Part shown: piece after piece, positions 1 to 64,000 of the stretch | Position numbering within the stretch: the first letter of the stretch is position 1 | How the letters are laid out: every line of letters begins with the position of its first letter | Assembly (NCBI GenBank): GCA_964591485.1 | Contig: CAZQDE010000009.1 | Span: 19-64,018 of the forward strand | Source of the DNA: an uncultured Anaerolineaceae bacterium | Lineage (GTDB): Bacteria; Chloroflexota; Anaerolineae; Anaerolineales; E44-bin32 | Length of the DNA stretch: 64,000 nt | Direction of reading: 5' to 3' | The notes under the pieces: model-generated | What the model was told of the DNA's origin: nothing | What the model saw: only the letters and a program-made list of their open reading frames with translations | The model's database searches: none | Position numbers and translations under genes: made by a program

Positions 1-2
1 TC

Positions 3-635
3 GAGCCCATTCTCCTGCGGGACAAGGCCTGCTGTGGCCGTCCGGCAGTCTCGAAGGGCCTGCTGGACCAAGCCCGGGAGCTTGCCGCATACAACCTGCG
101 GTTGCTGGCGCCCTACGCCCGCGAGCGGATTCCCATCGTCGGCTGTGAGCCAAGCTGTCTGACGATGCTGGTCGATGAGTACCGAGAGTTCTTCCCCGGC
201 GACCTAGCCGAGCAGGTCGCATCGCAGGTCCTGCCTCTGGAAAGCTTTCTCTGGCAACAGGTTCAATCGGGCGAAATCACGCTTCCGTTTCAAGCCCGTC
301 CGATGAAGCTCCTCTATCACGGGCATTGCCAGCAGAAGGCCACTTTCGGGACAGAGGATACCCTCGCCCTGCTGGGGCTGATCCCAGGCTGTGAGGTCGA
401 GAGCATAGAAGCTGGCTGCTGCGGCATGGCGGGGTCCTTTGGGTACGAGAGCGAGCACTACGAGCTTTCGATCCAAATCGCCGAGCTTTCACTCGCGCCC
501 GCCATTCGCGCCGCTCCTGCAGAGGCCGTCATCTGCGCCTCTGGCACCTCATGCCGGGAGCAGATCGCCCATGTTACCGGCCGGCAAGCCCTCCACCCTC
601 TGGAGGTGCTTACCCAGGCGCTCTCGCCTGCATAG
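3..635 (+). CDS. FAD/Fe-S oxidoreductase (GlpC/CCG-domain), 5'-truncated by window edge
   Basis: Frame is open from base 3. Motifs ACCGRP, VGCEPSC, YHGHCQQKA and GCCGMAGSFGYE are cysteine-rich CCG-domain signatures. Confidence 0.85.
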   Translation, partial: EPILLRDKACCGRPAVSKGLLDQARELAAYNLRLLAPYARERIPIVGCEPSCLTMLVDEYREFFPGDLAEQVASQVLPLESFLWQQVQSGEITLPFQARPMKLLYHGHCQQKATFGTEDTLALLGLIPGCEVESIEAGCCGMAGSFGYESEHYELSIQIAELSLAPAIRAAPAEAVICASGTSCREQIAHVTGRQALHPLEVLTQALSPA

Positions 636-703
636 GTGCAAGGGGGGACACAAATTGGCCGCCGCAAGGATATAATCCACGAAGTCCTGCCGGAGATACC
701 TCT

Positions 704-1747
704 GTGGAACCTTACCCGATCGCACTGCTTGGCTTCGGCAACGTGGGCCGCGCCTTCGCCAGGCTGCTGCTTGAGAAGCGCCCTGAGCTCCAGCAACGGT
801 ATGGCCTGGATGTGCGCGTGGTTGGCATCATGACTGCCCGGCATGGCGCGGCCATCGACTCGGGCGGAATCGACCTGGAGAAGGCCTGCCACCTCGCGGA
901 ACATGGGGGCAGCCTTGGCGAACTCTCTCGCCAATCCCAACCAAAGGACAATCTTGCCTTCATCCAGTCTTGTGGGGCGCAGGCGCTTTTTGAGAACACG
1001 CCCGTCGACTACGCCAGCGGCCAGCCAGCCGTCACGCACCTTCAGACCGCACTCGAAACTGGCATGCATGCCATCACTGCCAACAAAGGCCCTGTGGTCC
1101 ACGCCTATCGCCGGCTGCGCGAGCTGGCGGCCCGTCACAGGTTACGATTCCTCTTCGAAGCAACGGTCATGGATGGCGCGCCCGTCTTCTCCCTTTGGCG
1201 CGAGACTCTGCCGGCCGCTCAGTTGAGCGCCTTCCGGGGCATCCTAAACTCCACCACCAACCTGATCCTCAGCCTGATGGAGGATGGCCTGAGCTTTGAA
1301 GAGGCACTCGGCCAGGCTCAAGCCACGGGCATCGCCGAGACAGATCCCTCCGGGGATCTCGAAGGGTGGGACGCGGCCGTGAAAGTCGCCGCCCTGACTA
1401 CGGTCCTCATGGATCAACCCCTGGATCCATCCCGGATCCAGCGGCAAGGCATCACAGAGCTCACCCGGGAAGACCTCTCCAGAGCGCGCCAGCAGGGCGC
1501 GAGGTGGAAACTGCTGTGCCGGGCCGAGCGAACTTCGGAAGGGATCCAGGCCTCCGTCCGGCCGGCCTTGGTCTACGCGAATGATCCGCTATACCATGTG
1601 AGCGGGACTTCCTCCGCCATCACCTTTCAGAGCGATGTGCTCGGCGATCTCACCTTGCTCGAGATTGACCCGGGGCCGGAGACGACCGCATACGGCCTGC
1701 TGGCTGACTTCTTGCGCGCCGCACGCCCGGAGCGCTTCACTGCCTGA
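704..1747 (+). CDS. hom: Homoserine dehydrogenase
   Basis: GFGNVG NAD-binding motif, ITANKGP, FEATVMDG, GILNSTTN and AETDPSGDLEGWDAAVK. GTG start at 704 follows GGAG; TATAAT at 671-676. Confidence 0.9.
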   Translation: MEPYPIALLGFGNVGRAFARLLLEKRPELQQRYGLDVRVVGIMTARHGAAIDSGGIDLEKACHLAEHGGSLGELSRQSQPKDNLAFIQSCGAQALFENTPVDYASGQPAVTHLQTALETGMHAITANKGPVVHAYRRLRELAARHRLRFLFEATVMDGAPVFSLWRETLPAAQLSAFRGILNSTTNLILSLMEDGLSFEEALGQAQATGIAETDPSGDLEGWDAAVKVAALTTVLMDQPLDPSRIQRQGITELTREDLSRARQQGARWKLLCRAERTSEGIQASVRPALVYANDPLYHVSGTSSAITFQSDVLGDLTLLEIDPGPETTAYGLLADFLRAARPERFTA

Positions 1748-1836
1748 AAGCTACTGCATGCAGGGCCGCAGGATAGCCCGACCGCTTCAAGAGCATTCGG
1801 AGTGAAGGCTGCATACGCTAGGAAAGAAGCGACAGC

Positions 1837-2105
1837 ATGGAGCACAACCCCTTCACCGCCCTGCTGCTCATCTCGCCTTGGCGCTGATCATGCCCATCTT
1901 CTTTATCATGGCGGGCACGGATCTCAATCTGTGGGCGTTGCGGAAGATCCGCTTACGGGGCGATGCGCTCATACTCTGCCTTCATTGGGACGGTGAGACG
2001 GTCGTCCCCCATGCCGACCACATCCTCGAGCTTGGCGACCGCCTCGGGCTCATAGGAAGCCCTCTAGCGCTGGAACAGGCCGAGGCGCTCCTTTTGGCAG
2101 GATAG
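1837..2105 (+). pseudogene. Remnant of CPA2 cation:proton antiporter with TrkA-C domain
   Basis: MEHNPFTALLLIS, then a frameshift near 1876, then LALIMPIFFIMAGTDLNLWAL, then a TrkA-C-like tail (GETVVPHADHILELGDRLGLIG). About 90 codons, far shorter than the family. Confidence 0.6.
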
Positions 2106-2174
2106 GGGCAAGCCGCGCTGCTTGGGTGTGGTCGCAGCGGGGATTTAAGCGACACTGTTGAGAGGAGGGGTGCA

Positions 2175-2792
2175 ATGCCAACCAGCATTCAAGCTGTGAT
2201 CATCGACCTGGGGGGAGTCATCCTGCGGACGGAAGACCCCAAGCCTCGCGAGCGCTGGGAGCAGCGCCTGGGACTCCCGGAAGGTGCGCTTCACGACCTC
2301 GTCTTCGGGAGCGAGGCCAGCCTTCAGGCAACCCTGGGCAAAGCCACCGCGGAGGCCATCTGGCAGAGCGTGGCCGATCGTTTGAGCCTCTCCGACGAAG
2401 ACCTGGAAGTGCTTAAGAACGATTTCTGGGCCGGCGACCGGATCGACGATCAATTGATTGCCCGCCTGCGCACCCTGAGGCAGGGATACCAGACCGCCCT
2501 GCTATCGAATGCCTGGCCGTCAACCCGCACGGCGCTCGAAAATCATTGGGGCATCGCGGACGCCTTTGATCTCATTGTGTTATCGGCAGAGCTTGGCCTG
2601 GCCAAACCCGATCCCCGCATCTATCAGATGACGCTTTCTCAGCTGGGCTCGCCGCCTGAACGAGCGCTGTTTATCGACGACATGGCTCGCAACATCGAGG
2701 CCGCCCGCAAGCTGGGAATGCAGACCCTGCACTTCCGGGAACCCGAGAAAGCTTATCGGCGCCTCGATGCCTTGCTCGCCGGTCGGACCTGA
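2175..2792 (+). CDS. HAD-family phosphatase
   Basis: IIDLGGV (motif I), LLSN (II), AKPDPRIY (III), LFIDD (IV); SD GGAGG upstream. Confidence 0.9.
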   Translation: MPTSIQAVIIDLGGVILRTEDPKPRERWEQRLGLPEGALHDLVFGSEASLQATLGKATAEAIWQSVADRLSLSDEDLEVLKNDFWAGDRIDDQLIARLRTLRQGYQTALLSNAWPSTRTALENHWGIADAFDLIVLSAELGLAKPDPRIYQMTLSQLGSPPERALFIDDMARNIEAARKLGMQTLHFREPEKAYRRLDALLAGRT

Positions 2793-2956
2793 TCCGCGCT
2801 CATGGAGACAGATCGGCTATCCTGATGACAGACGCCATCCTGACCGGATTGCTTTTTTCCGACCTTCATGCCAAAATGGCGACCCTCGCCAGCCGAACCG
2901 CATGCATATGACGGTCATCGATCACAGCCTCAAGGGGGATTGACCCAAGCGACACC

Positions 2957-4225
2957 ATGGACAAGCCAACGATACGATCACTACTTACCAAGGACCTGAT
3001 TCTCTTCCTCGTCGGATTGACATTCGCGGAAGCTACCCGGGCCATGACCACTGTGCAGATCCCCGTCTTTCTGCGCGAGATCGGCGCCTCGGTCGGGGAA
3101 GTCGGGCTTTTCTTCACCATTTCGATGATCCTGCCCATTGTTCTGCGGGTCTGGGGAGGCTGGTTCTCGGATGTCACCGGCCGGTTGCGGACGATCTGGC
3201 TGGGAAGTCTGGCCGGCGTGCTGGCCTACATCCCCTATGCGCTGGCGCACCGCTGGGAAATCGCCCTGCTGGGCCCGGCGCTTCTCGCCATCGCCACAGC
3301 GCTCATCTACCCCTCCTACCAGAGCTACATCGCCGACACTATCCCTGAAAGCGCACGTGGCCGCGTATATGGCATGGGTCGGACATTTCTTAATGTGGCC
3401 TGGATCCTCGCGCCACCGGCCGGCGGCTACCTGGCGGAGCATTTTGGCACCCGATCGATGTTCCTAACTGCTTTTCTGCTCTATCTCATAGCCTCCATCA
3501 TCTTCTTCTTTCTGCACCGGCGATCGGCCGCGCCCGACTCGGGCGCATCCCCCAGGAAAGCCAACTGGAGCTCGCTCTCGAAGTCTTTCCGCGAGATCAT
3601 GCCCATCGCCTTCGCCGGCGGCTTGTTGACCTGGATCCTCGTCGCGGAGGGGATCAAGGAATTCTCGCTGAGGCTTTCCTTTGACCTGATGCCGGTATAC
3701 CTGAGCGATATCGCCGGCATCAGCAAGCAAGGTATCGGCTGGATGGATGGCCTGCATGGAATTGCCTGGGTGCTGGCCAGCCCCATCGGCGGCTGGTTCT
3801 CTGACCGCACCAGTGAGCGCCATGGTTTTACCTTCGGACTGATCCTCACGCTCTCCATGCCCCTCATCTTCGCCCTCTCCGCAGGCTTCTGGGGTTTCGC
3901 TCTCTCGTGGATCTTGTTAGGCATCGGGGGCGCATTCCTTGATCCGGCCTACAATGCGTTGGTGGCACGCGGCACGCCCTCGCACCTGCGGGGCATAGCC
4001 TACGCGCTTATCGCCACGCTGGTCGGCATCATTGCCCTACCTTCGCCATGGATTGGTAGCCGCATGTGGGAGGCCCTCGGCCCGCAGATACCCTTCTTCT
4101 TCAGCTTCGGCCTGGGCAGCCTGGCTCTCCTCCCAGCCTGGTTCCGGCTCAGGATCAAGCAGACCGAGAGCGGACCTTTGCCCGCAGCGGCGGGGACGGG
4201 CGGGGATCCCTTGAGAACAGAGTAG
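2957..4225 (+). CDS. MFS transporter
   Basis: About 12 hydrophobic segments; MFS motif-A-like GGWFSDVTGR and GGWFSDRTSER in the two halves. Confidence 0.88.
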   Translation: MDKPTIRSLLTKDLILFLVGLTFAEATRAMTTVQIPVFLREIGASVGEVGLFFTISMILPIVLRVWGGWFSDVTGRLRTIWLGSLAGVLAYIPYALAHRWEIALLGPALLAIATALIYPSYQSYIADTIPESARGRVYGMGRTFLNVAWILAPPAGGYLAEHFGTRSMFLTAFLLYLIASIIFFFLHRRSAAPDSGASPRKANWSSLSKSFREIMPIAFAGGLLTWILVAEGIKEFSLRLSFDLMPVYLSDIAGISKQGIGWMDGLHGIAWVLASPIGGWFSDRTSERHGFTFGLILTLSMPLIFALSAGFWGFALSWILLGIGGAFLDPAYNALVARGTPSHLRGIAYALIATLVGIIALPSPWIGSRMWEALGPQIPFFFSFGLGSLALLPAWFRLRIKQTESGPLPAAAGTGGDPLRTE

Positions 4226-4286
4226 GGCCCGGCCAGAAGGACTGTTCGCGGGTTGCACTCTGAACTCCATCAACCGAATTCGAACT

Positions 4287-4499
4287 AAAAGGGGCGAGCC
4301 CCCTGCCATCCGCCGGGCGGCCGGCACTGCCGCTCTTGCCGGAGGGGTCCCGCCGGTTGTGCCGCAGCGAAAGGGCGTTCCTCCAGTCGGTCGGCGCTTT
4401 CCTCCGAACCTACCTCGTAGAGGGAGATCCGGGGGATTTGCCGGAGGTTGCCGCGGCCCTTTGGGACTTGCAGCCCATTGGTGGCCTGGGGCTCTTGAT
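4287..4499 (-). ncRNA. Probable structured ncRNA of ~200 nt (6S RNA candidate)
   Basis: Upstream promoter, end-to-end pairing (GAGCCCC 4494-4488 with GGGGCTC 4302-4296), several nested internal helices, and a terminal GGGG-CTCG-CCCC-TTTT. No credible protein is encoded. Confidence 0.55.
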
Positions 4500-4505
4500 A
4501 CTTCC

Positions 4506-4535
4506 ACTTTAATACCCCCATAGGAGGCGAGTCAA
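4506..4535 (-). promoter_or_regulatory. Sigma70-type promoter of the candidate ncRNA
   Basis: TTGACT (4535-4530), 18-nt spacer, TAAAGT (4511-4506); an AT-rich UP-like tract lies near 4548-4557. Confidence 0.6.
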
Positions 4536-4697
4536 TCAGCGTTCGGCTTAAAAAATTCGGCCCCGAAGTGAGTGCAGATCCAGAATTGGGCTATAATCGC
4601 AGCACTCGCCGACGGAAGGGGCAGCCGCCTCCTAGGCAATCCCATCTCGAACCTTTAGCCAACCTTCCCCGGTCTTCCTGTACTGGAGCAGCTCGCG

Positions 4698-5612
4698 ATG
4701 ACCCAACGAGTTAAGCTGATCTTTAACCCCCATGCCGACCGGGGCAGATCCTGGGAATTGGCATCCTCGCTTCAGCCCATCCTTAAGCGCTGGGGCGGCG
4801 CCTCCTGGTCGGCCACCGAATATCCGACCCATGCTACCGAGTTGGCCGAAGCGGCCGGCCGTGAGGGCTACGAGATCGTCGCCGCGCTCGGGGGCGACGG
4901 AACCGTCCACGAGGTGATCAACGGCCTCATGCGCATCCCGAAGAAACAGCGCCCAGCCTTGGCCGCAGTGCCGATCGGCTCGGGTAATGATTTCTGTTCC
5001 AATGTGGGCATACCACGAGAGATCGAGCGTGCGATGGAGCAGGTATTCAACGGCGAGCCCCGTCCGATCGATCTCGCCGAAGTGCGCGATGGCTCCGGCC
5101 GCATCGAATATTGGGACAACACGTTGGGCATCGGCTTCGATGCCTCCGTCACAATCCACTCCTATCAGATTACCCGCCTGCAGGGGTTCACCATGTACTT
5201 GTGGGCCGTGATTCAAACCATTATCCGCAATCATGACGCGCCAAAGATGGTGATCCGGACCGACGAGGAGGAGTTCGAACAAGAGGTGCTGATGTTCGTG
5301 GCCTGCAACGGGCCTCGGGAAGGCGGCGGCTTCCACGTCGCGCCCGATGCCGTTCCCGACGACGGGTTGCTGCACTACGCCATGATCCAACGCGTGTCGC
5401 GTCCCATGATGTTCCGATTGATCCCCGAGGTGATGAACGGAACCCACGGACGCTTTCCCGCCGTGCGTATGGGCCAATTCAAGGAGTTGCACTTAACTTC
5501 CGAGCGCCCGGTGACGGTGCACACCGATGGGGAAATCTTTGCTGGATTCTCCTCCGACGTCACCGAACTCGACATCCGCGTGCTTCCAGGCGAGATTAGC
5601 CTCATCGCCTAG
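4698..5612 (+). CDS. Diacylglycerol kinase family lipid kinase (YegS/BmrU-like)
   Basis: IFNPHA, GGDGTVHEVING, PIGSGNDF and NGPREGGG motifs; TATAAT at 4592-4597. Confidence 0.9.
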   Translation: MTQRVKLIFNPHADRGRSWELASSLQPILKRWGGASWSATEYPTHATELAEAAGREGYEIVAALGGDGTVHEVINGLMRIPKKQRPALAAVPIGSGNDFCSNVGIPREIERAMEQVFNGEPRPIDLAEVRDGSGRIEYWDNTLGIGFDASVTIHSYQITRLQGFTMYLWAVIQTIIRNHDAPKMVIRTDEEEFEQEVLMFVACNGPREGGGFHVAPDAVPDDGLLHYAMIQRVSRPMMFRLIPEVMNGTHGRFPAVRMGQFKELHLTSERPVTVHTDGEIFAGFSSDVTELDIRVLPGEISLIA

Positions 5613-5653
5613 GGAGAAAGCCCAGAGGAGTCCACCCGGCCTCGCCCCTTGCC

Positions 5654-7333
5654 ATGCGAACGCTTGCCGAATGTCTCCGGGACCGGGATGCGGGTTTTCT
5701 GCAGATCGTGGCAGAGCTTTGGGGCATCGATCTTCCTTCCGGCCCCGCCAATCAGGCCGCATCGGCCTTGGCAGGAATGCTGAGCCAGTCTCCATGGCTC
5801 GAGGAGTGCATCTCGTCGCTCCCTGCGCAGGCCAGGGAAGCGCTCGATCATCTGCTTCAGCAGGGCGGTCGGACGCCCATGGCGGACTTTGAGCGCCGTT
5901 ACGGCCCGCTGCGGGCCATGGGTCCTGGCAAGCGGGACCGCCAGAAACCGTGGCGCAACCCGGCATCTGCCACCGAGGCGCTCTGGTACCGGGCCTTGAT
6001 TGATCGCGCCTTCTTCGACACGCCAAAGGGCCCTCAGGAATTTGCCTATATCCCCGAAGACCTGCATGCCGCATTGCAACCGCATACCACCTCCCCCAAG
6101 GCCCCTCTCGGCCAAGCATGCCCCCCACCGGCCCGTCCAGCCCTGGCAGATAGCCGCATCGTGGACGATGCCACCACACTGCTCGCTGCCTTGCGGGCCC
6201 GCCCCGCAGCGCAGGAAAGCCTCCCCCCTGAGCGCATGGCGGCGCTGCGATCTCATCTCCACCATCCTGAAGCGCTGGATATGCTGCTGGCCTTGCTTCT
6301 GGAAGCTCGGATGCTCCAGCCAAAGCCGCTCAAGCCGGCTCCCGAGGCGGCGGCCGCGTTCCTAGAAGCGCCAGATGGCCAAGCGCTCGCGGGCCTCCTG
6401 AGAAGCTGGCTGGGATCCCGGCGATGGAATGACATGGCCGCAGTGCCTCATTTGCGACCAGGCGGGTCGAAGTGGCCGAACGATCCGCTTCTTTCGCGCC
6501 AGGCTGCGTTGGCGTTGCTGGAAACCATTCCGCCCGGTGAATGGTGGAACCTAGAAAGCTTCATTGCAGAGGTTAAGGCGCGGGAGCCCTCCTTCCAGCG
6601 CCCCGGGGGAGATTTCGAATCCTGGTATCTGCAGGATGCCGAGGGTGCATTCTTACGCGGCTTTGAACACTGGGATGAGGTCGAGGGCGCATTCCTGCGT
6701 TACCTCATTCAAGGCCCACTGCATTGGCTGGGCGCGGCTGACATCGGTCGTACGACTGAACAGGAACCCATCACGGCATTCCGGCTGGCATCACCCTGGC
6801 AGGTGTTGATTTCGCCCGAGGCCAAGATTGATCTCGAGCCGCGGCGTGGGCAGGTGACCCTGCGCGCCGATGGGAGCCTGCGGGTGTCCTATGATGCCCC
6901 ACGAGTTCTGCGCTACCAGCTTGCACGCATCAGCGACTGGGAGCCTCGCGACCGAGAGGGACTCTGCTATCGCCTGACACCGGCCTCTCTCCATCGAGCC
7001 TCGGATCAGGGACTCCGAGAGTACCATATTCTGCGGATTCTGGAGGAGGCGGGCGCTGGAGCCCTGCCGCCCTCACTCAAGCAGGCCATTTCTCGCTGGC
7101 ACTCCGCAGGGGTGGAAGCCCGCCTCGAGCGAAGCCTACTGCTGCGTGTCAAAGAGCCTTCGGCATTGACGATGCTCCAATCCCATCCTTCTACCCGTCG
7201 CTACCTGGGAGAAGCCCTCGGGCCGACTACCATTGCCATCCAGGAAAAGAATTGGCCGCAGCTTCGAGATGCCGCGGCTCGCCTCGGTTTGCTGATAGAT
7301 CCCCCCTCCAATGATTCGGAGGGGATTCCCTAG
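5654..7333 (+). CDS. Helicase-associated domain protein (XPB/Ssl2 N-terminal-like), no helicase motor
   Basis: C-terminal part resembles Helicase_C_3 (LRYQLARISDW...YRLTPASLHRA...LPPSL); no Walker A motif seen. Confidence 0.6.
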   Translation: MRTLAECLRDRDAGFLQIVAELWGIDLPSGPANQAASALAGMLSQSPWLEECISSLPAQAREALDHLLQQGGRTPMADFERRYGPLRAMGPGKRDRQKPWRNPASATEALWYRALIDRAFFDTPKGPQEFAYIPEDLHAALQPHTTSPKAPLGQACPPPARPALADSRIVDDATTLLAALRARPAAQESLPPERMAALRSHLHHPEALDMLLALLLEARMLQPKPLKPAPEAAAAFLEAPDGQALAGLLRSWLGSRRWNDMAAVPHLRPGGSKWPNDPLLSRQAALALLETIPPGEWWNLESFIAEVKAREPSFQRPGGDFESWYLQDAEGAFLRGFEHWDEVEGAFLRYLIQGPLHWLGAADIGRTTEQEPITAFRLASPWQVLISPEAKIDLEPRRGQVTLRADGSLRVSYDAPRVLRYQLARISDWEPRDREGLCYRLTPASLHRASDQGLREYHILRILEEAGAGALPPSLKQAISRWHSAGVEARLERSLLLRVKEPSALTMLQSHPSTRRYLGEALGPTTIAIQEKNWPQLRDAAARLGLLIDPPSNDSEGIP

Positions 7334-7381
7334 CACGCGTCTACCCTCGCCCCTCGAATTCGAGGCCTGGGAAGACACCCT

Positions 7382-7756
7382 TTAGCCGTGGGCGGCCACG
7401 GCTCTCTCGATGGCTCCCTCCAGTTCTTCCACCGTGACCGGCTTGAACACGAAGGCATCTGCACCCAGCTTCATGGCCTCATCCACCTGCAAATCGGTCG
7501 TCTCCGATGAGAGCATCACAATGGGAACATCCCGGGTTTCCTGGCGCCTGCGCACGAACTCCAGCAAGTCGATGCCGCTGACTTCGGGCATGTTGATATC
7601 CAGGATCATCACATCTGGCCGGCCGCCGGCCATCAATTGCCTCGCCGCGCTGCGCGCATCGCGATAGATAACCGCCTCGCAATCCAGCAGTTGAAGCATC
7701 AGTTTCACGGCATGGCTCATCTCATCATCGTCATCGACAATCCAGACCGCTCGCAT
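7382..7756 (-). CDS. Single-domain response regulator (CheY-like)
   Basis: VWIVDDD, ILDINMPEVSG, MLSS and FKP; starts 2 bp after the uvrC stop. Confidence 0.92.
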   Translation of the reverse strand: MRAVWIVDDDDEMSHAVKLMLQLLDCEAVIYRDARSAARQLMAGGRPDVMILDINMPEVSGIDLLEFVRRRQETRDVPIVMLSSETTDLQVDEAMKLGADAFVFKPVTVEELEGAIERAVAAHG

Positions 7757-7758
7757 GC

Positions 7759-9633
7759 TCAGCCTCCGTGCTCGCCCAGAGTTTCCTTGATGCGCAGTGC
7801 GAGATTCTCGCTGATTCCAGGTAAGGCGGCGATATCCTCTACCCGGGCCTGGCTGATGGCCTCCAAGCTTCCAAAGTGCTGCAAAAGCGCTTTCCGCCGT
7901 GCCGGGCCAACCCCCTTCACCTGATCCAACCGGGATGCCAAGCCGGTCCGCCGGCGCTGGCGCTGGTGCTGCTGAAGCGCAAAGCGATGGGCCTCATCCC
8001 GGATGCGTTGCACCAAGTATAACCCCTCCGAGCGGCGCGGCAGCCCAAGCGGCGCCGCGCGCCCGGGGAGAAAAAGCTCCTCATGCGATTTGGCCAGACC
8101 GACCGCCAGCACCCGCTCACCCAACCCATATCTTTTCAGCACCTCCAGGGCCCTTCCAAGCTGGCCGCGCCCACCATCGACGATCAGCAAGTCTGGCAAG
8201 GCGCCGAAGGCCCGGTCCAGCTTCCCTCCAGGCTTCTTCGCCTCCTCCATGGCAATCTCCCAGCGCCGGAAGCGTCGATGCAACACCTCCTCCATGCTTG
8301 CGAAGTCATCCTGGCCTTCCACGCTGCGGATCGTGAAGCGGCGATAGAGGGCCTTGCTTGCGGCTCCTTGTTCGAAGACCACCATGGAGCCTGCAGCCGC
8401 CGTGCCCTGCAGATTGGAGATATCGTAGCATTCAATGCGATTGGGGGGTTCTTTGAGCTCCAGCGCTTTCTGCAGCTCAGCCAGCGCCTGGACGTGCTTG
8501 CTGCGGTCGGCCTTCCATTGCGCCCGCAGAGATGCCAGTGTCTCAGCCGCGTTCTCGGCCGCCATGCGCACCAGGGCCCGCTTCGGCCCCCGTCGAGGGA
8601 CCACCAGCTTGACCTTCTTGCCGCCTCGCCGACTCTCGAGCCAGGATTCGATGATCCTGGCCTCCTGCACCTCGATCGGCAGCAGCAGCCGCGGCGGGAC
8701 GGTCGTGGCCTCGGCATAGAACTGCTTCACGAAGGCCTCAACCAATTCTCGATCACCCGCCTCGTGGGCCCCGTCCAACACGAAATATTCGCGCCCGATC
8801 AACCTCCCGCCCCGAATGAAGAAGACCTGCACACAGGCGCTCTCGTCATCGCGTGCGAAGGCGATGACATCCGAATCCACTCGATCCTGAGAGACAATCT
8901 TCTGGCCTTCGACCACCTTCTCGATAGCCAAGATTTGGTCCCGCAGGGCCGCAGCACGCTCAAACTCCAGCGCCTGCGAAGCCCGTGTCATCTCTTCCTT
9001 CAGCCGGTCCAGGATGGGCTCCGTGCGGCCCTGCAGGAACCGGCAAAGATCCTCGATCATGGCTCGATAGGCCTCGCGGCTGACCTTGCCGATGCAAGGC
9101 GCAAGGCAAAGACAGATGTCGTAGTAGAGGCAGGCCCGGGGATCTTCCCCCGTGATGACGCGGCTGCAAGTGAGGTAGGGGAAGATCTTGCGCAGCACAT
9201 CCAGCGTCCGGTGAACGGCCCATACGCTGGTGTATGGGCCGAAATAGCGCGAGCCGTCCTGCCGCATCCGGCGCGTTACCGTCACCTTGGGGAAAGGATC
9301 CTGCCAGTGAACCTTGATGTAAGGATAGCGCTTGTCATCCTTTAGGCGAACATTGTATTTGGGGCGGTGTTGCTTGATTAAGTTCATCTCGAGGATGAGC
9401 GCCTCGAGTTCAGACCCCACCACGATCCACTCGATATCCGCCACCTTAGAGACCATCTCCTGCATGCGGGGAGTATGGGCAGCGGATTCATGGAAGTAGG
9501 AGCGCACCCGGTTTCGCAGATGGACTGCCTTGCCGACGTAGAGCACTCTGCCCTCGGCGTCCTTCATTAGATAGCAGCCGGGCTTTGCTGGGATGCCCTT
9601 GATGGTCGGGATGAGATGTTCAGGCACGGCCAT
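7759..9633 (-). CDS. uvrC: Excinuclease ABC subunit C
   Basis: GIY-YIG region (YVGKAVHLRNRVRSYF), UVR domain (ALEFERAAALRD), RIECYDISN, LLIVDGGRGQL and C-terminal HhH (GVGP). Confidence 0.97.
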   Translation of the reverse strand: MAVPEHLIPTIKGIPAKPGCYLMKDAEGRVLYVGKAVHLRNRVRSYFHESAAHTPRMQEMVSKVADIEWIVVGSELEALILEMNLIKQHRPKYNVRLKDDKRYPYIKVHWQDPFPKVTVTRRMRQDGSRYFGPYTSVWAVHRTLDVLRKIFPYLTCSRVITGEDPRACLYYDICLCLAPCIGKVSREAYRAMIEDLCRFLQGRTEPILDRLKEEMTRASQALEFERAAALRDQILAIEKVVEGQKIVSQDRVDSDVIAFARDDESACVQVFFIRGGRLIGREYFVLDGAHEAGDRELVEAFVKQFYAEATTVPPRLLLPIEVQEARIIESWLESRRGGKKVKLVVPRRGPKRALVRMAAENAAETLASLRAQWKADRSKHVQALAELQKALELKEPPNRIECYDISNLQGTAAAGSMVVFEQGAASKALYRRFTIRSVEGQDDFASMEEVLHRRFRRWEIAMEEAKKPGGKLDRAFGALPDLLIVDGGRGQLGRALEVLKRYGLGERVLAVGLAKSHEELFLPGRAAPLGLPRRSEGLYLVQRIRDEAHRFALQQHQRQRRRTGLASRLDQVKGVGPARRKALLQHFGSLEAISQARVEDIAALPGISENLALRIKETLGEHGG

Positions 9634-9642
9634 GGCGATGGG

Positions 9643-9651
9643 ATTCTAGCA
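9643..9651 (-). promoter_or_regulatory. Extended -10 promoter of uvrC (probably leaderless)
   Basis: TGcTAGAAT ends 9 nt before the ATG at 9633; no SD. Confidence 0.55.
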
Positions 9652-9737
9652 TACGCGTCCGACAGCCGGCCTGTATGCCAGGCAATCCAATCCGGGGTTC
9701 CCAGTTTGCGGAAACATGGCAGTATAATCAACCAACT

Positions 9738-11024
9738 ATGCACAGCGCTCTCCGATGTTTCTCGGCCATCTGGATGGCCGTCTTACTGATCACCTCCTGC
9801 TCCCTGCCGGCTCCCGCAAGCCAGTCGGCGGGAACGCCGACGGTCCCCGCCCAACCGCCCACACCCACGCCTACATCACTCCCTCCGCTCGGCCCATTTG
9901 CGAAGGACCTGCTCCTCTGGGTAGCACCTGCCTTCGCGCCCGACCCTGAGACTCCCGCTGGCGCCCTATTGGCGGACCGGCTGAAGGCCTTCGAGGAGCA
10001 AACGCCAGGAGTGAAGATTGAGGTGCGCGTCAAGAGTCGGGAGGGCCGGGGTGGTTTGACCGAATCGGTTCTAACCGCCGCCGTCGCCGCGCCTGAGGCG
10101 CTTCCCGATCTCATCACGCTGGACCCGGAAGGCCTGCATGCCGCGGCGAATCACGGCTTGCTTATCTCGCTGGAGACCTCCATCCCTGCTCCTGAAGCAG
10201 ATGGCTGGTATGAGTACGCGCTCGCATCCACCACAATCGAAGGGGAATACCTCGCCATAACCTTCGCCGGGCAGACTGAGGTCTTTGCCTACCGAAAAGA
10301 TCTATTTGAGGCTCCGCCCCGGCGATGGGAAGATCTGCTTTCGGCCGGCAATGCCTTCGTCATACCGGCAGGTGACCCGCAGGCACGTTTCACCCTGGCT
10401 CAATACCTGGCACTCGGCGGCAAGCTCACAGATGAGGCTGGCGAACCCATGCTACAGCCGGACACTTTGGCCAAGGTGCTCGATTTCTATCGCACCTCGC
10501 TCGATGCCGGCCTGCTCCCGATTACCGTCGAAAGGTGGTCAAGTCCCCAGCAGACTTGGGAAGAATTGCTGGCAAATCGCACCACCGCTGCCGTGGCCCC
10601 CCTCGAGAGTTTCCTCCAGGCCCATGATCCTGCGCGACACGCCGCCACGGCCTGGCCTGCCGGATCTGAGAATCCCATCTCCCTCGCCGAACCATGGTCA
10701 TGGTCGATCTTGAGCATGTCACCAGAGAAGGAAGTCCTCAGCGGCCAGTTGCTGGAATGGCTGATGGATCCGGCCTTTCTCGGCCCATGGACCCACGCCC
10801 TGGGGATGCTTCCGCCCAATAGCGCAACCTTGGCGGCTTGGCCCGAAGGGCCCGCATTGGCCTTAACCAGCGGACTGGTAACTGCTGCGCGCGTCATGCC
10901 CAGGCTGGATGTGCGCTCAACCGTCGGACCTACCCTTCAAGCCGCCATCTCGGCCGTGCTTAACGGGTCGAACACACCAGCTGGCGCAGCACAGCAGGCT
11001 GCAGATAGCCTGCAATTGCCCTAG
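9738..11024 (+). CDS. Extracellular solute-binding lipoprotein (sugar-binding family 1-like)
   Basis: Lipobox LLITSC, Pro/Thr linker, and binding-protein-like PDLITLD, VFAYRKDL and WEDL. TATAAT at 9723-9728 precedes the ATG. Confidence 0.75.
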   Translation: MHSALRCFSAIWMAVLLITSCSLPAPASQSAGTPTVPAQPPTPTPTSLPPLGPFAKDLLLWVAPAFAPDPETPAGALLADRLKAFEEQTPGVKIEVRVKSREGRGGLTESVLTAAVAAPEALPDLITLDPEGLHAAANHGLLISLETSIPAPEADGWYEYALASTTIEGEYLAITFAGQTEVFAYRKDLFEAPPRRWEDLLSAGNAFVIPAGDPQARFTLAQYLALGGKLTDEAGEPMLQPDTLAKVLDFYRTSLDAGLLPITVERWSSPQQTWEELLANRTTAAVAPLESFLQAHDPARHAATAWPAGSENPISLAEPWSWSILSMSPEKEVLSGQLLEWLMDPAFLGPWTHALGMLPPNSATLAAWPEGPALALTSGLVTAARVMPRLDVRSTVGPTLQAAISAVLNGSNTPAGAAQQAADSLQLP

Positions 11025-11033
11025 CCACGACTT

Positions 11034-12389
11034 ATGCGAGCCATGCCCCGGCCACGCTTCCGTGACCACCGACGCCATTTCGAGCGACTCATAGCCGCCG
11101 CACTGATGGCCGTGGATCCCTACCAGGCGGTCACAAGGGCGCTTATGGTTGAAGGCCACCAGCTCATCATCGGGGATTTTCAATTCTGCCTCGCACCCGA
11201 CTCGAGAATATGGATCGTCGCCTTTGGAAAGGCCTCCGCTCCCATGTCGCGGGCGGCATCGGACGTGCTGAAAGGTTTTCAGACGAGGGGTGTGCTCGTG
11301 GTTCCAGAGGGAACCGAAATCGAGGTTCCTCCGCGGCTGCAGGTGCATCACGGTGGACACCCGCTCCCGACAGATGGCAGCATATGCGCAGGAGAGGCCG
11401 TGGCACATCTACTAGGGAACACGCAACCCCATGACCTTGCACTTGCGCTCATTTCCGGGGGCGGGTCTGCCATGTTGGAGCTCCCGGTGGCAGGCGTATC
11501 GCTCTGCGATCTGCGCTGGCTGAATGACCGCCTGCTTGCATCAGGGGCACCGATCGAAACCATCAATCGAATCCGCAAGGCCTACTCGCAGATCAAAGGT
11601 GGCGGCTTGCTGCACCTGGCCGCTCCGGCGCGTGTGGCTGCGCTCATCCTTTCGGATGTCATCGGTGATGACCCCGCAGCCATCGCCTCCGGCCCGACCG
11701 CCCCGCATGAAGATCTGGCGAAACAGGCTCGAGCAGCCCTTCGTGCGCTCGGACTGTGGAAGGAGCTTCCCCGGGCGCTCCAGGAAGCCCTCGACCGCCC
11801 GCGGATCGATCGCCCCGGCCTTCCCCCGCTGGGCCATACGATCATCGGCAGCAACCGCACGGCCCTCGCCGCTGTCCAGGCCGAGGCCAAACGGCTTGGG
11901 TTCCATGTCTGGACGGATGACCAGCCCATAGAGGGGGAGGCGCGGGACGCCGGTGCACGGATTGCCAGGGAATTGCGCGCTCACGCCGAAAGCGTGATGC
12001 AACCCGTTTGCATTCTCTATGGTGGGGAGACGACGGTTACACTCGACAACCACGGCCGAGGCGGCAGGAATCAGGAGCTGGCGCTGTCGGCCGCGCTTGG
12101 GCTCTCCGGCCTGGAGGGCGTAGCCCTGATGGCCTTCGCCACCGATGGCATCGATGGCCCCACCGACGCTGCCGGTGCCATCGTGACCGGCATGAGCGCG
12201 CCTCAGATGATCGCCAAGGGCCTGGATCCTAACGAACATCTTCGCCGCCATGATGCTTATCCCGCGCTGGCTGCCATCGATGCCCTCATCCGAACTGGGC
12301 CGACCAGCACCAATGTCAACGACATCATCGCTGTCCTGCTCTTCCCGCCGAATGGCGTGCTGCCTGAATCTCAAGACCGGCAAGTTTGA
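11034..12389 (+). CDS. Glycerate kinase type 2 (MOFRL family)
   Basis: AFGKAS, HPLP, LISGGGSAM, SQIKGGGL, LSDVIGDD, GGETTV, GGRNQE, TDGIDG and TGPTSTNVND. Confidence 0.92.
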   Translation: MRAMPRPRFRDHRRHFERLIAAALMAVDPYQAVTRALMVEGHQLIIGDFQFCLAPDSRIWIVAFGKASAPMSRAASDVLKGFQTRGVLVVPEGTEIEVPPRLQVHHGGHPLPTDGSICAGEAVAHLLGNTQPHDLALALISGGGSAMLELPVAGVSLCDLRWLNDRLLASGAPIETINRIRKAYSQIKGGGLLHLAAPARVAALILSDVIGDDPAAIASGPTAPHEDLAKQARAALRALGLWKELPRALQEALDRPRIDRPGLPPLGHTIIGSNRTALAAVQAEAKRLGFHVWTDDQPIEGEARDAGARIARELRAHAESVMQPVCILYGGETTVTLDNHGRGGRNQELALSAALGLSGLEGVALMAFATDGIDGPTDAAGAIVTGMSAPQMIAKGLDPNEHLRRHDAYPALAAIDALIRTGPTSTNVNDIIAVLLFPPNGVLPESQDRQV

Positions 12390-12414
12390 CCCTCCTCAGG
12401 CCGGCTGATACAAT
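12386..12414 (+). promoter_or_regulatory. Sigma70 promoter of the phosphohexomutase gene
   Basis: TTGACC (12386-12391), 17-nt spacer, TACAAT (12409-12414) with extended TG. Confidence 0.7.
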
Positions 12415-12447
12415 CCGGCCGCCATTTCGGAGAGTGGAGGAAAGAAG

Positions 12448-13908
12448 ATGCCAATTCATTTCGGGACGGACGGATGGCGGGGAGTCATCTCGGACACCTT
12501 TACCTTTCACAACCTGCGTCTGGTGACCCAGGCCATCGCCGACGCGGTCGCCTCCGATGAGTGGCTGAACGGCTCCTTTGAGGGTCCCAAACCCGATCCG
12601 CACCGCATGGTGGTGGGTTTCGACACCCGCTTTCTCTCCGATCGATACGCGGTGGAAGCCGCCCGCGTGCTGGCCGCCAACGGCTATAAGGTCTATCTAA
12701 CGGCAGCAGATGCCCCCACGCCCGCGGTCTCCTACGCCGTGCGGCACCTGGGCGCCATCGCCGGATTGATGATCACGGCATCCCACAACGCGCCCCGTTA
12801 TAGCGGCGTCAAGCTGAAAGCCGCCCATGGAAGTTCGGCGGCCCGGGAGCAATGCCGGCGCGTCGAGGTCTACCTCAACGATAACGAGGCCCGCGGGCGC
12901 GGCCCCAACTTGATGGATTACGAGCAAGCCCGCGAGGCCGGGCTAATCGAGCGCTTCAACCCCACTCCAGCCTATTACGACCATTTGCGCGGCTTAATCC
13001 GCTTTGACATCATCGCCGACAACCCCCAGCATCTGGTAGTGGATTCGATGTATGGGTCGGGTCGAGGCCAGATCAAGGGCATCCTGCAAGGCAGCGGCTG
13101 CGAGGTATTCGAAATCCGGGGGGAGATGAACCCAGGCTTCGGCGGCATCCATCCCGAGCCCATCGCCCGTTACCTGGGCGCCCTGGCAGGGGCCATCGCC
13201 GCCGGCCGGGGTCAGATGGGACTGGCCACCGATGGGGACGCGGATCGCATCGGCGCCATGGACGGCCGCGGGCAGTTCATCGACCCACACCGCATTATGG
13301 CCCTAGCGCTGAAATACTTAGTGGAGAGTCGCGGCTGGAGTGGCAAGGTCGTGAAGACCGTCTCCACCACTCAAATGATCAATCGTCTTGCGGCCCAATA
13401 CGGGCTGGAGGTGCTGGAAACCCCCGTCGGATTCAACCACATCGCCGAGTGGATCCTGCGAGATGATGTGCTCATCGGGGGTGAAGAGTCGGGAGGCATC
13501 AGCATCAAGGGCAACATCCCCGAGGGCGACGGGATTCTGATGAGCTTGCTGCTGTTGGAGATGGTGGCGGCGCAAGATGCACCTTTAGAAGCCTTGGTCG
13601 AGGATCTGCTGGCCGAGGTAGGCCCAGCATACTACGAGCGGGTTGACCTGCGGCTTTCACGTCCGGTCGTCAAGGAACGCATGGTCGCCCGGCTCGCCGA
13701 GGCCGCGCCCGGCAAGATCGGCGCTTCGGCCGTCGCCGAGGTTTCCACGCTCGACGGCGTAAAATACATCCTGGAGGACGACTCATGGCTATTGATCCGG
13801 CCTTCAGGAACGGAACCTGTTCTGCGGGTATATGCCGAAGCCGGCTCCCCTGAGCAGCTCAAATCGCTGATTGGATTCGGTCAAGAGGTTGCAGAATCGG
13901 CCCGCTAG
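12448..13908 (+). CDS. Phosphoglucomutase/phosphomannomutase
   Basis: FGTDGWRG, TASHNA (phosphoserine), TDGDADR (metal loop), GEESGG and RPSGTEP. Confidence 0.95.
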   Translation: MPIHFGTDGWRGVISDTFTFHNLRLVTQAIADAVASDEWLNGSFEGPKPDPHRMVVGFDTRFLSDRYAVEAARVLAANGYKVYLTAADAPTPAVSYAVRHLGAIAGLMITASHNAPRYSGVKLKAAHGSSAAREQCRRVEVYLNDNEARGRGPNLMDYEQAREAGLIERFNPTPAYYDHLRGLIRFDIIADNPQHLVVDSMYGSGRGQIKGILQGSGCEVFEIRGEMNPGFGGIHPEPIARYLGALAGAIAAGRGQMGLATDGDADRIGAMDGRGQFIDPHRIMALALKYLVESRGWSGKVVKTVSTTQMINRLAAQYGLEVLETPVGFNHIAEWILRDDVLIGGEESGGISIKGNIPEGDGILMSLLLLEMVAAQDAPLEALVEDLLAEVGPAYYERVDLRLSRPVVKERMVARLAEAAPGKIGASAVAEVSTLDGVKYILEDDSWLLIRPSGTEPVLRVYAEAGSPEQLKSLIGFGQEVAESAR

Positions 13909-13920
13909 TCGGGCGCGGGC

Positions 13921-15066
13921 TCAACTGGATTTGCCCGGAGGCAGGCTCACCATATCGGGGGGCCTAAGTGGTAGCAAAATCCAGAAGGTGCTCCCCTGCC
14001 CCTCCTGGCTCTCAACGCCCACTTCCCCTCCATGGATCTCCACGATGCCTCTGCAAATCGCCAGGCCCGAGCCGGTCCCCTGCTGTTCGTGGTATTCGCG
14101 GTCTACCTGTTCGAAGACGTCGAAGAGCTCCTCGAGGCGGTCGGCCCGGATGCCACGGCCCTCATCGATCACAGCCACGCGTAAATGGTCGTCCTCAGCC
14201 CGTGCCTGAACGGTGACCCTCTGGCTGGCATCCGTGGAGAATTTAATGGCGTTATCGAGCAGGCGTTCCAGGGCATTCGCTAGGTAAGCCTCATCGGCGA
14301 TCAGAGTCGGTAGGCCATCCGGGATATCTAGCTTGAGTTCCAGCCCACGTGCCTCCGCCTGCGATTGGAATCTACGCGCCACGACCCGAAGCCATGCGCT
14401 GGTGTCATCGATCGGCTGCCGGCGATACAGATAGGCTTCGACCGCCTCGCCCGTCTCCAGCTCGACCAGGATCAAGAAATCTTCCACCAGCTTGTTTAAC
14501 CGTCGGGCCCCCCGTCGGATGCCATCCATGAACTCGCGGAAGTCATCCTCAGTGACCGAGGGATCGCCCATATTGAGCATGTCCGCGTAATTGATGATGT
14601 ATGTGAGCGGCGTGCGGAACTCGTGGCTTAGCGTGAGCAGGATGCGGTGCTTAAGATCGGAGATTTCCTCCTCACGGTACCGCCGCAGCCCGGCCCAGCG
14701 GGAAAGCTTGGATTCGATCGCGACCAGCAAATCTTCATCATCGAATGGCTTAGTTATGTAGTCATCTGCCCCGACTGATTTCCCTCGCCGGATATCCATC
14801 TTCTCGCCCCGCGCGGTTAGGAAAATGAACGGCACAGCAATCAAATCCTGCCGTTTGCGGACTTCGGCGTGGAAGGCGTAACCGTCCATCTCAGGCATCA
14901 TGATGTCCGAGACGATCAAATCCGGTCGGGCCTGATCCAGCTTCTCAATCGCCTCGCGGCCATTGGCGGCTGTGAGCACATCGTAACCAGAGATCTCAAG
15001 AAGCTCGCGGATGCCTTCCAACAAGGCGAGATCGTCCTCGACGACCAATATCAAGGCCTTATCCAT
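13921..15066 (-). CDS. Hybrid response regulator/sensor histidine kinase (REC-HisKA-HATPase)
   Basis: LVVEDD...SDIMMPEMDG receiver, SHEFRTPL H-box, NAIKF, DEGRGI and GSGLAI. Start at 15066 chosen by domain boundary. Confidence 0.9.
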   Translation of the reverse strand: MDKALILVVEDDLALLEGIRELLEISGYDVLTAANGREAIEKLDQARPDLIVSDIMMPEMDGYAFHAEVRKRQDLIAVPFIFLTARGEKMDIRRGKSVGADDYITKPFDDEDLLVAIESKLSRWAGLRRYREEEISDLKHRILLTLSHEFRTPLTYIINYADMLNMGDPSVTEDDFREFMDGIRRGARRLNKLVEDFLILVELETGEAVEAYLYRRQPIDDTSAWLRVVARRFQSQAEARGLELKLDIPDGLPTLIADEAYLANALERLLDNAIKFSTDASQRVTVQARAEDDHLRVAVIDEGRGIRADRLEELFDVFEQVDREYHEQQGTGSGLAICRGIVEIHGGEVGVESQEGQGSTFWILLPLRPPDMVSLPPGKSS

Positions 15067-18037
15067 GCGTTCGTTCTGTCTCCTGCTCGCAGGGAAGCCA
15101 AAGGGTGAAACGGCTTCCCCGTCCGGGCTCCGAGTCCACTGCGATGCGGGCATGATGATTATCTAGGATTTCCCGCACGATGGCTAGCCCCAAGCCACTG
15201 CCGTGAATTTTGTGCTCACGAGCCAGGCTCCCGCGATAGAAGCGGTCGAAGATATGGGGCGTGTCGTCCTTGTCGATGCCGATGCCCGTATCCTCCACGA
15301 CCACTTTGGCGTGCCGCTTCCCCCCAACTTGCTCCTCGCCCACCAGTTCCAATCGAACCTTGCCGCCGACGGGTGTGTAGGCTATGGCATTCGAGAGTAG
15401 ATTGGTAAGAACCCGCAAGATCTGGCTCATATCGGCCTCAATCATCATATCCTGGCCAATGTGAAGATCGAAGTCCAATCGCTTATCCACGCAGGCGGGC
15501 CGGTGGTTCTCGGCGATCTCTGCCAGGAGGGCCCCGAGCGAGAAAGCCTCCAGTTGAGGTCGCTCTCCGGCTTCCAGCCTCGAGATATCGAGCAGGTCCT
15601 CGATCATCTGGCTCAGCCGGGCGGTCTCACGGTCCATGACTTCAAAGTACTTCTCCACGCGCACGCCCCGCGCCCGGCGAAGGAGCCCCAGATAGAGCTT
15701 GATGTTGGTCAGCGGTGTGCGCAGTTCATGCGAAACCGTCGCCACAAATTGGCTTTTTAACCTGTCCAGCTCCCGCAGGCGGGTGATATCCCGCAGGACG
15801 ACCACCGTCCCAATCGCTCGACCGTTCCACTCCACCGGCGAGGCCATAGCCTGCAAGGTAGCATCTCCCACCTCGAGATTTTCCTGGGTCTGCCCATCCG
15901 CCGCCAGGAGCCGCCGGATCCGGTCCGTGATCATCTCCCCGAAGGGGCCCTCCAGCAATGCCTGGGCTCGTGGGTTGACCAGCAGTAGTTCACCGCGCAA
16001 ATCGAGCACCAAGACAGGATCGCCCACGGAACGCAGAATGGCTTCTGTTCGCTCCTTCGCGGCGTGCAGCTCCTCGGTTCGGGCCGCCACGCGAACCTCC
16101 AGTTGGGCCGCATAGGCCCTGATCTCGCCGAAGAGGCGGGCATTGACCAGGGATATCGCCAGCTGGCCGGCAAGGACTTCGAGCACATCCAGTTCCTCGG
16201 GAGAAAGGGTTCCCTCCCTCGGACCAAAGAGAAAGAGGGCCCCCATGACCTCCGCCGCGGCCGACAGCGGGATCACCCAGCACTCACCGTCTTCCGGAAC
16301 TGTGGAGAGACGGATCAGATCCCATGATTCGGATGCCGGGCCCAATCGCAAAGAACGGTTCTCATGTAGAGCCCGTGCGATGGCAGGCATGTCCGCAAGC
16401 ACCAGATCCGGAAGGCCTCTGAGGTCACGCCCACCCGGCGCGGCCAAGAAGGCATGCGATCGCAGGGTCCCATCATCCAGCAACATGATGCCAGCCACGT
16501 CACAGGCAAAGATCTGGAGAACCCGCAATGCGACTTCTCTTGCAAGCTGCTGTGTGTCCAGGATCGAAACTGCGAAGCGGCCGATTTCACCCACCAAATG
16601 GAGCTTCTCCGAGCGCTCGGCCGAGGTCTTAAGCAGCCTTGCATTTTCCAGCGCTACTCCCAGCTGGCGGGCAAACTGCTCCGCAACCTCGAGATGGCTC
16701 TGGCTGTAATATCCGCGTTCCCCCGCCCCCAGCAGCAAAACGCCCATCCGAGAGGTCTGCCAGTAGATCGGGATGCATAGCCAGGAGCGGATCCCCTCCC
16801 ACAATCCTCCCTCGCCCATGACCGAACGGGAGTCCAGATCATCCAACCGCATCGGGGATCGAGCCGCCAAGGCTTCATCGATGCAATTTCCGGAGCCCTT
16901 TAGGACGGCTTTCCCAAGAATCCGTCCGCCCACATCGAGCTGTCTTAAACGTTCACCCTGCGCTGTAAGCCGCCCGCCCTGCTCCAAGAGCACCGCAGCA
17001 GCATCGAAAGGAACCACTTCTTCGAGCAGCGCAAGCACTTCCCCCAGCAACGCATCGGGATCGCGGGTTGAGGAGAGCTTGAGCGACACTTGCTGCAAGC
17101 CGCTCAAGGCCTGTGCCCTGCGGCTGAGCAAATCAAGGGTTCGCGCCTGTCGCAGCAGATCGCCCCAATGCCCCGAGAACGCTCGCAGCGTCAGTCGCTC
17201 GACCTCGGCTGGCCGTTCCCCGATGGCTAGGATCCCCTCGCCGGCGACAGGCGCCAGGTACAGCGCGTGAACCCCCTCCCTCCTAAGGAGTTTCTCCAAG
17301 CTGTCTATCGCGCCTCCCGGCATGATGGCCTGCAGAATATCTGCAAGCGAGTCGGCCTGCAGGTCTGCCCGCCCCCGCACAACATCTGCCAGCGCTGGCG
17401 AAAGATCCTCCACACGAGGCGCCACGCCGCCGAGGCCGGCCGACAGTTCGAGGATGGCATTTTGGATGGCCGGGGGATAGCCCGAGCCACGCAATGTCCA
17501 TCGCCGGGAGTGCGGGTCGATGGCGAAATACATCGGCTGAAAACCGGCCCAGCGAAGCCCGTCAAGCCCTATATCGACGAGCCGCCGCACGGCGCTTTCT
17601 CGCCCGGCAGACCCGGGCAGCGTCAGCGTGCGTTCAAGATTTCTAAGCCGGTGGATGCGCAGCAGGCCGCGCATCTGCCGGCAGAGATCTTCCAGCCCCT
17701 CATGCCCTTTGGGGACCTGCATCCACCCCTCAGAATCCTTGCGGGCGGGAGTATCCCCCAGCGCGATCCATAGCGGCGGCAAGGCAAGTCTGCGTGCTGT
17801 GGCGAGCAGTTGGAAGAGGTGAGCCGGCTCTATCGGCAAGCCCAAGACCAGCGCGTCGACTGGCATCTTCCCCAAGGTGGAAAGGCATTTCTCCAGCGAC
17901 GCCCGAATCAGGAGACGCCAGCCCCCCTCCGGAGACCGCAGGCCCTGGCGGATCAACCTCCGCCCTTCGGGCGAGGGATCGTACGCAAGCACTCGTGCGT
18001 CCATCAGGCTGCCTTTGGATTTCGGAACGGCCTTCAT
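15059..18037 (-). CDS. Multi-GAF/PAS sensor histidine kinase
   Basis: GAF-like segments (ALENARLL, SLVNARLF), PAS-like region, SHELRTPL, NLLSNAIAY, DTGIGI and GSGLGLAI. Confidence 0.9.
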   Translation of the reverse strand: MKAVPKSKGSLMDARVLAYDPSPEGRRLIRQGLRSPEGGWRLLIRASLEKCLSTLGKMPVDALVLGLPIEPAHLFQLLATARRLALPPLWIALGDTPARKDSEGWMQVPKGHEGLEDLCRQMRGLLRIHRLRNLERTLTLPGSAGRESAVRRLVDIGLDGLRWAGFQPMYFAIDPHSRRWTLRGSGYPPAIQNAILELSAGLGGVAPRVEDLSPALADVVRGRADLQADSLADILQAIMPGGAIDSLEKLLRREGVHALYLAPVAGEGILAIGERPAEVERLTLRAFSGHWGDLLRQARTLDLLSRRAQALSGLQQVSLKLSSTRDPDALLGEVLALLEEVVPFDAAAVLLEQGGRLTAQGERLRQLDVGGRILGKAVLKGSGNCIDEALAARSPMRLDDLDSRSVMGEGGLWEGIRSWLCIPIYWQTSRMGVLLLGAGERGYYSQSHLEVAEQFARQLGVALENARLLKTSAERSEKLHLVGEIGRFAVSILDTQQLAREVALRVLQIFACDVAGIMLLDDGTLRSHAFLAAPGGRDLRGLPDLVLADMPAIARALHENRSLRLGPASESWDLIRLSTVPEDGECWVIPLSAAAEVMGALFLFGPREGTLSPEELDVLEVLAGQLAISLVNARLFGEIRAYAAQLEVRVAARTEELHAAKERTEAILRSVGDPVLVLDLRGELLLVNPRAQALLEGPFGEMITDRIRRLLAADGQTQENLEVGDATLQAMASPVEWNGRAIGTVVVLRDITRLRELDRLKSQFVATVSHELRTPLTNIKLYLGLLRRARGVRVEKYFEVMDRETARLSQMIEDLLDISRLEAGERPQLEAFSLGALLAEIAENHRPACVDKRLDFDLHIGQDMMIEADMSQILRVLTNLLSNAIAYTPVGGKVRLELVGEEQVGGKRHAKVVVEDTGIGIDKDDTPHIFDRFYRGSLAREHKIHGSGLGLAIVREILDNHHARIAVDSEPGRGSRFTLWLPCEQETERTHG

Positions 18038-19356
18038 TCCACCTTCGGATGACTGAGCAATTTGTAGCCCCGGCCGCGACGGGTGATGAGGTAGCGAGGG
18101 TTGGAAGGGTCCGGCTCGATCTTCGCACGCAGACGGCTGATCAGCTTCTCAACCCGCGCATCATCCACATCGCCCAGATATTCCTCGCCCCACACGGCCG
18201 TGACAATCTGAAACTTATCGGTAAGTTTGTCTCGACGCTCATGGAGCAATTCCAGCAGGCGGTATTCAAGATCCGTAAGAACAGGGACCCGGATGCCATC
18301 AACCCACACATCCCCCGAGTCCGCGTCGAGGAACACACCCCGCGTTTCGGTATCGGGCGCCCGCCCCTTACGGCGAACAAACTCGGCGAAGATCGGCGAG
18401 AAGAGTTCCCGCTCATGCACAACACCCAGGTCCTGAAGATGCCGTAATTGCTGGGAAGGAATCCCGGCCTCCTGCTCCAGCGCCAGCGTGATCAGCGCCG
18501 CATGCTCCTCAGGCGTCATCTGATTCCATAGCTTGAGGCATTCGGCCCTGGGGAGTGGCTCGGTCCGCACCCACTCCCGGGGATCGCCCGTCCATCCCGC
18601 CGGCGAGCTGGCGAAGATCTGCGCCACGGCCACGAGTAAGCCCGGATGGCCGCCGGAAAGCTGGATGGCCGCTTGGGTCAGCTCCTTCGTCAAGCGGGGA
18701 AGCTTCAATTCCTTCAGGAGTGCCTTGGATTCATCTGCGTCCAAGAGTGGCATATGGAAGGTGAAACGTGAGAACAGTTCGGCGAATTCATCTTCCACCT
18801 GGACATTGCGGATTTCGGGAAGCTTGCGGATAGTGGCGGTGATGAAGACCAACCGGTCAGCGAACCGATCCCGCAAAGCCCGCAGGTTCAGAAGCGTGCG
18901 CTCATCCAACGCGGCGTAGATCTCATCAAACTCGTCCAGCAGCAGGCAGAGATCCTGCCCCAACCTTTCACATAGATCCGACAGCGCCAGGTTGAAGGAG
19001 AGTGAGGCCTCGAAAGCGTTTTCGGCCTCGGTGACCACCTGATGATAGCGGCGGATCTCCTCCAGGAGGCGATGGTCCTTCAACTTGGAAAGCTCCTCAA
19101 GCAGCGAGCGCAGAATGACCTCATAGAATGCTTGCGCCGAGATCGACACCGCTCGATTGCAATCCACGTATATCAGCATTCCCGCTCGGCCAGTGTGCTC
19201 GCCATAGAGCTCTCTGGCCTGAGGTGATGCCAGCGAGCGCATCACGATCGATTTCCCGCTGTTGCTCAGGCCGACAATGGAAGCACATTCCCCGGACCCT
19301 GCGGTGGCGATCAGATCCTGCTTCAATCCTGAAAAGGGGATCACGACCTTCGGCAT
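18034..19356 (-). CDS. AAA/STAND-like ATPase with C-terminal OmpR/PhoB-type winged helix
   Basis: Walker A GLSNSGKS, Walker B LLLDEFD, and C-terminal TDLEYRLL...ISRLRAKIEPDPSNPRYLITRRGRGY. Confidence 0.82.
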   Translation of the reverse strand: MPKVVIPFSGLKQDLIATAGSGECASIVGLSNSGKSIVMRSLASPQARELYGEHTGRAGMLIYVDCNRAVSISAQAFYEVILRSLLEELSKLKDHRLLEEIRRYHQVVTEAENAFEASLSFNLALSDLCERLGQDLCLLLDEFDEIYAALDERTLLNLRALRDRFADRLVFITATIRKLPEIRNVQVEDEFAELFSRFTFHMPLLDADESKALLKELKLPRLTKELTQAAIQLSGGHPGLLVAVAQIFASSPAGWTGDPREWVRTEPLPRAECLKLWNQMTPEEHAALITLALEQEAGIPSQQLRHLQDLGVVHERELFSPIFAEFVRRKGRAPDTETRGVFLDADSGDVWVDGIRVPVLTDLEYRLLELLHERRDKLTDKFQIVTAVWGEEYLGDVDDARVEKLISRLRAKIEPDPSNPRYLITRRGRGYKLLSHPKVE

Positions 19357-19374
19357 GCGACCTCCTGATATGAA

Positions 19375-19403
19375 GGCAGGGTCAACACCAGGCTGACCCT
19401 GCC
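19375..19403. terminator. Intergenic 10-bp inverted repeat (terminator or processing stem)
   Basis: GGCAGGGTCA-N9-TGACCCTGCC between the 19444 stop and the 19356 start; only a weak U tract. Confidence 0.4.
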
Positions 19404-19443
19404 GGATGGAACCCGCGAAACGAGCAGGTGATCGCGGCTGAGG

Positions 19444-19998
19444 TTACGAGGCCACTCGCTCACGCAGGCTTCGGGCAATGAAGATGACCGCCACCAGCGC
19501 TCCACCCAGGAGCGCGATCAACGGCACGCTGACCTCGTCGCCGAAACCGGTTGCGGGCAGAGCGGTGGGAGAGGGTGTCGCGCCTCCACCACCCACCGCC
19601 GCGTCAAGCGTCTGCTGGGCGGCGGCTGTGGCCGTCTCCGGGGAAAGCGTAGGCAGAGTCAGGAAGGGCGTGGGGGTATCCGTCGGCAAGACCACCACCT
19701 GGGTGGGAGTGGCCGTCGCTGTGGGCCCCTGCGTCCGCGTGGGCGTGGGCGTGCGCGATGGGGTTTGCTGCACGACCACCGCCGTCTGTGTCAGCGCTTG
19801 CTGCGTGTTCTGCAAGTTGATCTCGATTGCCTGTGTGGCTTGCGCTGCTCTCTGGCGAGGGGCCAAAACCAACGCATAGACCGCAAGGCAGATCATGCTC
19901 AGCACCAGCAGCGCGCCCAATCCAGCCGCGGCGATGACAAAAGTGCGGTTCGATGATTCCTCGGGTAGCGGTTCGCCGATTTCGAATTCCTCAGCCAT
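19444..19998 (-). CDS. Thr/Pro-rich membrane protein with LPXTG-like sorting signal
   Basis: N-terminal TM helix, TP-rich linker, then LPATG, a hydrophobic helix and a basic tail (RSLRER). Confidence 0.7.
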   Translation of the reverse strand: MAEEFEIGEPLPEESSNRTFVIAAAGLGALLVLSMICLAVYALVLAPRQRAAQATQAIEINLQNTQQALTQTAVVVQQTPSRTPTPTRTQGPTATATPTQVVVLPTDTPTPFLTLPTLSPETATAAAQQTLDAAVGGGGATPSPTALPATGFGDEVSVPLIALLGGALVAVIFIARSLRERVAS

Positions 19999-20072
19999 GA
20001 TTTACACTCCTCAGCCTGGCGGCCATTCGCCGATTCGAGCCTGGACGGCTGGCGGCGAATCACCTGCTCGGA

Positions 20073-21140
20073 TCACTGGAGGATCTCCACATTATCCAAT
20101 GGTACCCTAGCGGACCCCACCCCCTCGATTTCAATCTCTACGCTCCGGGCCCGGATCCCACTTGGGTACAGCATTGCTTCTTTAAGGATCGATTTTACAA
20201 CCCCGACCTCACCCAGGTGAGGCTCCCGCACCACCCTCACCCGCACACCGGCTTTCAACGGGACGACTTCTTCGGGTAGATCGAGCGTGCGGCTCGCCGG
20301 AAGCGGTATGATGGCTTCCGGTCGCTGGCCGGGCTGCGCCCAGGGCGTGCCCGCATCGACGGCCACCTCCCGGCCCACGTTGCTGGTGAAGAGCTGGAAT
20401 GCGGGGGCATTCATCGGCCGCCGGCCAAAGCCCTCAGTGAGCATAATGGGAAATGGAAGCCTGCGGGCCACGGGGATCAGGTCCGAACTCATGCTCCCCA
20501 TGATGACGCCACGCACCGAAAGTTCAGTGGCCTGGTGCAAAGGGGCAGAGTGATCGCACGTCCCCGCAACGAGCACGGCGCCCCGCAGGTTCACATCCAA
20601 TTGATCGGTCTGCAGGCTCCCGGAGGGGCCTTCGCTCACGACGCGCATCACACCATAATCCTGGCGGGCATTGCCCCACATGCCCTGCACCAGCGCGCCG
20701 GTCGCCTCCAGGGTCACCACCTGCGAACCATCCGTGGCGATGACGACGCCCGGAAATCCGGCCCGTACTTGCACCACTTCTCCTCGCGCTTCCAGCAGCA
20801 CCCGGCACTTGCGAATGACCACCACCATTCCGTCGGCAGGAGCCCTTACACTCCGCCGGGCCACCCCGACCGGTCCTGCGATCACGTCCCCCATTTCGAC
20901 CCGTTCTCCCTCCCGGCAGCGAATCAGCTTCGCCGCCTGGGCAGCCGGCACCCCCAGGCCGCGCGCGACGTCCAGGTAATAATGCCGGGCTTGAACCTCG
21001 GCTTCGCCCACCACATCTGCTGCCTGAACCTTTTCATTCACCCGAACAGTGATGGCTCCGGGTGCGGGGAGCACGCGCTCCCGGCGAATGACGGTCATCC
21101 GCAGCACATGCGTGATGGCTGGCAAGAACCATTCGCTCAT
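20073..21140 (-). CDS. Conserved hypothetical protein of the GlmL-associated cluster (barrel-sandwich-like repeats, C-terminal KOW-like segment)
   Basis: 356 codons with coding-like bias; VRAPADGMV/VRAGFPGVV repeats and GVRVRVVREPHLGEVGVV. Confidence 0.65.
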   Translation of the reverse strand: MSEWFLPAITHVLRMTVIRRERVLPAPGAITVRVNEKVQAADVVGEAEVQARHYYLDVARGLGVPAAQAAKLIRCREGERVEMGDVIAGPVGVARRSVRAPADGMVVVIRKCRVLLEARGEVVQVRAGFPGVVIATDGSQVVTLEATGALVQGMWGNARQDYGVMRVVSEGPSGSLQTDQLDVNLRGAVLVAGTCDHSAPLHQATELSVRGVIMGSMSSDLIPVARRLPFPIMLTEGFGRRPMNAPAFQLFTSNVGREVAVDAGTPWAQPGQRPEAIIPLPASRTLDLPEEVVPLKAGVRVRVVREPHLGEVGVVKSILKEAMLYPSGIRARSVEIEIEGVGSARVPLDNVEILQ

Positions 21141-21180
21141 GGCACACACACCGCCAGGTGTGCAAGAAGGGTGCCAGAGA

Positions 21181-22941
21181 TCATTCCATCGCCCCGATAT
21201 CCCACAGCCACTTCTCGTTGGTCTCCCGTCGCAGGCCCGGATCCCTTGCCAGCGGAAGCGGCCGGCCGCGCGCATCGAGGATCAATCCCACGGCACCACC
21301 CGCCACGCGCAGCGCTCCCGCCTTCCCCGGCCCGCCGAAGCCCACATCGATTCCCCGCTCGGGGCGCAGTGTCAGCCGGCCATACTCCCCCTGCCGCAAG
21401 GGCAGCACAGCCAGTTGGCCCATGCGTACTTCACCGGCGATATCCTCGCCTCCTTGCTCCAGTTCTAGACGCAGCGTCAACACCCGCCGGCCCGGTCTGG
21501 CGCGTCCCACCGGTGCAACCACCGTGCCCAAGCTGACGTAACTGCCGGATTCAAGCACATGCACGGTCAAAAGCGGGGCCGGCCCCGCGGCGGCGCCTAT
21601 CCCCGGCGAAAGGCCATGTGGATCCAGCACCAGGGTGGTTACGCCGGTGGGTTGCAATCCATCCAGGAGCGCCAAGGCGGCCAGTCCCGGCCGCGGCGCA
21701 CGGGCGAAGACAGCCCCACTGGCAATAATTGGTTCCATGGGCGGCAAGAGTGCGCTGGAGGCGTAGTTCTTCCCGGATGGCCAACCCCGCCGCGCCAAAC
21801 GCATGGCTGTAAGAACTATCTCTCTTGCCAGCGCCAATTCCAGATGCAATTCCTCGGCGCTGGCGGGCACGGTATAGGGATAGGCAGCCTTGTTGTAGAT
21901 GAAGTCTCGCAGCTTGGTTTTCGAAATCTCGATTGGGAGCCAGCGCATGATGTTTTCGAGGCTGCTACGCCGCAGAATCCCGAGCACCGAACTTCCTATG
22001 CCCAGGTTAGTCTGCACGTTTAGGCGCAAATCAGCCTCAAAGGCTGCTGCGATCATGGTGTGAGTGGCCCCCACGTCGATGCCGAGCACCCCCTTCTCGG
22101 GGTCATAGATACGGCTGAGGTAGCGGAACACCCGTCCATAGGCATCGGCAGTGAGCATCGAGTATCCGCCGGACCACTTGTCCAGCTCTTCGAACCCGCC
22201 CACCTGTCGGGCGCGCACTTCGGCGATGGCCTCCCCGATCGCCAGCCTGGCCTGAGTCAGGTTTTCATGTCTCAAGGCCGGGCGAGCATTGGGCGCCAGG
22301 GCCACGTCGAAGCCTTCGCCGAAGCGCTCCGCAACCGCCGCGCCTAAGTTCCTGTTGCCGGCGTAGATAATGCGGGGGCGTTTGGCGCGAGGAATCAATC
22401 CCACTGCGGCGGCGACCAGGTCCACGAGCTGGAGAACCGATTCGCGCGCGCCGCCATCCGTGCCACCCACGATCAAGACCAGATCCGGCCTGGAAGCAGC
22501 AATGGCGTCGATCTTCTCGTCGTCGCGGCGCCCATCCAGCAAACTCACCTCTTCGACCAACTCCAGATAGGTCGATGTGATCATGCGACGGGCGCTGGCC
22601 ATCGAAACCCCGGGCATCAGTCCCACCAGTACGGTCCGGACCTTGGGACCCGCAGAGGCGGTGCTCACGAGCAGGTCCACACCTGCCCCGCGACTGGTGA
22701 CGGGCATGATCGGCAAATCCGATTCATCCAGGATCTGGCGTCCGGTGACGGCCTGGACCTGGTCCAGCGCCATGCGCACACCCTCGCCGACATCGAAGAG
22801 CGGCGGGCCAGCGGTGGTAGGTGCTCGACCGGTGGCGATCAGTCGGTAGCGTCCGTCGACGACATCGAAGAGACTGGCGCGGGTGTTAACCGTTCCCACA
22901 TCGATGGCCAGGAGGGTTTCGGCTTCCAGGATCGCGCTCAT
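21181..22941 (-). CDS. Glutamate mutase L (GlmL/MutL)-like ASKHA-fold protein
   Basis: Two actin-like phosphate loops (AIDVGTVNT, GIDVGATHT), STASAG and LIVGGTDGG. Confidence 0.8.
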   Translation of the reverse strand: MSAILEAETLLAIDVGTVNTRASLFDVVDGRYRLIATGRAPTTAGPPLFDVGEGVRMALDQVQAVTGRQILDESDLPIMPVTSRGAGVDLLVSTASAGPKVRTVLVGLMPGVSMASARRMITSTYLELVEEVSLLDGRRDDEKIDAIAASRPDLVLIVGGTDGGARESVLQLVDLVAAAVGLIPRAKRPRIIYAGNRNLGAAVAERFGEGFDVALAPNARPALRHENLTQARLAIGEAIAEVRARQVGGFEELDKWSGGYSMLTADAYGRVFRYLSRIYDPEKGVLGIDVGATHTMIAAAFEADLRLNVQTNLGIGSSVLGILRRSSLENIMRWLPIEISKTKLRDFIYNKAAYPYTVPASAEELHLELALAREIVLTAMRLARRGWPSGKNYASSALLPPMEPIIASGAVFARAPRPGLAALALLDGLQPTGVTTLVLDPHGLSPGIGAAAGPAPLLTVHVLESGSYVSLGTVVAPVGRARPGRRVLTLRLELEQGGEDIAGEVRMGQLAVLPLRQGEYGRLTLRPERGIDVGFGGPGKAGALRVAGGAVGLILDARGRPLPLARDPGLRRETNEKWLWDIGAME

Positions 22942-22951
22942 GCCGTCCCCA

Positions 22952-23674
22952 TCATCCGCCCATCCACCCGATTACCGCATGCCGCAAAAATTGCACTCTC
23001 TCGGCCAGGATGAGAATGGAGGCCGTCATGGCACCTGCGTACATCACCCCGAAAGTAAGTGCGATGAAAATGCGTCCCACATAGGCCATCCCCTGGGTGA
23101 ATCGGGATCGATGCACCCTGCCGGTGGCCTCCCTGCGGGCACCGAAACGGAAATACATCAAGGTGCTCAAGGTCGCCAGGAAGAGCACCAAGCCACTGAT
23201 GAGCCGCTCGGCCCAGCTCGCAATCGGCTCTCCCGCTGCTGGGATCATTGTCTCTGGGCCCAACGCCTCGCCCGCCGCCAGGGCCTGCGGGAGCAGGGTG
23301 CCGGTGATCCCACCACCCACGACAACCGCAGCCCCGACGCCGACCACCAGCGCCACCGGCAGACCGCCAAAACGTGTGGTCCTGGGGGAGAGCTTCAAGA
23401 GCATCAACAGGGATAGGATCCAAGGGATCAGCAGCGTGCCGACACCCTCGCGTGTGAGCAGGCCGGATGGCCCAAAACGGATCAAGGGATCCACGAGCAC
23501 CGGCCGGATCACGTTATGCCAGGCGATGGCGCCGGCATAGCCAGATGCCACGCCGACAAACAAGTAGCTCGCCAAGCGGAAGAAGGCATTATCGCCGATC
23601 AAATAGCTCAGAACCATGATCGTCAGCAAGGCTGCGATGATCGTTCCAATGAAGTCCAGCGTGGGCCCGGGCAA
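22952..23674 (-). CDS. Multi-pass membrane protein (GlmL cluster)
   Basis: Six to seven hydrophobic segments; LSYLIGDNAFFRLASYLFVGV. Confidence 0.75.
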   Translation of the reverse strand: MPGPTLDFIGTIIAALLTIMVLSYLIGDNAFFRLASYLFVGVASGYAGAIAWHNVIRPVLVDPLIRFGPSGLLTREGVGTLLIPWILSLLMLLKLSPRTTRFGGLPVALVVGVGAAVVVGGGITGTLLPQALAAGEALGPETMIPAAGEPIASWAERLISGLVLFLATLSTLMYFRFGARREATGRVHRSRFTQGMAYVGRIFIALTFGVMYAGAMTASILILAERVQFLRHAVIGWMGG

Positions 23675-23693
23675 TTTGGATCCCCGTCCTTTC

Positions 23694-25784
23694 TCAGCCT
23701 TGCGCCCTGCGTATCAGCCAGCTGATGAAACCATAGGCTCCGCCGGCGAGCAGGATCAGTTGGGCGGCGAGCATGCCCGTTCCGAAGGCGTTCCACTGCG
23801 AAGCCGCTAACTGTGGCTGGCCGCTCAATTGGCGGTAGGACACCGCCGAGGGCAATCCGGTGAGAATGCCATCCACCCTGCGGTCGGCCGCCTCAAAGTA
23901 GGGTCGCACCAGCGGTTCGGCCCCGGCGCTCAGCACCATGATGAGCGGCGTATCGCCGATCCATGGGTGAGTCTGCTCCGCCCAGGTCCGTGCGGTCTCG
24001 GTCCCGGCCGTAATCACAACCACCAATCCGAAATCTGAGAGCCGCTGAACCTGGCGCAGGCCCTCGATCGCCCAGGGATCCTTCTCTTCGCCTTCCCGGG
24101 GCAAGTGGAACCCGGAAAGCACGGCGTCACGCGGGGCGATGGAGAAGAGTTGAACCGCGGTCGGACCGCCGGCGAGATATCCGAGATGGGAGACCTGCGC
24201 ACCCGCAGCCGCGGCCTCAGCGAACATCCGTTCCGCCAGCGGGGGGCCCGTGGGCCGGGTGGAAAGTGTGGCGATGGGGTAGCCCCGTTGCGTAAGCTGC
24301 CCCACAACGGCGCCCGCAACGGAGCTCAATTCGCCGGTGTAGCCCGGTGTGTAATCGAAGACCACCAAGGCCGGTCGATCTACCGGCTGATCACCAATTC
24401 GCTGTATCAGCGGTGCCAGATCCGGTGAGATACTGGCGGGTAGCGGATAGCCACGCATGCCCATACGCTCGAACGAGAAGGGAATCAGGACGGCCACCAA
24501 CATGACCAGACTGATGGCCCAGCGCACGAAGGGTATGCGCATCGCTGGACCTTCAGACGGGGCCATTTCCTGCTGCTCGTAATCCACCAGGCGCTGCAGT
24601 AATTCGGCCTGGGCGTACTGGCGCTCCGTGACCTCCAACTGAGCCGCAGCGGCGGTGGCCATCCGCGGCTTGGCCACGACCGGCTCCGCCATAAGAACCC
24701 CGCGCAGACCTGCGAGTGGGCCAGCCGATTCGACTGGTTGCTCCTCCTCGCGCTCGATCTCGATCTCTGGCCGGAAGGCATCCGTGGGGCGCATGGCCTC
24801 GAGCCAGGAGGGCAAGGTCGCAGGCGCCAGGTCGGGCGACTCGACTTCTTCCTCGGGCTCCTCGGCCGATACAGGGATTTCCGCCCGCAGATCTTCCAGC
24901 CAATCCGGCAGCTCCACCCCCTCCAGGTCAGACTCCCCGATCTCAACCAGAGGGACCTCGGACTGATCCTCCGGGACCAGCGCCGGGACATGCGGCAGCG
25001 CCTCCCCCTCCAGATCCTCAGGCGCCAAGGGTGGTGCTTCGGGCCCTTCTTCCTGGACTTCGGGAAGCGGCATCTCCTCGGTGAGCGCATCCAGGTCCTC
25101 AGCAAAGAAGGGGCTCTCTGCCGGCAGCGTCTCTGGCTCCGCCTCTGCCGCAAGGCCCTCCTGGACGGCTTCCTCCGCCTCAGGCTCCGGCAACGGTTCT
25201 TCCAGGGCCTCGCTCGGCGGCATGGCTTCGATCTCGGATGGAGGCTCCTCTGCGGCCGGAATCTCGGCTTCGCCCTCGTGGCGCAGGCGCTCCAGCCAAT
25301 CCTCTTCCTCGGGGATCGCGGCCTTCTGCATGGCTTGCTTGGCCCGGATGCGCGCCAGCCACTCCGGTACCTGCTCGGCCTGCTCGAGCCCCTCATCCTC
25401 TGCGGCCGCCGCTTCCGACTCATCCCCCGCGGCGATGAATTCATCCATCCATTCAGGCAATACGCCTTCCGGAGGTCCTTCCTCGTAGCCGCTATCCGCC
25501 TCACGCAACCGGCCCAGCCAATCTGGCGCGGGGCTTTCCCCGGACTCCTCCTCCGTCGGCTCCTCTCCCCCAGACGTCAGAGCCTGCGACCGGATGCGCG
25601 CCAGCCAGTCCTCTTCGCCATCTTCGACGCCTGGCGGAGGCCCGGGCGCACCGGCCTCCTCGTGCGGGAGGCCGAGATCGCCACCTGCAACCAGGGGCTT
25701 CAGCCGCGCCCCGCATTCCCCGCAGACATCAGCCGTCTCCGGGTTGGGCGCGCTGCACATTGGACACCGTACTTCAGGCATCAC
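23694..25784 (-). CDS. Zinc-ribbon + acidic repeat linker + membrane-anchored C-terminal domain protein
   Basis: CPMC...CGEC zinc ribbon, ~350-aa Glu/Pro-rich linker, TM helix, alpha/beta domain and a C-terminal TM helix. Confidence 0.78.
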   Translation of the reverse strand: MMPEVRCPMCSAPNPETADVCGECGARLKPLVAGGDLGLPHEEAGAPGPPPGVEDGEEDWLARIRSQALTSGGEEPTEEESGESPAPDWLGRLREADSGYEEGPPEGVLPEWMDEFIAAGDESEAAAAEDEGLEQAEQVPEWLARIRAKQAMQKAAIPEEEDWLERLRHEGEAEIPAAEEPPSEIEAMPPSEALEEPLPEPEAEEAVQEGLAAEAEPETLPAESPFFAEDLDALTEEMPLPEVQEEGPEAPPLAPEDLEGEALPHVPALVPEDQSEVPLVEIGESDLEGVELPDWLEDLRAEIPVSAEEPEEEVESPDLAPATLPSWLEAMRPTDAFRPEIEIEREEEQPVESAGPLAGLRGVLMAEPVVAKPRMATAAAAQLEVTERQYAQAELLQRLVDYEQQEMAPSEGPAMRIPFVRWAISLVMLVAVLIPFSFERMGMRGYPLPASISPDLAPLIQRIGDQPVDRPALVVFDYTPGYTGELSSVAGAVVGQLTQRGYPIATLSTRPTGPPLAERMFAEAAAAGAQVSHLGYLAGGPTAVQLFSIAPRDAVLSGFHLPREGEEKDPWAIEGLRQVQRLSDFGLVVVITAGTETARTWAEQTHPWIGDTPLIMVLSAGAEPLVRPYFEAADRRVDGILTGLPSAVSYRQLSGQPQLAASQWNAFGTGMLAAQLILLAGGAYGFISWLIRRAQG

Positions 25785-26446
25785 TCATCCCCATAAGGCC
25801 GATCCAAAGCCAGGAGAACCCGCAGCCCGGTCATGATCGATCCCAAGGCCACCCCAAGCAGAATCCCCCGAGCGCCACCGGCGGCGGATACTTGCGCCAG
25901 CCAGTTGCGAAGCCCGCCAAAGAAGCTGTCAAGCATACCGCCGCTAGGTATAAGGCCCGGCCCAGAGCCCAGCAGGACTAAGAAGGCCGTGCCTATGAAG
26001 ATCGCGCTGATTAGATCGGGGCGGCGCGCCAGAAGGCGGAATCCCGCCAGGGCAAGCGTGATCGCCAGCAGCGCCGAAAGCGTGGTCTCAACCGGCATTT
26101 GAATGTAATTGAAGAACAGCAGCACCGCAGCGCTATCTGGTCCAAAGATTAGCCCCAAGATCAGCGTTGCCAGGAAGGCCAGTAGGAAGACGGCGCTATA
26201 CCCCCACCCTCGGGCCTGCTCGCTGACCTTACTCCAATGAACGGCCAGCAGATTAATCAGACCCACGAACAGTGCCACACCTGCCAGGAGTACCGCCCAG
26301 CGCATCAAGAGCAGACGCAACTGAAAGATGCTCTGCAGCCACCCCTCCGCCGGGATCGCATCCAGCTGGACAAAGTAGCCCAGGAGAACCAGGATCCCCA
26401 CAGCGGTGGCGACCGCCGCCCATAGCAGATAGGAGCCCAGCCTCAT
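25781..26446 (-). CDS. Multi-pass membrane protein (GlmL cluster)
   Basis: About six TM segments; RGILLGVALGSIMTGLRVLL. Overlaps both neighbours by 4 bp. Confidence 0.75.
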   Translation of the reverse strand: MRLGSYLLWAAVATAVGILVLLGYFVQLDAIPAEGWLQSIFQLRLLLMRWAVLLAGVALFVGLINLLAVHWSKVSEQARGWGYSAVFLLAFLATLILGLIFGPDSAAVLLFFNYIQMPVETTLSALLAITLALAGFRLLARRPDLISAIFIGTAFLVLLGSGPGLIPSGGMLDSFFGGLRNWLAQVSAAGGARGILLGVALGSIMTGLRVLLALDRPYGDE

Positions 26447-27192
26447 AGGTCCACCCCCAGCAGACCCAGCAAGGCTCCCAGGAGGATGCCCAATATCAGG
26501 ATAAGGCGCATGGCGTCCTGCACCCGCAAACTGGCCAGATGGGCCCTGTCCCTGCGCAAATAGGCACCCCCCGCGAAGATCTCCTCGCCGATGAGCGGAT
26601 GCGCCGCCGTGGCATACAGTAGTGCCTGCGACTGAACATCATCCGTGCCGGCCATGACGAAGCAATTCTGCCGCTCGCCGAAATCGGCCGCTAAGGCGCC
26701 TTCGGCGCCGAATGCGCCCAGCAGGATGTGCACGGAAACATCCTCACTGGATAGCAGCGTAGGCAGGCTGGCAACATAGCTGAAGGGTGTGGGACCCAGC
26801 ATGCGCGCTGCGATGGGGCGATAGCGGTCCAGCGCGCCAGCCTGGGTGTAGGCCGATCTCAACGTATCCTGGGCGAGAATGGCCATGGCCCCATCGCCGG
26901 TCGTGACCACCGCCGGCCGATCGCTTAAGGAGGTGACCCGCGCAATCTCGGCCAGAGTCGCCAGGCCTGCCAGCGCCGGGGCCACATCCGTGCCGATGAC
27001 CGAGCCTGTCCCGAGTGAGAAATGCACCCTTTCGCCGGCCTCCACAGCCCGCTCGATGGCGCCTTTCAGAGCCTCAAAGGCCGGGATCTCGCGGAAAATC
27101 GGGGCCTGGCGCTTCCCCATGGCCAGATAGATCACCAGCAGAATGATCATCAGCGCCAGAACCGTCAAACCCAGGAAATCCAGACCCATCAC
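26443..27192 (-). CDS. DUF6754-like membrane protein
   Basis: FREIPAFEALKGAIERAVEAG and LIGEEIFAGGAYL resemble DUF6754 members. Confidence 0.65.
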   Translation of the reverse strand: MMGLDFLGLTVLALMIILLVIYLAMGKRQAPIFREIPAFEALKGAIERAVEAGERVHFSLGTGSVIGTDVAPALAGLATLAEIARVTSLSDRPAVVTTGDGAMAILAQDTLRSAYTQAGALDRYRPIAARMLGPTPFSYVASLPTLLSSEDVSVHILLGAFGAEGALAADFGERQNCFVMAGTDDVQSQALLYATAAHPLIGEEIFAGGAYLRRDRAHLASLRVQDAMRLILILGILLGALLGLLGVDL

Positions 27193-27422
27193 AGATCGCT
27201 CTCCTGCTCCAGTAAATCAATCAAGACATCGACTTGCTGGGGGTCTTCCAGCATCCCGGCGAAGGCTTCCCAGGTGCCTTCTCGACCTCCGAGCAGCGGC
27301 GTGAGCAGATGAAGCGCTTGCGCCCCCGCCACCGACAGGGGTCGGAAGCCCCTCAGCAAGGCCGCAGAAAGATCCCCCAGGCCCGAATCGCGGAGCCAGG
27401 ACGCTAGGCATTCGATAGTCAT
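27189..27422 (-). CDS. Small hypothetical protein (first gene of GlmL cluster)
   Basis: 77 aa; its stop overlaps the next ATG. Confidence 0.6.
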   Translation of the reverse strand: MTIECLASWLRDSGLGDLSAALLRGFRPLSVAGAQALHLLTPLLGGREGTWEAFAGMLEDPQQVDVLIDLLEQESDL

Positions 27423-27445
27423 TCGCTCTTCTCGCATCGTCGCGC

Positions 27446-27454
27446 AGTATAGCA
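27446..27454 (-). promoter_or_regulatory. Extended -10 promoter of the GlmL/DUF6754 cluster
   Basis: TGcTATACT, 23 nt upstream of the ATG at 27422. Confidence 0.5.
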
Positions 27455-27682
27455 CAAGGGGCAGGCCTGCAAAACACGCCTGGATGATGATTGCGGCATG
27501 ATGCCCTAAGGGCCGATTCTAGACCGCGCAGGCTCGCCAAAGCAAGCAGCCTTCTAAGACAAGGGCTGGGGCTCTCGCCAGGCAATCGCGCACGGGCCGC
27601 TGCCCGTTCCGGCGGCGGCCCGCTGCATTCTTGCTTGCGGACGTGGAACCCGCAACATGATTCTGTCTGGTCCATCGCGCAC

Positions 27683-28906
27683 TCATGAACCACCCGAGAT
27701 GAAATCCAGCGCGTAGCGTGCGTCCTGGTAATTCGGATTGACCCGCAGGGCAGCCAAGAAGTCCTCCCGCGCCCCCGGAACGTCGCCCTGCCGGTAGCGG
27801 GCCCATCCGCGCCAGAGCAGCGATTCCTCGGCTTTGGCCGTCCGGCGCAGGGTGGCGTTCGCCAGCTCGATCACGTCTTCCAGGCGCCCGCTGTGGAAGT
27901 AGGCCAGATAAGGGCCGAATTGATAGCGAGTGAAGCGCCAGGGTAGCCCCAACGCCAAGGCGCGATCGTAGGCCTCGGCCGCCTCACGATAGCGCTCGAA
28001 ATACACCAGATTGGTCCCGACATTGAACCAAGCGAAGGCATCCTTTGGTTCAAGCGCTGTTTCTTCCCAGGCGGTTTCAAGCGCCCGTTGGCGATTGAGA
28101 TCGGCATCCAAGTCCTCTTGGAGCAGCGATTCAAGCGGTGGCGGATCGGTCACGGGATAGAGAAAGAGATAGGCCCGGTTGAAGGCTTTCCAACCCTCAT
28201 CCAGCACCTCATAGGCCACCTCCTGGTCCGGGCCTGCGAAGGTGTCCTGACCGACGAAGACCCGGCGGGCGTCATCATAACCTGTGAGCAGCAGATAATG
28301 TCCCGCCCAGCCTTCATCCGGCCCATCACTTTCGACCATGTATCCCTTCTCCACAATGACGGGCAAGCCATAGGCCAGGAAGCGTTTCAGGGTCTCGATC
28401 GTCCCACCCACCCGATAGTCAGCCTCCATCCAGCCGGCACGGGTCCGCACGTAGTAAACCAGCTCGTCGATGTTGACATTCTTATCGCCCCGATCCGGCT
28501 TCAGGAGTTCAGAAATATCGAACTGGTCGCCATCCCAGCCGAAGAAGCGCAGTCCTAGCGCCAGGGTTGCAGGTCCGCAGTTGTTCCAATCCTGCTTCTC
28601 CCATGCCGGGGCCTGAAGCTGCACGACGCTGGGGAGCGGGGTGGCGCTGGGCGTGGGTGGAGCGGCAGTATGCTGGACGGACGGCGTCGGCGGGTGTGGT
28701 GTTGGCCGCACCGGCGCAGGCAGTCCGGCGGCGCCAGCGGGCGTGGGAAGCATCTCACTGGGGTAAATCAGGCCGCGCAAGATGCCCATCGCGGCGTCGA
28801 GACGCCATTCCGTGGCGTCTCGAACCTCGGGAACCCTGAATACTCCCCATCCAACCAGCACGGTCACCAAGCCCGCCGCCAGTAAGCGCCCTGTTCGCCG
28901 CGACAT
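27683..28906 (-). CDS. C39-like cysteine peptidase with TPR repeats
   Basis: QDWNNCGPATL (catalytic Cys), GHYLLLTGYD (His/Asp), C-terminal TPRs and an N-terminal anchor. Confidence 0.85.
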   Translation of the reverse strand: MSRRTGRLLAAGLVTVLVGWGVFRVPEVRDATEWRLDAAMGILRGLIYPSEMLPTPAGAAGLPAPVRPTPHPPTPSVQHTAAPPTPSATPLPSVVQLQAPAWEKQDWNNCGPATLALGLRFFGWDGDQFDISELLKPDRGDKNVNIDELVYYVRTRAGWMEADYRVGGTIETLKRFLAYGLPVIVEKGYMVESDGPDEGWAGHYLLLTGYDDARRVFVGQDTFAGPDQEVAYEVLDEGWKAFNRAYLFLYPVTDPPPLESLLQEDLDADLNRQRALETAWEETALEPKDAFAWFNVGTNLVYFERYREAAEAYDRALALGLPWRFTRYQFGPYLAYFHSGRLEDVIELANATLRRTAKAEESLLWRGWARYRQGDVPGAREDFLAALRVNPNYQDARYALDFISGGS

Positions 28907-28912
28907 GCGCGG

Positions 28913-28921
28913 ATTATATCA
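28913..28921 (-). promoter_or_regulatory. Extended -10 promoter, leaderless start
   Basis: TGaTATAAT, 6 nt, then ATG at 28906. Confidence 0.65.
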
Positions 28922-28930
28922 AGCCGCGCC

Positions 28931-29164
28931 CAGGTCATCACGCCCTCATGCATCTCGAATCCCATCGGCGGCGACCTGATCAGCACCGTCGTCTGGCGAG
29001 GCGTCCCACTCGCAACCCCGCTGGCCGAAGCTGGCATTCAGCCAGGCTCGCATACTCTTCGCGTGCGCGCCCATGATAGCACCGGCGAGCTCCAGATTCT
29101 CTCGCGCCGCTGGCCTCGCCCCGATGGTGCCACCGGAGTCCACGAGATCACCATCCGTTTATAG
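28931..29164 (+). pseudogene. Remnant of a sulfite-oxidase-family molybdopterin oxidoreductase
   Basis: Start-less open frame QVITPSCISNPIGGDLISTVVWRGVPLATPLAEAGIQPG-SHTLRVRAHDSTGELQ...PDGATGVHEITIRL*, joining the Moco-Cys motif directly to the C-terminal motif. Confidence 0.7.
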
Positions 29165-29328
29165 AACCTACCCCCAGGGCCACTGGCCTGGCCTCCACTC
29201 CACAAGGCCGCAGAAACCTGCGGTAGAATGAAGCGCGCTTATAACCCGCTGTGCCTCGGTTCGGTGCCGCCCGCAACTCAGATGCCATGGCGCAGCTCCC
29301 GGAGCGATCTCAATTCTCGGAGGATTTA

Positions 29329-30276
29329 GTGATCCAGCGACAAATCCCGGTTTTCATCTTGGCGATATTCCTATTAGCGCTGGCAACCTGCTCGCCGGTC
29401 AGTGAACCGGTCACCATCCGTATCGGCGTTCTCCCCATTCTCGATAGCCTTCCCATCTATGTTGCCCAAGATCAAGGGTATTTCGAAGCCGAGGGCGTAT
29501 CACTCGAGTTCGTTCCAGTTGCCTCGGCGCCGGAGCGCGACCAGCTCATGCAGGCCGGTCAACTGGATGCCATGATCAATGAAGTCGTCTCTGTGCTGCT
29601 CTACAATCGACAAGAGGTGAAGGTCGTGGCGGTTCGTTTCGCCCGCACGGCAACGGCAGAGCATCCTGTCTTCCGCATCGTGGCCTCCGCCGATAGCGGA
29701 ATTCTGGATCTGGAAGGATTGGAGAATACCCCCATCGGCATTTCCGAGGGCACGGTGATCGAGTACACCACCGACCGGCTGCTCCAACGCGCCGGTTTTG
29801 CGCCCGAGGAGATTGCGAAGGTGGCGGTTCCCAAGATCCCAGACCGGCTAAACCTGCTCGCCTCGGGCCAGCTGGCGGCCGCCAATCTGCCAGACCCTGC
29901 CGCCTCTATGGCGATCCTCAATGGGGCGTGCCTGATCATCGACGACACCTCCTACCCCGAGATCAGCCACAGCGTGATTTCCTTCTCCAAGGCATTTGTC
30001 GATCAGCATCCCGAGGGGGTAAAGGCCTTCTTGCGCGCCTTCGAGAAGGCGGTGGACGACATCAACGCCGATCCCACCGCATGGGATGAATTGCTCCTCG
30101 ACGAGGGCCTGCTGCCGCCGCCTTTGCTAGGGGCCTACCGGCTCCCGCCTTACCCCGCGGCCTCGGTCCCCTCTCAGGCCCAATTCGCGGATGCGCTGGC
30201 CTGGGCGCAGGGCAAAGGCATCGTCGAAGGCGAGGTCCGCTACGAAGGCTCCATCGACGGCTCGTTCCTCCCCTGA
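29329..30276 (+). CDS. ABC transporter substrate-binding lipoprotein (SsuA/NMT1-like)
   Basis: GTG start after GGAGG, lipobox LATC, IRIGVLPILDSLP, SAPERD and LPDP. Confidence 0.85.
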   Translation: MIQRQIPVFILAIFLLALATCSPVSEPVTIRIGVLPILDSLPIYVAQDQGYFEAEGVSLEFVPVASAPERDQLMQAGQLDAMINEVVSVLLYNRQEVKVVAVRFARTATAEHPVFRIVASADSGILDLEGLENTPIGISEGTVIEYTTDRLLQRAGFAPEEIAKVAVPKIPDRLNLLASGQLAAANLPDPAASMAILNGACLIIDDTSYPEISHSVISFSKAFVDQHPEGVKAFLRAFEKAVDDINADPTAWDELLLDEGLLPPPLLGAYRLPPYPAASVPSQAQFADALAWAQGKGIVEGEVRYEGSIDGSFLP

Positions 30277-30309
30277 GGAGGCAGCCAGCGGTCAAAGCTG
30301 GCGCAGGCG

Positions 30310-31083
30310 ATGATTGCGCTTGACGGCGTGGACTTCCACTATCCGGCTTCCCCGGCGATCTTCACGTCCTTCAAGTGGGAAGTGCAGGCCGGGGAGGCCT
30401 GGGCCGTGTTGGGCCCCTCCGGCTGTGGAAAGACCACGCTGCTCTACTTGCTGGCGTGCCTGCTCCGCCCCATGCGGGGGGAGATCCGCATACACGGCCA
30501 GCCGCTCACCCGCCCCCATCCGCAGACCGGGCTCATCCTTCAGGATCATGGCCTGTTGCCCTGGGCGACGGTGGAGGAGAATGCCGCCCTCGGCTTGCGG
30601 GTGCGCGCATTCTACGGCCCCGATGGAACGCATGCCCCCGCCGATGAGCAACCCGGCTCCATCCAGGAAAGGGTCGATCCCTGGCTGGACCGGCTGGGCC
30701 TCGCCGCCCACCGCCGGAACTTTCCGCATCAGCTCTCGGGTGGCCAGCGCCAGCGGGTGGCGATCGCCCGAACCTTGGCCCTTCATCCCGACCTGCTCTT
30801 GATGGATGAGCCCTTCGCGGCCCTCGACGCTCCCACCCGGGAGAGCCTTCAGGACCTGGTCTTAGAGCTGCGCGAGGAACGCCGATTGACCACCATCATC
30901 GTCACTCACACGATCGAGGAGGCGGCAGTTTTGGGGCACAAGATCCTCCTGTTCAACGAACCCCCAATTGAGCGAGCCTTGGTCGTGAACAACCCGGGCG
31001 GTGCTGCGCCGGGGTTCCGCAACACCCAGGCCTATGTGGAGATCTGCCGGGAATTGCGCTCGGCGCTGGAGGCCAGCGCATGA
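30310..31083 (+). CDS. ABC transporter ATP-binding protein (NitT/TauT family)
   Basis: GPSGCGKTT, LSGGQRQR, MDEPFAALD and VTH. Confidence 0.93.
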   Translation: MIALDGVDFHYPASPAIFTSFKWEVQAGEAWAVLGPSGCGKTTLLYLLACLLRPMRGEIRIHGQPLTRPHPQTGLILQDHGLLPWATVEENAALGLRVRAFYGPDGTHAPADEQPGSIQERVDPWLDRLGLAAHRRNFPHQLSGGQRQRVAIARTLALHPDLLLMDEPFAALDAPTRESLQDLVLELREERRLTTIIVTHTIEEAAVLGHKILLFNEPPIERALVVNNPGGAAPGFRNTQAYVEICRELRSALEASA

Positions 31084-31820
31084 AACGGGGAGCAGTCGCA
31101 GCGGCCGGAGTGGCCTTACTGCTTGTATGGCAGGTAGCGTCATGGGCGCTGAACCTAGCCATCCTGCCGGCACCCAGCCGGGTCCTTGCCACCTTCTTAC
31201 ACGAGCTGTTTGGGGAACTCGGATTGCATCTGCTGGCAAGCTCTTGGCGCGTCCTCGCCTCCACCTCCCTGGCCCTGGCACTCGCGGTGCCCGCCGGCCT
31301 CATCCTGGGGCAATCCAAGAAACTCAATCGCTGGCTCACGCCGGTTATCTATCTGCTCTTCCCAATCCCCAAGGTTGTCTTTGTACCCATCATTCTCCTG
31401 TTCCTGGGAGTGGGCGACCTCTCGAAGATCGTCATCATCTTCCTGATCCTATTCTTCCAGGTGCTAGTGCTCGTCCGGGATCAGGCCGCTTCGCTGCGCC
31501 CAGAGCTGCTGGCCTCGGTCCGCAGCCTGGGAGCCGGCCGGCGGGCCCTATTTCGATTCGTCTACCTTCCAGCCAGCCTACCGGCCGTGCTGACGGCGCT
31601 GCGCCAATCGGTTGGCACCGCCATCGCCGTTCTCTACATCACCGAGCTTTTCGCCACGCGGCGAGGCCTGGGCTACTATATCTATATCCAGGGGAGCACT
31701 CTGTTTAATTACCCAAAAATGTACGCGGGCGTGATCGCCATGAGCTTACTGGGACTGGGGCTCTACTTCACCGTCGACCGACTGGAGCACATCCTTTGTC
31801 CATGGAAGGAGGCGAGCTAG
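31080..31820 (+). CDS. ABC transporter permease (SsuC/TauC-like)
   Basis: FPIPKVVFVP, EAA-like loop LLASVRSLGA and GLGYYI. Confidence 0.9.
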   Translation: MKRGAVAAAGVALLLVWQVASWALNLAILPAPSRVLATFLHELFGELGLHLLASSWRVLASTSLALALAVPAGLILGQSKKLNRWLTPVIYLLFPIPKVVFVPIILLFLGVGDLSKIVIIFLILFFQVLVLVRDQAASLRPELLASVRSLGAGRRALFRFVYLPASLPAVLTALRQSVGTAIAVLYITELFATRRGLGYYIYIQGSTLFNYPKMYAGVIAMSLLGLGLYFTVDRLEHILCPWKEAS

Positions 31821-32348
31821 ATGGCACTCGAGACTGCCTTGCTCATCGTCCCGCCAAAAGATGTGCAAGTGTTCAGCTTCCCCATCCGGGAGGAACACGA
31901 CTCGGATGCCCTCGATCAGAATCTTCCCGCCCATATGACGCTGCTCTATCCCTTCGTATCCCCGGAGAAGATCGAGCCCGCCGCCGAGAAACTGCGCCGC
32001 GTGCTCGCGGAGGTCCCGCCGTTCGAGGTGACGCTCGATCGATATGGCCAATTCGAGGACGCCCTCTTCCTCGAGCCAGCCGACCCGGCGCCCATCATGG
32101 CGCTCTATGAGCGCCTGGCCCGCGCCTTTTCAGAGTTCCCTATCTACGAGGGCGAGCATGGAGCCGCCCTTCACCCGCATGTCACGCTTGCGCGCTTCCA
32201 AGATCCGGCTCAAGCGGATGCCATCCAGCTGCCTCCCACGCCCTCCTTCACATTCCTGGTCGACAAGCTGCACATCTACCTTGGATCCATCGATGGCGAT
32301 GAGCCCTTCATCCCTCGCGCCGTCATCCCACTGGGCGGAGGCTCATGA
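31821..32348 (+). CDS. 2H phosphoesterase (2'-5' RNA ligase family)
   Basis: Two HxT motifs: AHMTLLY and PHVTLA. Confidence 0.85.
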   Translation: MALETALLIVPPKDVQVFSFPIREEHDSDALDQNLPAHMTLLYPFVSPEKIEPAAEKLRRVLAEVPPFEVTLDRYGQFEDALFLEPADPAPIMALYERLARAFSEFPIYEGEHGAALHPHVTLARFQDPAQADAIQLPPTPSFTFLVDKLHIYLGSIDGDEPFIPRAVIPLGGGS

Positions 32349-33088
32349 TCCCGACCAGCCGTCCATCCAGCGGTTCGCAGGTGCAGGAGATGTTCAGCCG
32401 CATCGCGGCGCGCTACGACCGGCTGAACCGCTTGATGACATGGGGGCGTGATCGGGCCTGGCGTCGCGAGACCATCGCCGAAATCCGGCTGGCACCCGGC
32501 GAGCGCTTCCTCGATGTGGGCTGCGGCACGGGGGATCTGGCTCTCGAAGCGCTGCGTCGGCAGCCAGATGCAGATATCATCGCCTGCGACTTCACTGCCG
32601 CCATGCTGCGGCTTGCCCGCAGCCGGCCCGGTGCCGGCCAGGTGGCCTGGGTGCTCGCGGACGCCACACACCTGCCCTTTGCCCATGACTCGATCGATGC
32701 GCTGGCCTCAGGCTTTCTTCTCCGCAACCTGGTCGATCTTACGGCGGGTCTCTCCGAGCAAGCGCGCGTGCTCAAGCCGGGGGGCCGCTTCGCCGCGCTC
32801 GACACCACGCCTCCCCAAATACGCCTTTTTGCACCTTTCGTCCGCTTCTATCTGGCACGGGTGATCCCTGCGCTTGGGCGGATGTTCGCGGGTGATGTAG
32901 AGGCCTACCACTACCTGCCGGCCACCACCCAAGGCTTCCTGCCGCCGGAGAAGCTGGCCGCAACGCTGCGCAGCGCCGGCTTCACTGGGCTGCGACTGAC
33001 CCGCCGCATGTTTGGCGCCATTGCGATTCACTGGGCGATGAAAACAGCACGACCTGTTTCTGAGCGAGAAGACCATAAGGCCCCATGA
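32345..33088 (+). CDS. menG: Demethylmenaquinone methyltransferase (UbiE/MenG)
   Basis: VQEMFSRIAARYDRLNRLMTWG, LDVGCGTGD, FLLRN and AYHYLPAT. Confidence 0.88.
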   Translation: MIPTSRPSSGSQVQEMFSRIAARYDRLNRLMTWGRDRAWRRETIAEIRLAPGERFLDVGCGTGDLALEALRRQPDADIIACDFTAAMLRLARSRPGAGQVAWVLADATHLPFAHDSIDALASGFLLRNLVDLTAGLSEQARVLKPGGRFAALDTTPPQIRLFAPFVRFYLARVIPALGRMFAGDVEAYHYLPATTQGFLPPEKLAATLRSAGFTGLRLTRRMFGAIAIHWAMKTARPVSEREDHKAP

Positions 33089-33173
33089 AACGCATACTTG
33101 CATTGCGGGCCCCAACGCTCAGGGCGGTGGTTGCCAGCCCGCACAACCCGATATCCCGGAAGAGATGAGGACA

Positions 33174-33965
33174 ATGGATAGCTTCGCAGAGTGGTTCAAG
33201 GATTGGCTGATCCCTGGTTCGGTTACCTTTCTCATGGTCGCCATCACCCCCGGCATCCTCCTGCTCTTTTGCCGTGAGCGAGTGGCCCGTTGGGGTCGTC
33301 GCTGGCTCACTGGTCTGACCATCCTTTATTGGATCCTCTCGACGCCGCTTGCGGCCAGCGGTTTGGAACGCCTGCTTGCGGGCGACCTTCAGCCCCTCTC
33401 TCTGCAAACCATCCCCGAAGGCGTTCGCGCCGTCGTGATTCTTGGAGGTGGGGGCGGCACCTATGAGTCGGAGGCCGGCCGGATTGAAGTTCTCAGCGAG
33501 GCGAGCAGCCTGCGGGTCCTCGAGGGCGCACGCCTCCTGGAAATGCTCGATCGGCCCTGGGTGATTGTCTCCGGGGGCGTCAACCCGGAGGTCGGGCTCA
33601 CGGTTCCCGAGAGTGAGACGATGCGGGCAACGCTGATAAGCCTGGGAGTTCCGGAGGAGCGCATCCTGGTGGAAGCCGGATCAGCCAACACCCATGATCA
33701 GGCCATCCGGCTGAAGCCTATGCTGCAAGAAGCCGGCGCCGCGCCGTTTTTGCTCGTGACCTCTCCCTCGCATATGCGACGGGCCTACTTGACCTTCGTG
33801 CAGGAGGACCTTCAACCCATCCCTGCACCTTCCTCGGAGCGCACAGCCACCCGCGAGCCTTTCGGGTTCGCCATCCTCCCCCAGCCAGAGGCGCTCGAGG
33901 CCAGCCGCAATGTCATGCGGGAGATATTCGGCTTACTCTACTATGCTCTACGCGGATGGATTTAG
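33174..33965 (+). CDS. YdcF/DUF218 family membrane protein
   Basis: VVILGGG, RVLEGARL, VSGG, SANTHDQA, LVTSPSHMRRA and REIFGLLYY. Confidence 0.88.
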   Translation: MDSFAEWFKDWLIPGSVTFLMVAITPGILLLFCRERVARWGRRWLTGLTILYWILSTPLAASGLERLLAGDLQPLSLQTIPEGVRAVVILGGGGGTYESEAGRIEVLSEASSLRVLEGARLLEMLDRPWVIVSGGVNPEVGLTVPESETMRATLISLGVPEERILVEAGSANTHDQAIRLKPMLQEAGAAPFLLVTSPSHMRRAYLTFVQEDLQPIPAPSSERTATREPFGFAILPQPEALEASRNVMREIFGLLYYALRGWI

Positions 33966-33975
33966 GACCGCCGCC

Positions 33976-34908
33976 TTAGCTTCCCACCAACCCGGGAGCG
34001 AGCATCCCGATCGAAATCGCCACGGCATAGAGAAGAACCCAACGCGCAGCCCCCGCGAGCGCAAAGTTCAGCGACCCGCCCTTATGCCTTGCCATGAAGC
34101 GAAACCAGCCGAGGGTGCTGGGAAGCGTGAGGAAGCCAAGCAGGATCCAGGGGGTCGCCCAGCCCCCCACCCACATCACCAGCGGCGCCAGATAGGCCAG
34201 GGCCGCCATGGCCCCGAATTCGATCAGCCCGGCCTTCGGACCCCATACCGCCGGGATCGTATGCCGACCAGCGGCGCGGTCGGTCTCCCAATCGCGATAG
34301 TTGTTCACGGCCAGCAGGCCTGTGATTGTGCTCCCCACACCCAAGGCCGCCAGCCAGGCGGCGCCGGGAACGGTTCCGGCCTGAACGTATACTGTGCCGC
34401 AGACCGCCACAAATCCGAAGAAGATCATGACCATCAAGTCGGCCAGCCCGTTATAGGCCAGCGGCGAGGGGCCGACGGAATAGCCGATCCCGGCCAGAAT
34501 GGCAGCCAAGCCGGTCAAAAGAATCGGCCAGCCGCCCGCCCACACCAGGTAGGCGCCTGCCAGCGCGGCCACGCCGAAGGCCACGAAAGCGCCTCTGCGG
34601 ACTGCCGCGGGCGGCAATAGGCCTGCCTGGGTGACACGAAGAGGCCCGAGCCGGGCCTCGGTATCTGCGCCGCGCTCGAAATCGCTCACGTCGTTCAAGA
34701 TGTTGGTGCCCACCTGAATCGCCACAGCACAGAAGCCCGCGGCCAGCGCGGGCAAGATCTTGAAGCTTCCCATCGACCCCGCCAGGGCGCTGCCCACGAG
34801 TACAGGCGCCACCGCTGCGGTCAGTGTCCGCGGCCGGCTTGCCAGCACCCAAACGCGCCAAGCTGGTATCGGCTGCGTATCTTGACCCTCTTCACCAGAA
34901 GCCTTCAT
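33976..34908 (-). CDS. menA: 1,4-dihydroxy-2-naphthoate octaprenyltransferase
   Basis: SRPRTLTAAVAPV, NILNDVSDFERGAD and NNYRDWETDRAAGRHT; SD GGAGG. Confidence 0.92.
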   Translation of the reverse strand: MKASGEEGQDTQPIPAWRVWVLASRPRTLTAAVAPVLVGSALAGSMGSFKILPALAAGFCAVAIQVGTNILNDVSDFERGADTEARLGPLRVTQAGLLPPAAVRRGAFVAFGVAALAGAYLVWAGGWPILLTGLAAILAGIGYSVGPSPLAYNGLADLMVMIFFGFVAVCGTVYVQAGTVPGAAWLAALGVGSTITGLLAVNNYRDWETDRAAGRHTIPAVWGPKAGLIEFGAMAALAYLAPLVMWVGGWATPWILLGFLTLPSTLGWFRFMARHKGGSLNFALAGAARWVLLYAVAISIGMLAPGLVGS

Positions 34909-34957
34909 GTTCCTCCTGCGGCCTTGGAACGGGGAAGGCGCCCGCCGTCGGGCACGA

Positions 34958-34965
34958 ATTATAAT
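34958..34965. promoter_or_regulatory. Self-complementary ATTATAAT giving a TATAAT on each strand
   Basis: Lies between the divergent menA and NUDIX genes. Confidence 0.55.
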
Positions 34966-35029
34966 AGACAGCCTATGTCCATCCTGTCGCAAGTCCGTTC
35001 CCTGTGCGGGAGAGCCGGTGGTTCTCCAC

Positions 35030-35623
35030 ATGCGTGACCTCAAGCCCTGGAAGGTGCTCCGTCGCAGGCTGCTCTTGGACCGCTCACCCTGGATGCGGGT
35101 GCTGGAGCACGACGTCCTTCTTCCAGATGGCCGGCTAGTCGAGGGCTACCTGCGGGTCGAGGTCCAAAGCTATGTGATCATCGTTCCCATCGATGAAGCG
35201 CAAAGGGTGGGCCTGGTGCGCTCCTACAAGCATGGTGTGGAGGCGGTGGATATCCAACCACCCGCGGGGATCATCGAACCGGGCGAGACCCCGCAACAGG
35301 CGGCGATGCGCGAACTTCGCGAAGAGATGGGCTGCACCGCGGAGAACTGGCATCCCCTGGGAGATTACGTCATCAGCGGGAATTATCGCGCCGGCCGCGC
35401 GCATGTCTTCCTCGCGACCGGCTGCCGGACCATCGCCGCCCCGGAGGCCGGGGACCTCGAAGAACAGGAGATCATCTGGCTCGCCCAAGAGGATCTCCGT
35501 CGGCGATTGGAGCAGCACCGCTTCGCGCAGATCGACGCCGTGGCCGCGCTGAGCCTTGCCATGCATCATCTCCAGAAGCCGAATTCCGGGCAGCGACCCG
35601 ATGGCCGGGAGGCTTCCGCATGA
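35030..35623 (+). CDS. NUDIX hydrolase (ADP-ribose pyrophosphatase-like)
   Basis: Nudix box PAGIIEPGETPQQAAMRELREEMG. Confidence 0.88.
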   Translation: MRDLKPWKVLRRRLLLDRSPWMRVLEHDVLLPDGRLVEGYLRVEVQSYVIIVPIDEAQRVGLVRSYKHGVEAVDIQPPAGIIEPGETPQQAAMRELREEMGCTAENWHPLGDYVISGNYRAGRAHVFLATGCRTIAAPEAGDLEEQEIIWLAQEDLRRRLEQHRFAQIDAVAALSLAMHHLQKPNSGQRPDGREASA

Positions 35624-36357
35624 GCGCGCGTGATCTAGACCGGGCCGCGGCGCGGGGCGAACCCTCCTACGTCTGGCGCGCGGGACAGGAGCGCCGTCTG
35701 CGCCTGATCCTGGAGGCTGCTGGCGAACGCGCTCGAGGCCGTATTCTCGACGACGGATGCGGTGTGGGTCAGTACCTGGCTCATCTGGCCGACGGAGCCG
35801 CGCTGGCCGTGGGGCTGGAGTTCGATGCGCAGCATGCAAGCGCGGCGGCCAGCCGCGGCCTTCCCGTCACCCGGGGTGCAAGCGAGAGCCTCCCTTTCCC
35901 TTCGGGCTTCTTTGACCTGGTCCTATCCCATGAGGTTTTGGAGCATGTCCGTGATGACCGGGCAGCGTTGCGCGAAATCGTGCGCGTGCTCAGAAAGCCC
36001 GGCGGCCGGCTGGTGCTCTTCGCCCCCAACCGAGGGTACCCGTTCGAAACTCACGGGGTGTACTGGAGAGGCCGCTATCGGTTCGGAAATATCCCCCTGG
36101 TAAATTACCTGCCGCGCCAGCTGCGTGACCGGCTGGCTCCGCACGTTCGCGTCTACCGGCGCGATGACCTGGACATGCTCTTGGAAGGGCTGCCGGTCCG
36201 GGTCGTGGAGCGCAGGATTATCTTTGGAGCCTACGATAACATCATCGCCCGCTGGCCGCGCCTGGGCCGCGCGTTGCGTGCTGTGCTGCACTATCTCGAA
36301 CGCACGCCACTGCGCGTCCTGGGCTTGTCACATTTCTGGATTGTTGAGCGCGAATAG
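35620..36357 (+). CDS. Class I SAM-dependent methyltransferase
   Basis: ILDDGCGVG, LPFPSGFFDLV, EVLEHV and VLRKPGG. Confidence 0.88.
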   Translation: MSARDLDRAAARGEPSYVWRAGQERRLRLILEAAGERARGRILDDGCGVGQYLAHLADGAALAVGLEFDAQHASAAASRGLPVTRGASESLPFPSGFFDLVLSHEVLEHVRDDRAALREIVRVLRKPGGRLVLFAPNRGYPFETHGVYWRGRYRFGNIPLVNYLPRQLRDRLAPHVRVYRRDDLDMLLEGLPVRVVERRIIFGAYDNIIARWPRLGRALRAVLHYLERTPLRVLGLSHFWIVERE

Positions 36358-36376
36358 AGCCGGGTCGATCCCGCGA

Positions 36377-36661
36377 TTAATGCGGCGCAACCTCCCCCAC
36401 TTCCTGGACATCAACCGGCACACCCTCGATCTCGGGCGGCACAAAATCTTCCGGCGCCAGCTCGGCCTTCGGCACTTTGCGCCGCACCATCACCACCAGC
36501 CCGACATCCCCGGTCAGTTCGCCACCGCGGTGCAGATACCCCACGCCCACTCCGATTACATTCACCTTGCCAAGTAGCGCCCGCTCGTGACGGGCCATCA
36601 CCTCTCTGGCTCTTGCATAGGCCGAAGCTGGATCTCGTTCTTCTGGGTGGGGTGCGCTCAT
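36377..36661 (-). CDS. Small protein paralogous to the N-terminal domain of the adjacent protease
   Basis: RHERALLGKVNVIGVGVG...VVMVRRKVP...VPPEIEGVPVDVQEVG aligns by eye with protease residues ~10-82. Overlaps its stop by 4 bp. Confidence 0.75.
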   Translation of the reverse strand: MSAPHPEERDPASAYARAREVMARHERALLGKVNVIGVGVGYLHRGGELTGDVGLVVMVRRKVPKAELAPEDFVPPEIEGVPVDVQEVGEVAPH

Positions 36662-37659
36662 ATCTCGATATCCAATCCACGCAGGACCGATCGAATCGGA
36701 TTGTAGATCGTGGCCTGGTCGGAGCCAGCGAAGAGCAATCCCACAGCCGCCAGCGCCTCCCCTGCCACCAGCAGCGAACCCGAATCCCCCGGCTGCGACA
36801 TCGCCGTTGTTACGATTTGATTCTCGAAGCGCGCCGAGGCCTCCCCATATTGGACGTTGACCGTGGCGTCCAATACGATCACCTGGCCCGCTGTCAATCC
36901 GGTGGTCCGTCCTGACTTCCGAACGGGCATGCCCAGCGTGGCATCCATTGTGCCGGAGACCTTGCCGATTTCGAGGATTTCATCCAGCACATCCTCGTCC
37001 CGGAGCGGCCTGGCAACGGCTGCGTCCATCACGTTCGCCGCCTGCGGGTCAGCCCAATACGCACGCACCTGATGCTTCGATCCCAGCAGCTTGGCAACGG
37101 CGTTGCCCAAGCGTGCGTAGCGAAGCGCCCAAGGGCATGTGGCCGGCGCCGAGGTGAAGTGAATCGGCGCATAGCGCTCGAGCCGCGCCAACCCATCCTC
37201 TGCCTCGCGGCCCCCGTCGGCCTGCCCCGGTTGCAGGATAAGATCCCCGGGCTGACCCCGGTTGCTGGCCGCCAGCACGTGATTGTTGGAAAGGATCAGC
37301 CGCGCCCCGGTGCTCCGATCACGCACCACACTTCCCAGCGTGCCGGCCGTGATCAGGCTGTGCCCGATGCTGACTCCCCCTAACGCCGGCCGCCATCGGT
37401 CAGTGCGAGCGGGGTGCGCCTGAAGAAAACCCACTTGGATGACGTCAGTGGCGATCCCATCAACCTCGGATGGCACGAGCGATTCCTTCGTCAGGCTCGC
37501 TCGGGGCAGCTTTTGCGTCACCATGGCAACGACACACAGATCCTCACGCCGTCCCTCGCGCAGCTTATAGCCCGTTCCCACGCCAACCACATTCGGCTTG
37601 GCCAGGAGTGCTTCCTTATGACGGTCCTTGACTGCCGCGATGTCCTTGCGCTCGTACAC
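36658..37659 (-). CDS. Trypsin-like (S1, Nal1-like) serine protease, no signal peptide
   Basis: AGTLG, triad SNNHV / MDAAVA / GDSGS, and GRTTGLT. Confidence 0.82.
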   Translation of the reverse strand: MYERKDIAAVKDRHKEALLAKPNVVGVGTGYKLREGRREDLCVVAMVTQKLPRASLTKESLVPSEVDGIATDVIQVGFLQAHPARTDRWRPALGGVSIGHSLITAGTLGSVVRDRSTGARLILSNNHVLAASNRGQPGDLILQPGQADGGREAEDGLARLERYAPIHFTSAPATCPWALRYARLGNAVAKLLGSKHQVRAYWADPQAANVMDAAVARPLRDEDVLDEILEIGKVSGTMDATLGMPVRKSGRTTGLTAGQVIVLDATVNVQYGEASARFENQIVTTAMSQPGDSGSLLVAGEALAAVGLLFAGSDQATIYNPIRSVLRGLDIEI

Positions 37660-37745
37660 GCTCGCCTCCTCCCCTTACCACACCGACAGTATACGGCCAA
37701 ATGCGTCCGGCGCGCAGTCTCCGAGCCGGCCCCCACGGTGCAAGC

Positions 37746-37765
37746 GGGCGGGCCTTGGCCCGCCC
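37746..37765. terminator. GC-rich hairpin downstream of lpdA
   Basis: GGGCGGGC-CTTG-GCCCGCCC; no strong U tract. Confidence 0.45.
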
Positions 37766-37808
37766 ACACTTGGTTCCATCCTTACGCGATTGCGCCATGG
37801 GTCTTGGA

Positions 37809-39206
37809 TCAGATGTGAATGGCATGCCCCTCGGCGGCGTGCGCCGCCTCCATCAGCACTTCACTCAGGGTAGGGTGTGCATGGACGTTGCGGGCGATCT
37901 CCGTCGGGGTCAGCTCCATCATCTGTGCCAGCGTGAGCTCGGGAAGCAATTCGGTGACTTCCGGCCCAACAAGGTGCGCGCCCAGGATTTCGCCATGTTT
38001 GGCGTCGGTGATGAGCTTGACCCATCCCGCGTAGTCCCCCAGGCCCAGCGCCTTGCCATTTGCCTGGAAGGGGAAGCGGCCAACCTTGACCTCGTAACCC
38101 CGCTCCCGTGCCTGTGCTTCGGTTAATCCGAAGGAGGCCACCTGCGGCTGCGAGTAGGTCGCCCGCGGCATCATCTCATAATCCAAGGTGATGGTCTCCA
38201 CGCCGCCAATGTTCTCGGCGCAGATGATGCCCATCGCCGAGGCCACGTGCGCAAGCATGAGCTTGCCGGTTACATCCCCGATCGCCCAGATGCCGGGAAC
38301 ATTGGTCGCCATACGCTCATCGATCTCCACGAACCCCCGCTCATCCAGCTTGACCCCAGTGACGTCCAGCCCCAAATCCTGCGTGTTGGGCTTGAACCCG
38401 ATCGCCACCAGCGCCTGTTCGGCCTCCAGTGTGTCCTCGCCACTCTCTCCGGCAATCTTGACCTTGACCTTTGTCTTGAGGCTCTCAATCGCCTCCACTT
38501 TGGTCCCCGTCAGAAGGCGCACGCCGCGCCTCTTGAAGGCCTTGGCGAGCTCGTTGCTGACTTCTTCATCCTCAAGCGGGGCGATGCGTGGCAGCATCTC
38601 AACAACTGTGACCTCAGAGCCATATGCATTCCAGACCGTGGCAAATTCCAGGCCGATGGGTCCGGCCCCGATGATGACCGCCGATTTCGGCAATCGCTCC
38701 TGTAGAATGGCCTCCAAATAGGTCAGTACCCGCTCCCCATCGGGCTTCACGCCGGGGATCATGCTTGCCGAAGCCCCCGTGGCGATCACGATGTTCTCGC
38801 CCCGCAGGATCTGCGGCTCGCCGGATTCCCCCGTCACGGTGAGTTCTTTTGCCCCACTGAATCTCGCCGTTCCCATGAACACTTCGATGGAATTTTTCTT
38901 CATCAGGAACCCCACACCGCGCGTCAGGCGGTTGGAGACCTGCCGGCTTCGCTTAACTGCAGCTGCGTAATCCAGCTTCAGGCCCTCCACCTGAAAGCCG
39001 AATTCCTTCCCGCGCTCTCGCAGCAAGTGCGCCACCTCGGCGTTCCTGAGCAAAGCCTTGGAGGGGATGCACCCTACGTTCAGACAGATTCCTCCCAGAA
39101 ACCGCCTCTCCACAATAGCTGTTTTCAGGCCAAGTTGGGCTGCACGAATGGCGCAAACATAGCCCCCCGGACCCGCGCCTACAACGATGACATCGAAATC
39201 TGCCAT
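37809..39206 (-). CDS. lpdA: Dihydrolipoamide dehydrogenase
   Basis: GAGPGGY, GGICLNVGCIPSK redox disulfide, GAGPIG and HAHPTLSE. Confidence 0.96.
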   Translation of the reverse strand: MADFDVIVVGAGPGGYVCAIRAAQLGLKTAIVERRFLGGICLNVGCIPSKALLRNAEVAHLLRERGKEFGFQVEGLKLDYAAAVKRSRQVSNRLTRGVGFLMKKNSIEVFMGTARFSGAKELTVTGESGEPQILRGENIVIATGASASMIPGVKPDGERVLTYLEAILQERLPKSAVIIGAGPIGLEFATVWNAYGSEVTVVEMLPRIAPLEDEEVSNELAKAFKRRGVRLLTGTKVEAIESLKTKVKVKIAGESGEDTLEAEQALVAIGFKPNTQDLGLDVTGVKLDERGFVEIDERMATNVPGIWAIGDVTGKLMLAHVASAMGIICAENIGGVETITLDYEMMPRATYSQPQVASFGLTEAQARERGYEVKVGRFPFQANGKALGLGDYAGWVKLITDAKHGEILGAHLVGPEVTELLPELTLAQMMELTPTEIARNVHAHPTLSEVLMEAAHAAEGHAIHI

Positions 39207-39647
39207 GCCAGCTTCCTCCCGGAGTAGATGGCCCTATTCTAACCTACCTTGCGCATATTCTTCAGGCCCAGGCATCCGGTGCGGCGACGATTAATCCCAG
39301 GAATTGGTCCACCATGGCGCCGGCTTCAGCCGTCACCTGTCCGGCTTGCGCAGCAACGCTTGCGGCAGCTGGTGCAGAGCTGTGCACCAGTCGGACTGGC
39401 CCTTTCCCCTGCGAATGGTGCCTGCAATCCGCCGGGCTGCCTGAGCCGCCAGGGTGAGCTATATTGAAGCGAGAAGGATGTTGAGGACGCGTTCGATGGT
39501 CGTGAGTATGACGAAAGCTTCCTTGGCGAGGCGGTCTGCCAGATGATGGTTCACCCAACAACAAAATCTGCCATACGCCCGCGCCGCGCCTTAACGCAGA
39601 ACGGCCACCGCAGGGGTGGCCGTGAGGCTTGGATGATGTCATCTCTT

Positions 39648-40010
39648 CTAGGCTGCGCGCGCGGAGACGCTTTCTTCCATTGGAATAGCTGGCTCCTCGA
39701 CGCGCAGGTGCGCGCAGATATCCCTCAATGCTTTCTGGTAGAGCGCCAACAGCTCCTCATCCGAGGCTTTCAGCCTCCGAAGACTCTGGCGAGCACAATC
39801 CCGGCAGCCACGCATGGCGCGGTAGGAATCGGTCTCGCAGGTCAGGCAGCCATCAATGCGGATCATCATGAGCGAGAAAGCCAGCTTCTCGGGATGATCC
39901 TCTGGGAAAGCCGACACGCGCTCCACCAACCCGCGCCAGACCTCCCCACGCTCATACCGAAGTTTCGGGATCACGTAAGTCGGGAACAAGAGTTCATTTT
40001 CCGCATACAT
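39648..40010 (-). CDS. Small hypothetical protein with CxxC-x10-CxxC
   Basis: 120 aa; CLTCETDSYRAMRGCRDC; SD GGAG upstream. Confidence 0.7.
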   Translation of the reverse strand: MYAENELLFPTYVIPKLRYERGEVWRGLVERVSAFPEDHPEKLAFSLMMIRIDGCLTCETDSYRAMRGCRDCARQSLRRLKASDEELLALYQKALRDICAHLRVEEPAIPMEESVSARAA

Positions 40011-40142
40011 GGAATGTCTTTCTCCCGAGGCTTGCTGAAAAGGCGGGGCTGGGACAACCTGGCTTCATTGTAGATTCGGCCCGATTCGCCTTGGCAGGGT
40101 ACTTTGGTACCATGCGGCGGCCTGCTCACGCGCCGGATAGGG

Positions 40143-41309
40143 TTAGACACCTCCGGTACCGTAGGCGGATGGATCGGTGGGTGTCTCGCCGGAGGGATCG
40201 AAGACGTACACATAGGTTCCAATATCCGCCCAGTTGTAGATCCAATGGGCATCGGCCGGCGAGAGGTTCACGCAGCCATGTGAGCGCGGGTAGCCATAGC
40301 CGTTATGCCAATAAGCGCCGTGTAAGGCCCGGGCTTCATCAAAGTAGAGAGACCAGGGCACGTCCTCGAGGTAGTAATAGTCCGAGCGATCCGCTTCGAA
40401 GGCGCCTTCCATGGATGTCGACTCGAGCTTCTCAAACACCTGGAACACGCCCGGCCGGGTCCACCAGCCCTTCAGGCCGCTTGAAACCAGGGTGGCGTAG
40501 ATCATTTCGCCTCCCTCGTAAACGGCAAGGGTCTGCTCGTAGAGATTGATCGAGATCCAGCGGTCGCTCTCGACACCCTCGGGGCGCTCTGGATCCGGCT
40601 CGACCTTGGCGATCAGACGTTGTTCAATCCAGTCTTGCGGGCCGATTCGATACCAGTCCCAGCCACCCACATTCCTGGTCTCGTAGACCCATACGACCTG
40701 GAAGCGGTCGAAGAAGCGCCCGGTCGCGGGCGCGTCATAGCCGGGCTCGCTACGGGACTCGGTCCGGTTCAGGATCCAGGCAAAGGTTCCGCTCGGCGTC
40801 CGGCTGAAGGCCAAGCCCCGGAAAGTGGGAGCTCCGACGCGAGCGAGTCCTTCCCCGCGGATGTAAACCCCGGGCACGATCATGTAGACCACCTTGTCGT
40901 GCCGCTCGTAGCGCTCGATCCAGGAGAAGTAGACAAACCCTGGAGGGACGGTCCGGTAGGGGTTTTCCTCCCGGAAGGCATCATCCACGCTGGTGTAGAG
41001 AGGCGTGCCCTCGTCCCGGCGCGAGCGCAGGTAATGGAAGGGCATGTTGCCCAAAGTTGGGTCGAGGGTCTTGAGCGGGAAGGGCCTCTCGGGATACTCG
41101 CCCCGGCGGGCGGAGTCGAACAGCGCAGTCCTGGCGCCGGATCGGCGGCACAGGAACGGATGGCGAAGCTGCAAGTCCAGTGGGCAGAATGCTACAGCCT
41201 CGGATTGCGGAGGGCTGGGGCTGGCATCCACGCCAGCGGAGGCCGGCCCAGCCAGGAGGCCTAGCCCCATCGAGGCCAATGTACATGCGAGCAACAGCCT
41301 CGATCTCAT
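40143..41309 (-). CDS. L,D-transpeptidase (YkuD domain)
   Basis: Signal peptide, WISINLYEQTL, TRPGVF and HGAYWHNGYGYPRSHGCVNL. Confidence 0.9.
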   Translation of the reverse strand: MRSRLLLACTLASMGLGLLAGPASAGVDASPSPPQSEAVAFCPLDLQLRHPFLCRRSGARTALFDSARRGEYPERPFPLKTLDPTLGNMPFHYLRSRRDEGTPLYTSVDDAFREENPYRTVPPGFVYFSWIERYERHDKVVYMIVPGVYIRGEGLARVGAPTFRGLAFSRTPSGTFAWILNRTESRSEPGYDAPATGRFFDRFQVVWVYETRNVGGWDWYRIGPQDWIEQRLIAKVEPDPERPEGVESDRWISINLYEQTLAVYEGGEMIYATLVSSGLKGWWTRPGVFQVFEKLESTSMEGAFEADRSDYYYLEDVPWSLYFDEARALHGAYWHNGYGYPRSHGCVNLSPADAHWIYNWADIGTYVYVFDPSGETPTDPSAYGTGGV

Positions 41310-41411
41310 AGGCAGCGACCAAATCTCAAACCGGCCATGATAGGTCCTATTATAGAGTGCCGCGGGCCGAAAGTCATCCCCCAATTGGAGCCAGCAGGCC
41401 GACCTACCGCA

Positions 41412-43205
41412 CTAGCGTTTATGCTGCACGTCTGCCTGGATCCGCGCCAGCAGCGACTCCACGCTCATCGGGCCCAGATCCTCGCCCGAGCGGAGCCGCA
41501 CGGCCACCTGGCTGCCTTCGACCTCTCGATCACCCACTACGAGCATATAGGGGACCTTCTGCAATTGCGCGTTGCGAATCTTGGCATTCATGCGGTCGCT
41601 GCTCGCATCCACCTCCACCCGCAATCCCGCCTCGCGAAGCTTCTCGGCCACCCCGTTCGCATACCCGACATGGCGATCGGCGATGGGGATCAAAACGGCC
41701 TGAACCGGTGCCAGCCAGACCGGAAAAGCCCCGGCGTAGTGCTCGATGAGCACGCCCATGAAGCGCTCCATGGAGCCAAGCAGCGCCCGGTGGATCATGT
41801 ACGGACGGTGTTCCTTGCCATCCTCAGCGATGTAGGAGAGATCGAAGCGTTCCGGCAAAACGAAGTCGAACTGGATGGTGGAGAGCTGCCATTCCCGCCC
41901 GAGCGCGTCCCGCACCTTGATGTCGATCTTCGGCCCATAGAAGACGGCCTCGCCTTCATCGATCTTGTATGGCACACCAGCCCGCTCCAAGGCCTGCTGC
42001 AAGGCGTCCGTCGGCGCCACCCAATCCTCGGGCTCTCCAGCCGCCTTCTCGGGGTTACGCGTCGAGAGGTATGCCTGGAAGTCTTCGAAACCAAAGGCTC
42101 GAAGCAGCTTCAAGCTGAAGGCCAGCACGCGGTCGATCTCCTCCGGCATCTGGTCCGGCCGGCAGAACAGGTGGGCGTCGTCTTGCGTAAAACCCCTCAC
42201 ACGCAGCAGCCCGTGCAGCACGCCGCTGCGCTCAAAGCGGTACACCGTCCCCCATTCCGCGAATCGCAACGGCAGGTCGCGGTAGGAGCGCATCCGGCTC
42301 TTATAGATTTGGACGTGGAAAGGGCAATTCATCGGCTTGAGGAAGTACTTCTGCCCCTCGATATCCAGCGGGGAGTACATGCCATCCTGATACCAGTCGA
42401 GATGGCCGCTTGTCTCCCAGAGTTGGGCTTTCCCGATGTGTGGTGAGTAGACGAACTCATATCCGCCGCGTTCATGCTCGGCCCGGCAGAAATCCTCCAC
42501 GATCTTGCGGACCATGCCTCCCTTGGGGCTCCAGAGAATCAATCCCGGCCCCACTTCCTCACTGACGGTGAAGAGGTCCAGCTCGCGGCCCAATTTGCGG
42601 TGATCACGCTTCTGGGCCTCCTCCAGCTTCCAGAGATAGCGCTCGAGCTCTTCCGGCGTCGTCCAGGCGGTACCATAGATGCGCTGCAACATGGGGCGGC
42701 GTTCGTCCCCGCGCCAGTAGGCCCCGGCGACATTCAGCAGCTTGATGGCATCGGGGTTAAGCTGGCGTGTATTCTCCACGTGCGGGCCGCGGCAGAGATC
42801 CACAAACTGATCATGCTTATAGATCGAGAGCTCCGGCGTCTCATCGAGCGGGTTGCCGTGCTCGTCCATCTCACCCCTTTCAAGGTCATCGATGAGTTCC
42901 AGCTTGTAGGGCTGGTCGGCGAACAACCGGCGCGCCTCCTCCGCGGAGAGCACCCTTCGTTCGAAGGGATGGGCCCCGCGGATGATTTCCCGCATGCGTC
43001 TCTCGATCGCCTCCAAATCCTCAGGGGTCAGAGGGCGCGGGAGATCAAAGTCGTAATAGAAGCCATCTTCGATGGCTGGGCCGATGGCGATCTTGGCTTC
43101 GCCCGGGAACATCTCCATCACAGCCTGCGCCATGACATGCGCGGCTGAATGGCGGATGCGGTGCAAATCTTCCTCCTGAGACTCTTCCTTCTTGCCCTTC
43201 GCCAT
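41412..43205 (-). CDS. thrS: Threonine--tRNA ligase (short form lacking N-terminal TGS domain)
   Basis: RHSAAH, DLCRGPH, RDHRKLG, KPMNCPFH, RVRGFTQDD and FYGPKID. Confidence 0.97.
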   Translation of the reverse strand: MAKGKKEESQEEDLHRIRHSAAHVMAQAVMEMFPGEAKIAIGPAIEDGFYYDFDLPRPLTPEDLEAIERRMREIIRGAHPFERRVLSAEEARRLFADQPYKLELIDDLERGEMDEHGNPLDETPELSIYKHDQFVDLCRGPHVENTRQLNPDAIKLLNVAGAYWRGDERRPMLQRIYGTAWTTPEELERYLWKLEEAQKRDHRKLGRELDLFTVSEEVGPGLILWSPKGGMVRKIVEDFCRAEHERGGYEFVYSPHIGKAQLWETSGHLDWYQDGMYSPLDIEGQKYFLKPMNCPFHVQIYKSRMRSYRDLPLRFAEWGTVYRFERSGVLHGLLRVRGFTQDDAHLFCRPDQMPEEIDRVLAFSLKLLRAFGFEDFQAYLSTRNPEKAAGEPEDWVAPTDALQQALERAGVPYKIDEGEAVFYGPKIDIKVRDALGREWQLSTIQFDFVLPERFDLSYIAEDGKEHRPYMIHRALLGSMERFMGVLIEHYAGAFPVWLAPVQAVLIPIADRHVGYANGVAEKLREAGLRVEVDASSDRMNAKIRNAQLQKVPYMLVVGDREVEGSQVAVRLRSGEDLGPMSVESLLARIQADVQHKR

Positions 43206-43230
43206 ACCACACCTCCTTTAGGCTCCTTTA

Positions 43231-43263
43231 ACACAACTCTCCCGCCCTTCTGGGGCGGGAGAG
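43231..43263 (-). terminator. T-box intrinsic terminator
   Basis: CTCTCCCGCCC-N5-GGGCGGGAGAG (11 bp) followed by TTGTGTT. Confidence 0.8.
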
Positions 43264-43482
43264 GCTCTCTCGCGGTTCCACCCAGATTGATCCCCTACAG
43301 GATCCTCTCTGTCAGCCGATAACGGGGCTGGCCCGGTCCCCATACTCAGCCGCGATCGCAGCGGCCTTTCCGGTTTCCGCTCACGGGTGGTTTTCGCCAG
43401 TGCGACCTGGCGGCAGCTCTCAGTCTCTGGCCGCCGCTCCCTGTCAGACCTGCCTGCCGGCTACTCGTCCCGGTCTGGGCGT
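43231..43482 (-). promoter_or_regulatory. T-box riboswitch (Thr) leader of thrS
   Basis: T-box GGGTGGAACCGCG at 43283-43271, specifier GAAAACC with ACC at 43391-43389, CCCGTTATC stem IIA/B motif, and stem I GAGTAG/GAGAGC motifs. Confidence 0.9.
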
Positions 43483-43501
43483 TTCCTGCGATTCAGTTGA
43501 G

Positions 43502-43575
43502 TGGGCGGTATTGGACTCGAACCAACGACCTTTGCGATGTCAACGCAACGCTCTAACCAACTGAGCTAACCGCCC
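43502..43575 (-). tRNA. tRNA-Val(GAC)
   Basis: GGGCGGT/ACCGCCC acceptor stem, D-arm TAGCTCAGTTGGTTAGAGC, anticodon arm TTGCG-TTGACAT-CGCAA, and TTCGAGT T-loop. CCA is not encoded. Confidence 0.96.
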
Positions 43576-43584
43576 TCGCAAGAG

Positions 43585-43613
43585 ATTATACAGACCCGCG
43601 GGCGATTTCGCAA
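43585..43613 (-). promoter_or_regulatory. Sigma70 promoter of tRNA-Val
   Basis: TTGCGA (43613-43608), 17-nt spacer, TATAAT (43590-43585). Confidence 0.8.
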
Positions 43614-43805
43614 TGGTCGCGGGCTCCGGACGCCCAGCCTCTCCCACCCGCGCCCCTCAACCTGCTTAGGACCACTTCTTCATGAGAGTAATCCACCCCG
43701 CTTCCCGCCGCGAGGCCCAAGCGCATTGCATCCGCGGGGAAGTCCGCCATGCGTGCAGCGCGCAACGCGGGTACACTACGTCCGGACCCGCCTCCTGGAA
43801 GCTCG

Positions 43806-44942
43806 ATGACCGACGACCCGCTTGCGCGCCTCGAAAGCATGCTAAAACCCTGGCACACAGCCATCCAGGATCCGGCAGCAGCCCAGGCGGAGGTTCTCAA
43901 GCAACTCCTGGCCAGCTACGCCCAGACCGCCTACGGCCACCAACACGGGGCGCCAGGGATGCACTCCCTGGAGGAATTCCGCGCCGGTTTTCCGATAGGG
44001 AGTTACGACAGCTTCCGGCCCATGATCGAGCGGGTGCTTTCCGGAGAGGAGGAGTTGCTGCTCTGCGAACCGGCGGTTGGCTGGGCTATCACGCGCGGCA
44101 CCACCCAGGGCGAGTCCAAATTCATCCCGATGACCCGCACCGATCTGGAGATGCGCGTCAGCGCTGGACGGGCGGTGATGAACTTTGTCTTCACCGAGGG
44201 ACGTTTCGATTTACTTCAGGGCGTAAATCTAAATCTCAACTTTCCCTCCCGGGCCGGGACCCTCCAGATCAGGGAGCGCACAGTCAGCTACGGCTATAGC
44301 TCTGGCATTTACGCCAAATTCGTCTCCGAGCGCACACCCATTCGCTCGCTGCCCACCCAAGACGAGATCGATGCGTTGGGTGGTGGCAAATCCCTCCGGG
44401 ACTGGGAAGCGCGTTTTGACCTGGCCTACCGGCGCTGCAAGCGCGAGAACGTCACGCTCGTGGGCGGCGTAGTAACAACTGCGCTGCGCTTCGGGCGCTA
44501 CTTGCGCCGTGAACACAGGGTCTATCCCAGGCACCTCTGGAACGTGCAAATCATGACTCTGGGGAGCCTTCCCGGCATCAATACCCGCCTGGCGCCCTCG
44601 CTGAGGGCCCTGTATGGTCCCGCGGCCATCCGAGAGATATATGGTGCCACCGAGGGGATGTTCGGCCAGCAGATGGACGCACGACGGGCTTGGGTCCCCA
44701 ACTACGATCTATACTTCCTGGAAGTGCTGACCCGCCGCGGGGTCAAGATGCTGCATGAGATGCGGCCGGGCGAAGTGGGCAGTCTGGTGGTCTCCACACC
44801 TGTGCTCCCCCGCTACCGCATCGGCGATCTGATCCTCGCCGTCCGTCCACCCTATTTCCGCTGCATCGGCCGTGAGCGCTGGTGGACGCCGTTGCGCTAC
44901 ATCTGGGGGGAACTCAACACCCTGAATCTGGGCCGGTTATGA
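43806..44942 (+). CDS. GH3 auxin-responsive family (acyl-acid amido synthetase-like) protein
   Basis: TRGTTQGESKFIP, YGATEGMFG, LVVST and RYRIGD. Start could be 43749. Confidence 0.75.
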   Translation: MTDDPLARLESMLKPWHTAIQDPAAAQAEVLKQLLASYAQTAYGHQHGAPGMHSLEEFRAGFPIGSYDSFRPMIERVLSGEEELLLCEPAVGWAITRGTTQGESKFIPMTRTDLEMRVSAGRAVMNFVFTEGRFDLLQGVNLNLNFPSRAGTLQIRERTVSYGYSSGIYAKFVSERTPIRSLPTQDEIDALGGGKSLRDWEARFDLAYRRCKRENVTLVGGVVTTALRFGRYLRREHRVYPRHLWNVQIMTLGSLPGINTRLAPSLRALYGPAAIREIYGATEGMFGQQMDARRAWVPNYDLYFLEVLTRRGVKMLHEMRPGEVGSLVVSTPVLPRYRIGDLILAVRPPYFRCIGRERWWTPLRYIWGELNTLNLGRL

Positions 44943-44961
44943 GACCTGAGTTGAAGAGACG

Positions 44962-45414
44962 CTAGCGGCGCGAGATCAGCCCCCGCAAGAGAATCATCAG
45001 GCCAAACCCGATCAGCAGAATGGGCCAGATCAGGCCCCAGCCGTAAGTGTCACCCAGTCCAAGACCCAGGAAGATCAATCCCAGGATAAGCGTGCCGATC
45101 ACGGGTCTGGTATAGGTTGGCAGGACGAGCCGGGCGAGCACTTCAATCAACAGCAGCGCGCCGGCCCCCGTCAACACCCAGGACCACGGCCCCATCCGCG
45201 CTGGCAGCGGCATGGCCTGCATAAGACCCAGGTTGGACGCCAGGAAGACAACCCCAGCCCAAATCAGGATCAGGGCCCAGATGACCGCCCCCAAAGGATC
45301 GCGGGACCACTTCTCGTCCCAGCTTTTCTCTTCCCTCTTCTCGTGCTGCTTCTCCTCGGCTTTCTCCTCCACCTTCTCATCCGGGTAATTCTTCGATTGC
45401 ACAGGTTCGGTCAT
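44962..45414 (-). CDS. Small membrane protein (LiaF/DUF5668-like)
   Basis: EKxEEK repeats, then four TM helices; ends WPILLIGFGL. Confidence 0.65.
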   Translation of the reverse strand: MTEPVQSKNYPDEKVEEKAEEKQHEKREEKSWDEKWSRDPLGAVIWALILIWAGVVFLASNLGLMQAMPLPARMGPWSWVLTGAGALLLIEVLARLVLPTYTRPVIGTLILGLIFLGLGLGDTYGWGLIWPILLIGFGLMILLRGLISRR

Positions 45415-45557
45415 GGTTCTCCCTCCTCGCCGGGGTTCCACCCGCTAGCATCCGAGCCCGTCCGGTGCACGCCTTTGCCGCTCACCTTGAGAAGCCCGCA
45501 GCCTTCATCATACCCTTGAATCCGTCACTTGCCGAACGCCGATATCCTGGCGGCTCG

Positions 45558-46976
45558 TCAGCGCTGGAAGATGACATCCGCCGGCATGCCGGGCTTGAGC
45601 TTCCCTTCGGTGCCTTTCAGAGAAAGCGTAATGGCATAGACTGTAGTTTGCCGCTCCTCCTGGGTTTGCACATTGCGCGGCGTGTATTCGGCCTCATCGG
45701 CGATGCGGATCACCTCCGCCTCGAAGGTTTCATCCGGGAAGGAGTCCGCTCTCACTTCCGCTCGGTCCCCAAGATGAACCTTTCCATATTGATTCTCCGG
45801 CAAATACACCGTGATGCGCAGGTCGGTCAGGATTCCCAGGGTGATGCCCACAACCCCCGGCTGGATCACCTCGCCCGGATCCACGGTCCGGACCAAGATG
45901 GTCCCATCGATCGGTGCGCGGATTGTCAACCTCTGGATCTGCTGTTCTATCGCACTCCGAGCCGCTTGAGCCTGCGCCAGATTCTTCTCTGCATAGGCCA
46001 CCTGGGCTTTGGCTTGTGCCAGGGCGGCTTCGGCCTGCCCGACTTGAGCCTCCGCCTGGGCAAGCCCCGCGGCTGCGGCCTGCACGCCAAGGGATTGATC
46101 GCCGGCAAGCAGGGCATAGTAGCCTAGCCGGGCTTCCTGATAGCCATCCCAGGCTGCGGCCACGCGTGCCCGGGCCTCAAGCAGCGCATCCGCCTGCTCC
46201 TCAGTCAGGACCTGTTCGTAGGCCTCCTGAGCCTGCTGAAGCGCCAGCCTGGCGTCCTCGTAGCGCTCCTCGACTTGATCCCGAAGCACACCGGCTTCCA
46301 AGCCCTCAATCGTCCGCCGGCGCATGGCATCCGCCAGCAAGAAGGCCTGGCGCGCCTCTTCGAGCGCCATCTCTCGCGCCAGCGCCTCGGGCCCAAGGGC
46401 TTCAAGATCCTCCTCCAGCGCGCCCTCGGCCGCCTCCAAGGCATCTTTCGCTGCCTGCAGGCCACGTTCGGCGGCTTGGAGCTGCTCCCCCGGCGAGAAA
46501 TACCATGCCGGCAGATCGAACTGCCAGGGCACGGCCTGGTACCAGCGGGCGCGCCGCGAAGGCGCCTCCTCCCCCAGCGCCGCGGCCAGTTGCAGCTCCA
46601 CTTGCAGCGCGGCCGCCTCCCGTCCGGCCTCCGCCGTCTTCATGGCCGCCTCGGCCGCTCCCACCGTGGAGCGGGCTGCCTCCAGGCCCGCGGCGGCTGT
46701 CTCTTCTGCAGCGATCGCCTGCGCCAATTGCGCCTCCAGCGCCGTCCCCTCCAGACGGAAGAGGGCGTCGCCGGCCCGGACAGACTCACCCTCCTCCACG
46801 AAGACCTCCGCCACCAGCCCTGGAAGCTCGGACGATACCGATATCTCCGGGGCTTCGACCACTCCAGAAGCGCTTAGCGCGGGCTGCTTCTCACCACCTA
46901 AGCTCGCGCATGAGGCCAGAGCAGCAGCCATTGCGACCACCCAAAGCCCGCGACACAGCCTCCTCAAAGCAAGCAT
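45558..46976 (-). CDS. HlyD-family efflux adaptor lipoprotein
   Basis: Lipobox LASC, biotinyl-like VEEGESVRAGD, long Ala/Gln coiled coil, IRAPIDG and AEYTPRNVQT. Confidence 0.9.
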   Translation of the reverse strand: MLALRRLCRGLWVVAMAAALASCASLGGEKQPALSASGVVEAPEISVSSELPGLVAEVFVEEGESVRAGDALFRLEGTALEAQLAQAIAAEETAAAGLEAARSTVGAAEAAMKTAEAGREAAALQVELQLAAALGEEAPSRRARWYQAVPWQFDLPAWYFSPGEQLQAAERGLQAAKDALEAAEGALEEDLEALGPEALAREMALEEARQAFLLADAMRRRTIEGLEAGVLRDQVEERYEDARLALQQAQEAYEQVLTEEQADALLEARARVAAAWDGYQEARLGYYALLAGDQSLGVQAAAAGLAQAEAQVGQAEAALAQAKAQVAYAEKNLAQAQAARSAIEQQIQRLTIRAPIDGTILVRTVDPGEVIQPGVVGITLGILTDLRITVYLPENQYGKVHLGDRAEVRADSFPDETFEAEVIRIADEAEYTPRNVQTQEERQTTVYAITLSLKGTEGKLKPGMPADVIFQR

Positions 46977-47000
46977 TCCGACCTCCTAGGCCCATCTCTT

Positions 47001-47960
47001 TTACCGGGATGGCTTCCCGCTGCGCATGCAGGCGATGAAGACATCCTCCAGCGAGGGCTCTATCCTCCGCAAATCGAAGACTTGCAAGCCAGCCGCCGCC
47101 AGCTCGGCGGGTATGGCTTCCGCTCCGGCGGCGTGATCCACCAGCCAGATGTGCAGCAATGCGCCGTAGAGTTCGACGCTCTGGATGCCCAGCCGCTTCA
47201 TCCGCGCCCGCTCGCGCAGGAGCTCGTACGCCCGGGTGCTATCCGAGACAGCCGCCTCGAACACGGCTCCGTGCATCATATCCCTTTTAATCTCCTCCGG
47301 TGAACCCATGGCAATGATTTCCCCACGCTGAAGGAAAGCCAGCCTGTGGCAATGCTCGGCCTCATCCATGTAGTGGGTTGTCACAAATACCGTGACGCCC
47401 CGCTCCACAAGCTCATAGAGCAACTCCCAAAACGCCCGCCGCGAGAGGGGATCGACGCCTGCTGTGGGCTCATCCAGAAAAAGCACCGAGGGGTCATGAA
47501 GCAACGTCGCGCCGAGCGCCAACCGCTGCCGCCACCCCCCGGAGAGATCCCGAGTGATCATGCGCTCGAGGCCCCTCAGGCCCGCCATCTCAATGGCCTG
47601 GCCCATACGTTCCTTTAGCCGCTCGCCACCCAGGCCATAGGCCGTTCCATAGAACCGCAGGTTCTGCTCCACCGTGAGATCCCGGTATAGGCTGAATTGC
47701 TGCGACATATACCCGACCCGCGGGCGGATGGCGGCAGGGTCTTGAACGACCCGAATACCCAACACCTCAACCTCTCCCGATGAGGGCTTCAAGAGCCCCA
47801 GCAGCATACGGATGGTCGTCGTCTTTCCGGAGCCATTGGGGCCCAGGAAGCCGAAGATCTCTCCGCCGCGCACGACGAAACTCACGCCCTTCACGGCCAT
47901 GAAATCACCGAATTGCTTGGCCAACCGCTCGGCTCGAATAGCGATCTCACCCGGGTTCAC
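47001..47960 (-). CDS. ABC-2 efflux ATP-binding protein
   Basis: GPNGSGKTT, LSGGWRQR, LDEPTAGVDP and TTHYMDEAE. Confidence 0.93.
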   Translation of the reverse strand: MNPGEIAIRAERLAKQFGDFMAVKGVSFVVRGGEIFGFLGPNGSGKTTTIRMLLGLLKPSSGEVEVLGIRVVQDPAAIRPRVGYMSQQFSLYRDLTVEQNLRFYGTAYGLGGERLKERMGQAIEMAGLRGLERMITRDLSGGWRQRLALGATLLHDPSVLFLDEPTAGVDPLSRRAFWELLYELVERGVTVFVTTHYMDEAEHCHRLAFLQRGEIIAMGSPEEIKRDMMHGAVFEAAVSDSTRAYELLRERARMKRLGIQSVELYGALLHIWLVDHAAGAEAIPAELAAAGLQVFDLRRIEPSLEDVFIACMRSGKPSR

Positions 47961-47969
47961 ATCGCCCTC

Positions 47970-49103
47970 TCAGTTCAGCGCCCGCCGCACATAGCGCAAC
48001 GAGGCGCCCCCGATGACCAGTCCCAGGCCCACCAGGGCAGCCGCGTGGGGCCAGAGCACATCGATTCCGCTGGCCTTCAGCAAGATGCCGCGCAGGATGG
48101 CCAGCCAATGGTGGGCCGGCACCAGGTTCGCAGCTTTTTGCAGGATCAGGGGCATGGTTTCCACCGGGACGGCATAGCCCGTGAACATGAAATCAGCCAT
48201 GCCAACCATCATAACCAGCAGGAAAGCCTGATGCTGCGAGCGGGCGAAGACCGAGATAGCCAGCCCTTTGCTGAGCTCGACCAAAACATACCCCAGCGCC
48301 AGGATCAGCAGCAGCGCCAAGGACCCACGCAAGGGCACACCGAAGACCATGTTCACCATGCCGAGCATCAGCAGGAAGTCTGTGAAACCAATCAGCATGG
48401 CCGGAATGGCTTTGCCGATGATGATCTCCAGCGAGCTGAAGGGCATCACCAGGAGTTGCTCGAGGGTGCCGAGTTCGCGCTCGCGGGAGATGGACAGAGC
48501 CGCGAATATCAGCACGGTGAATTCAAGCATCAGGCCCAGTTCCGCCGGGGTCGTGTACAAGGCTTCGCTGAGAGATTCGTTAAACCATACCCGCAGGCTG
48601 GGAAAGAAACTCTCCAGCTGCTGGCTGTCCAGGCCCACTCGCTCGACGGCAATGCGATCCCCCCAGGAGCGAGCCACACCTTCGATCGCCCGGCGCGCTG
48701 CCGTTGCAGGAAGGCTCTCGGCCCCGTTCAGCAGCACCGCCACGACGGGTCGGCCGGAAGCACTGCGGACTTGCTCGGCAAATCCTCTGGGAAGGATCAC
48801 GGCGGCGTTGATCTCGCCGCGCAGCAGCGCGGCCTCGATCTCGGCCTGATCGTCGACCCATTCGGGCGCACGGAATGTGCCCGTGTTGCCCAAATCCACC
48901 ACGAAGGCGCGGCTGGCTGCGCTCCTGTCGCCATCAAGCACCATCAGCGGCAGATTCGTCATCGGTCTGGAGGTCGCCCAGCCGACGAGCACCAATTCAA
49001 TTGCGCCGCCCAGCAGCATGAAAGCCGGCAGCCACCAATCCCGGCGCAGGTGGATGAACTCTTTAATAGCAAGCGAAGCAATTCTACGCAGCGCGGATCG
49101 CAT
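47970..49103 (-). CDS. ABC-2 efflux permease (YbhR-like)
   Basis: KEFIHLRRD, WFNESL and RERELGTLEQLLVMP. Confidence 0.9.
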   Translation of the reverse strand: MRSALRRIASLAIKEFIHLRRDWWLPAFMLLGGAIELVLVGWATSRPMTNLPLMVLDGDRSAASRAFVVDLGNTGTFRAPEWVDDQAEIEAALLRGEINAAVILPRGFAEQVRSASGRPVVAVLLNGAESLPATAARRAIEGVARSWGDRIAVERVGLDSQQLESFFPSLRVWFNESLSEALYTTPAELGLMLEFTVLIFAALSISRERELGTLEQLLVMPFSSLEIIIGKAIPAMLIGFTDFLLMLGMVNMVFGVPLRGSLALLLILALGYVLVELSKGLAISVFARSQHQAFLLVMMVGMADFMFTGYAVPVETMPLILQKAANLVPAHHWLAILRGILLKASGIDVLWPHAAALVGLGLVIGGASLRYVRRALN

Positions 49104-50237
49104 TCAGGCCAACCTCTTGCGGAAGAAGAGCGCCGCCACGCCAGTGAAGGCCATGCCCAGGATGATCAACATCACGGCGTAGGGCCATAGGATCTCCAGG
49201 CCCACACCAGTCAGGAACATGCCGCGCGTGATGATGGCGTAATGCGTGCCGGGTAATCCCAGCGCCTCCAGTCTCATCACCTCCGGCATCGCCGCGATGG
49301 GGAAGAAAATGCCGGTCAGGAAGAACCCGGGGAAGAATATTAGCAAGAGGGAAAGCGCAAGCGCCGCGGCCTGGGTGCGCATGAAGACACCGATAATCAC
49401 TCCCATGCTCAGCACTGCAAATAGGAAGAAGATCGAGAGCAAGAAGAAGAGAGCGAAATTGCCATGGAACGGCACGTCGAACCAGGCCCTCGCCAGGACC
49501 GGCATGAAGATCACATTGGCCATGCCCACCAGGATATAGGGGGCCATCTTCCCCAGCAGCAATTCGGCGCGACCAATGGGAGTGGCCATAAGCTGCTCCA
49601 GTGTCCCGTGCTCACGCTCATGCGCCAGGGCCAGCGCGACCGAAAGGGCTGGGAACCCGAGCACCATGGAGATCAGCCCGGGAATAAGGTCTACACGCGG
49701 CTCCAGACCGGGATTGAACCATGCCCTCACCCTGAGGTCCACAGGCTGGAGCGTATCCAGCGGGATGCCCATGGCCTGAAGCTGGGCCGAGAGTTGATCC
49801 CGCAAGAATTGCTCGGCACGCCAGCCGACATGGTCCACTGCGAAGGCACCGCTCTCCGGCTCGGTCCCATCGATGATGATTTGCAGCGGCATGCCCTCCA
49901 GGCTCAGCAGGCGGCGGCTGAAATCAGGAGCCATGACCAAAGCGGCTTTGATCTCACCTCTAACAAGCAGTGCTTCGATCTCCTCCAGCGAGTCCACGTA
50001 GCCGTAGAGGTCCAGATCCTTCCCCGCGGCAATCCCCTGCACGAAAGACCGCGAAATGGAACTGCGATCATGATCGAGCACAGCAAAGGGCACATGCTCA
50101 ATGTCCACGGTGAGGGCATATGCCATCAGCAGCAGCAACAGCGTGGGCGTGAGAAGCACCAGGATGAAGGTCGATCGGTCCCGCAGGATGTGATAGGTTT
50201 CCTTCCGGGCCACAGCCAGGAGATGGCGCCAGGACAT
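49104..50237 (-). CDS. ABC-2 efflux permease (YbhS-like)
   Basis: KETYHILRD, WFNPGL and HEREHGTLEQLMATP. Start set at ATG 50237. Confidence 0.9.
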   Translation of the reverse strand: MSWRHLLAVARKETYHILRDRSTFILVLLTPTLLLLLMAYALTVDIEHVPFAVLDHDRSSISRSFVQGIAAGKDLDLYGYVDSLEEIEALLVRGEIKAALVMAPDFSRRLLSLEGMPLQIIIDGTEPESGAFAVDHVGWRAEQFLRDQLSAQLQAMGIPLDTLQPVDLRVRAWFNPGLEPRVDLIPGLISMVLGFPALSVALALAHEREHGTLEQLMATPIGRAELLLGKMAPYILVGMANVIFMPVLARAWFDVPFHGNFALFFLLSIFFLFAVLSMGVIIGVFMRTQAAALALSLLLIFFPGFFLTGIFFPIAAMPEVMRLEALGLPGTHYAIITRGMFLTGVGLEILWPYAVMLIILGMAFTGVAALFFRKRLA

Positions 50238-50238
50238 G

Positions 50239-51186
50239 TCAGTCGGCCTCCTGGGTATCCATCTGGCGGATGAGGGAGATGAAGGCCTCCTCCATCCGCG
50301 GCGGAGTCCGGCGCAACGATTGAATCCCCACCCCCTCCTCTTCCAAGCGGACTTGAATCTCAGGCAGCCGGACGCCGGCGTCATCGACCACAAGATGCAG
50401 GGCCTCGCCATAGGTCTGCACCTCCAGGACGCCTTCCATCCCGGCCAGCGTCCTGCGGGCCGCCCGCCAATCTTCAGGACGCAGCTCAAGCAGATCGCCC
50501 GGCAATCGTCGCCGCAGCGCCTCGGGAGTGTCGCAGATGATCATGCGCCCCTCGTACATGAGGCCAACTCGCATACAGCGGTCGGCTTCGTCCATATAGG
50601 GCGTGCTCACGACTATCGTCGTGCCCCGCAGGTTCAGATCTCCCAGAATCTCCCAGAATTCGCGCCGCGATACGGGGTCCACACCCGTGGTCGGCTCATC
50701 CAGGAGCAGGACCTCCGGCTCATGGATCAGGGTGCAGGCCAGGGCCAGCTTCTTCTTCATCCCGCCTGATAGATGCACAGCCCGCCGGCCCTCAAAACCC
50801 TCCAGCCCCGCAAACGCCAGCAAATCGGCCGCACGCAGCTCGACCTCCTGTGGGTCCACATCGAAGATTGCGGCGAAGAAGCGCAGGTTCTCCATCACCG
50901 AAAGTTCCCCATACAGACTAAACTCCTGCGCCATGTAACCCACTTTCCGTTTGGCCGCCTCGGCCTGCCTCGAGAGGTCATAGCCTGCAATCCAGGCCTC
51001 GCCCTCCGAAATCGACAGCAGCCCGGCAAAAAGGCGCAGTGTGGTCGTCTTGCCAGCTCCGTCCGGGCCGACCAGGCCGAAAAGTTCACCGCGCCGGATC
51101 TCCAGGTCGAGCCCCTCGACGGCCCAGACCTTTCCGAATCGCCGCCCTAGTCCTTGGCAGCGGATGATGGGATCGGGAATCTCCAT
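50239..51186 (-). CDS. ABC-2 efflux ATP-binding protein
   Basis: GPDGAGKTT, LSGGMKKK, LDEPTTGVDP and STPYMDEA. Confidence 0.93.
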   Translation of the reverse strand: MEIPDPIIRCQGLGRRFGKVWAVEGLDLEIRRGELFGLVGPDGAGKTTTLRLFAGLLSISEGEAWIAGYDLSRQAEAAKRKVGYMAQEFSLYGELSVMENLRFFAAIFDVDPQEVELRAADLLAFAGLEGFEGRRAVHLSGGMKKKLALACTLIHEPEVLLLDEPTTGVDPVSRREFWEILGDLNLRGTTIVVSTPYMDEADRCMRVGLMYEGRMIICDTPEALRRRLPGDLLELRPEDWRAARRTLAGMEGVLEVQTYGEALHLVVDDAGVRLPEIQVRLEEEGVGIQSLRRTPPRMEEAFISLIRQMDTQEAD

Positions 51187-51193
51187 CGACTGG

Positions 51194-51466
51194 CTAGCTG
51201 CTCCGGGCCCGCTTGATGATCCACAGGACCAGCAGCGCACCGATGGCGGGCTCCAAAGCCACGCCCAAATACTTCAGGGTGGTGCTGAATCCCATAGCGG
51301 GGATGACGAACCAATCGATGAGGCCCACTGCGATGGTCGTTGCCACCGCCACGTAGTAATCGCCGGGCACTCCCAGGGGGCGCTCCTCTTTCCAAATGAA
51401 TCCTGCCACGTAGCCCATCAAAAGCCCCACAATAGCCATGGCTACAACCAGAATCAGGATTTCCAT
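51194..51466 (-). CDS. Small membrane protein (GlsB/YeaQ/YmgE-like)
   Basis: 90 aa with three TM helices; good SD. Confidence 0.65.
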   Translation of the reverse strand: MEILILVVAMAIVGLLMGYVAGFIWKEERPLGVPGDYYVAVATTIAVGLIDWFVIPAMGFSTTLKYLGVALEPAIGALLVLWIIKRARSS

Positions 51467-51493
51467 CTCGTCCTTCCTTTCCTCCGTACAAGA

Positions 51494-52426
51494 TCAGACA
51501 CCGGCGGATTCCGGCAAGGTGAGCTGGTGTGCCGGGTGGAGCGCGCCGCGCTTCAACGCCCTGCGCAGGCGTGCCCTCCAGCCAGGTCCCAGCCTCAAGG
51601 GTTCGGCGGCCAACGCCTGTCGCGCCAATTCGCGCCCCAAGGAAATGAGGCGGTCGGCCTGCCCATAATCCCAGAAGGAAACCTCTATCGGCGCCGGCAG
51701 CTCGATCACCCGTAACGCCGCCCCCAGCCGACGCGCCCAGCATTCCTCATACGCCCGTTGCGCTTCGACCATCAGCGAGAGTGCATAGCCACTGATGCCC
51801 AGAATCCCCTTGGCCGTGGCATTCGACCCCATGGAGAAGCCCACATTCAGGCCCACGATGCGTGTGGCGCCCCGCTCGATGGCCGCGGTCAGCGGCAGCT
51901 TGGCAAAGACGCCACCATCCAAATAGCGCTCGTCACCAACAGGCCAGGGCGGAAAATAGGGAGGCACCGCCGTGCTCGCCATGGCACCATCCAGGAGACG
52001 GTCCTGGGGATCATCCCCGAAGACCCGCATCTTGCCGCTGCGCATCCCCACCGCCACAGCGTAGGCCCGGATGCCTGTCTTGGCCGTCAATTCCCCGAAA
52101 GTGTCCATCCCGCGTGGCAGGTTCTCGCGCAGGAAAGCCGCCAGTGCTTCGCTGGCCAGAAGACCGTCCTTGCCGCTCACGATCCTGCGCAGGGCGACGA
52201 AAGGCTTGGGAACACCCACCTGATCCGGCCCGGCTCGCCGCCAGGTGTCCTGCAACTCCTGGACACCCTCCAGGCTCGGCCGGGCGCCCAGATAGATGGC
52301 ATTCAACGCCCCCGCCGAGGAACCCACAACCATCCGGGGCATCAGGCCCTGTTCGAGCAAGACCTCGAGCGCCCCGGCTTGCATGGCGCCAAAATTGGCC
52401 GCACCGCTCATGACGAGTGCCAGCAT
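51494..52426 (-). CDS. Patatin-like phospholipase
   Basis: SGAANFGAMQAG, GSSAG nucleophile elbow and YLDGG. ATG overlaps the upstream TGA. Confidence 0.9.
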   Translation of the reverse strand: MLALVMSGAANFGAMQAGALEVLLEQGLMPRMVVGSSAGALNAIYLGARPSLEGVQELQDTWRRAGPDQVGVPKPFVALRRIVSGKDGLLASEALAAFLRENLPRGMDTFGELTAKTGIRAYAVAVGMRSGKMRVFGDDPQDRLLDGAMASTAVPPYFPPWPVGDERYLDGGVFAKLPLTAAIERGATRIVGLNVGFSMGSNATAKGILGISGYALSLMVEAQRAYEECWARRLGAALRVIELPAPIEVSFWDYGQADRLISLGRELARQALAAEPLRLGPGWRARLRRALKRGALHPAHQLTLPESAGV

Positions 52427-52959
52427 CAGACCCTCCCCCTCCTCTCCGAAGGACTCGGATTCGTAACCGCGCCCCTCCAAGCCACTGGGCGCAGCTCCAC
52501 TACAGGGATGTAAGCGGCCAGCGCCCGGTAGGCCGCCTCGGAGGGCTCCATCTCGAACCCCATAAACGAAGCAAGAGCTCGCAGCGCAGCGGGGTACTTG
52601 CGCCCGTATTCTGCGAAGATCTCCCCAGCCCGCGCCTCGGGCAGCGGCTCGGCCTGAACCCTCCACCTCCGGTTCCCCACCTGAATCCAGGCTTCCGGTT
52701 GCGCCCGAATATTCCTGAACCAATCGGCCTTGGGTCCCCAAGCTGAAGCCACATAGTATATCCCACGCTCCGGATCGTGGCTGACCACTTCGAGCACGGT
52801 CCTGCGCGTCAGTCCGCTCCGCCGGCCGCGATGCTCCAACATCAAGAAGCGTGAACCCAGGAGCCAGCCCAACCGCGCCCTGTAGAGTGCGACCGGCAAG
52901 CGCGCCAGCCAGCGCATCCACCCCCGCAGCGGCCTGGGCTCCCGTTTGCGTCGCAACAT
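52426..52959 (-). CDS. Deazaflavin-dependent nitroreductase family (DDN-like) oxidoreductase
   Basis: LEHRGRRSG, VASAWG and ADWFRNIRAQP. Confidence 0.85.
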   Translation of the reverse strand: MLRRKREPRPLRGWMRWLARLPVALYRARLGWLLGSRFLMLEHRGRRSGLTRRTVLEVVSHDPERGIYYVASAWGPKADWFRNIRAQPEAWIQVGNRRWRVQAEPLPEARAGEIFAEYGRKYPAALRALASFMGFEMEPSEAAYRALAAYIPVVELRPVAWRGAVTNPSPSERRGRV

Positions 52960-52962
52960 GTC

Positions 52963-53214
52963 TCACCTCAATTCGATGGCCCGCTCGGGACACTGCAACA
53001 CGCAAGCACCGCAGGCGATGCAGCCTTCTTCGTTCTGGAAGATCGCCACCCCTTGCACCCGATCAGGAAGCCAGCAGCCCACCGGGCACACCTCATAGCA
53101 TTCCCACACACCCTTGCATCGAGCCGCATCGAAGTGGATGCGTAGGTGGCGCAGTTGTCGAGCCAGGCGCCAGTGCTCCGCCAGAAGCGATCCCAATCCA
53201 GGCGACTCAGCCAT
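52963..53214 (-). CDS. 4Fe-4S dicluster ferredoxin (HgcB-like position)
   Basis: CKGVWECYEVCP and CIACGACVLQCP; 3 bp from the corrinoid gene. Confidence 0.88.
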   Translation of the reverse strand: MAESPGLGSLLAEHWRLARQLRHLRIHFDAARCKGVWECYEVCPVGCWLPDRVQGVAIFQNEEGCIACGACVLQCPERAIELR

Positions 53215-53217
53215 GGC

Positions 53218-54840
53218 TCACCGCCAACCGAACACCCGGGGCACCAGCCAGTAGGCCAGGCCCAGCGCTGCACCTATCACCGCCTCCCAGCCCCAGTTCG
53301 CCTGCTCGCCGCGCATCAGCGGCGACATCCCTTGAAGCTCGGCCGCCACAAACACCGAGAGGCCGGCCAACCCGATGCCCCGCGCAAAGATGCTGGACGC
53401 CGGAGCCGGATCCACGAGCCAGGTGTATAGACCCAGCCCAAGCAGGCTGATCACAGCCAGCGGCAGGCTCTTCGCCAGTCCATCGCGCCCAGGCAGCCAC
53501 GGCATGGCTATGGCGTAGAAGGTCGAGAGCCCCACCAGGCTGAGCAGGACCGGCCGAAAGAGCAAGGGCCAGAAGACGGCAACCGGCAACAGGATGAGCA
53601 AGCCGTAGAAACCTAGCGTCACGGCCATCATCTCAAGGCGGTCGCGCATCGGGAAGCGGACCCAGCGCATGCTGTCCGTTTTTTGCAATTCTGCCCGCAG
53701 ATAGGCGGGGATATCAGCCGCGCGCACCGGCCCCCAATGCACTTCCCATCCTGTCTCCCGCCGGATCTTCCAGCCGTCGACGCCGTTGGCGCAAAGCTGG
53801 GGCAGGATCAGGCACTTCCGCCGCAAGTAGCTCTCCAGCCCACTGGCATGGATTGCTCCGATCACCCGCTCCGCCGTGAGGAAGCCCCCGCCGGCTGCGC
53901 ACCATACGTTGATGCCGCTCGAGTTCACCACCAGGACCCAGGCGTCCACCCGCCCATCCAGCGGCGCAATCAGACGCCTGACGGTGAGATCGAAGTTTCC
54001 CGTTGCCAGCACGGGCGACTCCGGCCCGGGGTTCCCGAGCCTGTAGAGGCCGGGCTCGACCTTAGGATAAGGCGGCAAGATGCGCAGAAAGAGACCCCAT
54101 AGATCGAGCGCCAGCGTGCGTAGATCCACCCGATGCTGGAGCCGACCCAGCACGGGCAAGGTTTGGCCCTGTCCCGGCGGCACCTCCTTCGCGTCGGCCA
54201 CCATCATCAGCAGGCTCCCCCAAAGGATGCTCTCGCACCGGTTGACCCGAAATCCCGCCTGGTCGAGCATTCTCTCGAGATCCCGCAACGGATGAGTCGT
54301 GGTCCGAGTAAGGAGCCATGTGAGCACGCATAGAGGGATGCGCAGGAAGAGGTAGAGAACCGCGGCTACGGGCTGGCGAGGGCGGACCTCGTCGACCAGG
54401 ATCAACCGGCCATCCGGCGCGAGGATCCGCTGTATCTGTCGCAGCACTTGGAGCCGGGCTTGACCCGGCAATTCGCTGAGGAGCAGGCTGGCCACAACGG
54501 TTTCGAAACTTTCGGGCTCAAAGCGCTCTTCGAGCATCGCCGCATCGCTGCACACCCAGCGGACGCGGTCCGCGAATCCAGCCTCCTCGAGGCACCGTTT
54601 CGCTTCGGCGAGCATCGGCGCGGATACATCCAGCGCGGTTACCGCCGCGCCCCTCGCCGCCATCTGCAAGACTAGATCGCCGGTTCCGCAGCCAAGATCC
54701 AGCACCCTTTCTCCCGGCTGGATCCATCTCTCCGCGATCTTCGTATGCAGCCGCGCCAGGCGCCCTAAGGTGAGCAGCCGGATACCACGGGCATAGTCCC
54801 TGGGCCGCGTTTCGAGCCATTTCATAAATACCGTGGCCAT
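53218..54840 (-). CDS. Class I SAM methyltransferase fused to an HgcA-like (CdhD-type) corrinoid domain and membrane domain
   Basis: VLDLGCGTGD, then PGLYRLGNPGPESPVLATGN, GINVWCAAGG, LILPQL, WGPVRAADIPAYL, and 4-5 C-terminal TM helices. Confidence 0.85.
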   Translation of the reverse strand: MATVFMKWLETRPRDYARGIRLLTLGRLARLHTKIAERWIQPGERVLDLGCGTGDLVLQMAARGAAVTALDVSAPMLAEAKRCLEEAGFADRVRWVCSDAAMLEERFEPESFETVVASLLLSELPGQARLQVLRQIQRILAPDGRLILVDEVRPRQPVAAVLYLFLRIPLCVLTWLLTRTTTHPLRDLERMLDQAGFRVNRCESILWGSLLMMVADAKEVPPGQGQTLPVLGRLQHRVDLRTLALDLWGLFLRILPPYPKVEPGLYRLGNPGPESPVLATGNFDLTVRRLIAPLDGRVDAWVLVVNSSGINVWCAAGGGFLTAERVIGAIHASGLESYLRRKCLILPQLCANGVDGWKIRRETGWEVHWGPVRAADIPAYLRAELQKTDSMRWVRFPMRDRLEMMAVTLGFYGLLILLPVAVFWPLLFRPVLLSLVGLSTFYAIAMPWLPGRDGLAKSLPLAVISLLGLGLYTWLVDPAPASSIFARGIGLAGLSVFVAAELQGMSPLMRGEQANWGWEAVIGAALGLAYWLVPRVFGWR

Positions 54841-55446
54841 CTAACCCTCGCGCCTCCGCACACCTTCATAGAAGAGATTCCAGGCGGCATGCTCCATGCG
54901 GTCCCAGTCCACGCCGCTAGGGTCGATGATCCAAAAGAGGGCGATCCCTTCGATCAGGCCGATGGCGGCCAGGGCAAATTCCTCCGGCTCAAGGGGTTTG
55001 AATTCGCCGGCCTGGATGCCCTGCCGCAGGAGGTCAGTCAGGATTTGCTGGTACCGCCGATAATAGGCGAGCAACACGCGCCGAACGGCTTGGTTGCGCG
55101 CTGCTAATGCGAAGAACTCATAGCCCAGTGGCAGAATGCGTTCGAAACGACGGATTTCCTGCACGCTGGCCTGCATGATGGATTGGATACGTTCGGCCGC
55201 CGATCCCTCGCCTTCCAGCAGGTGCTCAGCGGTTCGCATGGGCATGGCGAAGATCCGTTGGAGCAAGGCATGGATAAGCTCTTCCTTGCTGCGGTAGTAC
55301 CAATAGAGGGCCCCTTTCGAGAGGCCCGATTCACTGGCGATGTCGTCCATGCGAGCGCCGTGGAACCCTCGCAAGGCGAAGATCTTTTCGGCCGCGTCGA
55401 GGATCTGGCTGCGGCGCCGCTGCTCGCGGTCTTCCGAAGATGGCAT
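54841..55446 (-). CDS. TetR/AcrR family transcriptional regulator
   Basis: ILDAAEKIFALRGFHGARMDDIASESGLSKGALYWYYRSKEEL helix-turn-helix. Confidence 0.95.
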   Translation of the reverse strand: MPSSEDREQRRRSQILDAAEKIFALRGFHGARMDDIASESGLSKGALYWYYRSKEELIHALLQRIFAMPMRTAEHLLEGEGSAAERIQSIMQASVQEIRRFERILPLGYEFFALAARNQAVRRVLLAYYRRYQQILTDLLRQGIQAGEFKPLEPEEFALAAIGLIEGIALFWIIDPSGVDWDRMEHAAWNLFYEGVRRREG

Positions 55447-55450
55447 ATTT

Positions 55451-55466
55451 GACTGACCGGTCAGTC
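55451..55466. promoter_or_regulatory. Putative TetR operator
   Basis: Perfect palindrome GACTGACCGGTCAGTC between the -10 box and the tetR ATG. Confidence 0.8.
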
Positions 55467-55473
55467 TAGCGTT

Positions 55474-55502
55474 ACTTTAGGATCAACATTCCCACCTGTC
55501 AA
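55474..55502 (-). promoter_or_regulatory. Sigma70 promoter of the tetR operon
   Basis: TTGACA (55502-55497), 17-nt spacer, TAAAGT (55479-55474). Confidence 0.8.
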
Positions 55503-55521
55503 GCGCTGCGGACTCCCTGCA

Positions 55522-55530
55522 TGCTATAAT
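55522..55530 (+). promoter_or_regulatory. Extended -10 promoter, leaderless start of the DsbA-like gene
   Basis: TGcTATAAT, 6 nt, then ATG at 55537. Confidence 0.7.
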
Positions 55531-55536
55531 CCCGCC

Positions 55537-56301
55537 ATGACTGACACACCCACACCCCCCGAACTGCTCCAACCCGCCGCCGAGCCGGAGAAGGCGCCCC
55601 CGGATGAGGTCCGCTTTCGACGCTCCCATCTCTACGCCGCCCTGCTTCCGCTGGCCTTCGTGGCTGGCCTAGGCGCCGGGTTTCTCTTCTGGGGACGCGA
55701 TCAGGCCCCACCCCAGGCCCAGGCAGCGGCCCCTGACGCGCCCTCCGGCGCCATCGATTTGCGCGCCCAGCAGGGGCAAGTTCGGCTTGAAGTAAGCCCT
55801 GATGACGATGCCGCCCTGGGACCCGAGGACGCGCCTGTCACCATCATCGAATTCAGCGACTTCAACTGCCGCTACTGCCGACGCTTTCACCACGAGACCT
55901 TCGGTCCTCTGCTCGAGAGGTTCGCGGATCAGATCCGCTTCGTGTATCGTGATTTCCCGGTGGTGGGGGGCTTCGAAGCCGCCCAGGCCGCTGAGTGCGC
56001 CCGCGAACAGGGCGATTTCTGGGGCTTTCACGACGCCTTATTCAATAGTGAAGGAGTGGCGCTCGACCGCGATCTCTACCAGACCCTGGCGGAGGAGCTC
56101 GGGTTGCACCCTGAAGCCTTGATCGCCTGTCTGGAGGAGGGGCGCTACGCCGCGGAAGTCGAGGCCGACGCTCGATATGCCGCCAGCCTGGGCGTCAACG
56201 GGACGCCCACGTTCTTCATCAACGGCATTCCCATCGTCGGAGCCCAGCCGTTGACAGTCTTCACACAGATTATCGAGGCGGAACTTTCCGAAGGCAGCTA
56301 G
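55537..56301 (+). CDS. Membrane-anchored DsbA/thioredoxin-fold protein
   Basis: TM anchor, GPEDAPVTIIEFSDFNCRYC, YRDFP, GVNGTPTFFING and GAQP. Confidence 0.92.
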   Translation: MTDTPTPPELLQPAAEPEKAPPDEVRFRRSHLYAALLPLAFVAGLGAGFLFWGRDQAPPQAQAAAPDAPSGAIDLRAQQGQVRLEVSPDDDAALGPEDAPVTIIEFSDFNCRYCRRFHHETFGPLLERFADQIRFVYRDFPVVGGFEAAQAAECAREQGDFWGFHDALFNSEGVALDRDLYQTLAEELGLHPEALIACLEEGRYAAEVEADARYAASLGVNGTPTFFINGIPIVGAQPLTVFTQIIEAELSEGS

Positions 56302-56317
56302 CGACTGCAGAAATAAA

Positions 56318-58183
56318 CTACGGCAGGACCACATCCACCACCATCATGCGGTGGTCGGAGGCAGTCGATTCGGGCACCCAGGCTCTCAGCGGTTCCAGTC
56401 CCCGCAAGAATACGAAATCGATGCGCGATTGCGGGTTCACCGCCGGGCTGGTCGGCGGCGCCGGATCTATGCCCAACACTTCGAATGGATCTTGGAAACC
56501 GGCTTCCTTGATGGCCCCTATCTCCGGATCATCTGGCCGGCTGTTGAAATCCCCACCGAAGGCAGCCGGGACGCGGTCACCGATGAATGCCAATGCCTCA
56601 TCAATCTGCCGTAGGGTGTCTTCATCTGAGAGTCCCAGCCAAATCCCATAGGCATGCAAACCGGCATCCTCCAGGTGGGCGCCCACAATGCCCGTCTGTT
56701 CTTGTCGGCTCGTCAGCAGTTTTGCCGAGAGCTCGCCGGGGCTTCCCTTATAGAGCAGAGCGATGCCGGTGAGGTGTTCCACGGTGGGCAAATAGGCAAC
56801 ATTCATCCCCAGGCGGCGTCCAAGATAGTAGGCGTTATCCATCGAATACGAGGTCATGCGGCCGACATCCACCTCCTGCAGGGCGATGATGTCGACCCCC
56901 GCATCTGCGATGGTTTGGGCCATGTCTTCGATCGTCAGGTGCCAATCGTCATCGTAACCATAGTGAATGTTGTAGGTGGCCAGGCGGGCTTTCCCGTCTC
57001 CGCCGAGAGGGTGCGGCGCTTGGGGCCAGACGGCCACGAAGACGATGGCCAGGACAACCATCGATGCCATCGCCAACCAGGTCGGCTCAGGTTCATCCCG
57101 CGAGATTGGCTCACGGGCCCTGCCCGCTGCCCCTGCCGCCAAAGCGAGGAACGCCGCCAGGTAAACCACCCAGCCTTTCTCCCGCATGAAGGGGAGGGTG
57201 TAGGGATACGTGAACGCGAAGGCGTTCACGTAATTGAGAATCAATAAGATGATCAGCCCGGCACTGACTCTCCACCCGCTCTTGCCGCGCCGGTGGACTT
57301 GCTGATCCGACTTCGCCAGCCAGATTGAAAGCATACCCCATTGACATAACAAGAGTGCCAGCAGTGAGGCCACACCCCGGCTGAAATAGGCCAGCATCAG
57401 ACCTCCCCCAAAGAGCACCAGTGTCATCACGCGCAGGAAAGGAACTGCCATCAGCAGCCGCGTGGCCCGCTGGGCGCTCGGGAAGAGCGCCAGGCAAGTC
57501 GTCGCTGCCAGCAGCGGCGCCGCCATCGCATAGTGGGCGCCCGTCCAGTGCCCAATGGCGTGCGGCAGACTCAGCAGCGAGGCCTCCAGAAAGAGAAAGC
57601 CACCCAGGGCCCACCCCCAGCGTCGGCCCGGGATGCTGGCCTCCACTGCCCCATCCTCCCAGGGCCTCAGCCCCGCCACGGCCAGTAGGCTCAATGCATA
57701 CCAGGCGAAGAAGATGGCGATCCATGAACTTCCCAGACTCGCATCCAGCGTGTCTCCAACCACTCTGAGCAGCATTTCGATGATCAGCGCCCAGATGACC
57801 GACAGCGCGGCCCTGCGCGAATCCCGGGCCATCAGGCCGGCCAGGAAGATTCCGGCCAACGCGATCACCAGCAGGCTGCCTGCATAACGGATCCAGGGAT
57901 CGTTGAATGAGAGGGCGATGCGGCCGGCTGCGACACCCGTGGCCACCCAACCCATGCCCTTGTTTGCCCACCGGGCGGGCAAGAGCCCTGGGAGCAGAAA
58001 CGCCAACAGGATGAGCACATGGCTCACCGGCAGCCAAGCGTCCAGCGGCCCCTCGAACACCTGATCGTAGATGAATCCGAACATCACCGAGAAGAGCACT
58101 CGCAACGCCTGAAGCAAGAAGAGCATCGAGGCGACCGCCAGCGCCCGTTCGATCCATGTCCGCAACCTGATGCGTGAGACCAT
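56318..58183 (-). CDS. Polytopic membrane protein with C-terminal endonuclease/exonuclease/phosphatase (EEP) domain
   Basis: About 12 TM helices, then TYNIH, ALQEVD, GGDFN, IDFVF and SDH. Start could be GTG 58228. Confidence 0.82.
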   Translation of the reverse strand: MVSRIRLRTWIERALAVASMLFLLQALRVLFSVMFGFIYDQVFEGPLDAWLPVSHVLILLAFLLPGLLPARWANKGMGWVATGVAAGRIALSFNDPWIRYAGSLLVIALAGIFLAGLMARDSRRAALSVIWALIIEMLLRVVGDTLDASLGSSWIAIFFAWYALSLLAVAGLRPWEDGAVEASIPGRRWGWALGGFLFLEASLLSLPHAIGHWTGAHYAMAAPLLAATTCLALFPSAQRATRLLMAVPFLRVMTLVLFGGGLMLAYFSRGVASLLALLLCQWGMLSIWLAKSDQQVHRRGKSGWRVSAGLIILLILNYVNAFAFTYPYTLPFMREKGWVVYLAAFLALAAGAAGRAREPISRDEPEPTWLAMASMVVLAIVFVAVWPQAPHPLGGDGKARLATYNIHYGYDDDWHLTIEDMAQTIADAGVDIIALQEVDVGRMTSYSMDNAYYLGRRLGMNVAYLPTVEHLTGIALLYKGSPGELSAKLLTSRQEQTGIVGAHLEDAGLHAYGIWLGLSDEDTLRQIDEALAFIGDRVPAAFGGDFNSRPDDPEIGAIKEAGFQDPFEVLGIDPAPPTSPAVNPQSRIDFVFLRGLEPLRAWVPESTASDHRMMVVDVVLP

Positions 58184-58267
58184 ATTCAATCCACTGCCTC
58201 CCATTGCTTTCAGGATGTGCCGCTCCACCTCTTGCTGCCCTGATTTGGCCGGTTGGGGGCGGCAAGA

Positions 58268-59044
58268 TCAGGCGTAGAAATCCTTCAACTCGGCCACTGG
58301 AAGCGTGATCAAGCCTTCCTCTGCCTTTCCCACCTGGCAGACGCCCTCCGGGCGGGCCGCCACCAGATAGGCCGTGTAGGCACCCATCAAGGCATCCAGC
58401 TCCTCTGGGGTGTGCAGCTCCTCGAGCGGCAGGTGTCCGGTGAGCAAATGGTGCCGCGTCAATTCCTCCAGGGCTTGCATCGGATTCGGTAGGTCAACTC
58501 CTTCCAGGTAGAGCACCAATTGCCTTTGCATGCGCCCTTCGAAGCTATGCTTGAGGAAGGGCCTCCGCTCAAGCAGTGTTGCGTAACCCGCGTGGGCGCG
58601 CGCCTCCAGCATCAGGCGCGGCTTTGGATCTTCCCCCTGCCGATAGGCCGTAAAGCCTAGCTCCTCCAGCCGGCCGAAGAGCCTGAAACCCATCCGCACC
58701 CAGGGCTTCGCCCGCTCGACCTCCTCCGGGGTGTTATAGAGACGGATATTTCGCCGGCGCAATTCATACTCGCAAACCCGCCAGCCCGACCAGGTTCTGC
58801 CACCCGGGCGCAGGTTGAAGCGCTGACGGATTTCCGGTCGCCGCATCAAGCCACAATTCGGACCCTGGGGCGCGTCGACGGCCACGACCGCCGATTCGAA
58901 CGAGGCGACGATCGCCAGCAGGCTCTCTAAATCGTCCCTCTCCATGGCCACCAACCGCAGCTCCCGGTCGAGCGCCACCAATTGCATCGGCTTCGTTCCA
59001 GCCGTCGGGTCTATGCCCACGAACACAGCCTCGGTGAACAACAT
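58268..59044 (-). CDS. DUF429 (RNase H-like) protein
   Basis: FVGIDP, VAVDAP, CEYELRRRNI and LDALMGAYTA. Confidence 0.75.
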   Translation of the reverse strand: MLFTEAVFVGIDPTAGTKPMQLVALDRELRLVAMERDDLESLLAIVASFESAVVAVDAPQGPNCGLMRRPEIRQRFNLRPGGRTWSGWRVCEYELRRRNIRLYNTPEEVERAKPWVRMGFRLFGRLEELGFTAYRQGEDPKPRLMLEARAHAGYATLLERRPFLKHSFEGRMQRQLVLYLEGVDLPNPMQALEELTRHHLLTGHLPLEELHTPEELDALMGAYTAYLVAARPEGVCQVGKAEEGLITLPVAELKDFYA

Positions 59045-59054
59045 AGGCACTCCT

Positions 59055-59489
59055 TCAGCTCGCCGCCGGTCGCGAATCCTGCAACTGGCGATGGAAGGTC
59101 TCCCAACTGGCGCGATCCGTATCGTATGGAGCGAGCCAGGGCTTCTCACCCGCTTCGCGCAGCGCTCTCTCCAGCCGCGCCCCGGCACACAGACGATAGG
59201 CCACGAACACCCAGCGGACGCGGTGGCGACCCTCCCGCCCATGGAGCAAGACCTTGTGGCCTGCATCCAGAGATTGGCGTACAAACTCGCCCGCCAGGCG
59301 GCGGAGGCTCTGATCAAGAGGTTCCACAGCCGTCTTCAGCCAGAGGAACCGCGCCGGCAGAGGTCCCTGGAACCGGGAGGGCCGTTCTGCGGCAACGTGC
59401 ACCACCGCGGTGATGCCGGTGGTTTCAGCGAACGCCTCCCAGGCCTGCGGGATGTGTTCCCCGCCAGCGGCATAGATACTCGCGTGCAC
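59055..59489 (-). CDS. Dual-specificity-phosphatase-fold protein lacking the catalytic Cys
   Basis: GITAVVHV...KVLLHGREGRHR aligns with the VHCxxGxxR loop. Start uncertain (59489 or 59546). Confidence 0.5.
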   Translation of the reverse strand: MHASIYAAGGEHIPQAWEAFAETTGITAVVHVAAERPSRFQGPLPARFLWLKTAVEPLDQSLRRLAGEFVRQSLDAGHKVLLHGREGRHRVRWVFVAYRLCAGARLERALREAGEKPWLAPYDTDRASWETFHRQLQDSRPAAS

Positions 59490-59548
59490 CCAGGCCAAGG
59501 GTTTGCTCCTTCCTTCGCCGGTTGCAATCCTGAGTATACAGCGCAATT

Positions 59549-59577
59549 TTGACCCCGGCGAACGCCGCGGCTATACT
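59549..59577 (+). promoter_or_regulatory. Sigma70 promoter of the aldehyde dehydrogenase gene
   Basis: TTGACC (59549-59554), 17-nt spacer, TATACT (59572-59577). A divergent TATACT lies at 59538-59533. Confidence 0.7.
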
Positions 59578-59620
59578 CTCACCCGATAGGTCCATGTTCC
59601 AATCGCCAGGAGAAGAAGCG

Positions 59621-61216
59621 ATGTCCCCCAAGTCCAAGATCAAAGGCGCCCCCTTCAAACTCACCTACGCCACCATGTTCGATCCGCCAGAGGAGCTTCA
59701 CACCCGCTATGAGCGGGCGCTCCGCAAGGTACGCCGCTCGCTCGGGCAAGAATATGGCATGCTCATCGGCGGACGCGAGGTACGCAGTCGGGAAAAATTC
59801 GAAGACCGTTCCCCCATCAACCAGGATTGGTTGCTGGGCCGGTTTCAAAAGGGAACACCCAGGCATGCCAAGCAAGCGCTGGCGGCGGCACGCAAAGCCT
59901 TCCCCGTTTGGTCCTGCCTGCCGTGGCGCGAGCGCGTGCGCCTGCTTCGCAAGGCCGCCAGCCGCATCGACCGCCGCATCTACGAGATCGCGGCCGTCAC
60001 CTCCCTCGAGGTGGGCAAGAACCGCATGGAGGCGTTGGGCGACGTGGCCGAGGCGGCCGATCTGATTCGTTACGCCTGCGACCAGATGGAGGTCAACCAG
60101 GGCTATGTGGTGCGCATGGGAAAGGATCCGCTCAAGGGTTACCGCGCCGTGAATACCTCGGTCCTGCGCCCATATGGCGTCTGGCTGGTCATCAGCCCCT
60201 TCAACTTCCCCGCTGCCCTCACCGCGGGTCCGACGGGCGCGGCGCTCCTGGCCGGCAACACGGTGGTGATGAAGCCCGCGACCGACACGCCCTGGACCGT
60301 GCGGTTGCTGGCCGAGTGCTTCTTGGAGGCAGGCCTGCCAGACGGTGTGGTCAACTATGTGACCGGCCCGGGTTCCACGATGGGACAAGCGCTGATCGAC
60401 TCGCCCGAGGTGGACGGGATCACTTTCACCGGCTCCTTCGATGTCGGCATGAGTATCTATCGCAGCATGGCGCGGGGCCGCTACCCCCGCCCAGTCATCC
60501 TTGAGATGGGCGGCAAGAACCCCTCGATCGTGTCCAGGAACGCCGACCTGGAGCGCGCCGCCGCGGGCATCGTCCGCTCGGCCTTCGGCCTGCAGGGCCA
60601 GAAATGCTCCGCCAACTCGCGCATTTACATCGAGCGGCCGGTCTACAAGGCCTTCCTCGACCGCTTGGTGGAGGTGACCAAGAAGATCACCATCGGCGAC
60701 CCTACCGACCGGCAGACCTTCCTGGGGCCGGTCATCAACCGCAGCGCCTACCGCGACTTCCAGCGCTGCGTTCGTGAACTCGCTGCCGCCGGGACGATCC
60801 TCATCGGCGGAAAGGTCCGCAAGGATGGCGCTCTTGCCAAGGGTTTCTTCTGCGAGCCCACCATCGCCGCTGGGGTGCCCACGAGCCACCGGCTCTGGCA
60901 GCACGAGATGTTCCTGCCCATCACCATGGTTCATGCCGTGCCGGACCTTGAGCGGGCGATGCGCCTGGCAAATGACAGCCTCTATGGCTTGACGGCGGGT
61001 TTTTACGGTTCCGAGGAGGAGGCGCTGTGGTTCTTCGAGAACATCCAGGCCGGCGTGACCTACGCCAACCGGCCCCAGGGATCGACCACCGGCGCCTGGC
61101 CGGGCTTCCAGCCCTTCGGCGGCTGGAAGGGATCGGGTTCCTCCGGCAAGAACGCCGGCGGCCATTATTACCTGCCGCTCTACATGCGCGAGCAGATCCA
61201 CACCCTGATACGCTAG
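59621..61216 (+). CDS. Aldehyde dehydrogenase, P5C-dehydrogenase (RocA/PruA)-like
   Basis: ISPFNFP, MKPA, FTGS, EMGGKN, GQKCSA and QPFGGWKGSG. Confidence 0.88.
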   Translation: MSPKSKIKGAPFKLTYATMFDPPEELHTRYERALRKVRRSLGQEYGMLIGGREVRSREKFEDRSPINQDWLLGRFQKGTPRHAKQALAAARKAFPVWSCLPWRERVRLLRKAASRIDRRIYEIAAVTSLEVGKNRMEALGDVAEAADLIRYACDQMEVNQGYVVRMGKDPLKGYRAVNTSVLRPYGVWLVISPFNFPAALTAGPTGAALLAGNTVVMKPATDTPWTVRLLAECFLEAGLPDGVVNYVTGPGSTMGQALIDSPEVDGITFTGSFDVGMSIYRSMARGRYPRPVILEMGGKNPSIVSRNADLERAAAGIVRSAFGLQGQKCSANSRIYIERPVYKAFLDRLVEVTKKITIGDPTDRQTFLGPVINRSAYRDFQRCVRELAAAGTILIGGKVRKDGALAKGFFCEPTIAAGVPTSHRLWQHEMFLPITMVHAVPDLERAMRLANDSLYGLTAGFYGSEEEALWFFENIQAGVTYANRPQGSTTGAWPGFQPFGGWKGSGSSGKNAGGHYYLPLYMREQIHTLIR

Positions 61217-61267
61217 GATGAGCATGGCCCCCTCCCCAAGCTCTATGGAGGGAGCCTCCTGCGAAAA

Positions 61268-61507
61268 ATGTCCTTGCGGCTCGCTTCGGCATTGATCCTG
61301 GTGGGGCTGATCGCCCTGGTAATCTTTCTGCTCACGGCGCAGATCGGTCAGGGCGACCCGGCCGTGCTCCTCCTGGGCGCGGCGCTCACGGCTTTGGGCT
61401 TGCTCATACGCCGCCGGACCTTGCGGCGGATCCGGCGCTTCTCTCGGGGTCGCTTCCGGCTGCTGCGCCGCCTGCGGGGAGAAGCCGACGAGACGGAGGA
61501 CCTGTAG
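61268..61507 (+). CDS. Small two-TM hypothetical protein with Arg-rich tail
   Basis: 79 aa with two hydrophobic helices. Confidence 0.55.
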   Translation: MSLRLASALILVGLIALVIFLLTAQIGQGDPAVLLLGAALTALGLLIRRRTLRRIRRFSRGRFRLLRRLRGEADETEDL

Positions 61508-61598
61508 GGGCAGCCGGCCGGTCGCCCCTTTGCAGTTGGGGCTGGTGGGCAACTCTGGTAGACTGTTCCCGACATAGACTCTCAGGAGGAGCAGAGCC

Positions 61599-62366
61599 AT
61601 GGCCGACGAGATCGAGTACACCCTGCACGGCGATGATTTGCAATTGGTTGAGATCGAGCTCGACCCGGGTGAGGGCGTGCGCGCCGAGGCGGGCACCCTG
61701 ACCTATATGCAGGACGGCATCGAGATGCAGACCACCACCGGCGGTGGCATTTTCAAGGGCCTCAAGCGCGCCATCACGGGGGAGAGTTTCTTCATCACCA
61801 CCTTCCTCAATGGCGGGCAAGGCAAGCTGCGCACAGCCTTCGCCGCGCCCTATCCCGGGAAGATCGTCCCTCTCCACCTGAGGGACTTCGGTGGCAGGCT
61901 TCTATGCCAAAAGGATTCCTTCCTCTGCGCCGCACAAGGCATTGAGATCGAGGTGGCCTTCACCAAGCGGCTGGGGGCCGGCATCTTCGGCGGCGAAGGT
62001 TTCATCCTGCAACGCCTGGAGGGCGACGGACTGGTCTTTGTGCACGCCGGTGGAACGGTCATTGAGAAGGAGCTCGCGGACGGCGAGGTGCTCAAAGTCG
62101 ACACTGGCTGCCTGGTCGCTTTCGCCGAGAGCGTGGATTACGACATCCAATTCATAGGCGGATTCCGCAACGCCCTCTTTGGCGGGGAAGGGCTCTTCCT
62201 GGCCCGACTCACCGGCCCCGGGAAAGTCTACTTGCAGAGCCTGCCCTTCTCGCGCCTCGCGGACCGGGTGCTGAGCGCAGCCCGCAGCCGCAAGGTGGAC
62301 GAGAAGCGCGGCGCGGCCGGACTGGGTGGGGACATCCTTGGCGGGCTGCTGAGCGGCGGCAACTAG
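61599..62366 (+). CDS. TIGR00266/AIM24 family protein
   Basis: VRAEAG, GESFFIT, AFAAPYPG, CQKDSFL, FGGEGF, VDTGCLV and GPGKVYLQSLP. Confidence 0.92.
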   Translation: MADEIEYTLHGDDLQLVEIELDPGEGVRAEAGTLTYMQDGIEMQTTTGGGIFKGLKRAITGESFFITTFLNGGQGKLRTAFAAPYPGKIVPLHLRDFGGRLLCQKDSFLCAAQGIEIEVAFTKRLGAGIFGGEGFILQRLEGDGLVFVHAGGTVIEKELADGEVLKVDTGCLVAFAESVDYDIQFIGGFRNALFGGEGLFLARLTGPGKVYLQSLPFSRLADRVLSAARSRKVDEKRGAAGLGGDILGGLLSGGN

Positions 62367-62401
62367 CAAGGCTTGAGCCGCCAGAGGATCGAGGCCAGCC
62401 G

Positions 62402-62881
62402 GTGCTCCACGCCCAGAACGTCTTCATCTCGGTGGATATCGAGACCTCGGGCCACAATCCAAGCGATTACGCCATGCTCTCACTCGGCGCCTGCCGCGTC
62501 GACAGGCCAGACGTATCGTTCTACGTCGAACTGCGCCCGGACCGACCGGGGATCGATGCGGATGCGGTCGAGATCTCCGGTCTTGATCCTGCCCGCCTGC
62601 GGCGCGAGGGGCTTGAACCAAGACAGGCGTTGCTCGACCAGGCGGATGCATTGGTGCTCTCGGTCGTCGAAGCGCTGGAAGGCGAGCATGAGACCGCCAT
62701 CGTCCGCTCGCTGCTGCGCTTGCGGGCGGCGCTCTCCGATGATCGCACCGGACAGGCCTGGGCCGCCCAAGTGGAGGCTACCCGGGCGGAGGTGATCAAT
62801 CTGGTCAACAATTTCTTCTATGACCGTCTGACCGGCTATCCCACAGTCCGGATCTACATAGATAGCCTGCATGCGAGCTAG
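62402..62881 (+). pseudogene. Probable chimera: 5' part of a DEDDh 3'-5' exonuclease fused in frame to the 3' part of another gene
   Basis: SVDIETSG (ExoI) and FYVELRP are present; ExoII and ExoIII are absent. After ~62628 an unrelated helical tail (EVINLVNNFFYDRL) follows. Confidence 0.5.
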
Positions 62882-62884
62882 GAC

Positions 62885-63583
62885 ATGGCAGGATTGACCG
62901 ACTTATCAGGGGACGCAGCAGCCCAAGGACAGGAGCAGATCGCGCAGGCGCATGCCGCCTGGCAGCAAAGCATGACACGTCGTCTGCAAGAGCTGCGCGA
63001 TGTCCTGAGTCAGCGCGACCCGCATCACGTTGCGGCATGCTCAGGAGCAGAGATCTCCGAAGCCGGCTTGCGGCTGCGCTACTGGAGCAATCCTATCCTT
63101 GTAACCCTTCCAGAATGGCAATTGATCCGTGCCGAGGGCGAGCCATGCCCGACATTCGACGCCGGCATGCTGCTCTATTACCTGAGCACCGCCGACGGCT
63201 CGCCGTTGGCGGATCGGTGGATTGCCTTCCGAGAGTTGCCGGATGGAGGCTTCTACCACCAGGCCTTCCAGGGTTACAGCGGCGATCTCTTAGCGCGGGC
63301 CATCGGGCAACAGCCCGAGGCGCTCGAGGCGGCGGCCCAAGCCCTGGGCGGCATCCGGCTGCCGCATCTGGCCCCTGCCGCCTTCGCCTTCACACCCTTA
63401 CCGCGAGTGCGATTGGCCGCCGTCCTCTGGCCGGGTGATGAAGATTTTCCGGCGCGGGCATCCATCCTCTTCGATGCCGCCGCGAGCCACTACTTGCCCA
63501 CCGATGGGTTGGCGCTGTTGGGTGCAGGCTTGGCCCGCCGTTTGATACGGGCTGTGCCTCCATCGGGCAGCCTAGAGGAATAG
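62885..63583 (+). CDS. DUF3786 domain protein
   Basis: LLYYLSTADG...WIAFRELPDGGFY...F, and LWPGDEDFPARASILFD. Confidence 0.82.
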   Translation: MAGLTDLSGDAAAQGQEQIAQAHAAWQQSMTRRLQELRDVLSQRDPHHVAACSGAEISEAGLRLRYWSNPILVTLPEWQLIRAEGEPCPTFDAGMLLYYLSTADGSPLADRWIAFRELPDGGFYHQAFQGYSGDLLARAIGQQPEALEAAAQALGGIRLPHLAPAAFAFTPLPRVRLAAVLWPGDEDFPARASILFDAAASHYLPTDGLALLGAGLARRLIRAVPPSGSLEE

Positions 63584-63928
63584 CACCTTATCGGCACGCC
63601 ACATCGCCTCGAGGATATCCCCCATTCCCCCTCGCACACCCACCCGAAGCTGAGCACCCAGCCCCAACGTCTCGAAGCAGGTGCTGCAAAGGATGAGCGC
63701 CACACCGCGTTGCTCCAGGCTCTTGAGCGCTGGAAGCATGGGCGACCCCTCGCAGCAGACCCGCACACCCTCGGTGTAGAAGCAAATCTCGGCCGGCCGC
63801 AGGTCCGCCTCAGCCAGCAAGCCTAAGAGCTTTTCCGCCAGCGTGCCGGGCAGGTCTGGTTGGTCCGATCTGCCCATCCCGGCCTCACGGAAGGCTAGAA
63901 CGGGCCGGGGCGCATCGTGCGCGACCAT
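63572..63928 (-). CDS. DsrE-family protein (YedF C-terminal-like)
   Basis: ICFYTEGVRVCCEGS, ILCSTCFETLGL and GGMGDILEAM...ADKV. Confidence 0.78.
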   Translation of the reverse strand: MVAHDAPRPVLAFREAGMGRSDQPDLPGTLAEKLLGLLAEADLRPAEICFYTEGVRVCCEGSPMLPALKSLEQRGVALILCSTCFETLGLGAQLRVGVRGGMGDILEAMWRADKVLFL

Positions 63929-64000
63929 TCGTGTCTCCTTGTCGATGCGCAAAGATAGGGATCGGCCCAAAGTGTAGCACGGCAGGCAACCCGCGCAGTC

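Follow-up and report, generated by a model that had tools for sequence, protein, structure and literature searches.

A Putative TetR-Controlled Operon Linking a CpaM::HgcA-like Fusion Protein to an ABC-2/HlyD Exporter in an Uncultured Anaerolineaceae Bacterium

Introduction

The systems closest to the locus considered here belong partly to export and partly to methyl transfer. On the export side, CecR(YbiH)-YbhGFSR and RbbA/YhhJ/YhiI of E. coli are TetR-regulated ABC-2 exporters with an HlyD adaptor, and lipids and glycolipids are frequent cargo of ABC-2 exporters. On the methyl-transfer side stand the pair named by NCBI as CpaM and "HgcAB-like fusion protein", in which CpaM is separate while HgcA and HgcB are fused, and the mercury-methylating HgcA/HgcB. 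SAM was identified as the methyl source of purified HgcAB (PMC11588087), Cys94 and Cys95 of HgcB were reported to be crucial for methylation, an ArsR-like regulator was reported for hgcAB, and a cap-helix motif criterion is available for true HgcA (PMC10087281). Cultured organisms with fused HgcAB-like genes were reported to make no methylmercury. A literature search for a methyltransferase partner or a pump link of the HgcAB-like family found no mention of either.

The locus lies in a window of 64,000 nucleotides (contig CAZQDE010000009.1, assembly GCA_964591485.1). It shares with the CpaM and HgcAB-like pair a class I SAM methyltransferase that scores above the CpaM model cut-off, a Cys-capped corrinoid domain with five transmembrane helices, a cap helix lacking the Lys and a 2x[4Fe-4S] ferredoxin; unlike that pair, it joins CpaM with the HgcA-like part and keeps the ferredoxin as a gene of its own. 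With HgcA/HgcB it shares a homologous corrinoid domain, a Cys at the position of Cys93, a membrane domain, a dicluster ferredoxin partner and, by analogy, SAM as the likely methyl source, whereas a dedicated SAM-binding domain and putative TetR control set it apart. The exporter genes resemble the E. coli systems in their TetR, ABC-2 permeases, ATPases and HlyD-family adaptor, but two single-domain ATPase genes replace the fused double ATPase, the gene order is different, and an extra 90-aa membrane protein and modifying enzymes are included in the operon.

Organization of the Eleven-Gene Array

Eleven consecutive ORFs occupy positions 45558-55446 of the minus strand, as the preliminary description had claimed, and the gaps given there (0, 3, 3, −1, 27, 7, 1, 0, 9 and 24 nt) were reproduced. 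The 1-bp overlap is present, but its sequence is TGATG and not the ATGA type previously assigned. Every family call was upheld by Pfam and NCBIfam, with the exception of the 90-aa membrane protein. A consensus scan, which gave 7 terminator-like sites where chance would give 8.4, found no convincing minus-strand terminator inside the array, in agreement with the original reading; the sole match on that strand there is weak and falls within the HlyD coding sequence. This layout supports a predicted single operon of eleven genes. The identical gene set and order recur in about 27 other species-level genomes and also in metagenome contigs, and the arrangement is therefore not a product of chance.

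Two flanking genes deserve mention. A LiaF-TM-like membrane protein (44962..45441, minus strand; PF22570 at 25.8 bits, short of the cut-off of 27) is encoded on the same strand as HlyD, 116 nt 3' of it, and is kept in this position in 12 loci, making it a possible twelfth operon gene. A DsbA-like thioredoxin gene (55537..56301, plus strand; PF13462, 100 bits) diverges from tetR, with which it has in common the intergenic region carrying the operator. It was found in 26 loci, on the opposite strand and upstream of the fusion gene in all but one, and is possibly a member of the regulon outside the operon. A scan of 30 ORFs lying elsewhere in the window than the operon turned up neither F420 nor cobamide genes.

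The Fusion Protein and Its Ferredoxin

The fusion gene (53218-54840, minus strand) encodes 540 aa comprising a SAM methyltransferase, a corrinoid domain and five transmembrane helices. The protein scored 268.7 bits against the CpaM model NF043040 (cut-off 180), 248.9 against the HgcAB-like model NF043039 (cut-off 285) and 170 against the HgcA model (cut-off 275), and its AF2 model has a pLDDT of 75.5. It is not unique: the family numbers more than 1,100 proteins (1107 homologues, about 58-60% full-length identity), the named members of which belong to Anaerolineae/Chloroflexota.

In the CpaM domain (residues 4-216; 54193..54831), the SAM-binding motif VLDLGCGTG corresponds to residues 46-54, and G50, C51, G52, T53 and D71 are invariant in the alignment. 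The closest folds are Coq5, MitM and RebM, accompanied by a weak Pfam match to the CMAS/Cfa family; since such folds include small-molecule methyltransferases such as Coq5, the methyl acceptor of the domain may be a small molecule and not cobalt. The corrinoid-binding, CdhD/CFeSP-like domain (about residues 246-390; 53671..54105) matches PF03599 with 53 bits over residues 260-380 and also matches the CFeSP large subunit, in the C-terminal portion of structures 2h9a and 4c1n. Its cap-helix motif I310-NVWCAAGGG-G319 (53884..53913) is invariant in 20 homologues; Cys314 aligns with the conserved cap-helix Cys93 of HgcA, and the helix lacks the Lys seen in true HgcA. Proteins carrying NVWCAAGK mostly lack a fused ferredoxin, and those fused to ferredoxin or CpaM have non-K variants of the cap helix, with P0240 as the sole exception. 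The five-helix membrane domain (residues 398-537 by DSSP of the AF2 model; 53230..53649) contains the motifs PWLPGRDGL and AELQGMSPLMRGEQANW, both conserved as invariant alignment columns. CpaM was fused or adjacent in 10 of the 10 proteins looked up, and CpaM::HgcA::HgcB triple fusions also exist. Judged from its domains, the fusion is no new protein type but the CpaM and HgcAB-like pair, already named, in a rearranged form.

The neighboring gene (52963-53214, minus strand) encodes an HgcB-like 2x[4Fe-4S] ferredoxin of 83 aa, which aligns at 64.9 bits with positions 287-349 of the HgcAB-like model. In 73 of the 74 loci that could be assessed, the ferredoxin gene comes directly after the fusion gene. 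The ferredoxin orthologues conserve eight Cys, and the C-terminal Cys-Cys tail of HgcB is absent from all 75 of them. That these genes form a mercury-methylating HgcAB system equipped with its own methyl-loading domain would be in keeping with the cap-helix Cys, the five helices, the adjoining ferredoxin and the use of SAM by real HgcAB; nevertheless, the low HgcA score, the lack of a Lys found in all six accepted motifs, the missing tail and the failure of the cultured carriers of fused genes to yield methylmercury render it highly improbable. By the first three of these features the pair does not qualify as true mercury-methylating HgcA/HgcB, and mercury is unlikely to be the native substrate.

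The DDN-like Oxidoreductase and the Patatin

The deazaflavin-type oxidoreductase (DDN-like/FDOR-A; 52426-52959, minus strand; 177 aa) resembles the mycobacterial F420H2-dependent reductases of the FDOR-A family (Ddn, FDR-A) in exceeding the cut-offs of TIGR00026 (86 bits, cut-off 46) and PF04075 (48 bits), although it is only distantly related to the solved members 3h96 and 8d4w (E about 1e-5). Its basic-hydrophobic N-terminus suggests membrane association. The patatin-like acyl hydrolase (51494-52426, minus strand; 310 aa; PF01734, 101 bits) displays the motifs G35-S-S37-A-G and D170-G-G, read directly. Of 66 loci, 28 have the DDN-like gene 3' of the ferredoxin gene, and patatin was present in 13 of 51; both are variable accessories. 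A 4HBT thioesterase gene was observed between ferredoxin and patatin in locus L049.

The frequent presence of the DDN-like reductase beside the pair, together with the conserved Cys-capped corrinoid and dicluster ferredoxin, would fit a reductive attack on small molecules, halogenated or otherwise electrophilic, with Co(I) as the catalyst and the pump clearing the products, and a 2026 preprint described the dechlorination of CCl4 by heterologously expressed HgcAB. The preprint, however, concerns true HgcAB, a different branch from the fusion, no dehalogenase-type genes were found nearby, and the SAM methyltransferase fused or adjacent in every looked-up branch member would be left unexplained, so that this reading is improbable.

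Promoter, Regulator and Operator

The regulator gene tetR (54841-55446, minus strand) encodes 201 aa with TetR_N and BetI-type TetR_C_6 domains (Pfam, 66 and 56 bits); its nearest solved structures are YfiR, Bacillus FadR and TtgR, and no NCBIfam equivalog cut-off was reached. The only good promoter-like site in the consensus scan was found 5' of tetR (55502-55474, minus strand), where TTGACA (55502-55497), a 17-nt spacer and TAAAGT (55479-55474) give 10 of 12 consensus matches and constitute a candidate promoter. The putative operator (55451..55466) lies between the −10 box and tetR, ending 4 nt short of the ATG; it is a perfect 16-bp palindrome, GACTGACCGGTCAGTC, occurring as one copy only in the window. 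Related loci contain 33 such sites at no more than two mismatches, whereas by our own estimate chance would produce about 0.3 in 1.22 Mb, and this conservation supports putative TetR control of the operon.

All but two of these sites (31 of 33) lie no more than about 50 nt 5' of either tetR or the fusion gene, the exceptions being L037 (283 nt) and L059 (784 nt). Where tetR sits between patatin and pump (L005, L007, L012 and L015), each locus has two operators, one 28-32 nt 5' of the fusion gene and the other 18-19 nt 5' of tetR; an operator in front of the fusion gene was likewise seen in L006. Beyond the main clade of loci, operator and tetR precede the fusion gene in L049, L058 and L067 (two mismatches or fewer) and, at three mismatches only, in L030 and L039. 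In L059, likewise beyond this clade, the operator stands between the fusion gene and a tetR-pump module of divergent orientation.

A production system, in which methylase, reductase and patatin produce or modify a methylated lipid of the membrane, or a methylated constituent of the envelope, for export by the ABC-2/HlyD pump, draws on several of these features: the acyl-CoA-sensing FadR among the closest full-length TetR relatives, the lipids and glycolipids often carried by ABC-2 exporters, the patatin and the thioesterase of L049, the weak CMAS/Cfa-family match, and the membrane embedding of the HgcA-like part in the AF2 model. It is nonetheless rather unlikely, as patatin and DDN are inconstant, a second subfamily has a second methyltransferase in place of either, no conserved lipid-synthesis genes were found nearby, and it is inducible resistance, more typically than housekeeping lipid synthesis, that has its repressor directly 5' of the operon.

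The Pump Module

The pump module, entirely on the minus strand, begins with the small membrane protein (51194-51466; 90 aa), which has about three transmembrane segments judged from the sequence by eye and returned no Pfam or NCBIfam match. Wherever detected in pump-bearing loci, including those without a fusion gene upstream, it is the first pump-module gene, directly 5' of ATPase 1; it was undetected in L034. ATPase 1 (50239-51186; 315 aa; PF00005, 107 bits; PF13732) has a DrrA-type C-terminal domain and orthologues of 62-68% identity in syntenic loci. It is followed by two ABC-2 permeases of 377 aa each, permease 1 (49104-50237; PF12698, 147 bits; orthologues 61-76% identical) and permease 2 (47970-49103; PF12698, 121 bits), and by ATPase 2 (47001-47960; 319 aa; PF00005, 105 bits). 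In NCBIfam, the ATPase and permeases matched RbbA best, with every equivalog cut-off missed. The HlyD-family membrane fusion protein (45558-46976; 472 aa; PF16576, PF13437, PF13533) has a lipobox, L20-A-S-C23, read directly, and a long Ala/Glu-rich middle region; its NCBIfam HlyD and RND_mfp matches fell below the cut-off.

Conservation of the Linkage among Relatives

Gene neighborhoods were compared in 80 species-level loci, all from MAGs of a single phylum, with assessable loci as denominators. An orthologous ABC-2/HlyD pump was found 3' of the fusion unit in 21 of 51 assessable species and was not found within 10 kb in the other 30 (about 59%), L037 being a naturally occurring variant that occupies the same chromosomal site but has no pump. 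The preliminary description had held that the coupling would fail if the fusion never co-occurred with its partners; such co-occurrence was observed, and operators are shared, but the eleven genes are no obligate unit. At least three pump orthologues (L091, L097 and L103) lack the fusion gene despite sufficient upstream DNA; their modules carry their own operator, and L091 and L103 also tetR.

Most co-occurrences of DDN, pump and patatin belong to one clade (67% NJ bootstrap) in which genes outside the operon are also syntenic, and co-occurrence is therefore partly inherited. This inheritance, the existence of each module alone and the varying other neighbors of the methylase pair could be accommodated by two unrelated units adjacent by descent, namely a generic TetR-controlled drug exporter and a methylase pair with a separate job, co-transcribed by position. 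That reading has a low probability in view of three observations. First, the same operator precedes both methylase and pump units where they are separately transcribed. Second, in L044 and L049, outside the main clade and with fusion proteins clearly closer to non-clade sequences, the pump adjoins the fusion gene although every other flank differs. Third, in a different subfamily (L114, L116 and L117), CpaM and HgcAB-like genes lie inside a homologous pump operon, in the order TetR, permease(s), CpaM, HgcAB-like, second methyltransferase and ATPase, followed in L114 and L116 by a second ATPase and two adaptors, the L117 contig stopping after the first ATPase; identities to the window pump are 55-62% (ABC1), 57% (ABC2), 34-43% (permease 1) and 33-45% (permease 2). 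The first and third argue for coupling beyond shared ancestry. Other exporters, too, stand beside the pair: in non-clade loci its commonest neighbors are MFS_1 transporters and TetR regulators, which favors the link.

Proposed Function and Conclusions

The explanation we consider somewhat better than even is a single TetR-repressed operon of two modules, each able to stand alone, which have been repeatedly linked and co-regulated. The first would be a membrane-anchored SAM/corrinoid methyl-transfer enzyme, formed by the fusion protein and the HgcB-like ferredoxin, with the DDN-like reductase and patatin-like hydrolase as companions in the lineage of the window; the second would be an exporter composed of the small membrane protein, two ATPases, two ABC-2 permeases and the lipoprotein HlyD adaptor. 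A TetR dimer would occupy the palindrome at the promoter until released by a toxic or hydrophobic ligand. By analogy with purified HgcAB, the ferredoxin would reduce cobalt to Co(I), and the CpaM domain would transfer the SAM methyl group to it, giving a Cys-capped CH3-Co(III), from which the methyl group could move to an acceptor at the membrane domain. The pump would then export the product or the unmodified toxicant. The "modify then export" pathway of the preliminary description is partly supported by these results, with a hydrophobic compound or lipid as its presumed substrate and F420 as a presumed cofactor, and the link between methylase and pump, repeated in related genomes, offers a route to the role of the non-mercury relatives of HgcA.

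Gene Organization in the Window

The eleven minus-strand genes that the preliminary description had placed in one operon were recovered in the same order when the ORFs of all six frames were listed and translated and the junctions read, namely tetR (54841-55446), the methyltransferase-corrinoid fusion gene (53218-54840, encoding 540 aa), a ferredoxin gene (52963-53214, 83 aa), a DDN-like gene (52426-52959), a patatin gene (51494-52426), a gene for a 90-aa membrane protein (51194-51466), ABC ATPase 1 (50239-51186), permease 1 (49104-50237), permease 2 (47970-49103), ABC ATPase 2 (47001-47960) and HlyD (45558-46976). The gaps of 0, 3, 3, −1, 27, 7, 1, 0, 9 and 24 nt were all reproduced; the 1-bp overlap does exist, but it reads TGATG and not ATGA as described. 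The gene identities also held, with Pfam and NCBIfam backing every family except the small membrane protein, for which neither collection gave a match. In a consensus scan, no convincing minus-strand terminator was found inside the array, in agreement with the earlier claim, the sole match being weak and lying within the HlyD coding sequence, and a single good promoter-like site, TTGACA-17-TAAAGT (55502-55474), was located upstream of tetR.

A perfect 16-bp palindrome, GACTGACCGGTCAGTC, occupies positions 55451-55466, past the -10 box and ahead of the tetR ATG, and is a putative TetR operator overlapping the regulator's own promoter. It is present in a single copy in the window, and no second operator was detected inside the operon at up to three mismatches. 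The tetR start codon follows 4 nt past the operator and approximately 27 nt past the -10 box (55446-55479, minus strand), with no Shine-Dalgarno sequence before it, and the transcript leader is probably very short or absent. The operator is held in a 90-bp intergenic region that separates tetR from a divergent DsbA-like (Thioredoxin_4) gene (55537-56301, plus strand). Members of this DsbA-like family were found in 26 related loci; with a single exception they lie upstream on the other strand, also in loci where the fusion gene, not tetR, faces them, and the gene may be part of the same regulon. At the other end, a LiaF-TM-like membrane protein of 159 aa is encoded on the same strand 116 nt downstream of HlyD (44962-45441, minus strand); it is kept in that position in 12 loci and could be a twelfth operon gene.

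The operon does not differ in GC content (0.61-0.66) from the remaining window, and its flanks are housekeeping genes (ThrRS, tRNA-Val and UvrC), so the array belongs to the ordinary chromosome and a horizontal transfer island was ruled out. An anti-phage defense system was likewise rejected, the PADLOC matches being merely generic (methyltransferase, ABC ATPase and patatin domains).

The Fusion Protein and Its Relatives

Residues 4-216 of the fusion protein match the model for CpaM, the "corrinoid protein-associated methyltransferase" (NCBI NF043040), with 268.7 bits against a cut-off of 180. The SAM motif is intact, with VLDLGCGTG at residues 46-54 and the acidic D71, and G50, C51, G52, T53 and D71 are invariant. 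Against the HgcAB-like model NF043039, the fusion protein scored 248.9 bits over model positions 3-285, and the separate ferredoxin 64.9 bits over positions 287-349; their simple sum is about 314 bits, and no single polypeptide attains the cut-off of 285, the HgcA-like and HgcB-like parts being encoded by two genes 3 nt apart. These matches identify the fusion protein and the ferredoxin as the named CpaM/HgcAB-like pair, differently joined.

An exhaustive search with the C-terminal half of the fusion protein distinguished three architectures: a separate CpaM with an HgcAB-like protein of 350-380 aa, triple fusions of 580-645 aa, and the CpaM::HgcA-like form of 527-545 aa found in the window. 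The last family comprised 1107 matches at approximately 58-60% identity over the full length, from Anaerolineales or Chloroflexi wherever a source was named. CpaM was adjacent or fused to an HgcA(B)-like corrinoid protein in 10/10 relatives looked up, which supports a direct partnership between the two. The AlphaFold model (pLDDT 75.5) presents a Rossmann methyltransferase, a corrinoid-binding domain and five C-terminal membrane helices. According to Foldseek, the closest solved folds to the N-terminal part are Coq5, MitM and RebM, and the closest fold to the remainder is the deposited computational HgcAB model 9a0b; a search by sequence for a solved HgcA structure returned CFeSP and small-molecule methyltransferases as its only matches.

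Comparison with Mercury Methylases

The five C-terminal TM helices used as an HgcA criterion are predicted at residues 398-537 of the AF2 model, and the adjacent ferredoxin retains eight cysteines for two clusters. Nevertheless, a mercury methylation system is very unlikely, as the proteins depart from mercury methylases on four sequence criteria. The fusion protein reached 170.4 bits with the HgcA model NF040863 (cut-off 275). Its cap helix, NVWCAAGG, was invariant in 20 homologues and keeps the Cys but lacks the Lys of the diagnostic motif N(V/I)WC(A/S)(A/G/S)GK, a Lys carried by all six accepted HgcA cap-helix motifs (PMC10087281). Among 150 representative relatives, NVWCAAGK goes with proteins without a fused ferredoxin, with P0240 as the one exception, and the ferredoxin-fused and CpaM-fused proteins carry non-K variants. 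The ferredoxin scored 38.9 bits with the HgcB model (cut-off 99), and the C-terminal Cys-Cys tail, reported to be crucial in HgcB for Hg methylation, was found in 0/75 ferredoxin orthologues. Additionally, cultured organisms with fused HgcAB-like genes formed no methylmercury (PMC4646819, PMC10087281).

Conservation of the Gene Set

A scan of one genome per GTDB species gave 80 fusion loci, all but two labelled Chloroflexota, Anaerolineae or a group within; of the exceptions, one is labelled just "uncultured bacterium" and the other Methanosarcinales. The latter contig (L035, JAIWHF010000083.1; coverage 0.39) has DsbA-like, tetR and fusion genes of Anaerolineales type, arranged in the same way, and is probably mis-binned. 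In another of these loci, L017, a complete rRNA operon (16S, two tRNAs, 23S and 5S; 307-5687) is located approximately 4.3 kb upstream of the fusion gene.

Neighbors were detected by tblastn with the eleven window proteins and counted over assessable loci. The ferredoxin stood directly after the fusion gene in 73 of 74 loci; the other counts were 28/66 for the DDN-like gene downstream, 21/51 for the orthologous ABC-2 pump at 55% identity or more, 24/73 for tetR at most 1 kb upstream of the fusion gene and 13/51 for the patatin. Most occurrences of the full cluster fall into a single clade of the neighbor-joining tree of the fusion protein (27 loci and the window, 67% bootstrap), here called the main clade. 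Synteny in this clade extends beyond the operon, to the divergent DsbA-like gene and an Exo_endo_phos protein upstream and to the LiaF-TM-like gene and a GH3-family gene downstream, indicating that much of the co-occurrence is inherited and not independently selected.

The reverse test was carried out on metagenome contigs with orthologues of permease 1 (66-100% identical) and enough upstream DNA. The fusion gene was present in three of them (L081, L084 and L094), and the ferredoxin, DDN and patatin genes of L098 abut the contig edge, beyond which any fusion gene would lie. Neither the fusion gene nor the genes it travels with in the window (ferredoxin, DDN-like and patatin) were found upstream of the pump in L091, L097 and L103; the pumps of all three have a separate operator, and those of L091 and L103 a separate tetR as well. 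Conversely, the pump-less locus L037 (1292-9594) has the fusion, ferredoxin, DDN and patatin genes followed directly by ThrRS and a YkuD transpeptidase, which in the window come after the pump (ThrRS at 41412-43205 and YkuD at 40143-41384). The pump-only loci and L037 thus reveal two modules, each able to stand alone, and together with the variable patatin and DDN genes they refute the eleven-gene set as an obligate unit.

Distribution of the Operator

At two mismatches or fewer, 33 operator sites were found in 1.22 Mb of related loci, where about 0.3 would be expected by chance according to our own estimate. In 31 of them, the distance to the gene downstream is 4-49 nt for tetR or 28-32 nt for the fusion gene. 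The other two are that of L037, which precedes the fusion gene by 283 nt on a contig where no tetR was seen, and that of L059, which separates the fusion gene from a divergent tetR-pump module. In four split loci (L005, L007, L012 and L015), tetR is placed between the patatin gene and the pump module, and the operator occurs twice, before the fusion gene and before tetR, so that one regulator type appears to control both transcription units; in L006, only the operator before the fusion gene was seen. Outside the main clade, tetR immediately precedes the fusion gene in L030, L039, L049, L058 and L067, and an operator-like site before the fusion gene was found at two mismatches or fewer in L049, L058 and L067 and at three mismatches in L030 and L039. 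Searches for cobalamin or SAM riboswitches with Rfam at gathering score, in the window and seven loci outside the main clade, returned only tRNA and rRNA genes.

Pump Linkage Outside the Main Clade

Two further loci, L044 and L049, have the pump downstream of the fusion gene with all other flanks different from those of the main clade, and their fusion proteins are clearly nearer to non-clade sequences. An IS200-like transposase (L044:12057-12620) is inserted between the ferredoxin and the tetR-pump module of the former, and a 4HBT thioesterase (L049:12768-13217) is encoded between the ferredoxin and patatin genes of the latter.

A second subfamily was found through look-ups of canonical HgcAB-like proteins in L114 (an NCBI Anaerolineae MAG), L116 and L117, which form their own subclade with 63-67% mutual identity and whose corrinoid proteins are merely about 40% identical to that of the window. 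The gene order in these loci (L114:6543-15731, L116:3996-14743 and L117:5489-10080) is TetR, (small protein), ABC-2 permease(s), CpaM, HgcAB-like protein and ATPase, with a second methyltransferase between the HgcAB-like and ATPase genes in L114 and L116. These two loci continue with another ATPase and two adaptors, and the L117 contig ends after the first ATPase. Identities to the window pump are 55-62% for ATPase 1, 57% for ATPase 2 (L114 and L116), 34-43% for permease 1, 33-45% for permease 2 and approximately 42% over the adaptor's C-terminal third. With CpaM and the HgcAB-like gene lying between the permease and ATPase genes, the methylase genes are inside a homologous pump operon. Since the same two component families are found together in two gene orders, inertia alone is hard put to explain their linkage.

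A mere juxtaposition of two unrelated units is a less likely account, weakened both by the paired operators of the split loci and by the pump-embedded methylase genes of the second subfamily. The coupling and inducibility proposed in the preliminary description are supported by this comparative evidence, and the interpretation given there holds in part.

A related palindrome, GATTGACTAGTTAGTCAGTCAAT, is located right after the -10 box of L116, and the repeat in L114 and L117 differs from it. A further class I methyltransferase is encoded in L110 (6720-7397), L113 (8169-8909), L114 (10145-10801) and L116 (9131-9781), often beside CpaM or the HgcAB-like gene, which hints at a layout of two methyltransferases and a corrinoid protein. 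Among 145 neighbor ORFs of the pair in approximately 50 loci outside the main clade, TetR (7), MFS_1 (5) and DDN-like (4) proteins were recurrent, and no other family occurred more than twice. In five pump-less loci (L017:11960-13282, L020:11935-13320, L024:11990-13315, L070:12313-13533 and L043:12322-13629), the next gene past the ferredoxin encodes an MFS-type transporter, co-directional in three and convergent in two, which may be an alternative exporter.

Accessory Proteins and Possible Function

The DDN-like protein exceeded the curated cut-offs of TIGR00026 (86.2 bits; cut-off 46.35) and PF04075 (47.7 bits; cut-off 22). The patatin scored above the cut-off with PF01734 (101 bits) and contains the Ser-Asp dyad motifs GxSxG and DG[AG] as GSSAG (residues 35-39) and DGG (170-172). 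Both enzymes, reductase and hydrolase, are lineage-specific accessories, in whose place the second subfamily carries a second methyltransferase. The regulator combines a TetR_N helix-turn-helix (PF00440, 66 bits) with a C-terminal ligand domain (PF13977, 56 bits), and its relatives are FadR-, TtgR- and YfiR-like. The pump shares with YbhGFSR/RbbA-type exporters the ABC-2 permeases, ATPases and HlyD adaptor in one operon, but its ATPases are two separate single-domain genes, in contrast to the fused double ATPase of the RbbA type, and the 249.5 and 230.8 bits obtained with the RbbA model stay below its equivalog cut-off of 1050.

As to the host, a scan of 30 window ORFs outside the operon detected no genes of the F420 or cobamide pathways. 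The window also encodes (21181-22941, minus strand) a protein of the MutL/GlmL family (PF13941), which includes the accessory protein of B12-dependent glutamate mutase and is a hint of cobamide use by the host. That the host has a separate quinone methylase is shown by a bona fide UbiE/COQ5 methyltransferase (32345-33088, plus strand; 168 bits).

Gene content, operon structure, the operator and the linkage are shown by the sequences themselves. In the most likely mechanism inferred from them, TetR would repress from the palindrome until a ligand binds, the ferredoxin would reduce the cobalt, and the CpaM domain would methylate Co(I) from SAM, the methyl donor demonstrated for purified HgcAB (PMC11588087), on which this step is modelled. 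The Cys-capped methyl-corrinoid would then methylate some acceptor at the membrane domain, and the pump would remove the product or the toxicant. Weak hints at the substrate are provided by the Coq5-like methyltransferase fold, the "quinone reductase" family partner, the relatives of the TetR and a 2026 preprint in which HgcAB dehalogenates halomethanes. Dehalogenation-type chemistry would follow that last precedent, yet it gives no reason for the SAM methyltransferase that accompanied all members looked up. A lipid or envelope biosynthesis-and-export system, in turn, fits the patatin, the thioesterase of L049 and the usual substrates of ABC-2 exporters, and is at odds with the variable presence of the patatin and thioesterase genes. 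A bolder reading, which we consider rather unlikely to be correct, is that the CpaM-linked HgcA(B)-like proteins would be inducible SAM- and corrinoid-dependent methylases acting at the membrane on an electrophilic toxicant (metal(loid), quinone-like or halogenated), with TetR sensing the toxicant or product and the ABC-2/HlyD pump completing detoxification.

Significance

No papers on CpaM, the CpaM::HgcA-like form, the TetR operator or the pump link were found in the literature searched. CpaM and the HgcAB-like proteins are already named by NCBI, and all parts belong to known families; what is new is therefore the arrangement and association, not the machinery. A SAM methyltransferase fused to a corrinoid protein gives independent genomic support to a finding of 2024, by which HgcA-type cofactors are loaded from SAM and not from methyl-folate. 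The recurrent link to one exporter family, in two gene orders, points to a toxic or membrane-active substrate or product, and the conserved repressor-operator pair makes a ligand screen feasible, bringing the native substrate of one branch of the HgcA superfamily within experimental reach. For HgcA-type corrinoid proteins, mercury methylation has the look of a side reaction. If the detoxification reading were true, identifying the TetR ligand would tell which class of compounds this branch natively acts on, and would help to explain why mercury methylation exists at all.

Follow-up and report, generated by a model that had tools for sequence, protein, structure and literature searches.

A CpaM-type methyltransferase fused to an HgcA-like corrinoid membrane protein, followed by an HgcB-like ferredoxin gene, in an uncultured Anaerolineaceae bacterium

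In the mercury methylase HgcA/HgcB (NF040863 and NF040864), the cobalt carries a thiolate ligand, and SAM serves as methyl donor to Co(I)-HgcA (Zheng et al. 2024, PMC11588087); purified HgcAB was methylated by SAM without a methyltransferase domain (PMC11588087). Cys73 and at least one C-terminal Cys of HgcB are required for Hg methylation (PMC7305189, PMC11588087). For surveys of hgcA genes, a high-stringency list of six cap-helix motifs, N(V/I)WC(A/S)(A/G/S)GK, and a 'moderate stringency' cutoff of 100 bits have been proposed (Capo et al. 2022, PMC10087281). The HgcAB-like fusion proteins (NF043039; 'fused HgcAB' paralogues, e.g. Pyrococcus furiosus Q8U2U9) are paired with CpaM (NF043040), and no tested organism carrying such paralogues made MeHg (PMC4646819, PMC10087281). 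NCBI classes the CpaM model as a hypothetical equivalog (hypoth_equivalog), and SAM-dependent methylation of the partner's corrinoid by CpaM is hypothetical even for the family as a whole. In the literature searched, CpaM returned only unrelated acronyms and no paper on a corrinoid protein-associated methyltransferase or an HgcAB-like fusion, and Lin et al. 2023 was the only recent work found on fused HgcAB. A further homolog is the large subunit of CFeSP in the Wood-Ljungdahl pathway (AcsC/CdhE, PF03599), which binds base-off cobalamin under a cap helix of its C-terminal B12-binding Rossmann-like domain and is partnered by a methyl-tetrahydrofolate methyltransferase.

We analyzed a 64-kb stretch of DNA (the window) from an uncultured Anaerolineaceae bacterium, which carries on its minus strand a two-gene system whose three modules and their order match those of the CpaM and HgcAB-like pair. 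The first gene (53218..54840) encodes a 540-aa fusion of a CpaM-type SAM methyltransferase, a linker, an HgcA-like corrinoid-binding domain and a five-TM domain, as delineated by ORF, HMM, alignment and AlphaFold2 evidence. The second gene (52963..53214, from ORF and HMM evidence) encodes an 83-aa HgcB-like ferredoxin with 8 Cys and starts 3 nt past the stop codon of the fusion (TGA-gcc-ATG). An earlier interpretation made from the letters alone (the sequence-only reading) had described a 540-aa ORF with a SAM domain, a corrinoid domain and TM helices, and a dicluster ferredoxin 3 bp downstream; the ORF, its Pfam and NCBIfam matches, the AlphaFold2 helices and the gene junction agree with this description, and all sequence statements of that reading were correct on re-check. 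The suggestion of a new system was not upheld, as the pair is, by its sequence, the CpaM + HgcAB-like module already curated (as functionally uncharacterized) by NCBI with its gene boundaries moved: the methyltransferase (MT) is joined to the corrinoid protein (A) and the ferredoxin (B) is split off, giving MT-A + B instead of MT + A-B.

This shift is visible in the NCBIfam HgcAB_like model (NF043039), to which the fusion ORF contributes 248.9 bits (model positions 3-285) and the ferredoxin 64.9 bits (positions 287-349). Together they reach ~314 bits and cover the whole model, whereas neither ORF alone attains the cutoff of 285. The corrinoid membrane domain and the ferredoxin are thus two polypeptides, parted by a stop codon and 3 nt, and not the single polypeptide that NF043039 describes; CpaM, which that family has encoded directly upstream, is present here as an in-frame fusion. 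In 79 of 80 related loci the ferredoxin gene comes immediately after the fusion gene, mostly at a distance of 2-5 nt, and a split that recurs to this extent is therefore no sequencing artefact. The exact window protein had no record in the contig index searched, and a relative at 87% identity has the same operon.

The methyltransferase domain (aa 4-216; 54193..54831, minus strand) was assigned to CpaM by its NF043040 match and shared signature residues. With 268.7 bits (cutoff 180), the match spans model positions 3-215 of 216 and bears out the resemblance to CpaM proposed in the sequence-only reading. Pfam class I methyltransferase families match aa 41-152 with E-values to 1e-20. The class I SAM-binding motifs are intact: in a conservation alignment, the G50, C51, G52, T53 and G54 residues of motif I, VLDLGCGTGD (aa 46-55; 54676..54705, minus strand), are at least 90% conserved in fused and standalone CpaM alike, and the acidic residue past motif I, D71, is conserved too. 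The positions conserved at this level with 64 standalone CpaM proteins comprise GCGTG 50-54, D71, S122-E123, D150-E151 and M6/L9/E10/P13/Y16/G19/G26; the residues of the N-terminal signature FMKWLE..P..Y.RGI..LTLG are common to the same 64 proteins. Partnership with an HgcA-type corrinoid protein, another hallmark of CpaM, is realized through covalent fusion. Within the domain lies a hydrophobic helix (aa 157-178, with a hydropathy of 2.09 over aa 158-176). Foldseek matched the domain to MitM, Coq5 and TleD, and its best non-CpaM matches are UbiE/MenG/Coq5-type C-methyltransferases, with a UbiE-type score of 65 bits against a cutoff of 158. In public records, the fusion proteins go by no name more specific than 'methyltransferase domain-containing protein' or 'UbiE'. 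The inter-domain linker (aa 217-245; 54106..54192, minus strand), defined as the gap between the CpaM and HgcAB_like HMM matches, varies in sequence across the fusion family, and its AlphaFold2 pLDDT falls below 50 at aa 221-225.

The corrinoid-binding domain (aa 246-395; 53656..54105, minus strand) was delineated by matches to Pfam CdhD, PDB CFeSP structures and Foldseek models. The sequence-only reading had likened it to HgcA, and the CdhD, HgcAB_like and HgcA HMMs indeed all match. CdhD (PF03599) scores 53.1 bits over aa 260-380 against a cutoff of 24.8; this match is limited to profile positions 267-386 of 387, that is, to the B12 domain only, and the full CFeSP architecture is lacking (74 bits from NF003195, whose cutoff is 306). 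The PDB CFeSP large subunits 2h9a_A and 4c1n_A match aa 259-382 (E=3e-13). The window protein thus shares the homologous B12-binding domain with the CFeSP large subunit but has neither its N-terminal [4Fe-4S] domain nor its TIM barrel, is membrane-anchored, carries a Cys on the cap helix, and is partnered by a SAM methyltransferase. Foldseek matched the domain to 9a0b_A, the 2020 integrative model of HgcAB, which was the sole HgcAB match; the PDB entries searched included no solved HgcA structure.

Motifs common to HgcA and the window protein are GNFxLTV, GINVWCAAG, LILPQL, WGPVRAxDIPAYL and PWLPGR. The cap-helix motif NVWCAAGG (aa 311-318; 53887..53910, minus strand; by alignment) includes Cys314, encoded at exactly the codon (53901-53899) where the sequence-only reading had placed the retained Cys. 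Among 58 aligned family members N311, W313, C314, G317 and G318 are invariant. The last of these positions is Gly throughout the fusion family and Lys in representative true HgcA, and in the same alignment PQLCANG replaces PQLGAPG, both as had been read earlier. The Lys-less form of the cap helix, NVWCAxGG, is shared with the HgcAB-like proteins, whereas PQLCANG is the fusion family's own. AlphaFold2 confidence is low at the cap helix (aa 312-318) and only moderate between domains (pTM 0.67).

The membrane domain (53230..53649, minus strand) consists of five helices (aa 398-423, 425-448, 455-475, 481-504 and 516-537) according to AlphaFold2 DSSP and hydropathy. It thus conforms to the approximately five-helix C-terminal domain of HgcA and ends in a similar hydrophobic segment; HgcAB-like fusions, in contrast, lack the fifth helix and continue straight into the ferredoxin. 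The most conserved stretch of the domain is the loop between TM4 and TM5, ELQGMSPLMRGEQANW (aa 501-516; 53293..53340, minus strand), which alignments show to be family-specific and nearly invariant. This loop occupies the position of the HgcA signature (M/L)NFTGS(T/S)x(F/Y)TS and does not conform to it; the replacement of NFTGSTxFTS by ELQGMSPL... had been recognized correctly by the sequence-only reading. True HgcA, HgcAB-like proteins and the fusion family each have their own consistent version of this loop. The window version contains two Met and no Cys, and AlphaFold2 pLDDT is low within it (aa 510-514).

The ferredoxin carries the Cys motifs CKGVWECYEVCPVGC and CIACGACVLQCP, with 7 residues and no further Cys after the last CP; homologs likewise have no Cys past this point in 76 of 79 cases. 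As in HgcAB, it is a dicluster ferredoxin encoded by a separate gene immediately downstream, but it reaches only 38.9 bits with the HgcB HMM (cutoff 99) and has neither the Cys73 nor the C-terminal cysteines of an HgcB partner. The absence of these extra cysteines is shared with the HgcAB-like proteins, as are the CpaM signature residues. In public annotation, the 83-aa ferredoxin gene is sometimes left uncalled.

More than 1100 protein clusters share the MT-A fusion architecture, and the MT-A + B arrangement recurs in at least 112 Anaerolineae species, all represented by MAGs (112-125 species-representative genomes across listings), which is far beyond chance. The fusion clade is restricted to Anaerolineae, and no cultured isolate with the fusion was seen among the genomes listed. 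Therein, MT-A + B is a standard gene pair of uncultured members and not a rare one. Of 80 HgcAB-like loci, drawn from many phyla of Bacteria and Archaea, 74 have cpaM as the immediate upstream gene on the same strand. In addition, triple fusions carry MT, A and B on one polypeptide, two of which (P0146 and P0151) pass both cutoffs. The module order is identical in all three packagings (MT + A-B, MT-A + B and MT-A-B).

Based on these comparisons, we favor, with moderate confidence, the interpretation of the two genes as a three-module, membrane-bound, corrinoid-dependent methyltransferase of the CpaM/HgcAB-like system, [CpaM-HgcA-like] + [HgcB-like], which would pass a methyl group from SAM to cobalt and on to a probably non-Hg acceptor. 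The sequence-only reading had likewise proposed a self-contained SAM-to-cobalamin-to-substrate methylase. At the level of sequence, the domain identities, their conservation and their obligatory genomic linkage are established, so that its three modules are in place and, by comparative genomics, functionally tied to one another, whereas the relay itself, with its cofactor binding, direction of methyl flow and acceptor site, we infer. The 2x[4Fe-4S] ferredoxin would reduce the cobalamin of the HgcA-like domain to Co(I), and the attached class I methyltransferase domain would bind SAM and methylate Co(I) to CH3-Co(III), in which the Cys314 thiolate would be the axial ligand. An acceptor bound on the cytoplasmic side of the five-TM domain, beside the TM4-TM5 loop, could then receive the methyl group in the form of a radical or carbanion equivalent. 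Routing through cobalamin would allow methylation of an electrophile closed to direct attack by SAM; this could be a metal or metalloid, or a carbon atom, unactivated or electron-poor, of a membrane-associated molecule. TsrM, class B radical-SAM methylases and the MetH reactivation module provide a functional analogy only, from SAM through CH3-cobalamin to substrates beyond the direct reach of SAM: their folds are unrelated, and the window protein has no radical-SAM CxxxCxxC motif, a class I Rossmann SAM site and a membrane-embedded unit. The same logic has been discussed for HgcAB (PMC11588087).

Of the competing explanations, the one that survives best, although we consider it unlikely, is that the corrinoid domain runs some other Co(I) chemistry (reductive dehalogenation of halomethanes, or transfer from another methyl donor), and that CpaM is a MetH-like repair module re-methylating Co(II). 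Reductive reactivation, as established for MetH, needs a ferredoxin and a SAM module, and both are at hand in this locus. Moreover, HgcAB takes its methyl group from SAM unaided by a methyltransferase domain (PMC11588087), and therefore the fused domain could have a role other than cobalt loading. Dechlorination of CCl4 by heterologously expressed HgcAB has been described, but in a single preprint from 2026 that concerns true HgcAB (10.64898/2026.04.26.720869). The 1:1 covalent or adjacent pairing at nearly every locus better fits a stoichiometric catalytic partner, and the neighborhood contains no conserved gene for a further protein that binds a methyl donor, such as a TIM-barrel methyltransferase.

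Less probable still is a genuine mercury methylase, in which a divergent HgcA would have gained its own SAM-loading domain. In its favor are the retained corrinoid fold, cap-helix Cys and set of five TM helices and, as in HgcAB, a separate ferredoxin; SAM, the probable methyl source here, is also the donor of HgcAB (PMC11588087). On HgcA models, the fusion family (183-219 bits) scores somewhat above the HgcAB-like fusions (141-192 bits). However, the fusion ORF obtains 170.4 bits from the HgcA model (NF040863) against a cutoff of 275 and 411-421 bits for true HgcA representatives, and 197 bits from a home-built proxy HgcA HMM that gives held-out true HgcA 318-469 bits. Although C314 is present, none of the six accepted cap-helix motifs (PMC10087281) is matched because of the replacement of Lys by Gly, the NFTGSTxFTS signature is replaced, and the ferredoxin lacks the cysteines on which Hg methylation depends (PMC7305189, PMC11588087). 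In a neighbor-joining tree of 258 columns (a distance method, run without a CFeSP outgroup), the fusion-family split was recovered in 96 of 100 bootstraps and the true-HgcA split in 87 of 100, with the fusion outside the HgcA clade. A second neighbor-joining tree, of the corrinoid domain only (141 columns, 125 sequences including fragments), had almost no bootstrap support, and fine relationships, including the apparent placement of P0208 and P0244 beside true HgcA as well as any sister group proposed for the fusion family, were therefore not used. By the HMM scores and the 258-column tree, the window protein is thus excluded from canonical HgcA, as the sequence-only reading had indicated; of the evolutionary link to HgcA that it also suggested, the HgcA-like fifth TM helix and separate ferredoxin speak in favor, whereas the position in a separate clade among HgcAB-like paralogues leaves the link weak. 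Also against mercury methylation, every organism with HgcAB-like paralogues that has been tested failed to make MeHg (PMC4646819, PMC10087281), although in the case of P. furiosus this does not prove that the fused protein is incapable (Podar et al. 2015, PMC4646819). Judged from sequence features, the window protein is probably not a mercury methylase, and its acceptor is probably not Hg(II).

The adjacent genes were also considered as parts of the system. A TetR-family regulator (54841..55446, minus strand; Pfam TetR_N 66 bits, TetR_C_6 56 bits) ends directly at the fusion start with a 0-nt gap (TAG-ATG); about 20-27 of 80 related loci have its gene immediately upstream, and in others it separates the patatin gene from the ABC exporter. 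Downstream, a deazaflavin-dependent oxidoreductase-family protein (DUF385/F420H2_quin_red; 52426..52959, minus strand; TIGR00026 86 bits, PF04075 48 bits) is translationally coupled, starting 3 nt past the ferredoxin gene, and its tie to the corrinoid system is uncertain. The start of the following patatin-like phospholipase gene (51494..52426, minus strand; PF01734 94.6 bits) overlaps the DUF385 stop (ATGA), a gene order repeated in the operon of the 87%-identity relative. Further co-directional genes (45558..51466, minus strand) encode a 90-aa membrane protein, two ABC ATPases, two ABC-2 permeases and an HlyD/YknX-like membrane-fusion protein; this cluster is kept in one subclade only, and an ABC ATPase occurs in 35 of 80 loci. 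The TetR, DUF385, patatin and ABC-2 exporter genes were not accepted as system parts, their linkage being confined to a subclade. Among clustered neighbors, the only universal partner is the ferredoxin for the fusion family and CpaM for the HgcAB-like loci, and gene context therefore gives no pointer to the acceptor. No cobalamin riboswitch was found in the window, where one tRNA was the sole RNA family detected. A pyridine-nucleotide disulfide oxidoreductase (37809-39206, minus strand) was ruled out as MerA, since it is of the dihydrolipoyl dehydrogenase sequence type and has no C-terminal Cys pair.

That the methyltransferase domain instead methylates a small molecule such as a quinone or lipid straight from SAM, in the manner of UbiE/MenG and with a separate redox or sensing role for the corrinoid protein and ferredoxin, is very unlikely: its UbiE/MenG/Coq5-type matches, its hydrophobic helix and the quinone-reductase-family and lipase genes of the operon would suit this role, but the UbiE-type score is far under its cutoff while CpaM passes its own, CpaM adjoins or is fused to HgcA-like proteins in phyla without DUF385 and patatin neighbors, and DUF385 lies downstream in only about 34 of 80 loci.

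To our knowledge, no class I Rossmann methyltransferase has been demonstrated to methylate a protein-bound corrinoid. Tentatively, and with less confidence than in the module itself, it can be speculated that CpaM is the first such enzyme on a protein-bound Co(I) corrinoid, and that the HgcA superfamily is at its root a SAM-driven, polarity-inverting membrane methylase of a non-Hg electrophile (such as another metal or metalloid, or an electron-poor or unactivated lipid or quinone carbon). On this view, the dedicated loader would have been lost in a side branch, true HgcAB; the Anaerolineae fusion would represent a natural single-chain form of the ancestral machine, and the TM4-TM5 loop would mark a new acceptor site.

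Sediment Anaerolineae carry the fusion family in abundance, and with ~170-220 bits from HgcA models its members could be counted as mercury methylators in hgcA surveys that rely on bit score alone. The warning of the sequence-only reading about false positives is therefore reasonable, given ~170-200 bits on proxy HgcA models against the 100-bit survey cutoff. The missing Lys in NVWCAAGG, or the N-terminal methyltransferase domain, offers a simple filter. That SAM, and not methyl-tetrahydrofolate, feeds HgcA-type cobalamin was a recent and unexpected biochemical finding; the SAM methyltransferase that HgcA paralogues carry next to them in 74 of 80 loci, or as a fusion, backs it independently from the genomic side. 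Finally, the two genes form a compact construct for learning what HgcA paralogues do, which bears on why mercury methylation evolved.

The 540-aa open reading frame described in the sequence-only reading was found at positions 54840 to 53218 on the minus strand. The SAM-binding domain proposed there is borne out by matches of aa 41-152 to numerous Pfam families of class I methyltransferases (E-values as low as 1e-20). The resemblance to CpaM proposed there also holds, as aa 4-216 match the NCBIfam model of the 'corrinoid protein-associated methyltransferase' (NF043040) at 268.7 bits, above its cutoff of 180. The claimed corrinoid domain is recognized by the Pfam CdhD model (aa 260-380, 53 bits; cutoff 24.8). 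In NCBIfam, aa 246-515 score 248.9 bits with the 'HgcAB-like fusion protein' model and only 170.4 bits with the HgcA model (cutoff 275). The cap-helix cysteine is Cys314, whose codon (53901-53899) had been assigned correctly.

The cofactor motifs are conserved throughout the homologs that share this fusion (the window family). The family alignment is invariant at G50, C51 and G52 of the SAM motif and at D71; at G309, I310, N311, W313, C314, G317 and G318 of the cap helix; and at LPQLxAxG, WGP and nearly all of E501-W516. Signature residues of CpaM are common to 64 standalone proteins and the fused forms, and include an N-terminal FMKxLE..P..YDRGI..TLG, GCGTG, D71, S122-E123, D150-E151, and R167-x-P169 in a hydrophobic helix. 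This helix (aa 157-178, window 54307-54372; hydropathy 2.09 over 19 residues), with its conserved R167-x-P169, is found in standalone and triple-fused CpaM as well, and may be a docking element for the membrane or for the partner's TM domain.

The ferredoxin reported 3 bp downstream is indeed encoded by an 83-aa ORF (53214-52963, minus strand), separated from the fusion gene by a 3-nt gap (TGA-gcc-ATG). It matches the ferredoxin end of the NCBIfam HgcAB-like model (positions 287-349, 64.9 bits) and, more weakly, the HgcB model (38.9 bits; cutoff 99). In 79 of 80 loci a ferredoxin gene lies directly 3' of the fusion gene, with a usual gap of 2-5 nt after the stop codon. The window ferredoxin ends 7 residues past its last CP motif and lacks HgcB Cys73 and the C-terminal cysteines, which are required for Hg methylation (PMC7305189, PMC11588087); 76 of 79 ferredoxin homologs have no cysteine after the last CP motif. 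The first cluster motif (aa 33-48) is non-canonical, CxGxWxCxxxCPxGC versus CxxCxxCxxxCP, and is kept across the family; many HgcAB-like fusions likewise have one canonical cluster motif only. For relatives of the window operon (loci L270 and L271, positions 9627-9878), two of three public gene calls omit the 83-aa ferredoxin gene, which lies between the fusion and DUF385 genes, and thus the HgcB-like partner is missing from those annotations.

An AlphaFold2 model of the fusion protein, built from a 58-sequence family alignment (mean pLDDT 82.5, pTM 0.67), comprises a methyltransferase of Rossmann fold, a linker with poor order (aa 221-225), an alpha/beta corrinoid domain and, in line with the four or five TM helices noted from the sequence, five long C-terminal helices (398-423, 425-448, 455-475, 481-504 and 516-537). 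The least confident internal stretches, the cap helix (aa 312-318) and a loop (aa 510-514), coincide with the most conserved motifs of the protein; both probably become ordered only once cofactor or substrate is bound. Foldseek pairs the N-terminal half with C-methyltransferases such as MitM, Coq5 and TleD. For the C-terminal half it finds 9a0b_A, an integrative model of HgcAB from Cooper et al. 2020 (31% identity over 298 columns). No experimental HgcA structure was found in the PDB, where the corrinoid domain is closest to the solved CFeSP large subunits 2h9a, 4c1n and 4djd.

The window family was aligned with representatives drawn from a 1.84-billion-protein library. True HgcA carries DTxGxNVWCAAGKGTFGT, LILPQLGAPGV and, ahead of the last helix, (M/L)NFTGSTxFTS, whereas the window family has NVWCAAGGGxxTAE, LILPQLCANGVDG and ELQGMSPLMRGEQANW at the same sites. 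The window family matches none of the six cap-helix motifs, each ending in Lys, on the high-stringency list of Capo et al. 2022 (PMC10087281). A proxy HgcA HMM built from 14 true HgcA representatives gave 318-469 bits for 13 held-out HgcA sequences, 197 for the window protein, 183-219 for the window family and 141-192 for HgcAB-like fusions. The anticipated risk of false positives in hgcA surveys is plausible on proxy HgcA models, where the window family exceeds a 100-bit cutoff. In a neighbor-joining tree of 107 near-full-length representatives (258 columns), bootstraps were 87/100 for the true-HgcA split and 96/100 for the window-family split. The tree of the corrinoid domain only gave no resolved branching, and we therefore claim no sister group for the window family. 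Canonical HgcA identity is excluded by the HgcA score below cutoff, the missing motifs, the separate split and the ferredoxin devoid of HgcB cysteines. In HgcAB-like fusions, TM4 and the conserved loop run straight into the ferredoxin, whereas in the window family, as in true HgcA, a fifth helix follows the loop. With the corrinoid domain on the cytoplasmic side, this topology puts the loop at that face of the membrane, close to the cofactor.

The window protein belongs to a family that is both large and uniform. More than 1100 clusters of relatives were recovered from 5.8 billion proteins; the best 120 clusters are all full length and ~540 aa, are mostly 57-61% identical, and bear solely the public names 'methyltransferase domain-containing protein' or 'UbiE'. 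In a reference set with one genome per species, 125 genomes encode a relative, and the exact C-terminal loop motif occurs in 112 species-level genomes. All hosts among the genomes listed are Chloroflexota MAGs (Anaerolineales, Ardenticatenales, Caldilineae, Promineifilaceae) except for one contig binned as Methanosarcinales, and no isolate with the window-type fusion was seen among them. The exceptional contig (JAIWHF010000083.1, 'Methanosarcinales archaeon' MAG, loci L035 and L142; coverage 0.39) carries a fusion gene of the Anaerolineae type in the same synteny with TetR and DsbA; its archaeal label is probably a binning error.

The top 150 representatives show four packagings of HgcA-type domains, denoted here by methyltransferase (MT), HgcA-type (A) and ferredoxin (B) modules: (i) A alone (true HgcA with separate HgcB), (ii) A-B ('fused HgcAB' or HgcAB-like proteins, ~350-380 aa, 328-417 bits on NF043039), (iii) MT-A-B (triple fusions of 580-640 aa, of which P0146 and P0151 exceed the cutoffs of two models, CpaM and HgcAB-like), and (iv) MT-A (the window type and a few divergent lineages, e.g. 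P0208, P0242 and P0244). An HgcAB-like gene is present in at least 592 species. In a set of 80 HgcAB-like loci from diverse phyla (among them Asgard archaea, Thermococcaceae, Dehalococcoidia, Desulfobacterales, Aminicenantes and Marinimicrobia), cpaM is the immediate upstream neighbor on the same strand in 74 and is nearby in 77. Given the packagings and the cpaM adjacency, the linkage of the three modules is obligate, their order MT, A, B is constant, and only ORF boundaries shift; a fusion-based (Rosetta-stone) argument suggests that they work together. Further methyltransferase-HgcA-like fusions of 527-556 aa (P0208, P0242, P0244, P0150) fall outside the window family and are not clearly HgcAB-like. 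P0208 exceeds the CpaM cutoff at 212 bits and scores better against the HgcA model (219 bits) than against the HgcAB-like one (191 bits). These four proteins could be closer intermediates to true HgcA.

The fusion and ferredoxin genes belong to five translationally coupled minus-strand genes (gaps 0, 3, 3 and -1 nt), of which TetR (54841-55446) comes first, ahead of the fusion gene, and a deazaflavin-dependent oxidoreductase-family gene (DUF385, 52426-52959) and a patatin-like lipase (51494-52426) come last. Located 3' of this operon and co-directional (45558-51466, minus strand) are genes for a 90-aa membrane protein, an ABC-2 exporter (two ATPases, two permeases) and an HlyD/YknX-like adaptor. 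This context is conserved in a subclade only (TetR in 35, DUF385 in 34 and ABC in 35 of 80 loci), and in some relatives TetR directly precedes the exporter instead of the fusion gene. In HgcAB-like loci of other phyla, the next commonest neighbors after CpaM are TetR (10/80) and an RND-like exporter (8/80). The neighbors hint weakly at the handling of a hydrophobic or toxic compound. No cobalamin riboswitch was found in the window. A DUF3786 protein (PF12654, 140 bits) is encoded at 62885-63583 on the plus strand, ~8 kb away from the operon; members of this family commonly neighbor genes for corrinoid or Fe-S methyltransferases. A tRNA gene (43502-43575, minus strand; RF00005, 71.9 bits) adjoining a threonyl-tRNA synthetase-like gene (41412-43205) is an ordinary feature. 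Because of high GC content, the 50-58 kb region contains many long spurious ORFs, such as antisense ORFs inside the fusion gene. Also rejected was a 503-aa ORF (51494-53005, minus strand), an upstream extension of the patatin gene that spans the DUF385 gene; the true start codon of patatin is the ATG at 52426.

In HgcAB, cobalamin is reduced to Co(I) by the clusters of the ferredoxin and is then methylated by SAM; the resulting CH3-Co(III) has a thiolate ligand, and its methyl departs as a radical or carbanion equivalent (PMC11588087). A cycle of this type probably runs in the fusion protein and its ferredoxin: the fused CpaM domain would catalyze the SAM-to-Co(I) methylation step, and the acceptor would bind at a putative site at the junction of the family-specific loop (aa 501-516) and the cap helix. 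A Co(I) enzyme in which CpaM serves as a reactivation module, a reading on which a dehalogenation preprint bears, is unlikely. The absence of cysteines from the ferredoxin tail and the loop, the missing HgcA-specific motifs, and the fact that organisms with HgcAB-like genes tested so far make no MeHg (PMC4646819, PMC10087281) argue against Hg(II) as the native acceptor, and a divergent true Hg methylase is very improbable. It is highly doubtful that the CpaM domain acts as an independent small-molecule methyltransferase.

The combination of CpaM, an HgcA-like corrinoid protein and an HgcB-like ferredoxin is already recognized by curated NCBI models; no publication on this system was found in the searchable literature, and mercury papers treat 'fused HgcAB' without mention of the methyltransferase. 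New here are the packaging of an MT-A fusion with separate B, which forms a large clade specific to Anaerolineae and marked by motifs of its own, and the explicit evidence, from fusion and adjacency, that links HgcA-type proteins with a class I SAM methyltransferase. The window-type fusion is common and its system already curated, yet it merits experimental follow-up. The window family matters as a practical filter in hgcA surveys, bears on the methyl-donor question in the HgcA superfamily, and is useful toward the native function of HgcA paralogs.
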